A stretch of DNA of 60,543 nucleotides, the filler included, from Dirinaria sp. TL-2023a (lineage: Eukaryota), in assembly GCA_051941275.1 (NCBI GenBank). It is 10 parts of 10 records of this genome, joined end to end, with 100 filler letters (N's around TTAATTAATTAA, not from the genome) between each part and the next. Parts side by side here need not be neighbours in the genome. Positions count along the whole stretch, not along the records: positions 42,541 to 48,477 come from JAVEBF010001557.1; 9 more parts are not named here. One strand, written 5' to 3'. How positions within the stretch are numbered: the stretch's first letter is position 1; each line of letters opens with the position of its first letter. The notes under the pieces were generated by a model, which did not search any database, was not told the DNA's origin, and saw only the letters and a list, made by a program, of their open reading frames with translations. Made by a program: the position numbers and the translations under genes. Of the stretch, positions 1-60,543 are shown in pieces.

Positions 1-1609
1 CTCTGGTCCCTGTTCCCTGTCACTTTGCCTGCTACTTGTTGTTGGATGAACTTGACTAACCTCGACCGAAAACACCAGCTGGGTCGTCTATGGTCAGAAA
101 CCCAAGGGTCCCAAGAGTGGCGACGAGGATGAGTAGTAGCAATGGGCGTGTGGGGCATCAAATAACTCCGGTATGCTCGCGCATCAACTTGCGCAGACAT
201 GCCTGACGACGGGGCTTTGCAATACTCATTGATTCCAACCGTTTTGCCATGAGGTGCAGCTATGGAATATCCAGCATCATTTATTTGCCTTGCCCTGTTG
301 TGGTGGCAAGGCGAGGCTAGCAGGAGTACTGCTGAGTGTAAGGTAGTAAGGAGGTAGATAAATTCCTAGGCACAGGCTTTTTTTTTTTTAAGCGGACGAG
401 CTCCATGAAATTGTTACTCAAATCACAATTTGTTCAATCGGAAATTCTTATTATTTATCCTATAGTACCCATGGGGGAGGGGAAGAAAAAAAAGGCTGTA
501 TGTGCAGCACATGCAGCAGACCTCGACGCACGCACCACTGTCTCATGCTCGTTCCAGCCTAAGGTACCTGAGATCCAATACAACTCTCAAATTCACATGA
601 GAAAACCCCCATGTCCACGCTTTTCAAGAAGAACAAACAACTCAGACTTCTTACCGAGACCATGATCAATCGTGAACCAAGATCAGCCTCTTCTCTTTCA
701 CCCGATCATACTCAGCTTCCTCATCTTCATTAAATCCTGATATAGCTATACAGAGCCACAAGGGGCAGGGGATACGCGAGCTGCAGAATCATGACGGGTA
801 GATCATCTCAGTGCAGAGAGATGGGGGAAATCTGAGAGCGAGCAACGGTTGGTCGCCAACCCTAAATCAGCCCTGAAAAAATTGGTCCTTTTAAGGTACC
901 CAAGATATGTAAGGTAAGATAGAGTTTGTTTGTCGCTGTACATATCAAAGACTCAATTGCAGTCCGCACGTTTCATTCTCCTTTCAAAAAGTGTCTAGTG
1001 CCTACTCCATCAGCCAAGGTTGATGGAGAGATCGACTTGCCCTTTCAGCAGTCAACAGTCAACTTCCATTAGAGGAATGGTCCGGCTGCGGAGATGAGCG
1101 AGCCTCGGCTGTCTAGCACCGAGCTTTAGGTACCGCAGTGCTCGCAAACATACATGATGTCCTTCCTTACTCGGCGCTGTTTTGTCCAAGGTAGCGGTGG
1201 AAAAGCCGTGGAACCATCTGCGTATTGTACCTGCTGCGCGTTACCGTGCTAGATAGCGCTCCAGGATGAGGATCGGTGGCGCAAGCATCTTGATCTGATC
1301 TAGCTCCGACCGCAGGCCGTTTCGACGAGCAATGTGTTTGGCCCAGTGATGGTCGGGTAGGATGTTGGCCAGCTTCGATTTTGTTGTTACTTTCGTTCCT
1401 GGGTCATGCAAGATGGATTGCCCGAAACTTCATGAGCCCCGATCCCGTAGGATTCGTCTCCGAGCTGCAACATATCTTGCTCTGTCTGCTGTCTCGTATC
1501 CGTCGGGTCGGAGATCATCTTTTGGATGATATTTCTCACTTTAGTAGCTTCCTATCTAATTCCGGCTGCCAAGTACGTGCGAGAGTTGCACATTGTCTTT
1601 CATCTTTTG

Positions 1610-1617
1610 TTATAAAT
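1610..1617 (+). promoter_or_regulatory. Putative TATA box of the tripeptidyl-peptidase gene
   Basis: TTATAAAT about 100 nt upstream of the ATG at 1716; positional argument only. Confidence 0.35.
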
Positions 1618-1715
1618 GAAGATGGCCTGGCACGACAGCTCTCAGCTTCATTCCACCAGCAACGTGGTTTTGGGGAGTCTTGCTTGTTACGCTTTCAACC
1701 TTCAGTGTCTCGAAG

Positions 1716-3755
1716 ATGTTCCTGAGAAGCAACCTGGTGGCGGCGGCCCTCTGCTGCTGGCTCGGCGTTCCATCCTTGGCCGCCGTATTGGAGAAACTGC
1801 CTGCCCTCCCCCACGGCTGGACTCGCGTAGGGGCTCCTTCAAGCAAAAGCACGATTACCCTACAAATTGGCCTACAGGAGCAGAACCTCAACAAACTCGA
1901 GTCGCTCATCTACGCGGTATCCACGCCTGGGCACCCGTCGTACGGCAACCACATGGAAGGGGAGCAAGTTGCAGCTCTGCTCAAGCCGTCAGCTGATACA
2001 GAAAGCGAAGTCTTGGCTTGGCTCAAGCAAGCTGGTATTACTAAAGTTGATAGTGATGGGCATTGGGTTACATTTGCCGCCAATGTGGGGACTGCGAACG
2101 AGCTGCTCAAGACCGAATTCGCGTATTACGAAAACGCTGGGGTAACGAAGCTGCGTACTACCGAATACTCGGTCCCGGATAGTCTTGTCAAGCACATCGA
2201 TCTTATCTCACCAACCACATACTTCGGAAAGACTAGAGCCCAGGCTCCCACTAGACAAGGAGAATCGTCTCAATTGTCTCCCCGCCAGGCCGGCCAAGGA
2301 TGTGCTTCAACCATCACTCCAGACTGCTTGAAGCAAATATACGACATCAAGTACACACCAACTGGCAAGACCAATAGCACAATCGGATTTGGCAGCTTCC
2401 TGAACCAGTCCGCGCGCACACAGGATCTTCAACTCTTCGAAAAAAAGTATAACATTCCCGTGCAAAGCTTCTCAGTCGAGCTCATAAATGGCGCGACGAA
2501 TGACCAAAGCGTCAGTAACAATCATGGAGAAGCCAACCTCGATGTGCAGTACATTGCCGGTATCAGCCACCCTCTACCGATTGTTAGCTACATTACTGGA
2601 GGCTCTCCGTAAACACTCACAATGCCCCCTTTGCTGATTTGAGAACGCTGATTGAGGACAGTCCATTTGTGCCCAACCTTGATGAGCCAACCACCGCCGA
2701 TAATCAGAACGAGCCATACCTCGAGTACTACCAGCATCTTCTTGCCCTCCCGAACAGCAAGCTGCCTCAAGTTATCTCGAATTCATATGGCGATGATGAG
2801 CAGGTAAATAAGCCTTTGTAAGTGTATGTAGTACCTGCTAATAGAAACGTTCAGACTGTGCCACAAGCATATGCGACTCGGGTGTGCAACATGATTGGCC
2901 AATTGGGACTTCGGGGCGTCTCTGTACTAGAGTCTTCTGGGGATACAGGTGCGCACCGATGCACGCCGCCAGCACTTGCCACCATGATTTGCTAATAGTC
3001 CGCCGTAGGTGTTGGCGCTGCCTGCCAATCCAACGATGGAAAGAAAACTCCGCAGTTCACGCCTCAATTTCCGGGGACTTGTCCCTACATCACTGCTGTT
3101 GGCGGTACCCAATCGATCAGCCCCGAAGTGGCATGGGATGCTGGCTCTGGCGGATTCAGCAACTATTTCAGCCAGCCATCGTATCAGCAGTCTGCTGTTT
3201 CCAACTACCTCAAGAACGAGATCAGTCCCTCGGCACTTTCATACTACAAGACCTTCTTCAACAGCAGTGGCCGCGGCTTCCCTGACGTCTCCGCGCACAG
3301 TCTCAGCCCGGAGTAAGTGCATCGCATCGAATCTCGCTGCGGCTATAATAAAAGAGAGAGAGAGAGAGAGAGAGAGAGCGCAATGTTGACTAGTTTCCAG
3401 CTACTCGATCTATGATAACAATGCTGCCACCCTCACCGGCGGCACCTCGGCCGCCTGCCCTGTCTTCTCCTCCATCATCGCCCTCCTCAACGACGCCCGT
3501 ATCGCCAAAGGCCTCAAGCCCCTTGGATTCCTCAACCCGTGGCTGTACAGCGTCGGTGTCAAAGGTCTAACGGACATCACGCGCGGCGGCTCGGCAGGGT
3601 GTACGGGTGTGAATGCGCAGACCGGCCTCCCGGTCCAGGGAGGAAGCGTCATTCCTTACGCGAGTTGGAATGCCACCGTAGGCTGGGATCCCGTCACAGG
3701 ACTGGGGGTGCCGAATTTCGCGCGCTTGTTGAGCTTGGCAACGAATTCCCGGTGA
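1716..3755 (+). CDS. Secreted tripeptidyl-peptidase / sedolisin (S53), ~595 aa, 5 exons (1716-2608, 2662-2803, 2855-2948, 3009-3312, 3401-3755)
   Basis: Signal peptide [22 protein letters not shown]; activation prodomain (LPHGW...[13 protein letters not shown]); catalytic EANLD, ISNSYG, oxyanion [15 protein letters not shown], nucleophile GGTSA, Ca-binding GWDPVTGLG; four GT-AG introns keep the frame. Confidence 0.95.
3353..3378. repeat. (AG)n microsatellite in intron 4 of the S53 gene
   Basis: About 13 AG units seen directly. Confidence 0.9.
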
Positions 3756-5595
3756 GAGAAAATTTGAAGGCGGTTGGTGAATTCGGCGTATAGGTGAGAC
3801 GATGGTGTCGGAACGTGATGATCAGTACTTATGGGTTCTTTACCTCTAATATTGGAGTGACGGTATAGCCACCACCTCATTAATTCGAACATTATATCCT
3901 TAAGCTTCTCCTAGTCTATATATACCTAAAACGAACTAACATCAATACATCGTCCAAAAAGTCGAGTTTACGATGGCTTATATCTTTTTCTCGAGGCCTT
4001 CATTACATAAAAAAATCCCCCAACCTCAACTCAGATATCCTGCCCCAACTCCCCGGTCGTGAGCGATTCGATGGTAACTCCGTTAATTGCGGTGAGGGTC
4101 GTGCGCAACGAGATGAGAAATATTTCGAGGAATCTGTTCGGTTGATTTACTCTGCGGCCGCATCATCCTCTCCATTATCTACTTGCATCTATGCACTCCG
4201 TCCGACCTCTTGCTGCATCAGGGTCGAAGGGGTTTTATTTCCTGACCGAGGGCGACATTTAAGCAAAGGAGAGAGAGCGAAAAAAGCAAAAAAGCCAAAA
4301 AAAAAGAAAAAAAAAAAAGAATTTCGATTTCAAAAAGCAACGTGTTGTTGGAAAATCATCGCTCCATGCACCCACCTTACATACTTTAGTACTGGGTCAG
4401 GTCAGAAGTGGTCAGATACCAGATATTTGTGGTCTGTTGTTATTAGGGGGGCAAAGTTGTTCCAGTTAGTTATATAGGGGGTTCAAGGAGGCAGGCAGGC
4501 AGGCCCCCTGGAAAACCCATCATGGCGTTCATTGAATTTTAATATGTATACTGCATTACCAGGATAGCGGCCAGAGTCGGATAGGTAGGTAGACCGTGGA
4601 AATATTCGAGATATTATGGGGGGGGAAAAGGAAGATGGCTTGGCAATGCTACTACCTACCTCGTGGTAGATATGGAGATGTTGAGAAGATTACGGATAAG
4701 ATAAACATGAGAAGATCTTCTTAGATAGAAGCTTGATGTTTCAGTGAGGATTACCATTATTACGCGAGTAGATGTGGATTTGGCGTGATCGAACCTAGAT
4801 CAGTGTGGAGGGTGACATGCCAGCCTCCCAAGCAGAGGTAGATGAGTTGGTGAGGTGTGTGCGAGTAGGTGGCGCTGGTGATTTGTGTGATCATCTCAGT
4901 CGTAGTTGATGTCCTGCCTTTAAAACGATGTGTCCTTACCGTATCATATCATATCACATGAGCTAAGGCAAGGTAGCTAAGCGAGCCAAGGTACCCGAGA
5001 TCCCTCCCCCACAAAAAGCACAAATGTACCTGCACACACAATACATACACTATACTTCTTTCATCATCCCATTATCCCCTAAACGTTCTCGACCTCCCCC
5101 CAAACCCGCCCCATCGATCCCAAAACAAACCCCGATACCCAAAAAGCAATCCATCCATCGATCCCATCCAAATCATTCCCAACCAATGAACACCACGCCA
5201 TGTCCCCTTTTGGTAGGGCCGAATCTACCTTAGTATATCACCTCATCAGCCCATCAGGGCCGAAGACAATGATGACGTCTCCCCTTCGCCGGAGATTAGA
5301 ATCACCTCATAAAAAGAAACGAAAGCGAGTTACGCCTCCTGTACTGTAGCTCGAACAGAGCGAAAGCAAAATGGACAGAAAAAGGAAAACCTTCCGCGAA
5401 CTATGAGGCTAAGGGGGGCCATCCCCCATTTCTAAAAGATTAAAAACCCTCTTCTTCTCCCTCCTCTTCTTTCTTACTTTCTCTCCCGAAAATTTTTTGG
5501 CTCTCTCCCATTTTTCTATACAGTTTTCTCAATCTCTTCGTACGGGTACCAAGTGAACAAACAAAAAATCAAACCCACCTTAAAAAAAAGAAAAA

Positions 5596-5989
5596 ATGCG
5601 CCCCTCCGCCATCCTCCTCACCCTTCTCTCAGCCCTCCCTCTAACTCTCGCTCTCGACTCCAACAACTACAATCCCAATGCAGGAGCCCTAAACGTATTT
5701 CCCCCTTCCCATTCCCCTCCCTAACCACCGCTCACCTCCTCTCCCCTAGCTCCTCGAACCCCGCCAACAAAACAGCACCACCTCCCGCGCCAGCAGCGCC
5801 TCCGGAGTCTCAACCTCCCTCACGTCTTCCTCCTCCGGCTCCTCCACGCGCCCCACAACCTCCACCACCGGCGCGGGGGGCTCAACCATGCCCTCCTCCA
5901 TGGCCACCGGCTCCGGCACTGCAATGGCGGGTGGTGGGTCGACCACGAGCAGTAGGGCGACCACGGGGTCGTCGTCGAGCACGTCCTCG
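5596..5989 (+). CDS. Secreted Ser/Thr/Gly-rich (mucin-like, cell-wall type) protein, 5' part; exons 5596-5694 and 5750->5989, cut by the contig end
   Basis: MRPSAILLTLLSALPLTLALDSNNYNPNAGALN | intron GTATTT..CTAAC..CCCTAG (5695-5749) | LLEPRQQNSTTSRASSASGVSTSLTSSSSGSSTRPTTSTTG...; signal peptide followed by an S/T-rich stretch; not in the ORF track. Confidence 0.8.
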
Positions 5990-6089
5990 NNNNNNNNNNN
6001 NNNNNNNNNNNNNNNNNNNNNNNNNNNNNNNNNTTAATTAATTAANNNNNNNNNNNNNNNNNNNNNNNNNNNNNNNNNNNNNNNNNNNN
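5990..6089. other. Artificial contig linker
   Basis: N44-TTAATTAATTAA-N44, with stops in all six frames. Confidence 0.99.
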
Positions 6090-8101
6090 CTGATGCATGC
6101 AGTGCGGAGGAGGCTCCGTCATAAGACGGAGCTCAGTCCAGCGCCAGAGTGTATCGTGTAGGTCACTACAATTGAGCTTTGGCGAGCACAGCCGCATCCT
6201 AGGTAGCATGGCCCCATGTCTGGGTAATAATCTTGGGTCGTCTCTCAGGCCACGTTCGATTGACCAAATTAGTGGCATTAACCGCGCTAGTTAAGAGCCA
6301 CATAGCGTGGTCCTCCGTACCTTATGGTACTTCGTAAAACATCCCCTTAGAGATTTCATGGTTTCCTTTTCCCATTCCTTTTCTGTAGAGGGCTGATTTC
6401 TGCTCAACAATCATAAGGTAGATCGGAGAAGCAACAGGTACAGCGTATTGAACAGGAACACTCCATCATTCTTCCTTTTGTCCTTTCTGCCACCCACCAG
6501 AGATTCAAGCATGCTTACGTCTTCACTTCATTTGTCCGCTAATGGTAAAGGTGGTTTGCTCCCTGTCATTCATGTGCCGGGTTCCCGTATACGGGGATTT
6601 CTGGAATCAGTGCTCTATAGCGCACAAAGATAAAGGAAGCCACTAGACGTGCACCACTCTGCTTCTCTCGCACACCACCTTCATTTGCTCGCACACCACC
6701 TCTCGTTCTGATACTGCGCAATTGGCTTCTCACTGCCTAGTTGGTGCTGTTGTAAGAAGTATATTTAGTCGTTTCTTAAGTACAGCGTCGATAACAGTGA
6801 CATCGATCATTCGCGGTACTTATCAAGTTTTGACTAGAGTGTTATGACCTTGACCCTGGTTAGATAGGGTTATCATGACCCCAGCCTTGATTTTTGTCAA
6901 AGAACCTGACGGAATCAAGTCAGCCACTTGGTACTACCAGAGCGAAGTCTTTCGCTGAAGTCTTGACATGATTTTGGAATTTTGCCACGGTGTTAGAAGT
7001 TCTTTAGAAGCCTCGAAATTGTGCTTTCGACTCTGTCAAGATCGCGAAGCCGGCTATACGTTCTTGACATAAGAGGTGGTGTGCCAAAGAAGTAGCTTGG
7101 CGAATGCCTAGTGACTCCTAAGATAAAACGATTTTCGCATCGGTATATGCGAAACATAGATCTTGCAGGTGTGGAGTAGGAGATTGGCGATCAAACAACC
7201 AGGGAATGCGAGGTACATCAACGCATTATTGCATCGGCGGCTGCTGGGTCGATCAACACATCAGCGATAAGTGTTGCAGTCGCGACAATGATCGGATGGT
7301 CGCTGCGGACAACTAAAAAGGTAATTATCTTGTCGCTGGAGCAGTATGTCGAAACGAAGCAGGCCACGTGCTATCAAGACCTATGAAGGCATACAGCAGC
7401 TCCACATATCCCCTGTCTTCCTCTGTAGTATCACGATTCTTATGCACTAGACGGACTTTGCACGATGTAGTCTGCATGATCGTCCTCGACCAGTCTCTCA
7501 TACGTCAAGAGACCATTCAGGCCTGGACTTTGAGAAATAGAGTCCAGCTCAAGCACTAGCTTAGTCTTTGATAGACCGAAGCCGTCTCCTCGGTTCGCTG
7601 GAGCCGTCTCTTCGATTGAGCTCCTTGATCTATGCATGTCCTGATACTTTCATGCGATAAAGTGGCCGATCTCGAGTCCTGGTCACCCAAGTAGTCCAGT
7701 AAAAATGGCGGAAGTCTTCGGAAGGGGGTCCTCTAGGGCAGGCATTTGGGCCCATTCCAACTAAGACACGATCATGCTGAGATTGACTGGTTCTGGTGAG
7801 TCCTAGTCAGGGCTTGATTAAGCAAGTCTCCTTGCTTCCTTGGGGATAGGGAGATCTCTCCAGAAGGGGGGATGATATCATGCCCCAAGCCCAACCATTG
7901 AGTTCACCGTACTAGTGGGAGACGCAGCTTGCAGAGTGTGTGGCTCCAAACCACTGTGTTCAACAGAATAAGAAGCCATGGAAGTACGGATCAGAGATGA
8001 GGATTCATACAACCCCTTCTCCAATCTTGCCTTGTATCTTATCCCACATCCCAAGGTCCTAACGCTTCATTCTATTCTAATCAGACTCAATCAAGTCATA
8101 G

Positions 8102-10138
<2,037 letters not shown>

Positions 10139-11830
10139 ATGATGACAAAGTGATGAGACGAGGTAACGGCTGTTGATTCTTGGGTCGCTCATTCGTTAAT
10201 AACATCTGGAGGCGGATTCTGTCTAGCATACAATCGCGATAATTTTTCGTCTTCCAGCAGGCGGCATAGTGTAGGATAGCTTCGTTGTGCTTTCAACACA
10301 GCACAATAGGTCAACAATTGATGCCGTGTATACTAAAATAAAATAATCGAAATCTGCTCTTCAAGACCAAGTGCACCAGACATAAAGACGTGTGTGTTCC
10401 TGCCGTTGTAGAAGCTGATCCTGCCTTTGAAGCGACCATTGAAGTGGAACACCACGAGAAGGTCTGAGACCTCGAGCGGCAGCTAAGTTCATGTTTAACC
10501 AATATGTCATCTGTGACTTGGGACTCTTGACAGCTGCGACCATCTGCATCGAGCAGCAGCCCCCAGCTTCAATGCTTCGAGCTCCAGAACGGTCTATGGG
10601 ATATTAGTGCAATAGCCAATAGGGCTAGCTATTCCCTGTGAGTAAATACGTGGGAGAAATCATGATCTACGCTGCTTGCTCTTGCAGGATTTCTTGATGC
10701 AAATATGGTCTCGAACGTGTACGCATAATCTCAGGTAGTTGCATGAATGGTTGAATCATTGCCAGTGATAGATGAATTTATTTGCGAGAAAACGCGATGC
10801 TACTTTTAGCATTCCAGAAATCCGCTAATTAGTCAGCTTCTCCCAGCTAGTTCCTCCTATTGGCTGAAAACCCCCATCGCCCAAAATTTTGTAGACGCGT
10901 GATGTTCGACAGGATGCTTTCCTACCATTTAATACCTTACCATCCCAATATCTCCGATCACTCCTCAATTGCTAGATTAAGCTACCTCTCGCTCATGGTG
11001 AGACATGAACAGTTTTTTGAGGGGGAAAGCTGTAGTGGAACGGTCTGAATGTAATCTCCCGCGAAGGCTCACTAAAGTGTAAGGATACAGGATGGGTGAA
11101 GATAACTTGTGGTGGTGATGTTGGGCTTCAAAGTTGCGACGGTAAACATCACAAGTCTCTATACTGGCAATGAGGAGAAGAAAGGAAGCCTTGGCCGCTG
11201 ATTACTGATGCGTTGTCAGCCGGTGATAAAGTCTACAGTATGTATGAGCGCATCGCCACTCTCGATCGAATAATGTGCGTGTAGGCGGGTCTTTGTGTGG
11301 AAGCATAGGCGCGATGTTCTGGCTAATTTGCATTTGTTCTTGCCTTTGCGGATCTACATGTTGTTTGGAGCATAGATATGTTGGTCATCAAGACCCTAGC
11401 AGTATAGCTGGGACGTGAGGACCGAGCCATTGGCTGGTCGATTGCAAAGCTGGCTACTTTATCAGCCTGCTGAAGGTTGAATGTCCATGACTTCGAGACA
11501 TGCAACCTTACATCATCTGCAGGTTAGTACTTGCTTCGAAGAGGTTCTTCGTCATGCAGATTGGCTTGTTCCAACTTCGGTTGCAGCTTGTTCGCAATAA
11601 GGTATGTTATTCAACAGCTTACACAGGTCATGGTCCTTGGTATCTAGCCGTGCGCTGGGAAATTCTTCGAATGCTCCATTGATTCCTATTCCACTAAAGC
11701 AAAGCAAAGCTACATGAGGGCGAGCCTCTGCAAAATCTAGTCCCGCCCATTGCAATGGCATCTGTAAAAACTGCCAGGACCTCGAGGTTGTATCTCGGAC
11801 CCTGAAATAATCCGTCGAGCACCCCTATCG

Positions 11831-12077
11831 TTAACGACATGGAGGCATCCCCCATCTGTCCGCCACGCATTCCTCCGCTGTCAACAACTTCCGGAGCTCG
11901 GCCTCGAACTTCTCTTGCAGCTCTTCCTTTTCTATCTGCTTCCCCGCCTTCTCATAGATCTCTTTCAAATACTCACACTGCGTGTCGCCAAGCTTGACGA
12001 TCTCAACGGCCGCATCTGGTTGTCCCTTCGCCCGACCCACAGCTTCAAGCAATTGATGTGCATCGTCGTAGAACTCC
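11831..12077 (-). CDS. 3' end of an unidentified gene, cut by the linker
   Basis: Open frame from the contig edge: EFYDDAHQLLEAVGRAKG...EKFEAELRKLL...WGMPPCR*; protein-like helical composition, no family recognised. Confidence 0.5.
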
Positions 12078-12177
12078 NNNNNNNNNNNNNNNNNNNNNNN
12101 NNNNNNNNNNNNNNNNNNNNNTTAATTAATTAANNNNNNNNNNNNNNNNNNNNNNNNNNNNNNNNNNNNNNNNNNNN
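12078..12177. other. Artificial contig linker
   Basis: N44-TTAATTAATTAA-N44. Confidence 0.99.
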
Positions 12178-12640
12178 TACGCTAGGCCATCCCTACTCGC
12201 TTTGGGGTCATTCTACATTTGGAATCACCAAGAACCGACTTCGTGTCAGACCCTAACTTCAAATTTAACATCAACCTCCTAAGAAACCTGAAAAGAAAGC
12301 AGCCGCTTCTACAAAGTAAAATCATCCGATAAGTTCACAATCAATCTACGTAGCCATCTACGCTGTTCTAGCATCACACCCTCAATCTACGAAAGGGATC
12401 GGCTCAATTTTGACAGAAAAGTATCGTAAAAGCCGCAGAGATTCAGACACAGACCGACGGCGTGGAGAATTCAATTTACCCCCCTAGAAAACACGCAATT
12501 TGTGATGATTTCGAACATTTACCTGAATGACAAATTCGGCCTTTTCTCCGGAGTAAACCCACATAGTATTATTCTCCTTCTCACCTACTTATAATGCCTC
12601 CGAAGAGGCAAAAGGTCCACAAAAGTGCAGCCTCTGCCAG

Positions 12641-13102
12641 CTACTCATGCTGCTCCTCTCCCTCGTTCGGCGGCTTGAACCACCCCACCTTCTCCACCTC
12701 CACCTCCAACTGCTTCCCACCCTCCTCCAAATCCAGGAACACAGGCCCACCTTTACTGTCCACCTCCGGGGGAACAAAATACCAGCCGTCATCTCTCCAT
12801 TCTTCACTGACTGACTTCTCAGCGGTGGCGGTAGCAACCCAGCGCGGATCCTTGGGCTTGTCGAAGGGCTTGACGAAGGGAGGATCGGCTGCAAAAGTCA
12901 TGTCGTAGATGAATTTTGTGGGAGGTGCAGCCTTGGTATTGAGCTTGTTTGAGCTCGTGGTGGATGGAACGTCAGGAGCTTGCTTTGGGATTGAGTAGAA
13001 CAGCGAGGCCATGGTTTTGGGCGCTTCTACTGTATATTGTTCGTGGGGCTGCTGTGCAGCTGCAGGGGATGGGGAGGAGCTCTGAGGGTTTGGAGCGGAC
13101 AT
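12641..13102 (-). CDS. Hypothetical protein, 153 aa
   Basis: ATG in AAAATG context; disordered N-terminus then an aromatic-rich segment (PRWVAT...EEWRDDGWYFVPP...VGWFKPP); no family recognised. Confidence 0.6.
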   Translation of the reverse strand: MSAPNPQSSSPSPAAAQQPHEQYTVEAPKTMASLFYSIPKQAPDVPSTTSSNKLNTKAAPPTKFIYDMTFAADPPFVKPFDKPKDPRWVATATAEKSVSEEWRDDGWYFVPPEVDSKGGPVFLDLEEGGKQLEVEVEKVGWFKPPNEGEEQHE

Positions 13103-13463
13103 TTTCGAGCGTGTATGTGAGTATGATGTGGTTTTAAGAATGGAGATGTGCCTGGATTGTGCAAAGTAGGTTTTGATTTGTGCTGTGGAAAATTGTTTGT
13201 CGGTCGAAAGAGGGGTTGAAGAGGAAGATGGGTTGAATGGGAAGATGGGTCAAAGAGGAAAATGGGTTAAAAGAGAAATGAGATTTATCAAAGCCAATGA
13301 ACCACCAAGACTAGGGATTGGCACAGTTTTTGAGACTTTGACCACTAACGGCGACTGACGACTGACAGCAACTGAGAATAATAAAGAAATTTATGACTGC
13401 TATTGACTCGATATCATGTCATGACTATGTATAGTTATGTAAAAGCAGAATTGTTCATTAACT

Positions 13464-15249
13464 CTACTTCAAAACTGAAGGAGCGCTAGTTCCAGAGAAA
13501 TTTCCAGGAAGAGTTGTATAATCACCTATCTGTGTCAAGCTTTCAATCCTTCCCAAGAGGAACTCCAATTGCCTGTAGCCGGAGCCCGGCGAATATTGAG
13601 GAATTTCTGTTCACAGGGGTTATCTTCACATCCTCCTCCGATGAATGAAGCCATGGCACTTACCATGGCCGGAAAGGTGAACAGTCACAAAAGTCAGACC
13701 CCGCTCTGTATGAGTCGTGCCCAAATATCCGGCGCCGGCATCCTGTACGAAAGGAGCCTCAGCCGTTCCGTAGCCAAGCTGCTGCAGTCCACCGTGATAA
13801 GGGACAAAAAACTGGTCGGAGGGCGCAGTTTGGAAGCCTTGGGCGCCATTCCACTATCAAAGTATCAGTTGGAGGCTTTAGCCGTAAGGAAAGAATTAGA
13901 TTTACAGTCATGTTCTGGATCGTAGCAAGACTTCCATTTGCAAAGAGAAGGAAGTCCAAGAGGCCATGCCCAATGATGGTATTGTTGGTCCTTTCAATGA
14001 CTGATGGCAAAGGCCCCAGCGCACTCGGAAGCGATCCATCGGGCCTGAGGAATTCGTATTCACCACAAACCATGTAGTTGGTTGGTGGTGCATGAATAGC
14101 CGCTTGGACATCGCTACCATTGAAGTAATCATTCGGGCCAGTCCCGAGGGAGGGAAAGCCCATCTCATCCCAAAGATAAGGACAAAAGTCCGTGAGGTGA
14201 TAAAAGTTGAAGCAAGGATTTACGTAGTACGCTGCAGCAACAATGTCGTCCCAGACGTCGCACCCCGGTGCAGACGAGTTAGGAGCATTGGGAAGCTTGC
14301 CTGTCGGAGGAAAGACGAGAGCATTATTCATGAATTCGGTATAGCCGCAAGAATCAGCGCGCTTGTTGATGTCGGTCATAAATGTTTCATTGAGATTGAA
14401 TACGTTAGACCAGTAGTTCAATGCCATGACCGATGGAGCTTCTAGAATCGTGTCTTGCTCGTTAATGGATGGATCATTGATTTGGACTCCTCTCACGTTG
14501 TAGTAGGTCGTGTCGTTCCGATTCAGCATGTTGTCAGCAATATACGGAATGTACTGGCCAGCATAGCTCTCTCCTGTGAGATAGACCTTTCGCCCTTGCA
14601 GGTCGAACGTGGTCACGAAATTCTTCCAGAAATCGTTGAATTGATTGGCAACATCCACTTCATCCTTCACGGATGGGGGCCCAGGTGAAAACCCTGTGCC
14701 TGCAGGTTGGTCAACCCAAACCATGTTGGTGAGATTGACCCATGAGTATGGGTTTTTGATCGGAGCATATGTTCCAGACTGCCATGATATTGGTCCATTT
14801 TCCTGCAGAAAGCCGTCTAGCGAACTACAACCAGGGCCGCCATTGAGCCATATAGTGATTTCGTCGGACGCGGCTGGATTTGAGGAAGGCCAAAACCAGA
14901 ACCACAGGCTTGAATTGCCGTGAGGACCATTTGGCAGTAGTCCAGCGTAGGATTCCCCTGCGTCAAACGTGACATTCGGTATCGTAGACCCGTCAACCGC
15001 GTATTCTGAAGCACTATCAGCCTTTCTACTTTTGACTGTTTCGAAAGATAAATCCCATCATCCAAGCGTACTTGAAGTCTTGTTATTTAAATAGCTTGGC
15101 GCTTGCCTGGAGGTCAAGGGCATGCTTCTACGATTGAGGCTCGCTGGCTTGGGCCTCTTTTTTACGGCGTTTCGTGCTTTTGCATGTGGACTTGATAAGG
15201 CAGTAACAGAAGTGCTGAATAGCAAAGCGAGAGTGATCGGGGCGCGCAT
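13464..15249 (-). CDS. cpdS: Secreted serine carboxypeptidase (S10), CpdS/PepF-like, ~536 aa, 4 exons (15249-15072, 15005-13906, 13853-13664, 13606-13464)
   Basis: Signal peptide [37 protein letters not shown]; catalytic [33 protein letters not shown]; alternative in-frame ATG at 15258. Confidence 0.95.
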
Positions 15250-17127
15250 CTTGAGCATTGAGCGACCAAGCTCGTTGGACTAAAGAAATGGCAGCCATGC
15301 TGGGGCACTTGGAGGGTTTCTTCTTATACGTCAACACAGTCTATTCGTGGTCATAGCTTGTCATTTGATAAGCCTGGCTTTTGCTTTCTGCGAGCTTCCG
15401 TCCTGGGGTTTGCAAGGCGATCCCCTCCTTCCTGCCCATGCCTAACGAAATTTTAGGATCGAACGGCATGGCGGACGATTTATGGGGTTCGTGACGTGAG
15501 AAGTGCGTCAATAGCAGCAATAGGGCGATGAGCCTTGCTCAATGAGGCAGGTCCGCTCTACCATGGATTACCGAACCCATGGAACTCCTCTTTCGAACCT
15601 CCTCGGTATCTGCAATTGAATGGTACAAATCGGCAGTTGTTGCAGCTTGCATCTTTGACCGTGACACGACAGCCTTAAATCTTGAATGCAAATATCTGAT
15701 ATGGAGGATAGCAGTCTTTTCCCTCCGGAGAGCGGATGGAGGAAGTCGAGGAGGAAATCAAGCATCGCTAAGGCCGCAGTGGGGTGCAGGAACCCGTCCC
15801 CCCGAGAGCCATAGAGGTACCTTATTAAAGTACTCTTATGGCAACTTGGCGCTGCGTGGAAGAAGGTCAAAGTCCTGGGTAAGGTACCGGACGGAGGACG
15901 ACGCCATCTCGCCTTAAAGTCCTGGCTAGCGTCATGTACGCCAAGACTAGTCGTCCAGGTGACTACAGGTAAACTTTTGAGAGCCTAGGTAGCAAATTGT
16001 AGCGCTCGGGCGATAATATTAGGTGGTCCCTCGGGCGACATCCAGTTGACCACACCTGTGGCATTGGCGTCGCTAGCCAGGATTTATGGAGTCGATCTTC
16101 GTTCCGCGCACAAAAGTCACAAAATAAGCAGACTTGCAGCATCATCGCCTTAGACGTTTCGCCTCCCTCTACAAGTCCCTGGTGTTCTCGATCAAAATCC
16201 AATTTTCACAAGGATGTGAGAGCTGAACCAGTCACGGAGAGTCCAGGTTTCAAGCTCAACATGTTAAATAGTCCGGGAGAATCCAAAACTTCCCTCAGAA
16301 ATGTTAAGTAGCACATCTAAATTTCAGACTCAAGACCTTCTTGAAATACACATACCGCAAACGAGCTCGTCTCTTCAACTTGCTCTTCGCTCTGACGACT
16401 TAACCTAATGTTGCATAAGCTTGTCACATGAATGCCCCATCAAGCTACACTAATGGAAGGCGAAAAATCAAAGAATGTAACGCTGGACTAATGGACAATG
16501 GTCATTATGGATCTCTCCGAAAGTAAAGGCCCGCATGGTGTAGGACAACACCCCTTATACTCTTCTATTTCCTGTAGTGGCCCTGTCTAGAGCCCATATT
16601 AAGCCTATATGATCGTTCACCACCATGGTTTTCATTTCCTTCGAAACGCGTGTCACGCGAAAGCGGTAGCATCACTGAGGGGATATTCGTTCCGCAAATC
16701 GAACTACCTAATATAAGCTATTAGGCTTACCCATGTAGATAGGGAATAGTGCTCAAAAGCTCTGAAAGCATGATGCGCTGCCAGACCTGGTGATCCAAGG
16801 AAAACCCAAGCAACAACCAGACCACCAACGATGAGAGATGATATGAATGACTCCGTGGCTGATGACATCGTGACGAAAGCTCACCGGCTCATGCCAGCAT
16901 GCGGGATTAGATACCGCTCAGTATGAAGGAAACAGCTAAGGTACCAGCATTGGTGGTGTGCTGGCCGCCTCGTGGTATGAGCTCCGTCAGCCGGTCGCTG
17001 GCAAATGTGCGTTGGCGATAATGCCATTAGATTGTGGTATAAATATGGGAGTACTGTTCCTTCTCTTGCAAAATCATCTCTTTACATAGAGCGAAATTCA
17101 ACCATCTGACCACAATTTAGACTCAAG

Positions 17128-17547
17128 ATGTTTCCAAGTAATAATAAATTCAGCATTCTCAACGTAGAGGGGGTGGATCAAGATGAAGTGGAAGAGGAGA
17201 ACCCTTCGACGCTTACGCCGCACAAAACTCCAATGGCTGGTGCTAGCGACCCTAGCAGCACGACAACTGCAGAGCACGACTCGTCGACGAGTTCAAACAA
17301 CAAGGGCAACAATAAGAACACCGAGGATGATAGTAAAGAGCAAAGAAATGAAAAGCGCCCAAGTAATGAGCAAAAGATGGCTCCAAGCATCATAGACGGC
17401 TTCGCAATCCGGGACGCAGGGTATCCAGCTTTGGGAAACGAACCCTTGGGGTCGCAGCGCCAGGGTAAGCCGTCGTATCAGGAGATAATGAAGAAGAAAA
17501 GTTGGCGGCGCAGCGATGGCGACAACGGCGACAATAGTTGTGTTTAG
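17128..17547 (+). CDS. Hypothetical hydrophilic, probably disordered protein, 139 aa
   Basis: CAAGATG start context, TATAAAT at ~17038, very polar sequence; no family recognised. Confidence 0.5.
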   Translation: MFPSNNKFSILNVEGVDQDEVEEENPSTLTPHKTPMAGASDPSSTTTAEHDSSTSSNNKGNNKNTEDDSKEQRNEKRPSNEQKMAPSIIDGFAIRDAGYPALGNEPLGSQRQGKPSYQEIMKKKSWRRSDGDNGDNSCV

Positions 17548-18161
17548 AGTTCTAGGGAAGGGGAGAATGAGGAATCTGAGCGGTAATTCCGCTTCAATTG
17601 TCATCGCAGCCAAGCTGTAAGCTCTTCTCGTTGCTTGTTCTAAGTTGAGAGTTTTTCAATCCTCAGTGACCTGATCAAAGCTTTTTGAATCATATTATCG
17701 ATGTGCATAATTCCACTCACTATTCGCTTCTTTTGCTTGCCTGCTCGAGCATCAGCGCATGAAATACTGCTTAAATGCATGATTGTTTAGACCTGGGCTT
17801 GAACCGATGGCCTTCGAGTTGACTACAGAATTCAAGCCAGCGGTGGAGGAGTGAATCGGAAGTTGCATTAGAAATGTGCCATTAATTGGTATTCATAATC
17901 GATTTCTGGAGTCCAAGGCAAGAGACTGCACATCTACTACTGTTGGTAATTGTAAGATTTGCAACAGCAATATTATTCCTAGGAAACGCGTCAACGCCGA
18001 CAAAACTTTTCCAAAACCCTGTTTCGGGTTTAGCCTCATCAGCCTTTGTCTTGGCATTTCGAACTCCTGAAAGTCCTGAAAGTCCCGAAAGACGATGGAT
18101 TCTCGACAAACTTATGTCAAAACCTGTTTTTGATCTAGCGTCGTGAGACCATGTATGAGAC

Positions 18162-18261
18162 NNNNNNNNNNNNNNNNNNNNNNNNNNNNNNNNNNNNNNN
18201 NNNNNTTAATTAATTAANNNNNNNNNNNNNNNNNNNNNNNNNNNNNNNNNNNNNNNNNNNN
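18162..18261. other. Artificial contig linker
   Basis: N44-TTAATTAATTAA-N44. Confidence 0.99.
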
Positions 18262-18765
18262 AGTTTGCGGAGGACATAGGAGGTTGAGACGTTGAAGTAG
18301 TGTTTTAGCGCGGGGAGCGGGATGTAGCGGTTTATCTGTTGGGAAGGGATGTATCAGTCTATATATCTTCCCTTTTTGTCTGCTTTTTGGGTTGGGACGT
18401 GAGAATGAGGAAAGAGGCATAATGGCTAGGTTGCGAAGTGAAATTTGATAAAAGGAACGAATAGCCAAACACACGTTCTGGTCCATATACTCCTGCCCAA
18501 CCTTCAGCGCGCTCTGCCCCATCTGAAACCCCATTTGTGCTGTCGGGTCATTCATCAAGCCTCCAAATGCTGGCGCGAAACCACCCGCATTGTGGGAAGG
18601 CGGCTGTTGACCCATCGGTGCACCGGGATAGGGGCTGCTGCTGTAGGACTGTTGCGACGGAGGAGGTGGTGACCGTAGTTGAGGAACTGTCGAAACATGT
18701 TGGGGAACAGGGTGGTGGAGAGGAGGGGAGTGGGCAGGCGGTGGAGCGTAAGAACCGCGTTGCAT
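18262..18765 (-). CDS. YIF1: ER-Golgi transport protein Yif1/Hrf1, 5' part (exons 18765-18475 and 18335->18262), truncated
   Basis: HSPPLHHPVPQH...DPTAQMGFQMG...GQEYMDQN | INRYIPLPALKHYFNVSTSYVLRKL, the typical fungal Yif1 N-terminus. Confidence 0.88.
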
Positions 18766-19052
18766 GGTCAGCGGAAACAGCAAGGATATTTTGCTGTATT
18801 TTGGAGAGATAGGGGTTGTGAAGAACTAGTTGTGGTCGTGTGGTTGAAAAGTGAAGCGTGTAAATGTTTAGCTGTAGCTGCAGTACTACTACTTTACGTT
18901 GCTGTATTGAAAGTCCGGTGGTTCGTGCACCCGTAGGGCTGAATCTCCGATGCCGATGGGACACCGTCGAGACCGTCGAGACCGTCATACTGCACTGGCT
19001 CACAGGCTCTTGACTTTCGGGAAACTGCAACCTCTCGAGTCTGTGCAGCAAA

Positions 19053-21143
19053 ATGTTGGACAGTTTCGAGATCCTGTCCACTTCGGGCGTTGTGCTGTGG
19101 TCAAAGTCTTACGTCCCCGTCAGCAACAGTATCATCAATGGTTTCATCAAGGATGTGTTCATCGAAGAGAAGGTGCTCCCAGGCGCCAATGTTGCCGACG
19201 ATACCTCGGCGGTCAAGAATCCACCGTATAAGAAGGAAAAGTATACACTGAAATGGACGAGCGTGAAGGATCTCGGTCTCATTTTCGTTGTTAGTATGCA
19301 TCAGCTCAGCAGTGCAATGTTCGATGCTAAATTGTGCGCGAGGCGGTCTATCAATCACTATTACACCTTTCATGGATCGACAGACTTTTAGACAATATCA
19401 AGATTATGTTCGTCGACCTTTACGGAGATCAGGTGAAGAAGCCGCTTTCTAGCAGGGTCGAATGCGACTTCGACGGATATTTCGAGCAGCAGGTGCGCGA
19501 GTTGGAGGGTTCGGCAGAGAAAACCCCACAACGGCCACCACTACCAGCTTTCGATGAGCTTACACCACTTTCAAGCTCGGACAGCCGATATAAAGAACCC
19601 CCGCCGCCCATACCAGGTTTCTTGACAGGTAAAGAGAAGCCTGCGAATGGCAATGCGCCGTTTTCAGACTCTACACCCGTGTCTACTCCAGATACCTCCA
19701 GGCCGACCACCCCCTCAAACAATCATCTCCTGTCTACCAAACCCGCATCTAAACATCTGTCAAGACGCGCCAAAAAAGCAGCGACGGCATCAAATGCTTC
19801 GTCTGGAGATGAAGCGTCACGAAAAAGGCCAAAGTCAAGCAAAGGCGAGGGCAAGAAAAAGCGGGTCTGGGGTGCAGAAGGTATCGCAGACGAAGATACA
19901 GGGGAACAGCTTGACTACTCGGTCTCGACAGGGAACGACGGTATTGAAAACTCATCATCGAACTTGGCAACCACAGCTCCCATTGACGCAAGCGTGCATG
20001 GTACCAGGACCGGCAAAGGCCAATACGTTCTCAAAGACTTGGATGATGAGGTTCATTCGATACTGGACGGAGCAAATGAGAAGAAGGGTGATTCTGGCTC
20101 GGCAGGCGGCGTGGTAGGATCGAGTCTCAGCGCTATCAGCGGGCTATTTAGGAATGTAGTTGGCGGGAAAGTGCTTACTAGAGCGGACTTGGAGAAGCCG
20201 ATGAAGGGCATGGAAGAGCATCTTCTGAAGAAGAACGTCGCGCGAGAAGCTGCTGTCCGGCTATGCGAGGGCGTAGAACGAGAACTTATCGGAGTTAAGA
20301 CAGGTAACTTCGAGAGTAAGTTAATGCAACATCGTTCTTTTCTTGAAACTCGACACTAATTGTTGCTCAGGTATCGACAGCAAGATTCGCGCTTCTCTCG
20401 CTTCTTCTCTTCGTAAAATCCTCACGCCGACCACCTCCCTTGATATACTGCGCTCGATAAACTCAGTGATCTCGCCTCCATCAACGCCACTTTCGCCGTC
20501 TCCACGTCCTTATGTCATCTCCATTGTCGGCGTTAATGGCGTTGGCAAATCTACCAACCTAAGCAAACTCGCCTTCTTTCTGCTCCAAAACCGCTTCAAT
20601 CTCCTAATCGCTGCATGCGACACATTCCGCTCTGGCGCCGTCGAGCAACTTCGAGTGCACGCCAGGAACCTCAAGGAACTAAGTGAGCGTGAGGATCTGG
20701 GGAAAGTGGAGCTGTATGAGAAAGGCTATGGCAAAGATGCTGCCAACATCGCAAAGGACGCAGTATCCTATGCCGCATCTCAACATTTCGATGTCGTTCT
20801 TATCGATACGGCAGGCCGGAGACACAATGACGCTCGTCTTATGTCCTCTCTCGAAAAATTTGCGCAATTTGCCAAGCCAGATAAAATACTAATGGTGGGT
20901 GAAGCGTTGGTGGGCACAGACTCGGTCGCGCAAGCCAGGAGTTTCAATGAGGCGTTTGGGAAGGGAAGGGGTCTTGATGGGTTTATTATCAGTAAATGTG
21001 ATACCGTTGGGGATATGGTTGGCACTTTGGTCAGTATGGTACATGCAACTGGCATTCCGGTGGTTTTTTTGGGTGTGGGCCAGCACTATGGGGATTTGAG
21101 AACGCTGAATGTCGAGAGGACTGTTGGTCTGTTAATGCAATAG
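19053..21143 (+). CDS. SRP101: Signal recognition particle receptor alpha subunit, 3 exons (19053-19289, 19343-20315, 20371-21143)
   Basis: Longin-type N-terminus MLDSFEILSTSGVVLW; SRP GTPase motifs GVNGVGKSTN, CDTFRSGAVEQL, DTAGR, SKCD, GVGQHYGDL. Confidence 0.96.
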
Positions 21144-21557
21144 ACGACGATATATGCGACATTCGATCTTCTCCCATCTCGATTTTTCTTACCGGTCAAG
21201 TGATTTTCTCTACATTATTGCCTTTCTCCCACAGTAAATAAATCCAAGCAAGCCCAATACCGCTTCGGTTATGGAAATCAAGGATGACTATATTTTCGGA
21301 TGGACGAAAGGCTTCGACAGAGCTGGAACCAGTCGACAGGGTAACTCCGCGTTCTCCGCATCTCTTCTTTTTTCTCTTATTTTTTTCCCCATTCAATGCA
21401 GCACCTAACTGGCACGCTCCCTTAGAAGCGAATGCCACCACAATAGGGCGGCGCCACTTGGAAAGCCACCCCCTTTTTCATTGAACTGCAGCTTGATAAC
21501 CCTAACCCTTCTTGACTACGCCGCCGCAGAAGCATCGTCCAGCGAGTGGAATTCGTG

Positions 21558-23566
21558 ATGGATCATGCCATCTCTTTCCTTCATGCTCAGCAACTGTACA
21601 TACAGTATTTCATTGCCAGCTTTACTGCAGCTGCGATTTCATTCGTCCTCTGTCGCCAAATCCATATAAAGGACGATGAAGCTCCAATTGATTTCTCGGT
21701 CTCAGTCCCCGAACAATGTAGGCCGGATTGGACAGGCCCTGTGTTGGACGAGCCTGGGATAAAGGTGGAATTACAAGAGCAAAGCTATATTTTCTCTACA
21801 AAGCTGATGTGGGCTAGGCTTCTGGATCGAGTGGCATACAATGCTACTGCCCGGCCAATGGACGCCTCCTCGGTCTGGTCAATCCTGCAACACCGGATGG
21901 GATCGATAGGGCAATTGCAAAAGCGAAAGACGCGCAGGTAGGCTGGGCGGCGACGTCGTTCAAGCAGCGCCGGCAGGTCCTACGAACGATGCTCAAGTAT
22001 GTGCAGGTATAATTGGGAATAATTACGAGCACTAGTTTGACTAAAAGCTTATTACAGATACATTCTCGACAATCAGGACGAGATTGCTACTGCAGCTTGT
22101 CTCGACTCGGGTAAGACCAAGATCGATGCCTTGTTCGGAGAGATACTGGTTACTGTCGAGAAATTGAAGTGGACCATCCAACATGGAGAGAAGGCGCTCA
22201 AACCTGAGAGACGACCTACCAATTTCCTGATGATGTACAAGCACAATGAAGTCAGGTGGGAGCCATTGGGGGTTGCAGCGGCCTGTGTCAGTTGGAAGTA
22301 GGCAGCTTGTGTCCCTGCGACCCAGGCATATGCTAATGTGCTCACTCTTAGTTATCCGGTACACCATACTTCCAACGATCGTTAGCTGAAGCTGACCGAC
22401 CTACCTAGTTCCACAACTTCATGGGCCCCGTTATTTCGACTCTTTTCACTGGATCAGCCGTCGTCCTCAAAGCCTCCGAACAGACCGCTTGGTCGCTCTC
22501 TTACTTCGCGTCCGTCGCCCGCGGTGCTCTCACAGCTTGCGGCCATTCTCCCCACCTGATCCAACCTCTCGTATGCTGGCCATCAGCTGCGAAACATCTG
22601 ACCTCTCACCCATCAATATCGCATCTGACATTCATCGGATCCCGTGCCGTGGCCCACGCCGTCTGTGCTTCAGCTGCGAAGAGCCTCACACCAGTTTGCG
22701 CCGAGTTAGGAGGGAAGGATCCCGCCATCATTCTAGATGATGTCCGCAACATGGAGAAAGTCGCGAGCATTCTTATGCGAGGCGTCTTCCAGTCAGCAGG
22801 CCAGAATTGTATTGGCATCGAGCGCATTGTAGCCGTCCCCAAAGCATACGACCTCCTGGTCGACATCCTTGCACTTCGCGTCCGTGCTCTCCGTGTGGGC
22901 TCGGCGCTTGAGGAACAAGATATTGACGTTGGATCCATGATCTCCGACGCATCCTTCCCTCGCCTTGAGAGCCTCATCGCAGACGCCGTAAAGCAAGGCG
23001 CGAAATGCCTCGTTGGCGGCCAACGCTACCACCATACCAAATACCCCCAAGGACACTACTTTGCTCCCACACTCCTGGTGGACGTCACGCCTCAGATGCG
23101 AATAGCGCAAGAAGAACTCTTTGCTCCTATCTGCGTGCTGATGCGCGCTTCCTCCGTGGCGGACGCGATCCGTATCGCGAATAGCACACCCTATGCCCTT
23201 GGCTCTTCTGTCTTTGGGAGTAATCGCCGGGACATCGATCAATGTGTCAGAGAGATCCACGCGGGCATGGTAGCCGTGAACGATTTCGCGGTTTTCTATG
23301 CCGTGCAGCTTCCTTTCGGTGGCGGGCGGGGCAGTGGATACGGCCGGTTCGCGGGAGAGGAAGGGTTGCGGAGCCTCTGCAATACGAAGAGTGTTTGTCG
23401 GGATCGATGGTCGGGCGTCAGCACCAGCATCCCCGGCGTGCTGGACTATCCGATCGAGAAGGGGAAACGGGCGTGGGAGTTTGCGAGGGCGTTGGTGGAG
23501 GTGGGGTACGCGGAGAGCTTTGGCAGACGAATGCAGGCCGTATGGAGAATACTGAGACATAGCTAG
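21558..23566 (+). CDS. MSC7: Aldehyde dehydrogenase, Msc7-like, with N-terminal membrane anchor, ~596 aa, 5 exons (21558-21764, 21818-21996, 22058-22297, 22352-22358, 22409-23566)
   Basis: IQCYCPANG, DSGKTKIDALFGEILVT, SWNYPFHN, FIGS, AELGGKD, catalytic AGQNCIG, EELFAP, LPFGG..GSGYGRF. Confidence 0.92.
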
Positions 23567-23998
23567 ACAACAGAGGCATAAGAAGGCTATATAGGCTTCT
23601 TGCTGTAGGAAACATCAAGAGTAGAGGAATGCTTTGATTGTAGCTACTAAACTACACCTGACTCAATTCCTTTCTCTCTCTCTCTTTCTTTTGAAAGGAA
23701 CAAGCAGCACACACACCCCCCACGCAAAAAGGAAATACACAGAAGTGGTATCATTCGCCCAAACCGAACAAGAAGTTCCGACGCCCCACTTTCGAACATC
23801 CACATCCACATCCACACACACACCTTCGCATTAACCCCTTCCTTCCTTTCCCCCCTTAATCAACAACAATCTTAACCGACACACACCATCTCCCCTGCTC
23901 CCCTTCCCCCCTTCCCATTTCTCTCTCTCTCACTTTTCCATCGACGATGGAAAAAGAGAAGGGTGAAGGGAACTGAAAGGGGATGAAAGTGGTGGGTG

Positions 23999-24184
23999 TT
24001 AAACGGCGCTCCTGGTGGCCCCCCCTCTCCTACGGCGCCCGCCGCCGCCGCGGCCGCACGTGAGGCACGAGATGATGATGTCGAACAGGCTGACGATCCC
24101 CGCGATGATGGCTTGGCAGATGGACCCGATCCCGTTCACGATCGCCATCAGGCACGCGCCGATCGTTTGGAAGATGGATTTTAT
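23999..24184 (-). CDS. Last exon of a small Gly/Ile/Cys-rich fungal protein (first exon lost at the contig edge)
   Basis: After CTAAC..CCACAG acceptor: IKSIFQTIGACLMAIVNGIGSICQAIIAGIVSLFDIIISCLTCGRGGGGRRRRGGATRSAV*; strong C/G-ending codon bias; not in the ORF track. Confidence 0.8.
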   Translation of the reverse strand: MKSIFQTIGACLMAIVNGIGSICQAIIAGIVSLFDIIISCLTCGRGGGGRRRRGGATRSAV

Positions 24185-24241
24185 CTGTGGAGTTGAGTGG
24201 GTGTTAGTGCTGGGTAGAGAGGGGGAGGGGGAGGGGAAGGG

Positions 24242-24341
24242 NNNNNNNNNNNNNNNNNNNNNNNNNNNNNNNNNNNNNNNNNNNNTTAATTAATTAANNN
24301 NNNNNNNNNNNNNNNNNNNNNNNNNNNNNNNNNNNNNNNNN
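24242..24341. other. Artificial contig linker
   Basis: N44-TTAATTAATTAA-N44. Confidence 0.99.
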
Positions 24342-24700
24342 GATACATATGTCTCAAGTAAGAACTCATAGCATCTCCATAGACGCCTTCCTTTTTTATA
24401 TCACGGTGGAGGTTCACGTTCGACCGGTCCCAAAAATGTAAAACATGAGATGGGTCTCGTGGAGCGTATACATGTATTTAAATATCTAGAAACGATATAG
24501 CCAGTGTTTGGACTGTTAATTTAAAATTTCAGAGGCGGAGAAGGGGGTTCCAATCATTTTTTATTATTTCTCTCCGTTTTTTTTTTTTATTTTCTTGTTT
24601 GTGTACAGATAAGGTAGAAAGGGGGAAGGAAGGAAATCATAAAAACGAGAGAAAAGAATGTCTAACCATTAAACGAGTACAAGGGAAAAAAACCCCCCCC

Positions 24701-25590
24701 GATCAGACATTTCTACAACGACATATCCCAAAAAACTCGTAAAGCGGCGCAAAAAGAAAAAGGTGTGTTGGTATGAAGGGACTACCCGTAGGGGCAGGGC
24801 ACCAGATGCCCCCCCCTTCCTCAGGAGATCCTGAAGTGGGCTGTACTTGTACTCGTACGAGTTAACCGGACTGGAAATATACCTGAGGTTATCTAGACTA
24901 GGGAATTCTGCCATGCTGATGATGTAGTTCATAACAGAAGGTGGGGTGGGTATCGGATATGAGCTCTTTTGCCCCATTTCTTGAGTGGATAGCAAAGTTA
25001 GGTTATAAGGGACAAACCCAAATTAGAAAAAAAGGGAAGGAAAGAGCGATGTTGGGGGGAAAGAACAAAGACGGAAGTTGGATTGTGTACGAGCACAGAT
25101 AAAGAAAGCTAGCAAACAGAGGAGCGTGTACTCGTACGAGGAATGAATAAATGTATGAATGAATGCGAGAAAAAGAAAACTGATCAGACATTTCTACATC
25201 GACACATTCCAAAAAACTCGTAAAGCGGGCAAAAAGAAAAAGGTCTATTGGTATGAAGGGATTACTTTGTAGGGGCAGGGCACCAGATTCCCCCTCCCCT
25301 CAGAATCCTAAGTGAGCTGTACTTGTACAAGTTAACTGGAAATATACCTGAGGTTATATAGACTAGAGAATTTGACCATGCCGATGATGAAGTTCATAAC
25401 AGAAGGGGGGGGGGGAACGGATATGAATTCTTTTGCCCCATTTCTTGAGTGGATAGCAAAGTTATGTTATAAGTAGGGAACAGATCTAAATTGAAAAAGG
25501 GAAAAGAAGAAAAATAAACCAAACCAAACCAAACCAAGGGGGGAAAAAAAAAAAAAAAAAAAAAAAAAAGGGAAAGAGCGACGTTGGGCG
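24701..25590. repeat. Diverged tandem duplication, two copies of ~360-400 bp (24701-~25060 and 25182-~25590)
   Basis: Collinear shared blocks GATCAGACATTTCTACA, AAAAAACTCGTAAAGCGG, TTGGTATGAAGGGA, GTAGGGGCAGGGCACCAGAT, CTGGAAATATACCTGAGGTTAT, TCTTTTGCCCCATTTCTTGAGTGGATAGCAAAGTTA, GGAAAGAGCGA. Confidence 0.92.
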
Positions 25591-26552
25591 GGGAGGGGGG
25601 AGAGAGAGAACGGACTGAGAATTGAAACTGGGGAATGAAACCCGGACTCACAGCAATTAGTAGTGAAAAAGATAATATCTATACCGAAAATACTAGATTA
25701 AGGCAAGGTACTTTACTTTAAGATAAGCAGCATTTGGCATTGCCTCAGGGTATTTATTTCATCATCAATCCGAGAAAAAAAAAAAAAAAAAAACGAAAAA
25801 CGGACAGAAGGCCTCACAAAAACACTCACACACACACACGCACCCTCGCCATGCTATATATACCTGAGCTCAGCAGCTCTCGAGAAAAGAGAAAAAAAAA
25901 AGGAAGGTTTTCCCATGCTTTATGTCCCGCTTACATATTTTTTCCTTGGTACCCTCCGATTGTATCTTTTCTCTTTTTTTTGTTTATCATGGTCACCCAA
26001 AAAAAAAAAAAAAAAAAAATAAGCTCACAAATTGGACCTTGTTTTGGGCCGCTCTTCTGCTGCCATAATATGTAGGAGGGAAGCAACAAAACCCCCACTG
26101 GTTGGACGACTTTCCTACTTTCCCCCTTCTTCCACACCATTAACAGCTCAATGCAACTTCTTTACTCTCTATAGCTCCTCACGAGCGTCACTGCTGTTGT
26201 ATTGGTCGTGCTATTGGTGGTAGTGGTAGTAGTCATAGTCTTCGTCGTCATTGTGGTGTCGGTTGTTGCCGCAAAAAAAAAAGGACCCAGGTAAGGTATA
26301 TTAGCTCGTGGAAACACGTATATCGCTTGGTATCTCGAAAGAGCACGAACATGAAGCCGAGATTAGAAATACCAATCCAGTTTGCTGACGTTCAAAAAGG
26401 GAACATTGTGGAAGACTGAGGACCTCAATCGATAGGCCCTCCCTAATACAGATTTTATAGACCTTTAGTGACCCTTTCTTTCCCAGATTCTCATCACTCC
26501 GGACAATTTATATCATACAGTTCTTGATAAAAACCTCATGAATCGGGTTCAA

Positions 26553-29500
26553 TTATGTAGACGTTGGGGTTATGACCTCAACTGTGTTGCCGGCACTCGA
26601 TTTGCGAGAGTGCACTGGACCTCCGACCGAGCTTGCGTTGGTGCTGGGCAGGGAGCTGCTCTGAGGCGATGGTCCGTCGCCAGAAACAAGTGGAGGAGTC
26701 GGAGCCGCGGAGGTGTCGAGAGGGGGTCGTGGAGGGTTGTGATTGACTACAGCGTTATTCGTATGCAAGGGCGGGATGCTGGTAGCATTGCCATAGACAA
26801 ACTTTTCGATGGCCATGATATTCTTGCCGCCGCCAAAACGCTTCTGCGCTGCAAGATGGGGCTTAATGTGTTCGGCGAAATCATCGAATTCGGAGCCTTT
26901 AAGCAAGGCGAGGAGTTTTTCTGATCCAATGTTAGCCGAGCAGCAAAATAAGCAAGGGATCGACGTACGGATCACGTAGTTCCCGTACTGGTCGCGGATC
27001 AGCAATGCAAGCGGGTCGTTGCCCTTTTCATCCATGGGCGTCGTCAGGATCGAGACAATCTTCTGCCTCTGCTCGACAGCACCAAATTGAAGGCTCTTTT
27101 CGACAACATTGCTGGCAAATTTGTGTCTGGAAAAGTTGACCAAGTGCGATGTTACGAGTGAAATGACCAGAGCTCGATCCTCTTCCCTCCCATGCTCAAT
27201 GACATGCTGAGTAACGTAGTTGCCGAACTGATCTACAATCAGTGACATAGTGCAGGCGTTCAGCTCTTGCAAGACAGCGATGCGTGTCGGTTGCTCGCAA
27301 TGCTCCAGCATTCTCTGAATTACCCGACACCCATATGGATGCGTTGCTAGAGCTTGAACCTGTCCAGTAAACGCATTGATTATGAATTGGATATGCTCGG
27401 CTGGAACACGTTCGATTGCCTTCTGGATAACATGGTTGCCGTTTTGGTCTTTGACACATCTGAGGACGTCTTTCTCTAGCTCTTTGACCAGCTGGGCTTG
27501 CTGATCGGTCAAGATGTGCTCGAGTGCCTAGAAAGGTTGGTTTTATGCAGTTTACATAGAGAGAAGGGGACTGACCTTTTGCACCACCCGGCAGCCGTAC
27601 ATTTGCAAAGACAGTGTCAAGACGTGATTTCGCATTTGATTCGCCAATATCTTCTTTTGCGACTGATTACCATGCTCGAAGAATTTTTGTATCACGTAAT
27701 TGCCGAAAACATCCGTCATCAATTGTATCGAGTTTGGATGTATCTCTCGGAAAACTTGATCTTTCTCATCACTATTGGCTGTTTCAAGTTTCAATTGGAT
27801 GAACCTTGAGCCATGCTGGTCGCCACTGAATTCCACAATATGGTTGTAGATGTCCTGCAATAAATTAGGATTCTACACTTCGCTGATGGCCATAAAGGAC
27901 TTACCTTAAGCTCGTATCTTTTATTTGTCTTGCTGTTCGACCGAAATTCTTCGAGCAGTTGGCTCCGCCATCCAATCTCGTGGTCTTTTGCCGGTCCTCT
28001 AGGGATCTGAGGTTGGGTCAAGATATTGGGTACAGGGGGAATCGGATAGTAAGCCGCCATTCTCAGAGCCTGTTGGGTATGAAAGTCGTATAGATTTGGA
28101 TAGGGCTGGCGAGAGTGCAAAGGGTTAGGCTGATTACCTGGGTAACCTTGCTGCTCCTGTTGCAAGCCTCGTAATTTTCGGTCGAGCAACGCCGCTTGTC
28201 CAGTCGCTACTGTCCCGCTGTAACTGCCACGAGAAGGCGCACGCTGTGGATACCCTATTGATGGTGTACCACCAGCAGAATAGAATGGGCTGTGTTGGCT
28301 CCTCCTCGCGTCGCTGTTACTTGGGGAGTGCGAATAGGATCCATAGAGTGGATTACGATAAGGGCCTCCTTGCATACCCATGCCCTCTTGTGGCATAGAA
28401 TCAAGAGAAAACTGCTCTCCTGCGCCGGGATATTCGCTATCCCCTGCACTCCACGCTTCGTCCGGGTTGAGTTGCTGGTTGTACTGGAAGGCCACATCGT
28501 CCTGGTCAGTGAAGCGTTGATCTCTCTGTCCTGGATACGAATTGCCTTGGCTGCCTCGCCCTACATTCATTCTGTTGAAGTCACCAGCGAGGGTCCCCAT
28601 GTCAGCGGAATTGGACTGAGAGCTGAACCTCTGATTATGAAAGCCGTTGTGGGAAGGGTAGAGTGAGCTTTGTGTGGATAAGTTGGGACGATGGAAGGCT
28701 GTAGAGGTAATGGTGGAATTAGGTTGCCTTAGGTTATCCTCGACGAAACGAGACGACTGGTTGGCAGCATTTCGGGATGGAGGGAGACTGCCACTGCGCG
28801 AAGCTGCGCTGCTCGTGTATCCAGAAGAGCTGTAATAATTTTGGCGGGCATTCTGGAATGCAACACCGGTGTCTATACCTCCAAATGTAAGACTCTTGGT
28901 TGGACCGCGACCTTCCTCGTCCGAATTGTGCCTTGATGAACGGCCCAGTTTTGCGGTGGTTTCGAAGACACCATTACCGGCAAAGCTCGAGGATGTAGGG
29001 TCGAGATATTGGCTTTGGGATGATTTGTTGGATACGCCTTGATTTAGAGGGTTAGCGGTAGGCATTGGAAAGTAAGATGAGGCCGAGGAAACGCTGTCAG
29101 CGAATGGCTGTACGGGAGCTTGATTACTATTCTGACGCCGTATTGGAGAGGTGCTGGAATGCGATTTGGGTAGTCGTGGGGACGTGTTGTCCAGTGACTT
29201 CCAGTGCCGACCGCTCCAAGTGTCCGACTCGGAGGAAGGTAGCAATGATCCGGATCCGGTAATGGCCTCGCTGGTGGGGGGATTCGACACTTCGCCTTGA
29301 CGACACAGTTAGCGAGCACAAAACATGCAGTTGGAAATCCACAGACCTAGGATTCGCCCATCGTCGTTGGAGTTACCCTTCAGGCCACTACCAATAGCTG
29401 TCTTTGACCAGATGCCTGGGTTCCATGCGGCAGCTCCGCTTCCAAAGCCCGCCCCCAAAGACATTCCATTGGTATTTCGTGCGTGCTCACCATTTCCCAA

Positions 29501-29614
29501 ACCCGTGCCAGCGCCCAGATTGCCAAAGCGATTTCGTGTCTGGACATGCTGACGTTAGCACCAGCGTGCCCAATTCTCGTTGCAGACACGAGGGGGTTGT
29601 ACCGTGGACGTCAT
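26553..29614 (-). CDS. PUF3: Pumilio/Puf3-type RNA-binding protein, 6 exons (29614-29603, 29539-29347, 29295-27905, 27854-27576, 27527-26969, 26920-26553)
   Basis: Long low-complexity N-terminus, then eight PUF repeats with recognition motifs SRFIQ, NYVIQ, CRVVQ, NHVIQ, CRVIQ, NYVTQ, SNVVE, NYVIQ; first exon less certain. Confidence 0.93.
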
Positions 29615-30319
29615 AATCATAGGGTAGCCTATGTCGGGAACCTTAGCTGCACACGACCAATTCGTGGATGCGACGGAGAGTCGTTGTTGGATCGCGCCTC
29701 ATCCATATATTTCTTCCCACCCGAATCACTTTATACAGGGTTTGTCGGGCGTGGAACGGTGGTATTACTATGTCATCGCCAGCATCAGTATGGCTGTCTT
29801 GGCATCTGTAACGGGCAAGCTCGATGGAAAGGACAAACGACGTACACAAGAGACACTTGGCCTAATTATGCCGAAGAAGCACGGGGATTTCCATGTACAG
29901 CGTAAGGGCAGGAAATGGGAGGAATGGGGAAGAAGAAGAGGGAGCCGGTATATGGGGGGAGGGATGCAAGGTGGTGTCGCAGTCACCCCTTCGTTTGCCC
30001 AGGGCCGTGGGTGAATTGGAACGCTCAGCAGGCAGCCGTCCAGTAATCGGCGAGCCTCAGCAAGATTATCGCAATCGTCCCCGCACACGGCGATGGAAAT
30101 GATTCACCGCCAGTCGTCCGCATGAGGATACTGGAATGAGCGGGGTGTATGAGGACTGTTTAGGGGAGCGCAGCGAGCAAGGAGGTGTTGCAGGATGTGG
30201 GTGTGGACGAGGAATGCTTGTATTAAATAAAGTCGACGCAGATCGGGAGTCCGGGTTATCGCACGATTCCCTTGTGGAAACAAATGGGTGGTGGGTGGTA
30301 CAGAGAGGGACTAGAAGAA

Positions 30320-30419
30320 NNNNNNNNNNNNNNNNNNNNNNNNNNNNNNNNNNNNNNNNNNNNTTAATTAATTAANNNNNNNNNNNNNNNNNNNNNNNNN
30401 NNNNNNNNNNNNNNNNNNN
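30320..30419. other. Artificial contig linker
   Basis: N44-TTAATTAATTAA-N44. Confidence 0.99.
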
Positions 30420-31202
30420 CCCCCTAAACACAAGCATCAAAACGGCGATGGAGCAAAAATGGTGCACACAATGGCAAAAGAGCAGTATAGGAAAAGCGCT
30501 GCGAGACATTGAGCCACGACCAAGAAAGGATATTTTGAAGCTCCACGAAAACCTCACAAAGGCACAAAGCGCGCTAGCGGTGCAGATGAGGACCGGCAAG
30601 ATAGGTCTCCGTCAATTCCTGCACCGCAGAAAGGTGCCAGACTACGATAGCCCTATGTGCGAATGCAGGGGAGGGCATCAAACTGTCAAACACGTGCTAT
30701 TTGTATGCAGAAAGCATAACGTATTGAGAAGAGGCTTGTGGGATAAGGAGAAAAAAGAGGCGGCTTGGGGGGAACTGAATCTGAAGGTACTAACGCAAGC
30801 AGCGAGCCTCAAGAAGGCGATTATCTTCATGACAGGTACAGGGTTCCTAGGCCAATTTGGGGAGTCAAATATAGAGGACAACGATAGAGAGCATGATGCT
30901 TAAAGCATCACGTGCATTTGGACCGGCAACTTATTGCCGCAGGATGAAGCAAGAGGTATAGGATCAGAGGCGATAGTGCCGGATGAAACCACCTCAGAAG
31001 AAAAGCAACAAAACAGGAAAGCAAACCGCCAGCAGGACTGCGCGATTGCAGGATACACAGCTTCATTTTGATGGAGCAGTGTTGAGGGGCAAGGATGGCG
31101 CATTCTGATTGGTTAGATATAGTATGACTAATGGCCGCATAGCTAGTCTTTGATAGGACGGGCTGCGAGTGCCTAATGAATTAATCAATCAATCAATCAA
31201 TA
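30420..31202 (+). mobile_element. 3' end of a non-LTR (LINE-like, Tad/I-type) retrotransposon: ORF2 C-terminus (to 30903), 3' UTR and (AATC)n tail
   Basis: W..QW, LVQMRTG-like AVQMRTGKIGL, CCHC zinc knuckle CECRGGHQTVKHVLFVC, F..GTG.L; ends in TTAATCAATCAATCAATCAATAA at ~31181-31203. Confidence 0.88.
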
Positions 31203-31498
31203 ACATTAAGCAGCATGTAAAGCAAGATACAGGTGTAAATATAGGCCTCAACTTAGACTTTCTTCTCTCACATGTCTAACTGATCGTTCTGATCCCTATA
31301 AATTCATATAACGCTTCTTGACTGTGCGACATCTCGGCTCAAAGCCACTAATCTTCGAAGTCCATACCTTGGTGGACTGATCAGATATATTTTGACCCAA
31401 GTCTTGAACTTTTGTAGTTCTATCACAGATCTTTTCATACTTCTGGTTTTGGTCTGTTTCCCCATCACTAACCCCACGAGCTCGTGAAAGAGATTGAA

Positions 31499-32245
31499 TC
31501 ACCAAGGAGCATTTTCACCATTATACATTTGGTTGCCCTCAACAAAGATGTTGCGGAATGCGCCATTGTCAGCCTTGGTCGACTTGTAGATAATGTCCAT
31601 GGTAGCTTTCGCACCAGTTTCGGGGTCCAAATCTGCACGAGGCCCGCCAAGATCGGTGCGTAGCCAGCCAGGACTGAGGCAGAAAACGGTGAAGCCTCTG
31701 GACTCAAGGTCGCTAGCGTACTGGATGGTGAGCATGTTCAGAGCCGCCTTGGAAATCTTGTAGGAAGAGTTGGGCATCACTTTGGTCCATTCTCTGAGAG
31801 CCATGGACCCAACGGTGCTGCTGATGTTGACGATCTTCTTCTCCCCTCCACGCTCCAAGAGAGGGAGGAATGCGCTGGAAACCTCGTGCACGGCCACCAC
31901 GTTGGTCTCAAGAGTAATCCGCAGAGCGTGCATGGCGCTTGCTCCATCCTTTTCGACGGCGGTTACTCCAGCATTGTTAATCAAGACGTCCAGGCCTTGG
32001 CCTTGCAGAATCTGGCTCGCGTGCCGAACAGCAGACTGGATGCTTTCTTTGTCCAGGACATCGAGCTGGACATGATGAAGTCGCCCTGCTGAGCCTTTTA
32101 TCTGGTCATGCAGATCCGGAGATGGCGATTGGCTGCGTGACGTTGCAATCACTGTGCCCACAGACGAAGGTGGGGCCAAAAGAAGCTGCTTGACAAGCTC
32201 AAGTCCGAGACCCCGGGAACAACCGGTGATGAGATAAGAAGTCAT
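31499..32245 (-). CDS. Short-chain dehydrogenase/reductase (C-factor/CsgA-like), 248 aa, intronless
   Basis: TGCSRGLG, LDV, LINNAG, NISS, catalytic YKISK, PGWLRTDLGG. Confidence 0.95.
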   Translation of the reverse strand: MTSYLITGCSRGLGLELVKQLLLAPPSSVGTVIATSRSQSPSPDLHDQIKGSAGRLHHVQLDVLDKESIQSAVRHASQILQGQGLDVLINNAGVTAVEKDGASAMHALRITLETNVVAVHEVSSAFLPLLERGGEKKIVNISSTVGSMALREWTKVMPNSSYKISKAALNMLTIQYASDLESRGFTVFCLSPGWLRTDLGGPRADLDPETGAKATMDIIYKSTKADNGAFRNIFVEGNQMYNGENAPW

Positions 32246-32543
32246 TTTTTAGACAGAGGGAAAGAAGCGTTTATAAAAGCGCACTTTGTGGGTATACACT
32301 ACTCGGCAAGCAGGAGAGAAAAGTGAAGACTTAAGATATCTGATATTCTGTCAATGACGGCATAAATGACTTTCCCCCGGTAAATCCGAGACTCGGAGCT
32401 TACCTAAGGTACCTCAGAGCCCACCTACATGCCAAGGGGGGGGTGTATCCTCATGATAAACGGCAGCATTTAGCAATCCCAAAAGTGTTGTGACAGCTTG
32501 ACACCGGAAAAACACAAAAAAACACACAGACCCTCCATAGAAT

Positions 32544-33540
32544 TTGCATGTAGAACCTGTAACAACGCCTCAATTGACCACAACGCCGCGTGTCATCGAT
32601 ATTGCGCTCCGTAGCATCGTTTTTGAAGCCCCAACTCGTCATTATATCGAGTTTCTTGGTGTTGAGAGACCCCCCTCGTCGTCGCTAAGTCTTCCAGAAA
32701 GCAGACTACCGCTCAGAAGGCCGCCAGCATCAGAAAACTCGATATACTGACGATTTGCGACTTCAAAAGTGGTGCTACGATGCGCAATAAGGTAAATTGT
32801 GGCGTTGTGAGTCAAGTGAGACGCTTCGTTCTTGATCTGGCCAACGGTCCAATCGACGACGACGCGCTTGTCTATCTATGGCCGTCAGACTCCAGCAAAA
32901 GAAATCAATTGTGGCGCAAAATTGGGGGAGGCATGAGTGATCAAGATGACTTCCACCTCGAAGGCACGACGCTGCATGAGCACGCTATTGTTAAGACTAA
33001 TAAGCTGCTGCGAGCGACCGATCTTGATCTAGACAGTTGTATCGCGATCAACGAGTTCGGACCCAAAGACGAGATCACGCTCAAGAACATTGATCATCCG
33101 GAGAATAGCATCCACTTCGTGAGATGTCTCAACAGATCAGAGAGGGGCATCTGCAGCTCTGGCTTGAGGCTGGGAGGATCAACATTCTGCACGCGCGGTA
33201 CGATCGCAAGCAGACCGTGCTGTTCGGTGACAGTATGATCGAATCAACACTCAATCTAGACGATTTCATAAGAAGAACCGAGGATGAACATATTGTATTC
33301 CAGCATCCCAACTCTTCGGATGGCAAGCCAGCGTGGCTGAAAACTGCAACTATCGTTGCAAAAGCTGCGGGCAAAGTCATCAAAGCATACGGGTCGAAGG
33401 ATCCTGTAGGTGATGCGGCCGATCAGGCAAATCTTGATTATCTCGAAGATGTTGCCAAGGTAGGGATCACGCTCGGCGCTGAAGCGTGGCTGGAAGGGAC
33501 ATATTACCACAATGAGCACCTCATGCGGCCTGGTACTTGA
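32544..33540 (+). pseudogene. Frameshifted gene of unknown function in three collinear frames
   Basis: ORFs 32544-32750, ~32666/32780-33238 and 33124-33540 overlap in series; apparent shifts at the C-run ~32670-32675 and at ~33110-33124. Confidence 0.45.
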
Positions 33541-33636
33541 CGTGATTGGGCCGACGACTGGGCAATCCGCGTGACTTCTGGTGGTTGAAGAACCTTGATA
33601 TTCCTGTCCATTGTATCTCCAAGGTGTAAGTTTCCA

Positions 33637-34992
33637 TTAGAAGTGTGGTAGAAAGTTAGACCACTGGACAGTATCGAATGCTCCAAGGGGTAGCGATCGT
33701 AAAGTGACAAAGCATTCGACTGCAATGTGCATGCGCGCAATCGTATAAACTACAGTGACAGCAAGCATGATGGCGACTTGCCACGTTGGCAGTGGGTCTT
33801 CTTCCTTTATGTTCATAACGGACGTAGAGCGTTGATCTCTTGATAGTCGCGGGAGTCCGGGGGACATCTTTGACCACCAATACGACCAGCGGCCAGTTCG
33901 CACGCCTTCAAAATAGAATTCACTCGCGAAAAAAATGGATGCTGCTGAAACCATGACGATGCAATCGACTCGCCAGATTATTTGCTCGACTTTAGTGGGG
34001 AAGTTGAAGTTCCAAGCCACAAAATGGATGCTGGAGTAGGCCATCACAACCAGGACCAACAAGATTGAGTCTCGGCTTCCATCAATTACGGGGAGCCTAT
34101 CATTGGTGAAGCGAGGCAAAGGCCTTTCCGGCGGACTAAAGATCTTCCATTTAATGTGGGGTTGGATCCTCGTGAGCCATGACGGGGTTTGCTCATCAAC
34201 GAAATCGAGAGGTGTCCGAATGTAAGGCGCGCTTGCAGAATCTCCTGCATTGATCAAAACAGTCTCTATTCTCTCATCGGATGTGAGAATCATAGGCTTC
34301 TCCACATCCAGAGGCTTAAGATCCCATTCATGATACGTCAGAAATGCACAAATGACCAAGCCAATCGTAGCGATTTCAAGTGTTGTGGTGGGAAGACGCT
34401 GAGCAGCTCTACCCACGCACTGTAGAACAAACCATAACAGTTGCACCAACGTCAAGAATTGCTGAATGCTATCTTGCTTGCTGGCATCAACTAATTCAGG
34501 TTCCTTAATCTCAGGATACGGTATGTAGCCTTGCCTCACTAGGTAAAGCAGCTGTGTAGCGTTGATAGGAAAGGACTTGCTGTGCAGTGGTTGTAAGACG
34601 AAACCCCCCATGTTTGCGTAGAATCCATGACGCGTTGTCCATTGCGGGAAACCGGCTTCTTTGAATTGGCGGACGGAGCGCCGTGCTTCGATTTTCTGAA
34701 TTGTTGCAAGGATGACAACGAACTCAGGAGCTAGGAAGGCTTGTATCATCCAGCGAACTCTGCGGAGGAAAAGCTTGAATTGTGAATCGATAAGCGCGGG
34801 TACGTTTAAATGGAGCGATGTCCATGTACACAAGAAAGTCGTGAGAAGGCAGCCCCAAACAATGTCCAGAGTTCCCCGCCCATCCGGAGATTTTACCCAA
34901 CCTTCAATTTGCGACGGGCGGGTCGAGTTGCTGATGTTAGCAGAAGACGTTTGTCCCAAGCATAGCGCAAGTAGACTCTGGTGATGCTCCAT
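33637..34992 (-). CDS. Multi-pass membrane protein of a widespread uncharacterised fungal family, 451 aa, intronless
   Basis: Recurrent motifs GWV.SPDGRGTLDIVWGCL, CTWTSLHLNVP, APE, WTTRHGFYANMGGF, SK.D..Q...LVQLLWF..QC.GR..Q.LP.T.LE, HFVAWNFNFPT..E...WR, LRSLP...F.TV.W..FLPH. Confidence 0.9.
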   Translation of the reverse strand: MEHHQSLLALCLGQTSSANISNSTRPSQIEGWVKSPDGRGTLDIVWGCLLTTFLCTWTSLHLNVPALIDSQFKLFLRRVRWMIQAFLAPEFVVILATIQKIEARRSVRQFKEAGFPQWTTRHGFYANMGGFVLQPLHSKSFPINATQLLYLVRQGYIPYPEIKEPELVDASKQDSIQQFLTLVQLLWFVLQCVGRAAQRLPTTTLEIATIGLVICAFLTYHEWDLKPLDVEKPMILTSDERIETVLINAGDSASAPYIRTPLDFVDEQTPSWLTRIQPHIKWKIFSPPERPLPRFTNDRLPVIDGSRDSILLVLVVMAYSSIHFVAWNFNFPTKVEQIIWRVDCIVMVSAASIFFASEFYFEGVRTGRWSYWWSKMSPGLPRLSRDQRSTSVMNIKEEDPLPTWQVAIMLAVTVVYTIARMHIAVECFVTLRSLPLGAFDTVQWSNFLPHF

Positions 34993-35892
34993 GAGACTAC
35001 GAACTGTTGGCGATTACCATTGATGGGGGTATGCGTTTGGCTCTGAGCTCCACGGCTAATTTGTGTGAGGTTGAGCATCAGTTGAAGACTGGTGGATGTG
35101 CAGTAGCTGTCTTTGAACTTGGGCAAATCTCAGACATGAAATGCGATAACAAAGAGAAGAATAATAAGATCTCTTCCAGAATCCAGAAGACTCTGGTGGC
35201 GAAGTGTGGGATATCAGTCTGTTCTTGCAGGGTGGCTGTGCCTGTAGAACCTCATTCCACGACAGCGAATCAATTCCGTCGACCGACGGCGATTTGCACT
35301 CGCTAAAAGCGGCCACCTGGGAGATCTCCTGACAGGCTGACTGAGCTTTTTGGGGCAGATTTCTGTCTTCTTTACCTGCCAAGAGACGTCAAAAAACTTT
35401 ACAAGTTCGCAGGCGAAAGGATGGCCAGTCACAGTGGCCAGTGGCCTGGCCCGAGAGACGGGCGACTAGCACAGCACTAGCCCACGGTCCAATCGCTACC
35501 TAAGGCATCGCTGACCAATGTCTGTCGCGATCCTATCGGGAGATTTGCAACAGACGCAAGAGGCGCACGAACGTCCTCATCGATTTGAGCGGGTGAAAGC
35601 CAACATCCCAAGCTTCAATAATCGTCCCCTCGGTCCTGTTGATTCATTTTAAATTCTTAGCTATGAACTTGCCAAGATTATTGCCAAAGGGGGACAATCT
35701 GCTCTCAGGTGCTCATGGAAGGGTTTAATTTGTATATACAGCTAGGTACGCCGCGATGTTGACATCCCACCAATCGAGCTCACTTTCACGTTTACTTTTT
35801 TGCTTTGTTGTACAATAATCCGTGCTGCGCAGCCAACCGCTCTCTTTTGTTCCGAGCTTTGAGTCAAGTCGTTGTGCCACTTCGAGAGAAAC

Positions 35893-36379
35893 ATGCCATC
35901 CCTAATACAATGGAGTAGCAGTAGCGCCTTGCTTTTCTCCTTCTTCGCCAGCACGGCGCTGGCCCAAACCGGTCCCGAAGCCTTCTCGATTTTCAACAGC
36001 ACGGGGCGATTGCCAGATGGCTGTATCGACGGCTATACGGCGGGCCACGATGAGTTTCTGTACACGGTCCCGTATAGCTACGAGCAGGTGCTCTCCGTGA
36101 TCGGATCCTTTGCCGTATGTTGGCTCTCAGAAGATCGACACGTCTTGCGGCTGAGGGTGAATAACAGAACATCACATGGAACGGCGTCAATGAGACGACA
36201 CTGAACGGCACGGTAGGTTGTCCACATCTGAAGGTCGTTCAGGCGGGAAAGGTAAATACCTACTGATAGCACGTCTGGGCAGGATAATACACCCGGCACG
36301 GCACGATTCTACGAAACATTCGGCATCTCCCTCGTGGAAACCATTAAGACTTATCAAAAGCCCCCGAATGGACCATACT
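35893..36379 (+). CDS. Secreted glycoprotein with a possible Bet v1/SRPBCC (polyketide-cyclase-like) fold, 5' part (exons 35893-36114, 36168-36212, 36283-36379), truncated
   Basis: Signal peptide ..LLFSFFASTALA; YTVPYSYEQVLSVIGSFA|NITWNGVNETTLNGT|DNTPGTARFY...LVETIKTY; phase-0 GT-AG introns; several NxT/S sequons; the fold call is inference. Confidence 0.7.
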
Positions 36380-36395
36380 GTAAAGCCCCCTCCCC

Positions 36396-36495
36396 NNNNN
36401 NNNNNNNNNNNNNNNNNNNNNNNNNNNNNNNNNNNNNNNTTAATTAATTAANNNNNNNNNNNNNNNNNNNNNNNNNNNNNNNNNNNNNNNNNNNN
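36396..36495. other. Artificial contig linker
   Basis: N44-TTAATTAATTAA-N44. Confidence 0.99.
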
Positions 36496-36934
36496 GTGCC
36501 CGATAGATATGATATGATAAGGGTTTTCACATGTTGGTGCCCTGCCAAGGATGGGCGTCTGCTTATAATTGTATCAGATGTCTTAAATTTCCATTCACTG
36601 TCGTGCAGCATGAGGCGGCGAAGACTTCAATCTTCCTGTACAGTGTTTTATATTTTGAATGACACAATTGATTCAGGAGAATTTTGGGTGTCCTGATGGC
36701 CTCGCACAGAAATGTCACTGTCGAGCTACATCAATGAGACATGCCAGAAGGAAAGGAGAGAACTATGCTACCAAACATTTAGTCCTACTGCCTCGTGGGG
36801 CTGTTGCTTATGGAGTTTCAATTGCATTCTTGCTGTTTTTACGATTTACATTGCACCTATTTGGCAGAGTCCTTATTGTAAGATTAATACTTCTGTGAGT
36901 CTACTGACTAATCCCTCGCATAGCGAAGTTACTG

Positions 36935-37818
36935 TCACCTAAAGCCAGGATTATCGGGCGTTTTGAAAGAAGTCTCTGCAATCGGTTCTGTCCCATCGTA
37001 CAATCCTGACTTGGTTTTTGATTCAAGAGATCCGTGATTCAGACAGAGCCAGCAAAATAAATAATTGGATCCAGCAAAGATAACAGCGCAGCCGAAGAAG
37101 ATAGCGATCTGGAATCGAATCAGCCCTGAATTCAAAGAAAGGATGACTGCCTGAAGCTATCAATACCTGATTGTTTCCCTGCGTCCAATCTCCATGGCTT
37201 CGAACTGCTCTAACAAACACCGATATCATCAGGCCAATCACAAAAAAAAGAATGGCGAAATTTGTTAGCATGACTGGCGTCTGCCACATCCACAACTGGC
37301 TCCTCTTCATCTTTACTCTTCCTTCGACGTGACCGTGGGACCGACTCGAGGGTTGCTCTCGATGGTTCTTCGGGTACACTGGGTCCCCTTCGCCCAGGAG
37401 ACATCGGACTTTGAGCAATCCATTGTTGCAACTACACAGACGGCTGAGACCGATGGTCTGCTGGGTCGCAAGGCTGATGGCCGTCAAGGCCATCACAAGT
37501 GCACTCGTCCAGCATGCCTCAGTGAGCCATGGATCGCCATCAACGGTGTACCAGGAGAAAGCGGAGGCAATAGTGCCGGTGACAAGGGCACTCTAGCACC
37601 AAAGCGTCAGAGAGAGCCTATCACAAACACTCGCGCAATTGAAAATTTGCAATACGTACGGTGATACCAACAAACTCGAGTTCTTTGAGTTTACCCTTCG
37701 TCCATTTCTCTGTAAGGTTGTCGGCCTCCTCTCTGTCAGGGACATTGAGGAGTTGAGTGACGGGATCGTGCATAGAAGGCCATGTTGCGAAGGCGATGGT
37801 TAGAAAGCTGCGCAACAT
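36935..37818 (-). CDS. Uncharacterised ~4-TM membrane protein, 3 exons (37818-37660, 37592-37167, 37108-36935)
   Basis: KWTKGKLKELEFVGIT|SALVTGTIASAFSW...LATQQ...WQTPVMLTNFAILFFVIGLMISV...NQ|IAIFFGCAVIFAGSNYLFC; phase-0 introns join three ORF pieces. Confidence 0.8.
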
Positions 37819-38781
37819 TCTGCCAAGCCAGAAGCCAGAGGCAGAAAAACTGCGGGGGACGCCTCCGCTTCGGCTTCGAAATTTGGCTGTTCAACTCGCT
37901 CTAGCTTCCGTCTTTTGCGCATACAATTTGAACCTTCTTGTCGAAAACTTCATCAGCAACTCCCTGCATTTAACACGGACTAACAAGGATTATGATTAAT
38001 TGAATGAGTATTTATAGCAGGCTCTTGCGCAGCAAACCCGCCGGCATTGCTGAGTAGCTGGTATATCAAAAGATCTGTTAATAATCCATTCGGCAGATGG
38101 AAGATATTTCTCCGTCTTTCCACTAGCAATTCTCCAAGCATGCAAGAAGGTGGCAATCCTCGCGGCGTGCTGTCAAATCATGAAACTCCCGTGTTCCGGT
38201 CACCAGGGGGCGGCTGGGGATCCCACACTACACCCGAAATAGTGAGCTACGCCGCAGAGGAGATTTGCTTTTCGAAGTCCAAGTACGAGCACCTTGATCT
38301 CAAAGTCCTGTAGTATTTTGGCAAAGCAGCTGTGATAGTCGCATACTCCTTGCAAATAAAGGTTGGTTTAGGTACTCAACGTAAGTCAAAATATCGGTTC
38401 GGAGTTGGCGAGAAGGCATGGAGTTATAGTATTTACTTTTTGCACCTGTCGCTCGCGAGGCTGAACGTCGATCATTAGGTATCCTGAAACATGCACAGCT
38501 CAATAGCTTAACCACCCCGCCAAAGATTTGTCGTTCCATATTTCGACATTTCTCAGCAAAGCAGAAGCTTCACAAGGATAAAAATAACTAAAATCATAGA
38601 CTGCGCCGACTCTCTTCACTCGCCAAACGCAGCGCAAAATAAATTATTGTCTGAAGTAAGAGAGTTTTGACTGTAATGCTATCCTTCTCTCCGTGCATGA
38701 AAAGAAACACACTCGTGCAAGCAGCTTTCAAGATCAGGAACTCCTGGCTGGGAAGATTGATGCTTTGTCCTTTTGCTCACG

Positions 38782-41700
38782 ATGAAGACTCCTTACTACA
38801 GCGGCAGCTTCACGGCAGCCCAACACTCAAACGTCGATGATGACGACGAGCTTAGGGAAAGAATGTTAGAGCACCGGCTTGCCAACCGAGACGACGTGCG
38901 TGACATCCATATCGTTACCGCCTTACCCAAATTCAGAGAAAGTGGAACAAACATGGCCAAGAAGGCTTCTGACAAGACCGATCTGTCGTGGGCGATGCAC
39001 TGGGCGCTTCAAGTAGGCGATCAGTTCTTCGAGCTCCAACGGGGCTACCCCGACCCCTTGCGTACAGGACTGAAAGTCTCCAAGTGGGATAAGCATCAGC
39101 AGAGCCATATAATCGAACGTCATCGCCAAGGAGTTACTGCAATGACTGACGATGAGATCAAAGACGTTGGTGAGAAATACTTCTCCCGCTTGGAAAGGAT
39201 AGATATCAATATATACGATGTATGGTGCAACAATTGCCAGATAGCTGTCGATCGTATACTCCGCGATATCGGAGGTCTCTCCTACTACAGGATGGCGCTT
39301 CGGTCAGTGCAGGATATGGTGAAGCAATTTTTCTACAACGCTATTCTGAGTATTACGCAAATGTACGGCCGCTACAGGGGATGGAACGAAGAATTGATTG
39401 CCAAATATACAAAAGTTTTGCACAAAACACTCCGCGTAATGACATCGCGTTCGCACTATCCTAAAAGACATTGGATTAGAGAAGACATCGATGCGGCTGA
39501 CGGTGTCATTAAGAAAGTCAGTACTGTTACTGATCATTGGATACTGACGGTTTTGGAATCGTCCCTCTCGCTTCGGAAGGGCTCTGAGGATCTCTACGTT
39601 CGCCGTGGAAGCGATGGCAAAACCGAGTTGAACTTTGATGGCCTAAAAAGGGCAACCAAAGGCATATTCGATGACGGCGACAATTCGGGATTAGCTTGGC
39701 TCAAGGCAATGCCATGGCTAACAGCAGGCTTCTTGGTAGGAACACCAAGATGGGCTGCCGCTGTCATTTCCATTGCCATTTCACGCGCTTCGCAAATATA
39801 TGACGAACGTACGCATGCAGGGCTGAAGGGCGGTTTGGAAGAGTCTTTGACAGGACTAGGGGTCTCACCCGAGATATCAAATGAATTATCAGCCTCAAAA
39901 ACTAGACCAAAACTGCGCAATCAAAGGCGGTCCACCAATGGACAGAGGAGGATCAGGTCTAAGACCCTCCCTATCGACAGTAAGCTTGTCGCTCGATACG
40001 AACGATGCCTCAGTACTACGGGAGTGCCGTATTTCATTGATCATGTTGACGAAAGCCGGTCATGGGATGCGCCAGATCAGCAGGAGATGTGCTTGAAGAT
40101 AACAGATCCTCCTCTGTCAAAGAAGTGGGAAGAGAAACAAGAAGAAGGCCGAACACTGTATGTCAACCGGATCACAGGAGAAGTGACTGATACCAGACCT
40201 GGGCTGGCGGAAATCTGGGCAGTTAAAAAGAAGGTCAAACCTGACTGGGTAAAGTCGACCATGATGGCTCTGCCCCATGGGTGGGAAATGCGCCGCACAG
40301 AAGACGGCGAAATGTTCTACCTTAACCATAACGAGGATGCTCCGACATCGACAACGACTCACCCAATGAGGCTAGAAATTGAAGGCGAAAGACGGAGTCT
40401 CCTCCCCGAATTCAACGTTGAATGGGATCACGACCGAGGTAAGAAGTACCGTAAAATTTCGACTGGAGAAGTCCGTTGGAAAGCAGTTGATGGACCTCTA
40501 TACACTCAAGCCAATGACAAGACAAGGATCAGTCTCCAAAACCCTCAGGAAGGCTTCGTGGAGCCCTTGCCTCCTGGCTGGACAGTTATGGTTCAAGAGA
40601 ATGGGCTGAAGATCTATTGGAACGGTAAGGTTGGCAAAGACAAGATAGAGAGGACGACGCATCCTTTGACGGACAAGAGACGAAGATTACAGCGGGAATG
40701 GGAGATGCGTTACACGCCTGGGAGCAGGAGATACTGGGTTCATCACGGAGGCGATGGGCGAGGTACGACCTGGTGGACTAGACATCGGCTTCTGAAGAAC
40801 ACGTCCTTGAAGAACAACGCTAGCGGTTGGAAATTGTCCAAGAACGGTCAGGATTGGGAGTGGTTCGAAGGCGGTGATGTTCCACATTCGGAGATCCCAG
40901 TGCTTGATTTAGATGATCCGACGGATTATGAGTTTCGAGAGTATCCCTTCCTTCTTCCGCCGCGGATTGTTACTGAAGACGGAGCATTCATCGAACCGTT
41001 GCCTCCAAATTGGGTGAGGCGAACACATGAGGATGGAAGTGTGTACTACTGGAATTTCAAAGACGAAGTCAGCACGGAATCACACCCCAATGACGAGGAA
41101 AGAAGGAATCTGCCCGCGCTATGGGAGATGCGTTTCACGCGCCACGGTAGGCAATACTTCGTCGATCATGACGATGGATCTTCCTGGTGGACCCATCCCC
41201 GCGAAGACAAGAAAGAGCAGAAACTACGCGCACGACCCGGCCAGGCTCAAGACGGCTGGAAAATTGCAGAAGACAGCAAAAGCTGGGAGAGGTTCGAAGA
41301 ACAACCGGACGCTCAATCCACCGAACAAAATGTGGATGCTCTATCGCACACTTATTCTACTGAGAGCGAGGCAGTACAGGATGGGGAGACTACGGAGACA
41401 ACACGCTCGCGCTCTAACCCTCGGGAATGGCTCAAAAGCATCAATTCGGGTGACATGTCCAACGCTCGGGAGTGGCTCAAAAGCGTCCATTCCGGCGACA
41501 TCTCCAATCCTCGCGACTGGCTCAAGAGCGTCAATTCCAGCGAAATCATCGCCGGTGCCAAGACCCGTTATTCGAGCAGTCCCATATTCCTCAAGAAATT
41601 CGCAAAATCGCCCAGTGCCAATTCCAGTGCCAGTCCCAGTTCCACTCTGACGGGAAGCCCGCAAACACTTGCTGGAGAAGGCGGGGATGGAGATCTAGCA

Positions 41701-42108
41701 GAGAAGAAATGGTTCGGCGAGACACCCGAGATGACCGAGGAGCCTGATCAGGCCACAACACCTTTTCAGATAGACGATACCGAGAAAAACCTAGCGTCTA
41801 TCAGTCCAGAGACTAGCTCGCAGGAGAACCCAGAAAAGGAGATCGGTTCGCTCACAGAGAGACCCGTGAGTAACACGGATGTCCGGAGGGAAGAAGAATC
41901 GAGCACATCTCAACCGCAATCGTCCCCGAATCCAACCAACGCCCCGGAAAAAGACTCCATGAGAACCTGGGCCAAGAGAACCACCTCCGGCCTTCGCGCG
42001 CTGAGAAAGCACACGAGTAAGAACGGGAGCAAGCTTTCCTTGGACCATAGTGGTCCTGAAGCTGCAGTTGAAGGGCTTGGGATCACGACTACGGGATCTG
42101 CGGAGTAG
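38782..42108 (+). CDS. Multi-WW-domain protein with putative N-terminal permuted papain-like (PPPDE/LRAT-type) domain, ~1108 aa, intronless
   Basis: HWALQVGDQFFEL ... YDVWCNNCQ; hydrophobic segment at ~39694-39790; WW-like units such as LPHGWEMRRTEDGEMFYLNH, PLPPNWVRRTHEDGSVYYWN, LPALWEMRFTRHGRQYFVDHDDGSSWWTHP. Confidence 0.85.
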   Translation: MKTPYYSGSFTAAQHSNVDDDDELRERMLEHRLANRDDVRDIHIVTALPKFRESGTNMAKKASDKTDLSWAMHWALQVGDQFFELQRGYPDPLRTGLKVSKWDKHQQSHIIERHRQGVTAMTDDEIKDVGEKYFSRLERIDINIYDVWCNNCQIAVDRILRDIGGLSYYRMALRSVQDMVKQFFYNAILSITQMYGRYRGWNEELIAKYTKVLHKTLRVMTSRSHYPKRHWIREDIDAADGVIKKVSTVTDHWILTVLESSLSLRKGSEDLYVRRGSDGKTELNFDGLKRATKGIFDDGDNSGLAWLKAMPWLTAGFLVGTPRWAAAVISIAISRASQIYDERTHAGLKGGLEESLTGLGVSPEISNELSASKTRPKLRNQRRSTNGQRRIRSKTLPIDSKLVARYERCLSTTGVPYFIDHVDESRSWDAPDQQEMCLKITDPPLSKKWEEKQEEGRTLYVNRITGEVTDTRPGLAEIWAVKKKVKPDWVKSTMMALPHGWEMRRTEDGEMFYLNHNEDAPTSTTTHPMRLEIEGERRSLLPEFNVEWDHDRGKKYRKISTGEVRWKAVDGPLYTQANDKTRISLQNPQEGFVEPLPPGWTVMVQENGLKIYWNGKVGKDKIERTTHPLTDKRRRLQREWEMRYTPGSRRYWVHHGGDGRGTTWWTRHRLLKNTSLKNNASGWKLSKNGQDWEWFEGGDVPHSEIPVLDLDDPTDYEFREYPFLLPPRIVTEDGAFIEPLPPNWVRRTHEDGSVYYWNFKDEVSTESHPNDEERRNLPALWEMRFTRHGRQYFVDHDDGSSWWTHPREDKKEQKLRARPGQAQDGWKIAEDSKSWERFEEQPDAQSTEQNVDALSHTYSTESEAVQDGETTETTRSRSNPREWLKSINSGDMSNAREWLKSVHSGDISNPRDWLKSVNSSEIIAGAKTRYSSSPIFLKKFAKSPSANSSASPSSTLTGSPQTLAGEGGDGDLAEKKWFGETPEMTEEPDQATTPFQIDDTEKNLASISPETSSQENPEKEIGSLTERPVSNTDVRREEESSTSQPQSSPNPTNAPEKDSMRTWAKRTTSGLRALRKHTSKNGSKLSLDHSGPEAAVEGLGITTTGSAE
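41416..41550 (+). repeat. Three 45-bp (15-aa) coding tandem repeats
   Basis: NPREWLKSINSGDMS / NAREWLKSVHSGDIS / NPRDWLKSVNSSEII. Confidence 0.92.
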
Positions 42109-42440
42109 AAGGTAGAAGAGCGTCTACTGCGCCTGGAGAATGAGAAAAAGGTTGAGAGGATTAGTTGAAAAAGAAAAGGGTGTGGACGACCCAACTCTAT
42201 TATGCAATGATGAACAGGTTTCTCTACAGTCTGGGAGCATGGAAAGCAGATAAAGTTTCACTCTTGAAAGCTATTCTATCTTATCCTTTTTTGTCTCTGC
42301 TATAAAAGCGATTGAAATTAGCAATGGTACTCGTAATTCCCCCCACCCCCCCTTTTTTTGTGTGTGTGTTTTCTCGCTCCGTCTTCACTTTCATTCTCAT
42401 CACACATCACAAAAGAAGAAAACCCCTTGCTCTTCTATTC

Positions 42441-42540
42441 NNNNNNNNNNNNNNNNNNNNNNNNNNNNNNNNNNNNNNNNNNNNTTAATTAATTAANNNN
42501 NNNNNNNNNNNNNNNNNNNNNNNNNNNNNNNNNNNNNNNN
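42441..42540. other. Artificial contig linker
   Basis: N44-TTAATTAATTAA-N44. Confidence 0.99.
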
Positions 42541-43344
42541 CTTTTTGTATTCATCTTTTTTCTTACATTTTATCATTATCTATTGCATGCTCAATAAAAG
42601 AGGGGGAGGGGAGATCTATTTTGATTTTGATTTTTGGTGCGTGGTGGCTGCTCACGCCTATCTTGAATGGGTTTAATTAAGGCTGTATATATTACTTTAC
42701 ATCACCATCCTCCGAATATAATTCTACCCTATTACCACCTTGGCTTTAGAAGGAGAAAAAATGGGTGGAAGGGTCGTTTAAATGAAACAGAAAAAAACAA
42801 AAGAAAACAAAAGCACCGATAGACAGAATTCGATCCCCCATCTAACCAGCCAATTTCAATAAATATTCCATAAACAACCAGGGATGGAACACGATTTCCG
42901 CTACGTCACTGCAACTGATGCAAGATATACAAATTCGCGATCGCGATAGAAATTACGGATCATCATCGTCAGATTCATTGAACTTGACTATTTCTCTACG
43001 AGTAAGGTAAGAGGTCATATTATGAGATTGATGAATTCCAAAGCCGCCACTCAATTGGTAACAATTTTTTTCCTTGAAAACTCAGTGCTAAGGAAGGCGC
43101 GCACAAGGTAAGGTTCTATGACGGACACGGCTGTGATGAGACTTGACAAGTACCTAGGTACCTTGATGGAAAGAGCTGGGATTGTGGAAATACCCTAAAG
43201 ATCGCGTAGCGGTAGTTTTGGACAGGGTTCGCTTTTTTGGCTAATTCGGTCGTGTGATCTGTATCATTTCTTGCTTTTTTAAGTGTCTTTGCTTTGTAAT
43301 TCGTTCAATTTCGGGTAATGAATGTGCGATCCAAGTGTCCTACT

Positions 43345-44918
43345 TTAACTTCCTACAGGTCTCGTACCACCTTCAATAATGCCTGCATCTCCCAGATTCC
43401 CCACGAAGACGACCAGGACTGCGCAGTAACTATTTTCACTTCAATTAGCGGCATGGATTTAATTATACTTTCTATCACAAAAAATTCTTTATAGATTTCC
43501 GCGAAGAATGATAGAAAAAAGATGTGTGGACTCACCCGGCACTAGCGGCCAAAATCTCATGCCGCCTCGCTTTCGTAAAGAGCGACAGCACCGCGCTGAA
43601 CGCAAGCGTTGCAACGAGAAGTACGCCCATGCACACGATGTTGGATCGGTTGGTATCAAGGGTGACGGAGAGATGGTACAGCAGCCAGATCGGGATGACG
43701 AGGAGAAGCAGGATGATGCAGGTGATGATTATCGTGACGAACACGTTGATCCGCCCGCGCGTGAAATAGCGGTTTGCCGGGTCGGTGGATTTGGAGGCTG
43801 TTTCCTGAAGTGTGGAAATTAGGTCAGAAAAGGATATTGACCATTGTCAAATCGTTTCAAGAAGAGGTAGAGGGTAGAAGAGTCAGGGGAAAATCTCTAC
43901 CTCCGAACAAAATATCATCTGCGTGATGTGTCAATGTCGCTGAAGAGAGAGGAATATCTAGGACGGAAATTACCTGAAAGAGACGGCAATGAAACGTCCT
44001 GAGCATTCGTTCGACAAAAGCGTCAACGAAAGAGTGGTCTCTGCCCGGACGCAAGCTCACTAGATCTTCCTTGTGATATGCGAACGCCGCTTCGGATTCT
44101 ACGAGACACTGCCGGCCTTCGATGTAGTTACGTAGGCTCAATTGATCTCGCACGGGAGGCTTGTTCATTGCGACGAGGTTTTGGGCTTGTTGCAGCAATT
44201 GACCTACGAGCTCATGTTGTAAGTAATCAGGCTCGCACATAAAGTTACTTTCCAGAGTCAAAAAACGAAATTTACCGTATTTCAGGGTCTTTTCTTCAAT
44301 CCGGTCAAGAAGAGCGACACGATCCCGCCCCGGAAGTTCTCTGTTTTCCTCATCAAGGTCTCTAGACCGTAAGCACGCGCGGCGATCAGGATCGGCACTT
44401 TTGGCATCTTTCTTGTCCATGTCACTCAGAGTGTCCTCAAGCTCGCGAAGCTCATCTTGCCGATGCATGAGCAGTCGCGCATGGATGTATCCGAAGCGCC
44501 GGTATATCATGAAAGATTCATCGCTATCGGCATAGGCCGCTTGCCTAGGATAGCCTTTAGGATGATCCTCCACTATAGGAAAAGAATTAGCTCCTTACTT
44601 AAATATGTAGAGGGTTTGTGGCCTAGCCCCTCACATTTTCTAATGAACGTTTTGGGACCAGGCTTTGGTTTCTTCGTTGGTGCTAGTCTCTTATGCCAAA
44701 AACAGTTCCTCGAGTATCGACCTACATAATCAGGTCAGATCGAGGCTTTTCATGATGATCTTGTGCTTTGTCTCACTAATGGTCCGTGACTTTTTGGACG
44801 CAATTGTCGACCCATACCATGTTGTATGATTAGGCTGCTGCGATTTTGCCTGGGGCAAATCGGCCGAAGACTTCTCGCTGGTGTCATCATGACAGGTTTT
44901 CGGTATATGTCCGTCCAT
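43345..44918 (-). CDS. DUF6594-type membrane protein, ~375 aa, 7 exons (44918-44777, 44721-44635, 44572-44276, 44203-43974, 43918-43901, 43804-43536, 43429-43345)
   Basis: Family hallmarks GYP..AA..DSD..F.IYRRFG.IHAR.L...QDEL..LE..L..MD, DLVSL, C-terminal TM helices, and EILAASAG|YCAVLVVFV; exons sum to 1128 nt in frame; first two exons less certain. Confidence 0.88.
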
Positions 44919-45259
44919 CGCGTCAACATAATCACCTGATGCCGTCGAAAAGATTCAACAAAGACCAGCTTGGAAATTTCAGTAACCGCAATTGACTCCT
45001 GATATAAGATATCTCGTCAGTACTTCAATAACATGAGCTCTTCTATTGCATCTGCCAATAATTTGACGCGCTCCCTCAGCCTTTCGCAGAACCGATCGAT
45101 AGGTGTAGTAGGAGTCGCACAATAGCTCGAGGCTCTTTACCCCGCTTCAAGGCATAACGAGATTCCATAGTCGAAAGGGAGCCTAGCATGCTGCGAAAAT
45201 GCAGGGCTAGAATGACGGAATGCATTGTAGAGATAAGCAGTCTATGGATCCAATTGCCG

Positions 45260-45677
45260 TCAAGCTCTCCTAGTGTCTGTTTCCTTTACCAACTTTTCAT
45301 ACCTGAGCCCGCTCTTATCCTTGAGCCAGTAATCCCACCCACCACGGTCTTGGTCTAACTCCCAACCATCGACGAACATGATATAGTCAAATGTTTGTGA
45401 GGCCGACTTCCTCATCCAAACCTTGCGGCCCTTTTTCCATTTGCGTTCCGGCTAGTTTGGTACTCAGTGTCTCTCGAGAGCTGTTGACCTTGGAAAATTT
45501 ACCGGGTCTCTATTCAATGGATCTGTAGCAACCGTGTGAGCTCTAGTCGCAGGGACTTGCTCCTCCTTAGAAAAGCAGGATCATTAGTGTCCAATCTAAT
45601 CAAGGCATGAGTGACAATACCGTTCTCTCGTCTGTGTTCTCCGAAAAGCCTTCTTGTGCGCCTTGTGAGATATCCAT
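45260..45677 (-). CDS. Small 103-aa protein with a C-terminal SH3/Tudor-like beta-barrel candidate, 3 exons (45677-45621, 45565-45503, 45451-45260)
   Basis: MDISQGAQEGFSENTDERT|EEQVPATRAHTVATDPLNRDP|PERKWKKGRKVWMRKSASQTFDYIMFVDGWELDQDRGGWDYWLKDKSGLRYEKLVKETDTRRA*; two phase-0 introns of 55 and 51 nt (GTATTG..CTAAT..AAG; GTAAAT..CTGAG..TAG); not in the ORF track. Confidence 0.72.
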
Positions 45678-46289
45678 TTGTGATAAATGCCTTATGAGCA
45701 CGACTTAGAACATTCACGAATAAGGTGCTGAGCTTCGTCAGGGTCATGCGGGGCTTTCTTAAGCTAGCGGAACTTGAGGCTCAAAATCGGGACTGCTTTC
45801 CCACCCAACTGAACGCTGTAGAAGATCAACATTGACCCCACCCTTTGTGGAACATATAATGTGTGGGGGTGCAGACCATCCATGATAACCGTCATGCAAG
45901 ACACGCTGAATACAGACTGCGCTCAATGCAAGTATCCATTTCTGGCGAGGTGGGGTACTGGAGCTTGGTGGGCAGATGGATATCCTTAACTGATGTGTGG
46001 TCACTCATGTTCCAAAGTTTATCATCAGCTCGCACACGTAGAATCAATCTCGAATGTACAAGATGCTTTCATGAACTGTGCCAACCACACTGGACGAAAC
46101 GATTGCTTTTCACCGAGCATAGCTTCGTACGCCAAACAAACAGCAAAGCTATCATTACATGGCGCATGCTCAGCTTCCGATTAGAACATGACGTTGAGTG
46201 ATCAATCTGAAATAGGTTGCTGCGCTGGAATTCGAAAATCAAAGCATGCCCCTAATGACTCAATTAAGGCAATGCTCAATGCGCACGCA

Positions 46290-47779
46290 CTATGCATGTG
46301 TCTTCCTCCTCTTCTGGGCGGAAGGCTGAGAGGTCGAACTAGGGGTTGGAGACGGGGACAAGAGATCTGCGCCCTGCAGTGGTGCGGCAACGCCAGGTAG
46401 CACTATCTGGTCGCGCGTGTGCTTCATCCTCAAGGATCTTCTGCGGTCGCCGGCTTGCTTGAAGGCCTTGACTGCGTCCAGCTTTATTGCATTAGCTCCC
46501 GAAGATGGCTGAACGCCTTCCCAGGATGTAAGTCCTCCCCAGGCTATCCTGCTGACTGGCATCCCGCTTTTCCACACGAAGCGATTCAAAGACCATCCAA
46601 AGTCTTTGATTAGGTCCATGGTGGGTACTTCTTTGAAGATAAAGTTCAGGTTTAAAAGTCCTTGCGGCCCGGAGACATGGGAGTCGACAAACGTTGAGTC
46701 GCCTTGGTCGCTACTTTCGAGCAGCGGCGCTAGAATAATCCGCTCAAGGGAGCGAGAGCAACGATCTAATTGAACCGGGACTTGTTCCTTTGGGAACCCA
46801 GGGGCTTCTCTAATTTTGCATGTGAGTTCAGAAACGAGGAACTTGGACTGTTTCTCTACGAGAGCCTCTAGCGCCCATATCAAAGCCGTTGTGAAAGACC
46901 CCTGACCAGGTGATAAAGTAGTATTCCCAGAGGAACAAGCACCAAGAAACTCGAAAGATCTAAAAATATAAGCTCATTATGTTGCGAAATAAAATGGCAC
47001 GGGCATAGTTACCTGTATGACCAAGCCTGACGTGTGCTCCCAAGGTCTCCCGCGTAACAGCTAGACTCACATCTTAGACCACCATAGACAAATTTCTGCA
47101 GCATGGAATGCTTACCAGTCGAATACTTCGAGCACGTCAGCTTTGGTGTCCTGAAAATTATCCTCAATGCGACCCCAGACGATTTCGTTCACTTCCCCTG
47201 GGTTTTCTGAGAGCTTCCGTTTGCTGCATCCTGTTAATCGGAATACGGTTGAAGTAGAGAGAGCGCCAACCCAGAGAGAGTAAGGCCGTGGCGGCCATTT
47301 CCGGACGACTTTGGACTACCATGACCAGCGTAGTACACCAGGAGGAGCGTCTGATATGCATCCTCCGCGTACAAAAAATCCGATGTGTATTTCATGAGTT
47401 GGATATGAGGGAGATGGTCAGAGTTGCTATCAAGATATACGCGAATGACTTTGTAATGGAAGGTTTTCTCAAGAACACGCGCGAGTTTAGAGACCTGGTA
47501 AATCAGCTACGGTTTTCTCGGAAGGTGAGGAGGGCGTACTTCTTCGTCCGTATGCAAATCGTCGCATGCCTTATCCCACGATACCAGGAGGCAGCTGACC
47601 TTTTTGTAGAAAGAGGGTGTTTTGTAGTGGCCGCTGTTATCCATTACAGTGTTCCAGGCAATCTGAAACCTGGCATTTTCTTTCTCGAATGGATCTTCGT
47701 ATTGCACTGAGGAAGCAACTTCCGCATGCCTTTCATTTGGTTGGGCATGCGGAGTCGCATTAGCAGAGAACGGCGCCAT
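46290..47779 (-). CDS. Caspase-like (clan CD / C14-like) cysteine protease, ~429 aa, 5 exons (47779-47540, 47494-47271, 47223-47116, 47060-47013, 46959-46290)
   Basis: Strand-1 motif VSCLLVSW..DDL...E|VSKLARV...FHY; His motif LLLVYYAGHG; Cys motif ADVLEVFDC|CYAG; FEFLGAC; GSFTTALIWAL; exons sum to 1290 nt in frame. Confidence 0.85.
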
Positions 47780-48477
47780 GAATCCACGCCTGCTTGCAAA
47801 AACAGTGGTAAGAAGCGTAAGAAGTTAGGCTGACGATATCACCTTTTCACTCGATTAACAAAAAAAAAAAGAGATGAAGAACAGATGTGTTTCGATGAAA
47901 ACGAGCAAGCTGACTATTTAGCTTTAGGCCGAATCAGCAGCTCTGCAAGTATTGTTCATTAAGCCGCTCGTTCTGCCTTGAGCTCATGAATCAAACTTCT
48001 GTCGAACTATAAATAACAGACACCTAGTTTACCGACGTTCTAATGGGAAGGCTGTACCAAGGCGCTTTTGAGCCCCACTATGTAGACAGTCGCTGCCTCC
48101 TATCCGTGTGGAGCCCATAACCCTTCATGAGACACTGCCTCATCGTCTTGTTGGGCTGAGCATACAGTACAAGCCCACAGCGATGGGTGCTGTAGGAATT
48201 GGTAAGCATTGCGTCTGTAGGTACACATCAAGCTGCTCCGCCGCACACTTTCCCAATCTTTCTCCGATAATACTTCCCGATTCCGCATTGCTATAACAAT
48301 CCTGCATCTGGAAGTATCCGATGAGCAGCGCCAGGAAAAGAGTGCTTAGATGTTGGTCATATGTCACAACAGCCTTTTAATACAACGTCTATTTCTACTT
48401 TACGATGTAAGATTGACTGTCAAGGCCTCAATCGTAGATCTTGTCTCAGCGAGGTCTGGAGCAGAATGTGACGCTGC

Positions 48478-48577
48478 NNNNNNNNNNNNNNNNNNNNNNN
48501 NNNNNNNNNNNNNNNNNNNNNTTAATTAATTAANNNNNNNNNNNNNNNNNNNNNNNNNNNNNNNNNNNNNNNNNNNN
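48478..48577. other. Artificial contig linker
   Basis: N44-TTAATTAATTAA-N44. Confidence 0.99.
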
Positions 48578-48871
48578 ATTGCAACGAACAACAACCGCAT
48601 TTGAAAAATTGGTGATGGTAATGGTTTGGTATCTAGTACAGTAGTAGTAAGGTCCCGTCCCCAGCAGGTAAGGAAGGTTCGATAGATCCCTTGCCTCCCT
48701 CACTATACTTGCTTGCTCTCTCTCAGCCTACACTACTGCGGAGCATATATTGTGTGAGACTGACCGACCGACCGAAACCCCCGGTTCCGTTCCCTATGGA
48801 TGGAAAATCTCCTTCAGCGTGAACAGAATTTGATGAAATTGCTATATGTGATCCACTACCTACCTATCTTA

Positions 48872-50378
48872 CTACGCCGACGCCGGCCCCTGACTCTGAT
48901 GCGCATGATACGGCGGCTTGGCGGCCTTGGCTTTCTCCTCGTCGAACCTCCACACCCCACCTGTTTTCTCGGCCTCGACGCTCTGCCCGATAGGCCTTGC
49001 CAGAGCTTCAAAGATTTGATCCCCCGGTGCCCCTCCCACGGGGCTGAGGCCGGCGTTGTTGTTAGGGCCTGGGGTTTGTTGCTGCTGCTGCTGCGGCTGC
49101 GTTTGCAAGCGGGTGAAGAAGGCGCGTTCCCATTCCCTGCCCTCGGCCGCTTCCTTCTTGCGCAGCTCGCGCTGGGCGTTTTCGATTTTCGATTTCTCGA
49201 CCGAGGTCGTGTCCATGTCCCCCTTGGCGATGGCCTGGGCGACGGCGTTCCAGGCGCGTTTGGCTTCGTAAGGGGATTGCTGGTCGAGCGGGGCGACGAT
49301 GAGGGGCGTGGTCGGGTTTTGCTTGTGGACGAAGGTGTCGACGGTGCTGGAATGCGAGAGTTTCTTGCCGGCGCTGGCGCCTTCTTTGATCACGAATGAG
49401 TCGGTCCACTGCCCTTCCACACTGTACAGGACGTCTTTCTCTTTCCCGGCCGGGTACAGCACCGCGGTGAAGGAGTTCTTTTTCCCGCTCAGCCAGCCTT
49501 TGCCGCTGTAGTCGATTCTCGATACGAAGCCCGACGACGAGGAGATGTAGGTGCAGTTGTTCAGCTCGACAAACGGTTTGCCGTAGATCAGGCCTTCGAT
49601 GTGCAGGGCGGGCAGCGTGATGAGGTAGGTTTCTGGGGTGGAGGAGCCGGGGAGCGAGAGGGTGAGGAGGGCGTGGCCGACTTGTTTGATGTGGATGGTG
49701 CGCGAGAAAGAGGCTTTCTGGGCGTTGTAGCCTTCCAGCTGTTCAAAGCATCAACGCCTGAGATTCCGGATTAAGAAGAAGTAGGTGGAAGAGCCGTACC
49801 TTGACGCCGTGCTTGTCGTTCCAGATGCAGTACGCAGTTACAGGCGGATGATGACTACATCAGTCTCCTGATTCAGCTTCCCAAGCATCCTCATTCTCCC
49901 ACGAAAATTTCGGGATTGACCCACCTGACCTGCTCACTGACCAGCCTCGTCTCCCCACTTCCATCCTCCCACCTCCCCAGGTACAGCTCTCCGAGGAAGG
50001 GGTTCAGCGGCTTCTTCTCCGTGCCGTACTTGTCGCTCCTGCTGCTGTACTGCTGCTTCAACGTGCTCAAGAACCATTTCAGCACCAGCAACGCGCGTTT
50101 GGCGGGGTCGGGCTCTTTGACGGGGGCGACGAAGATGGAAGGGTGCTCGGTCCAGTAGGCGGAGAATTCGGTGAGAGAGGTGGTGCCGAGGATGAAAGGG
50201 GGTGCGGTCATGGACGAGAGGTCGCCATTGAACGAGGCTATTGACTGTCGCGATGTGAGGATTGGTATCCAGGTGCAGAAGACTGGGCATGTGAGTAGCA
50301 AACCTTGAGGAAAGAGGACCAGGAGCCCTTGTTCTGTGGGGAGACGCCGGCGCCTTCGTCTTTGGTAGAGAGAGACAT
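48872..50378 (-). CDS. KES1: Oxysterol-binding protein Kes1/Osh4, 4 exons (50378-50304, 50244-49925, 49854-49800, 49738-48872)
   Basis: [41 protein letters not shown] signature [21 protein letters not shown]. Confidence 0.96.
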
Positions 50379-50683
50379 CTTGGAGGGGTTAAATCAGGGG
50401 GGGGAGGAATGGGCAAGAGGACGAGGGAAGGTGGAAGGTGGAAGGTGGAAGGGTGTCTGTCAGAGGTTCAAGATCCGGGAACAGGAGTAGCTCTAGTAGT
50501 GTGTTAGTATTAGTGGAAGTGGTGGTGGTAGTGGTAGTGGAGGGGCAAATATTAATGCGGATAAGGTAGCAGACTGGAGACTTGGCAGGGCGAGGCGAGA
50601 TCAGGCCACGGCCACAGCCACATTCATCATCATCATCATCAGCACTTCAGCAGTCCACACACATGGTCGGAATCGTCAGCGAG

Positions 50684-50720
50684 ACTTTGACCCTACTTTG
50701 ACCCTACTTTGACCCTACTT
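50684..50720. repeat. 11-bp tandem repeat (ACTTTGACCCT)x3
   Basis: Three perfect copies plus a partial fourth, between the PGM 3' end and the KES1 start. Confidence 0.9.
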
Positions 50721-51053
50721 GAATTCAAAGCACTCGTACTAAATTACCAGCGAATAGATTGATTGAAGAATTATCTATTATCATGCGCCGCAGTATCAGT
50801 GCCAAAGAGTCGTCCACTGGACCCATGCGCAACAATATCCTACCGTCTAGAAGATCATGTGCCATTCCAAGGGAAATATCGGTGCATCAGAGGCATACGT
50901 ATGTCCGTACGGGTACACGTCCTTGCTGACGACAACAGCCACTGCAGCGGCATTACGCAAGAACACACTTACCTGATGCATCACTTTCCTATCGCAACCA
51001 CCAGGCAGGCAGCCCTTATCTACCCTCTCCCTACAACCCACCCCTCTACGTCT

Positions 51054-52863
51054 TTACGTCTTGACATCAGGTTCCGTTCGGTCAACAAACTCCTTCAGCT
51101 TCAGCAGCTCAACGGCCAGATCGATGTTGTCCTTGAGATAATCTTGTGCGTCGAGCTTCCACTGCGACACTTCGGCCTCGTGTTTCTCTACATACAACCG
51201 AATCGTAGCACCGCTGCTGCCGGTCCCGGAAAGCCGCACGACAATCCGGCTGCCGTCGTCGAACTTGACGAAGATGCCTTGGTTCTTGCTGACGCTGCCG
51301 TCCAGATCCGTGTAGGAGAAGTCGTCGGCTTCGATCACTTTCCGGCCCCGGATGGTCGATCCGACAAACTCCGACTTCTTCGTCGTGATGAGTTCCGTGA
51401 GGTTGGCGACCACCTTGTTGGCGCCCGCGCTGTCCACGTTCTCGTAGTCGTAGCGGGTGAAGAACGTTCGGCCGTAGATGGCCCAGAAATCTTCCTGGAT
51501 CGTCGCGATGCTCGGTGTCACCTCGGGCTGCTGCTGGGCGACACCGGCGATGATGTTCAGCCAAGCCATGACCGCCCAGAGGCCATCCTTTTCCCGGATA
51601 TGGTTGCTGCCGGTGCCAAAGCTCTCTTCACCGCAAATTGACATCTTCTCCGTGTCGAACAGATTGCAGAAGAATTTCCACCCGGTGGGCACCTCGTAAC
51701 TCTGGAGACCCTGGTGTTTGGCGACGAGGTCGACTGCGCCGGACGTGGGCATGCTTCGAGCGAGTCCGTACACGCCTTGCTTCTTGAAGTAGGGGATCAG
51801 CGTGGCATAATGTGCGATGATGGCCAGGCTGTCGCCAGGTGACACAAAGGTTTTGGCGCCGTAGATCATGTTTCGGTCTCCATCGCCATCGCTAGCGGCC
51901 CCGAACTGGATCCCGTTCTTGTCGACCGCATCAACGAGCGAGTGCGCGTACACTAGGTTCGGGTCAGGGTGGCCACCTCCGAAATCCGGCGACGGCACGC
52001 AGTTCTGGGTACTGCTGCTGGGTAGCCCTAGCTCTTTCTCGAAGATCGCAACACCGTAGGGCCCGGTGACACCGTGCAGGCCATCGAACAATGTCTTGAA
52101 GTCCTTGTGGCTTTCGAGAAAAGACTTGATCAGGGGGAAGTCAAAGATATCCTTCAACATTTCCACATAGTCAGCTGTCGAATCAATAATTTCCACTTCC
52201 AGAGGTCCGTAGGTCTGCGTGCCGATGCTCGTAAGGTCAATGTCGGGTATGTCGGCGATGTTGTAGGAGGTGAGTGATTTCGAGGCCTCGAAAATTTTGT
52301 TGGTCACGGTCTCTGGTGCTGGCGCTCCGTTTGCAAGATTGTATTTGATGCCGAAATCATTCTTTGGTCCTGCGTTTGAAATTAGTAAATCCGCTTGAAA
52401 TTCAGGGACAGGATAGTTCATACCGCCAGGATTGTGGCTGGCTGTAAGAAGTATGCCACCCGTGGCTTTCCGCTTTCGAATGACGTGACTGGCGGCTGGG
52501 GTGCTGAGGATTCCATTCTGCCCGATGAGTAGCTTCTTCACTCCGTATGCCGCGCCAATTTTGGCGATCAATTGCATGACCTCCGGGTTGTAGAATCGTC
52601 CATCTCCACCAATGACGAGGAAACTACCTTCTGCGCCCTCGGGGATGGAAAGGAGGATGCTGGTGACGAAGGATTCGCTGTAATTTGGTTGCTGGAAGAC
52701 GGTGACCTTCTTGCGTAGACCCGAACTGCGCTATTGTGAGCATGCACAGGGCGCTGAAATCGTCTGCAAGGAAAGGCAATCACGACGCAGCGATTGAGGG
52801 AGTCACTTACGTTCCAGGCTTTTGGTCCGTAAAGGGTTTGAGGGAAACGGTTTGTACACTCAT
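51054..52863 (-). CDS. PGM2: Phosphoglucomutase, 3 exons (52863-52811, 52725-52424, 52369-51054)
   Basis: DQKPGT|SGLRKK, GGDGR, phosphoserine loop TASHNPGG, metal loop DGDGDR, sugar loop GEESFG, RLSGTGSSGATIRLY. Confidence 0.97.
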
Positions 52864-53503
52864 TTTGAGTAGTGATAAAGGAAGATAATGATATGTAAAT
52901 GGCAAAGAACGTAACAAATCCAATACGCTCTGTAAGAATAGTGGCAGAGAGTTGGTTGTGATGAGGACAAGGAGAAGATATAGAGAGAAAAATATTGACG
53001 AAACTGTTGAAGCTCCCCACCTTAGTTAGCGTTGCCGTGGTGGGGGTTCGAGGGGGTCCAATCGATTGGGTGAAATGCAGGGTCCGAGGGGTCCAGCCGG
53101 AAATTTAAAAAAAAAAAAAAAAAAAAAGTTAGCGCGAAACAATGTGCCGTCCAATTTTCGTCATATCGAGTATCCGCCTCCGAATTCGTCCATGCCGATC
53201 CCAGCAGACACGCGAAACAGGTAATTGAGGCTCGATAGGCGCCATATTGGCACTGATCCAATCTTGAATAACCCTTATGTCTTCATCTCCACTTGACAGC
53301 AGGTCCAACATCACTCTGGTGGGAGCTCCACAGAGGGCACGTCTGTTTTCCCTATTTGACCAAGTAGTGCTTCCACGGCTGAACGTTTTGGCGATTAAAT
53401 TGAACGTGGCCTCGCGAGCCTTCTGTTTTGTCAGGGAATCGAAAGTATTGCTGCAAGCCTGCTTCATAAACCGTGCATGCATATTCTCCGTCCCCTTCAG
53501 GAT

Positions 53504-54147
53504 TCAAGATCCGTCGCGCAGACCAGGCTGCCGGAAAAAGGTATCGCGGTAATACCTGGCTTCCTCGATACTTTCCAAAACATCCGCCCTAGCCTGATGC
53601 AGCCCTTGCTTTTGCGGGACTCGAGCCAGACTCTCCTCGGGCGCCCATCTCCTCGCGGCTTCTTTGATGCTGCTCACATCGAGGATCCGGTAACCAAGGT
53701 AACCCATCACTTCGTCGTACGGCGGCTTCTTCAGAAATTCCTTGTCGCAGTGGACGCTGTTGCCCGCCAACAGTGCCCGCCGTGGCTCGCTCACGTATTT
53801 CTTGATGTAGCTCAGTAGACCACGAGATGCTTCTGTGGGTGTCGTGGTGGAGGAGATGCATGCCGCCGTGAGCCCGGATTTGCCGTGCGTGTTGATACAC
53901 CATTCGTCCATGCGGTCGAGCGTGGACTTGTCGTGATGAATCGTCGCATCCCAACCCTGGGAGTCGAGTAAATTCAACTGTGCATCGGTGATGAAGCAAG
54001 AGATCGAGAGAATCGTGTCGTCTTCAACGTTCAGGCCTGTCATCTGTGAGGCACAGGGTCAGCAACATTTCTAGAGTCAATATCCACCGCATTTCGCACC
54101 TCGCAGTCAATCCAGACGAGAGGATCTGCGGAGCGACTGGTGGCCAT
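53504..54147 (-). CDS. REX2: Oligoribonuclease (DEDDh), exons 54147-54100 and 54043-53504; possible N-terminal extension from ATG 54249
   Basis: PLVWIDCE|MTGL, MDEWC..THG.SGL, LAGNSVHCD, YRILDVSSIKE, H.A..D..ESI.E..YYR. Confidence 0.94.
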
Positions 54148-54511
54148 GGAGCTGCTTCTCTGGGCGACCGTAGGCAGGAGGGCGGTCGCGCCGCAGAGTT
54201 TCCGTGGATAATAAATTGACCGCGGCCACACTGGATTGAGCTGCCTCATATACTGCTTTTACAGAGTGGAAGACAATGTCCAGCTACATGACGCGCACCC
54301 GAAAACCCTTTTTATGCCGCGCAACGGGAAGGCATTGAACCCGTCCTTGGACCGTCTATTGTTAAACGGGACCTTGATGTCTGCAACGAGATCGAAAGGC
54401 TCATCAACGCCAACTCTCTCCTCGATCTTAGCCAGGCCGTCGTCATCAAGCAGTCTAGAGTCCATGACAGTCTTGAGACGGGTACCTTACCAACGTGAAA
54501 CATATACCATC

Positions 54512-54611
54512 NNNNNNNNNNNNNNNNNNNNNNNNNNNNNNNNNNNNNNNNNNNNTTAATTAATTAANNNNNNNNNNNNNNNNNNNNNNNNNNNNNNNNN
54601 NNNNNNNNNNN
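54512..54611. other. Artificial contig linker
   Basis: N44-TTAATTAATTAA-N44. Confidence 0.99.
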
Positions 54612-57600
54612 TGGGATGAAGTAGCTGGCAACGATGATTTGGCGGCTTTGAGCACTTATAATCGTACGAATTCCTTTCCCGATGTGCCTCCTGTACAGCA
54701 GTCCAGTCTGCCATCAAACGCGCTACCCCACTCACAAGCAGAGAATATCATAGAGGAGAACGAGGATGATGATGACCTTGGTATCTTCTCTCCTACTGGA
54801 CCCTCAAACTATGTTGCCAAAGATCCATTTGCCGCAGTACCTTATAATGGAGACAATGTTGGCCTGCCTGATGATGGTCCTCTCCAGGCTGGAAATATGC
54901 TCAACCCCCCGGATGAAGATGCAAGATACGAGGAAGGTTTGCCACTGGTTCCATTAAAGCCAGACGAATTCCCAACAGAAGAGAATTTGCACAATCCTTT
55001 GGAAGGCGATAGCGCAGTCCTAGCTTTTCCAGATAGTGCAGATGAGGACTTCTTCGTGAAGACTACAGGCATATCGCCAGAGGAGGGATCGACGTTCCGG
55101 CCGCAGCCACTCGATCGCAAAACTACAAGTCAAGTACTGGACTCTATGAAATATCCACTCCATAGTGAAACACACGATGAACCTATAACTTCAAAAGGGA
55201 GACCCTCGTTGGACAAATTGACGGGCGGAGGCATAGCTGTCTCTTCAACCACCGTAATCTCCCAAGTGCTTGAGGAGCAACAAGCGAACCAGCGAGAACA
55301 GCCAAAAGACGAAGAAATAGCAGCTATGTGGCAGGCAGCACTTGACGACGATGAGCTTCTCGATGAAGAGACTGCGGAGGACTCACCTCCTTTATTTGAA
55401 GACGATGGCAAGGATTTCTTGGAAGACGAATTCGACAAAGATGGCAAACTTTCATCTCCGCTTCAGCCGGTTTACAGCCCTGATGGTCGTATGCAGGGAT
55501 TCACTCATACTGGCACCACTCCAAACCATAATGTTTCCGCTCAACGCAAATATACTCCTAATTCTACCATTAACGGTCAGGGACAGTCTTCGCATGTGGA
55601 TAATTCCTATCAAGCCTTTGCCGGCCACATTCAACCCTCATCTCAGACCCTTAATGGGCTAAGCAACTCCGCATCGACCACCGCTAATTTGCGAGGACCT
55701 CAAAGCAAGCAGCCATCTTATGGAAAAGCCTCGCCTCTATCTCGTCCACAATTACAATCATCCGCGCAAAGTTTTGCCGATAAACCTAAGGCGAGCTATG
55801 AATCGCCGTACGATTTTCCTATGGATGTATCACGCCCAAAGAAGAGAAATTATACTCAGCAGTTGCGACCTGGATCAAGTTCCGCTGCCACCAACAGCCG
55901 GCCTCCAGCCCCACCGAGAAGCAGCAGTATGTTCGCGAGCGGAAACCCAGTAGCCGAGTCTCATCCACCAGTACGCACTATGCCTAATAAGGCGAGCATG
56001 CCATCGGTTGGACATTCGTCAGGCCCTCTCAAGTCAAAGACTAGCGCTGGAAGCTTCTTCGAGGAGCTGCCATCCGTCAAACCTCGCCTATCAAGCGGCA
56101 ACATGCGACCACCAGCTCCTCATCCGCCTAGTAAGCCACAGCTACCAGTACAACAGCAACCATCGCCATACCAGTCTCTTCAACCTCAACAGTCTTCTAG
56201 ACCTTCGGCAGCTTATGGACTAGTCCCTCCGCAGCGAATGAGCGCGTACGACGACGTTCCCACTGAAGACCAAGGAGGATCGGTGAAGCCATCTGGCGCT
56301 TCAAGGTATTCACCCGCTCCTAAGTCGCAGACACACGTACCGCCACCCAGAACCCGCTATGCAGTATCTCCCTCGAGTAGCTCCCGAGTACCACCACCGC
56401 AGAGTCTTCCTTTTCAGCCTCGAACCTCGAGTCCTCTGGCAGTGTCTGGGATGAAAAAGCAGCAAGAGGGACAAGCGACAGGAGCAACAGCCGCTCAGCA
56501 GGAGGGACAATTAATAGGTGTAACACAGTCAGCGCCTAGCCTCACCAGCCCTGAGCAGAACCAACCAGGTCAACCCTCCCCGCCTTCGGTCATCGGTCGT
56601 TATGCTCCAGGAAGCGGTTCTTCAACGTCGTCGCATGCGATTAGTACCCCCCCGTCAGATCAAATGCCATCAAGCTTCTCTTCCGGAAGCCAAGCACAAG
56701 ACCAACAATATCCGACGTCCGGTCACATGGATTTTGCTCCCCCTCGCAGGTCTCAAACTCAGTCGCCGAATGCCGTAAGGCCTAAGCCTCCATTACCCTT
56801 GATGTCCAGAGACATCTTTCAACGACCTGCCTCCGTAAATGATCATCCTTTACCCCAACAAAGTATGACGGCGGCGTCTGGACCTGTACATCAGCCTCCT
56901 GGACGAGGCAGAGCTTTCTCGCAAAATGTCGACTACATAAGGCCATCGGACGGCCGAGAAGCTGACCCCTTGGAGAGGTGGAAAGGTTGTCCAATCTTCC
57001 GCTTTGGTTTTGGAGGTACCTCTGTGTCATGTTTCCCAAAACAAGTTCCTCGATATGCCGCGGGACGTAGCAAGCCATCAATAAAATGCAGCCAGGGTGA
57101 AGTCAAAGTGTCTTCTGCCAAAGCACTTTCTTTAGATGCCAGTTTCACGAATTTTCCTGGTCCATTGAGGTCAAAGAGCAAAAAGAAGGAAGTTCTTGAA
57201 TGGCTGCAGCATCGAATTGATCAGCTGGAGCGGACGTATCGGGAGACTGCACCGGCTTCGATACTGCCTGATATTCAGAAACGGCAGACAGAAAAGATCT
57301 TGTTGTGGAAACTAGTACATGTGCTTGTCGAGTATGATGGTGCGATCGAAGGAAAAGCTGCTGCCGAGAAGGCAGTGAGACTCATTTTGTCCCCTGAGAA
57401 TGCCGAAGGATCGACAGACACTCTGTCGCCTAGCTCTAATACGGAAATTCTGGGAATCAATAAGGCAAATACAGCAGCTCAGTCCGAGCCTCCCGATCCG
57501 CATGACGTTGACACCCTGCGTAAGATCCTGATCCAAGGTGAGCGAGAGAAAGCTGTTTGGCATGCCCTTGACAAGCGATTATGGGCGCATGCCATGCTCA

Positions 57601-60054
57601 TATCGTCGACGATGGACAAGACTATTTGGAAACAAGTACTCCAGGAGTTCATCAGGCAAGAAGTCAAATCGTCCGGTAGAAATACGGAGTCGCTCGCTGC
57701 CTTGTACCAAATCTTTGCTGGCAATTGGGAGGAAAGCATTGACGAGCTAGTCCCTCCATCTGCTCGAGCAGGATTACAGTTCGTGAGCAAAGCCACGGGT
57801 CCTGGTTCTGCTCGCAATGCTCTCGATGGTCTTGACCGGTGGCGTGAGACTCTCACATTAACTTTAAGCAATCGAAGTCAGGAAGACGGTAAGGCTCTGA
57901 TGGCCTTAGGACGGCTAATGTCAAGCTATGGGCGGATCGAAGCTGCACACAGTTGCTTTATCTTTGCTAGGATCCCCGGACTCTTCGGTGGTGCTGATGA
58001 TCCTTCGACAAGTGTGACGCTCTTAGGAGCAGATCATGTGCAAGGCTCTTCCTCACTGAGTCTGGATACTGATGCTATCCTTCTCACGGAGATCTACGAC
58101 TATGCTTGCTCGTTGTTGGTGAACTCGACAAGCCCAACTGTGTCGCCGTACTTACAAGCGTACAAACTTTATCACGCAATGCTACTGGCTGAAAATGGTT
58201 TCAGATCAGAGGCACAACAGTATTGCGATACTATAGCGAGCGCTCTGAAGTCCACCACCAAGCTACCACCGTACTACCATAACCTCCTCTTCGCAGCTCT
58301 GGATGATTTGGTTAGTAGACTCCGTCAGGCGCCGAACGAGAATACTTCGTCGTGGATGTCTAAACCGAGCTTGGACAGAGTGTCCGGGTCTTTCTTCTCC
58401 AGAGTGAACCAATTTATCGCAGGAGACGACAGCGATGCGGACTCTGCTGTGTCTGGCAGAGGAACGGACCCAGCCGCTGGGCCATTTGCCGGAGTCTCCA
58501 GTGACACACCGGGTATCAGTCGAGCTTCATCATCACTTGATCTTTACGGCTCTTACACCCCTGCGCAACCACTTCCGGCGGCAACTGCAGCAGGTTCTCG
58601 TTATGCACCCGTAGGACAATATGCACCGCAAGGGCTATATACCCCCCGCTCATCGCTCGAACAATCAGAGCGATCTCCGCAGGACCATCAGCACCTGTCC
58701 CAAAATGATGTTCCTAGGGCCCCGTATCTGAACCACCAATATCCTTCAAGCCTCTCACAATCCATTTCAACCGGCAATGTTGACCAACACCCTACGGAGT
58801 CCCAACCCCAAAGCTCGTACCAACCGTCACCTTATCCTACCTATGCGCCCAGCCCGCTTAGCCAAGCAAAATACATTTCTGAAACTACGCCAGAGGACTC
58901 ATCGGCATCGCCGTACCATCAAACAACCAATCAACCCACTCCACCTCCCGAACCACAATTATTCCAGAACCCTTATCAACCAAGCCAAGCAGTTGAGGTA
59001 GGAAAAGACGATTTCGCACTTGAAACTGCAGGAAGCTATCTCAAACCATCATTGAATTATGAACCTCCAACATCGGTACCTCAGGCTTCATCATCAGAAT
59101 ATGCGCCCTCCTCACAACAACATACGATCTCTACATACGAGCCTCCCACCATAAGCGGATACGAACCGCCTTCACACGTATCAGACAGTGGAGCGAATGC
59201 GATAGAGGACGAGTCTCAGATTGAGGAGAAGCCGAAGAAAAAGATGTTAATGGATGACGATGACGATGATTTTACCGCTCGAGCTGCTGCAGTACTCAAG
59301 GCTCAGAGAGATCGTGAAGCGGACGACGCCTTCAAAAAGGCCGCTGAAGCCGACGGTTTGTCTTACCTGAAACACGTGGTCGCTGAAATGGACTAACACA
59401 TTCACAGCAAAGAAAGAGCCAGAGCTCAAGAGCAAAAAGTCTGGCTGGTTTGGCGGCTGGCTTGGAGGCGGCAAGAAGGACGATCTTTCAACGCAGAATG
59501 CCCCTGCTGGCGCTATCAAAGCGAAGCTCGGCGAGGAAAGTAGCTTTTACTATGACAAAGAACTGAAGAAATGGGTTAACAAGAAGGGCGGAGATACACC
59601 AGCCGCTTCAGCTGCTACTCCTCCACCGCCAAAAGGACCTCCGTCTCGAGCGGTGAGTTCCTCAGGAGCACCGCCGATGAGGAAAGACACAGACACACCC
59701 CCGGTACCGCCCCTCCCCAGTACAGCAACGCCGCCCATCAGCGTGACCCATCCGCCTGCAGCAGCTCCACAAGCAACGCCGAGCCCGTACGCTTCGGGTC
59801 CAGCCTCAAGAAGCGGTTCCCCTGCAGTGCAAGCGAGTGAATACCCCGCTCCGCCAGTGGGTCTTAGCGCAACTAATGCAGGAGCATCGAGCTCCAATCC
59901 CCCTTCGGCGCCGCCTTCGAGGCCGGCCACAGGCGTGAGCAATGACAGTATTATCGACGATCTGATTGGCGCACCGCAAGCGAGGAAAGGCGGAACGATC
60001 AAAAAGGCGAAGAAGGGAAGAGGATACATTGATGTGATGGCGAATAAAACCTAG
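54612..60054 (+). CDS. SEC16: COPII coat assembly protein Sec16, 5'-truncated (exons <54612-59355 and 59408-60054)
   Basis: RTNSFP; DPLERWKGCPIFRFGFGG; FPGPL; central domain LWAHAMLIS, LDRWRETL, LLTEIYDY; C-terminal GWFGGW, KAKLGEESSFYYDKELKKWVNK, GRGYIDVM. Confidence 0.95.
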
Positions 60055-60543
60055 GGTATATGGCTTGGTGGCTCTTGGGGGTCCCTCGGGTCAAGGGCTG
60101 CTACAAGGTCTCTTAAGGTTTTTTTCTTTTCTTTTTCTTCTTCACTGTATTACCCTTTACTCGGCTTGTGTAATATCAATGGGTCCTGACTGAAAGTGGG
60201 TCGCTTGGAAAAATTTTGGTCAGGAGAGTAGATTCTGCACACCCATGCTTTTTTTTTTTTTTTTTTTTTTGGTAGCATAGTCCGATGGTGTTATTATTTC
60301 ATGGCATCGTTGATTTGCTTGGGCTCTGCATAGCTGGTTCTATTGTTTTAGAGAACTCTTTTTCAGACAACCCCCCAGCTCATGAGTGAGTTAGATTATC
60401 GTAGCAACCCAATCGATCAATTCAATCGATTCAAACCAGACTTGTGTTGTGTTTTGTGTATGTGTGTGTGTATCAGGCTCTCAAAGATAAGTAATCCTTC
60501 AAAAAAAAAAAAAGTCATTACATTACACAAACTCGAACCTGTC

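Follow-up and report, generated by a model that had tools for sequence, protein, structure and literature searches.

Comparison across fungal sequences indicated that the locus at positions 43345-47779, on the minus strand, is an instance of a conserved module of filamentous ascomycetes, in which three adjoining genes encode a caspase-like protease, a very small Tudor-like protein and a DUF6594 membrane protein. Since the trio was kept together and evolved together at many unrelated fungal loci, it would seem to be a functional unit, possibly an undescribed one and perhaps a protease-controlled membrane switch. A literature search found no account of a protease/Tudor-like/DUF6594 trio.

The locus and its transcripts

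The window, that is, the whole stretch of DNA analysed (60,543 nucleotides, filler included), had initially been annotated with three same-strand genes at this locus, separated by about 610 and 340 bp. This arrangement held, with measured gaps of 612 bp between protease and small gene and 341 bp between small gene and DUF6594 gene. The gene models themselves required amendment: the small gene gained a middle exon absent from the initial annotation, and the DUF6594 gene an additional exon at its N-terminal end as well as a micro-exon of 18 nt (Table 1). All 12 introns of the trio were of the GT..AG type. The initial annotation had also recognised no housekeeping gene on the contig, which was wrong: six such genes were identified in the window, encoding SRP receptor alpha, an aldehyde dehydrogenase, a Pumilio protein, phosphoglucomutase, an oxysterol-binding protein and an RNase T-type exonuclease. 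The trio in the window has conserved housekeeping genes around it; its host is a lichen-type fungus.

Expression was followed in contigs from the metatranscriptome (whole-sample RNA library) of a related lichen, which spanned all three genes. RNA joints confirmed all six introns of the DUF6594 gene, both introns of the small gene (45446>45503 and 45564>45620), and introns 2, 3 and 4 of the protease gene. In one 1811-nt contig (run X3), a joint at 44960>45313 was accompanied by all the DUF6594 and small-gene joints, at equal depth. This joint marks an optional intron connecting the small-gene exons to the DUF6594 transcript, with a donor (CAG/GT, GT at 45302-45301) inside the small ORF and an acceptor (AG at 44970-44969) 50 nt upstream of the DUF6594 start codon; the GT..AG boundary is inferred, as it was assigned by reading the sequence. 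Other RNA contigs ran past the stop codon of the small ORF to about 45155. The small gene and the DUF6594 gene are a co-oriented unit and are at least partly co-transcribed.

Table 1. Features of the three-gene locus; positions are those of the window
Feature	Position	Strand	Remarks
Caspase-like (clan CD, C14-type) protease gene	47779-47540, 47494-47271, 47223-47116, 47060-47013, 46959-46290	minus	5 exons, 429 aa
His codon of YYAGHG, putative catalytic His	47321..47323	minus	From sequence; His at least 90% conserved in 47 family members
Two Cys codons of FDCCYAG	47057..47117	minus	First split by intron 3 (47117-47116 + 47060); second, 47059-47057, putative catalytic Cys
Small gene	45677-45621, 45565-45503, 45451-45260	minus	3 exons, 103 aa
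Tudor/PWWP/chromo-like beta-barrel domain of small protein	45263..45433	minus	Runs right up to stop codon
Optional intron, small-gene exons to DUF6594 transcript	44969..45302	minus	RNA joint; boundary assigned from sequence
DUF6594 gene	44918-44777, 44721-44635, 44572-44276, 44203-43974, 43918-43901, 43804-43536, 43429-43345	minus	7 exons, 375 aa
Invariant loop E-D-L-V-S-L-R-P-G-R, candidate cleavage/recognition site	44040..44069	minus	Between cytosolic helical hairpin and membrane part
Three long hydrophobic C-terminal helices of DUF6594	43345..43770	minus	AF2 model of P0002; hydrophobic sequence

Linkage and co-diversification across loci

Metagenome contigs were scanned for relatives of the protease using two protease motifs, and the best 80 of 129 loci, which formed 48 non-redundant clusters at 28-59% identity, were used. 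As the loci were picked in this way, the counts are valid for that protease subfamily. A DUF6594 gene lay within 2.6 kb at 18 of the 19 non-redundant loci whose contigs extended 4 kb or more to either side; one locus flanked in this way, L050, carried tandem proteases and no DUF6594 gene. Overall, DUF6594 was found 0.66-2.6 kb from the protease in 28 of the 48 clusters drawn from the best 80 of 129 loci. Its density was 18 genes in 114 kb near the protease against a single gene in 188.6 kb beyond 4 kb, an approximately 30-fold enrichment (Poisson 1e-20) of the kind that the initial annotation had proposed to test for. An iterated profile for the small ORF gave hits at 25 of the 26 non-redundant loci that were informative. 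At 23 of these the ORF lay upstream of DUF6594 in the same orientation and at two it lay upstream of the protease, and at all 25 its domain was followed by a stop codon within 0-8 codons. The small protein is therefore a nearly universal third member and no accident of the window locus.

Gene order within the trio took four arrangements among the loci, with the order and orientation of the protease varying beside the small gene/DUF6594 unit, and comparison of flanking genes between loci revealed none that were shared. These two observations indicate that the linkage is not ordinary synteny. Neighbours were retained even at 28% protein identity. Locus neighbourhoods consisted mostly of housekeeping or metabolic genes, with HET or NB-ARC genes at few only. 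In the annotated genome of Xylographa bjoerkii, the protease and DUF6594 genes carry the tags MMC18_005090 and MMC18_005092, and the longest contig listed in the database entry of each measures 135,008 bp. As judged from contig names, one assembly can hold several different trios.

The trees of protease and DUF6594 had 12 of 23 bipartitions in common, compared with a mean of 0.27 and a maximum of 3 in 2000 shuffles, and their distances were correlated (Mantel r 0.89). Distances of the small protein correlated with those of both partners (r 0.73-0.74). The gene trees, whose comparison had been proposed at the outset, were thus congruent, as is partly expected from common organismal descent.

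Predicted properties of the three proteins

The spliced protease retained both catalytic motifs that had been claimed for it, YYAGHG and FDCCYAG, the latter readable only once intron 3 was removed. Among 47 family members, the Asp two residues before the Cys and the first Cys were invariant and the second Cys was at least 90% conserved; the YYAGHG motif occurred in the protease of 24 of 26 partner loci. The caspase-like domain is followed by a conserved C-terminal domain of ~150 aa, and 12 of the 47 proteins had a hydrophobic, tail-anchor-like C-terminal segment. The window protein was 67% identical to its closest full-length relative, the database protein P0121. Scores against Pfam Peptidase_C14 (PF00656, curated cut-off 21.4 bits) were 15 bits for exon 2 of the window protease alone and 18.1 bits for P0121, both under the cut-off, which was passed by relatives P0126 (37.7 bits), P0122 (23.8), P0132 (28.3), P0148 (27.6) and P0230 (30.1). 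The family profile matched no PDB sequence at E up to 1. Searches of four close and 15 further relatives revealed neither repeat nor NOD domains and produced only weak C14 and Raptor_N matches. The clade comprised 513 representative clusters at E up to 1e-30. Sequence comparison places the protein among the caspase/metacaspase-like cysteine proteases, as a divergent one in which the His/Cys pair is intact.

The N-terminal part of the small protein is of low complexity, and a Tudor-like barrel makes up its C-terminal part. An AF2 model of the domain (pLDDT 95.4, pTM 0.79) was a five-stranded barrel, for which Foldseek against the PDB returned the NSD3 PWWP, LBR Tudor and 53BP1 Tudor domains as best matches (TM 0.63-0.73, probability 1.00, E ~1e-2). 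The top 40 or more matches were PWWP, Tudor, chromo and KOW-type barrels, with TM 0.6-0.73 and E only ~1e-2. The model and these matches agreed with the earlier description of the protein as SH3/Tudor-like. Pfam searches found nothing for the window small ORF or for P0127, and no family common to more than two of 31 members at E up to 1. Close database homologues numbered five, of 51-89 aa; across the module, this member is a free-standing protein in the range of about 50-100 aa.

Two exon ORFs of the third gene matched Pfam DUF6594 (PF20237) at 112.3 and 68 bits, above the curated cut-off of 30 bits. Protein P0002, 94% identical to the window protein, scored 226.5 bits across the whole profile; a second database model, P0001, was 100% identical and N-terminally truncated. 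A disordered N-tail, a helical soluble region and C-terminal TM helices had been described for this protein, and the AF2 model of P0002 matched them, with a disordered tail at residues 1-63, a helical soluble part and long C-terminal helices at 274-306, 309-334 and 339-368; it contained helices only, with no strand. The N-terminal tail is basic as well as disordered. Among 42 DUF6594 proteins, the three membrane helices and their connecting loop ranked with the best-conserved parts, and the columns of the loop motif in Table 1 were invariant or at least 90% conserved. This motif falls within residues 220-231 of the P0002 model, the sole internal segment with pLDDT <50, and was kept in 25 of 26 protease-linked DUF6594 genes; from sequence and model, we infer that it may be the cleavage site of DUF6594. 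Foldseek and VIA-align searches of the PDB matched the DUF6594 model to no known pore former, the fold searches yielding generic coiled-coil hairpins only, and Pfam revealed no DNA-binding or known signalling domain in the soluble part.

Relation to known systems and possible function

Protease-effector gene pairs are known in both fungi (PMC8851545) and bacteria (bioRxiv 10.1101/2025.11.14.688446). In the fungal gasdermin/HET-Q2-like clusters, such as het-Q1/het-Q2 of Podospora anserina (Clave et al. 2022, PMC8851545; review PMC12881547), caspase-like enzymes make up about a fifth of the proteases. As in those clusters, the trio protease gene is conserved beside a candidate effector gene, at 18 of 19 fully flanked loci. 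The partners differ, however: a gasdermin has a beta-sheet core, whereas DUF6594 is all-helical with three membrane helices already present, and is therefore not gasdermin-like. The S8 or CHAT type, usually combined with repeat or NOD sensor parts, characterises the HET-Q2-like proteases; the trio protease is C14-like, without TPR, WD40, ANK or NOD domains. Unlike het-Q1/het-Q2, the trio has a constant third member, the Tudor-like small protein, and it is known from comparative, expression and model data, with cleavage and death putative. The initial interpretation as a protease-activated effector cassette thus stood in part. Linkage, tree congruence and the third member spoke for it, but gasdermin likeness and allorecognition-type polymorphism did not hold, and the lack of sensor repeats in the protease, unlike in most HET-Q2-like proteases, also argues against parts of it.

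Protease-effector defence modules of bacteria include the two-gene EACC1-caspase system, in which the protease was shown to strip an inhibitory part from EACC1, leading to a pore (Kaur et al. 2020, PMC7159879; Evans et al. 10.1101/2025.11.14.688446). Both systems place a caspase-like protease gene beside a small non-enzymatic partner that is membrane-active (putatively so in the trio), and in both the context changes while the partner varies little. Unlike DUF6594, EACC1 comes from bacteria and is a protein of ~13 kDa that combines alpha+beta elements with a single membrane helix; the two showed no relation in either sequence or fold. The bacterial proteases are fused to sensors, and their loci have no Tudor-like third gene, in contrast to the trio.

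Metacaspases (Peptidase_C14) and the trio protease are alike in having His then Cys, in motifs of the G-H-G and D-x-C types, but the trio family is very divergent, with an extra conserved C-terminal domain and a hydrophobic tail in a quarter of its members. We know of no fixed gene partnership like that of the trio for canonical metacaspases. The predicted fold of the small protein matches the SH3-like barrels of the 'Royal family' (Tudor/PWWP/chromo; TM 0.63-0.73). Unlike these, it showed no sequence-level family match in 31 members, and it is a stand-alone mini-protein beside a protease, predicted to be cytosolic and no chromatin reader.

A proteolytic switch acting on DUF6594, with site and outcome read from sequence and models, appears quite possible, if somewhat short of an even chance. 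The protease would cut DUF6594 at the invariant, flexible, basic loop (L-R/K-P-G-R, then an acidic residue), parting the cytosolic hairpin from the membrane portion, which would then act on the membrane, for instance by permeabilising or remodelling it. The Tudor-like protein, produced together with DUF6594, may regulate the protease, or else guard the cut site or present it. Metacaspase pockets are the basis for assuming basic-residue specificity. Points against the switch are the absence of a sensor domain from the protease, the membrane helices that DUF6594 already possesses and its lack of a match to known pore formers, the mostly housekeeping or metabolic neighbourhoods, and locus L050. 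Regulated cell death and immunity in fungi are explained by few executioner families (HeLo/HELL, gasdermins, HET and patatin), mostly discovered through gene clustering. The trio, built of three uncharacterised families (the protease clade, DUF6594 and the unannotated Tudor-like mini-protein), bears the same genomic signature as executioner clusters: its genes are tightly linked, move together, co-diversify and occur in several diverging copies per assembly. The trio offers DUF6594, a Pfam family without function, a testable hypothesis in cleavage at one invariant loop, and gives an orphan caspase-like clade a partner and ascomycetes a candidate conserved bicistronic transcript. The stronger proposal, that DUF6594 is a new family of protease-gated membrane-disrupting executioners with its own metacaspase-like protease and Tudor-like guard, bicistronic and widespread in filamentous ascomycetes, is rather doubtful. 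If true, fungi would have a third executioner system in addition to HeLo/HELL and the gasdermins, and translation of guard and DUF6594 from one transcript would be a conserved bicistronic arrangement of a kind rare in fungi. Should the membrane-effector reading fail, the trio would remain a new unit of proteolytic signalling at the membrane.

The same linkage and loop evidence would suit a non-lethal outcome, in which DUF6594 is a membrane tether and loop cleavage frees the N-terminal tail and hairpin as a signal, much as happens when membrane-tethered regulators undergo regulated proteolysis. The basic, disordered tail, the mostly housekeeping neighbourhoods, the lack of excess polymorphism and expression in the lichen metatranscriptome are consistent with this. 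It is nevertheless unlikely, as the soluble part yielded no DNA-binding or known signalling domain and only generic coiled-coil hairpins in fold searches, and the membrane helices with their connecting loop are among the best-conserved parts, which is unexpected for a passive anchor. DUF6594 could alternatively be a receptor or regulator of the protease rather than its substrate, in a membrane-docked complex with the Tudor-like protein as adaptor that cuts other proteins, for example in membrane or protein quality control. Co-diversification of the three suits stable physical partners, 12 of 47 proteases have a membrane tail of their own, the conserved C-terminal domain, spanned by database matches, could dock, and the housekeeping neighbourhoods fit; the invariant flexible basic loop resembles a substrate site, however, and we regard such a complex as improbable.

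That the genes adjoin through inherited order alone, with no functional link, is close to refuted. The data all come from comparison, and linkage and tree congruence are alike inflated by relatedness, but flanks were unshared, four arrangements occurred, neighbours were kept down to 28% identity, DUF6594 was 30-fold enriched near the protease, and spliced RNA joins the small gene to DUF6594. A polymorphic non-self recognition (het-type) locus under balancing selection is very unlikely. In its favour, HET-domain ORFs lay within 10 kb at three of 25 non-redundant loci (L009, L050 and L078), the database protein P0259 is a caspase domain fused to HET, and different trios coexist in one assembly. 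HET genes are very common in these fungi, so that three of 25 is weak support, and conserved housekeeping genes surround the window trio. In 12 comparisons of near-identical contigs from four groups, a small sample, there was no excess polymorphism in the trio relative to its flanks, which argues against an allorecognition locus. The trio was at least as similar as the flanks, for example 99.6% for the protease against 98.0% for the flanks.

Gene models, transcripts and surroundings of the trio

Three minus-strand genes, for a caspase-like protease, a small Tudor-like protein and a DUF6594 membrane protein, were present within 43345-47779 as the initial annotation had claimed, and the gaps between them (612 and 341 bp) agreed with it. 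Models were drafted from the sequence and then amended against database homologues and RNA contigs. All 12 introns had GT..AG ends, and no internal stop occurred in any of the three models. The initial set of three genes stood, but the middle exon of the small gene had been overlooked, as had the second N-terminal exon and an 18-nt micro-exon of the DUF6594 gene. A two-exon small gene and a DUF6594 start directly at exon 3 were both replaced on the evidence of homologues and RNA joints. An end of protease intron 2 at 47230, although frame-compatible, was likewise given up, being non-AG. The protease keeps its catalytic pair: YYAGHG was found with its His codon at 47321-47323, as annotated, and FDCCYAG was read only once intron 3 was spliced out. 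Exon ORFs or near homologues served as stand-ins for the spliced products, the homologues being P0002 (94% identical to the DUF6594 model), P0121 (67%, protease) and P0127 (66%, small protein).

Features of the window and of the structural model of the DUF6594 homologue P0002 (positions in nucleotides for the window, in residues for P0002)
Feature	Position	Strand	Product	Basis
Protease gene	47779-47540, 47494-47271, 47223-47116, 47060-47013, 46959-46290	minus	429 aa	gene model
Small gene	45677-45621, 45565-45503, 45451-45260	minus	103 aa	gene model
DUF6594 gene	44918-44777, 44721-44635, 44572-44276, 44203-43974, 43918-43901, 43804-43536, 43429-43345	minus	375 aa	gene model
SRP receptor alpha	19014-21140			Pfam scan of window
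WW-domain protein	38761-42105	plus	1115 aa	Pfam scan of window
Oxysterol-binding protein	48875-50388			Pfam scan of window
Phosphoglucomutase	51057-52730			Pfam scan of window
Aldehyde dehydrogenase				Pfam scan of window
Pumilio protein				Pfam scan of window
Short-chain dehydrogenase				Pfam scan of window
RNase T-type exonuclease				Pfam scan of window
Two secreted-type peptidases				Pfam scan of window
P0002, disordered tail	1-63			AF2
P0002, long helical hairpin	95-134 and 161-189			AF2
P0002, segment with pLDDT <50	220-231			AF2
P0002, three long helices	274-368			AF2

The trio is expressed. A relative of the stretch was found in four RNA runs of one lichen metatranscriptome sample, at ~90-99% identity per contig; abundance and transcript ends lie outside what these contigs can give. 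The contigs confirmed introns 2-4 of the protease, the two introns of the small gene and the six of DUF6594 together with its micro-exon. One 1811-nt contig (run X3, depth 27.9) contained, besides all joints of DUF6594 and the two of the small gene, an additional one, 45313->44960, with 16 bridging letters. Sharing out these letters to the two sides by reading the window sequence would give an extra minus-strand intron bounded by GT (45302-45301) and AG (44970-44969). This intron takes out the final 13 small-ORF codons together with the intergenic spacer. Since the frame in the window sequence then stops shortly before the DUF6594 start codon, the product is a two-ORF transcript and not a fusion protein. 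Other contigs pass the small-ORF stop to ~45155, so both transcript forms exist. The gene for the Tudor-like mini-protein is on the same strand as DUF6594 and, at least sometimes, in the same RNA. Two further joints, 47522>47608 and 47549>47610, were GT..AG on the plus strand and fell within the first exon and intron of the protease; they could represent an antisense transcript or a misaligned diverged relative.

No housekeeping gene had been recognised on the contig in the initial annotation. This was wrong, as a Pfam scan of 92 ORFs of at least 110 aa across the window found several. Directly upstream of the trio, the unbroken WW-domain ORF combines three copies of that domain with a long tail of low complexity, and has no Pfam match beyond the WW domains. 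The window also contains nine pairs of N runs of 44 bases (792 N in total) at a fixed spacing of ~6.08 kb (5990-6089, 12078-12177, 18162-18261 and so on), resembling deliberate masks and not assembly gaps; the trio lies between the pairs at 42441-42540 and 48478-48577. The database proteins that best match the DUF6594 ORF are labelled as lichen-forming Lecanoromycetes, and a 100%-identical, N-terminally truncated DUF6594 model is labelled as from a lichen mycobiont MAG.

Linkage and co-diversification in fungal loci

Enriched linkage of the protease to DUF6594 had been proposed as the main check on the trio, and it was found. A scan of JGI metagenome contigs gave 330 pattern matches, of which 129 were confirmed as protease relatives; the best 80 of these 129 loci, at 28-59% identity, were kept and fell into 48 clusters at ≥90% nucleotide identity. 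Their six-frame ORFs were searched with custom HMMs, that for DUF6594 being built from 49 of the 120 matches listed. Of the 19 clusters in which the protease was flanked by 4 kb or more on each side, 18 had a DUF6594 gene 0.68-2.6 kb from it. Over all clusters DUF6594 was seen in 28 of 48, and the other 20, L050 apart, had <4 kb (mostly <2 kb) of sequence to one side or both. Within 3 kb of the protease, the 19 full loci had 18 DUF6594 genes over 114 kb, vs 1 over 188.6 kb beyond 4 kb, a density ratio of ~30-fold (Poisson, 1e-20). The fully flanked exception, L050 (8047-11392 and 17328-21331), has two tandem protease copies and no DUF6594. The copies are followed, 6-7 kb downstream, by a TPR ORF and a HET-domain ORF of 850 aa, with a retroelement integrase-like ORF in between. 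Besides the DUF6594 copy of its trio, L002 has a second one (3591-4746) further out, 5.3 kb upstream of the protease; with no small-ORF homologue detected next to it, this gene is possibly a solo copy.

The window arrangement, with DUF6594 downstream of the protease on the same strand, was found in 8 of 26 pairs. DUF6594 was upstream on the same strand in seven, upstream and divergent in eight, and downstream and convergent in three. Across non-redundant loci no flanking ORF families were shared, apart from HET-domain ORFs and those common to close relatives. Of the 158 flanking ORFs that reach 170 aa, 80 were scanned with Pfam; matches included DNA polymerase epsilon, PEX6, tRNA synthetase, kinesin, TAF6, RPN6, PKS and others, with one NB-ARC and one ankyrin ORF. 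Because the flanks are unshared between loci, the trio moves as a unit through differing neighbourhoods. In Xylographa bjoerkii, the database entries for a protease relative (MMC18_005090) and a DUF6594 protein (MMC18_005092) both list 135,008 bp as the length of the longest contig.

The small gene proved to be a constant third member. A first profile, from five close homologues, gave strong matches in the nearest loci only and weak ones elsewhere, always in the same place. After the profile had been rebuilt over three rounds, a homologue at E ≤ 1e-3 was found in 25 of the 26 non-redundant loci with sequence available beside DUF6594, and the 26th (L068) had a match at the expected place (E 0.0012); as these E-values come from a small six-frame database and an iterated profile, the real support lies in the positional regularity and the alignment. 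Loci L005, L018 and L059 end short of the expected place, and no small ORF was found in L057, a near-copy of L035. In 23 loci, regardless of where the protease lay, the small ORF preceded the DUF6594 profile match by 279-1168 bp on the same strand; in two (L078, L079) it was upstream of the protease instead. A stop codon followed the small domain within 0-8 codons in all 25 loci, indicating that the domain is the C-terminus of a separate small protein and not a DUF6594 exon.

Gene trees were built for 26 pairs (25 loci and the window), leaving out near-copies and loci with DUF6594 cut by a contig end (L005, L034, L079). The congruence called for in the initial annotation was observed, with 12 of 23 bipartitions common to protease and DUF6594, against 0.27 on average and 3 at most when labels were shuffled 2000 times. 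Protease branches with support ≥80 recurred in the DUF6594 tree in 11 of 13 cases, and arrangement classes grouped together on both trees. Patristic distances of the two correlated with r 0.89 (permutation maximum 0.33), and small-domain p-distances correlated with those of both partners over 22 loci (r 0.73 and 0.74; permutation maxima 0.36 and 0.31). The three members have therefore co-diversified, and shared organismal descent contributes to this agreement. Up to three different trios were found on contigs of one assembly prefix (e.g. L008, L022, L078), which fits duplication of the whole unit.

The three protein families

Pfam Peptidase_C14 scores were weak for window exon 2 alone (15 bits) and for P0121 (18.1 bits); the cut-off of 21.4 bits was exceeded by the relatives P0126, P0122, P0132, P0148 and P0230. 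A profile built on six full-length relatives was run against representative proteins clustered at 50% identity and matched 3694 of them at E ≤ 1e-3, 1791 at 1e-10 and 513 at 1e-30. The matches extend over two domains, the caspase-like one and a conserved C-terminal one of ~150 residues. The protease profile had no match among PDB sequences at E up to 1, so the clade is very divergent. In an alignment of 47 members (six from the profile and 41 among the 150 matches listed), D-C-C had an invariant Asp and first Cys; its second Cys and the His were ≥90% conserved.

A hydrophobic 19-mer typical of tail anchors was found at the C-terminus of 12 of these 47 members (P0122, P0123, P0125, P0126 and eight others). 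Its occurrence in a quarter of the family suggests a clade-specific membrane attachment of the protease. The tail was absent from the window protease, across whose stop codon RNA contigs continue unspliced, and from its closest relative, P0121. No fusion to DUF6594 was found in 15 long or top protease relatives. P0123 clearly belongs to the family, and the name 'Phosphatidylinositol-4-phosphate 5-kinase' that its source gives it is probably a mis-annotation.

The window DUF6594 gene gave a clear Pfam match. P0002 was modelled by AF2 from 42 sequences (mean pLDDT 70.8, pTM 0.45). The family's most conserved motif, E-D-L-x-x-L-R-P-G-R, was found in 25 of 26 protease-linked DUF6594 genes and coincides with the low-pLDDT segment of the model. 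This invariant basic motif lies in a segment modelled as flexible, with a predicted cytosolic hairpin on one side and the conserved membrane part of three helices on the other. Foldseek against the PDB returned nothing at E up to 1e-3, and VIA-align only generic antiparallel coiled-coil hairpins (Z ≤10, below the level meaningful for helical models). As these searches were unspecific, we state no fold kinship to a pore former or any other family.

For the small protein, the 63-residue last-exon ORF was folded with 31 sequences and gave a domain of pLDDT 95.4. It matched PWWP, Tudor and chromo barrels (TM 0.63-0.73, prob 1.00, E ~1e-2), so the earlier label 'SH3/Tudor-like' holds at the level of fold. 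No Pfam family fitted the protein, and the ESM Atlas had no entry for the small ORF or P0129.

Possible modes of action and known systems

It is very probable that the three genes form a functional unit. A proteolytic switch acting on DUF6594 is a tentative reading, to which we give a little less than an even chance; a membrane-damaging outcome takes about half of the weight placed on that switch. The protease would cut DUF6594 at the conserved loop motif, the cut would free or activate the membrane part, and the mini-protein might guard or present the site. In metacaspases, basic P1 residues are bound by an acidic residue that precedes the catalytic Cys by two positions. By analogy, the invariant Asp of D-C-C would fit cleavage after the loop arginine. 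The rival readings are that a soluble signal is released, that a docked protease acts on other substrates, or that the trio is an allorecognition locus.

Similar logic is known from fungal gasdermin/HET-Q2-like clusters (excerpts of PMC8851545, PMC12881547), from which the trio differs in effector fold and protease type. Bacterial protease-effector modules include EACC1-caspase (excerpts of PMC7159879), with protease-triggered pore formation by EACC1 described in a 2025 preprint (excerpts of 10.1101/2025.11.14.688446); no relation of the trio to EACC1 was seen. The trio may, by analogy, work in a way akin to either system, and is a member of neither. In titles and abstract starts, no description of the trio was found, and literature searches yielded nothing on DUF6594/PF20237 or on Peptidase_C14 with fungal NLRs. 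The trio is a protease-linked partner module assembled from three uncharacterised families.

Allorecognition, which the initial annotation had suggested, found no support: in 12 comparisons of near-identical contigs from four groups, conservation of the trio equalled or exceeded that of its flanks. Within the L039 group, identity was 99.6% for the protease vs 98.0-98.4% for the flanks; the least favourable comparison, L019 vs L022, gave 89.5% for the protease and 91.6% for the right flank. An immune-type neighbourhood might be read from HET ORFs within 10 kb at L009, L050 and L078, from the NB-ARC ORF in L021, and from P0259, which combines a caspase-like and a HET domain in one protein (a true fusion or a merged gene model). 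HET/NB-ARC-type genes are very common in these fungi, so this evidence is weak. L067 has an ORF related to the HET ORFs, without a Pfam match of its own.
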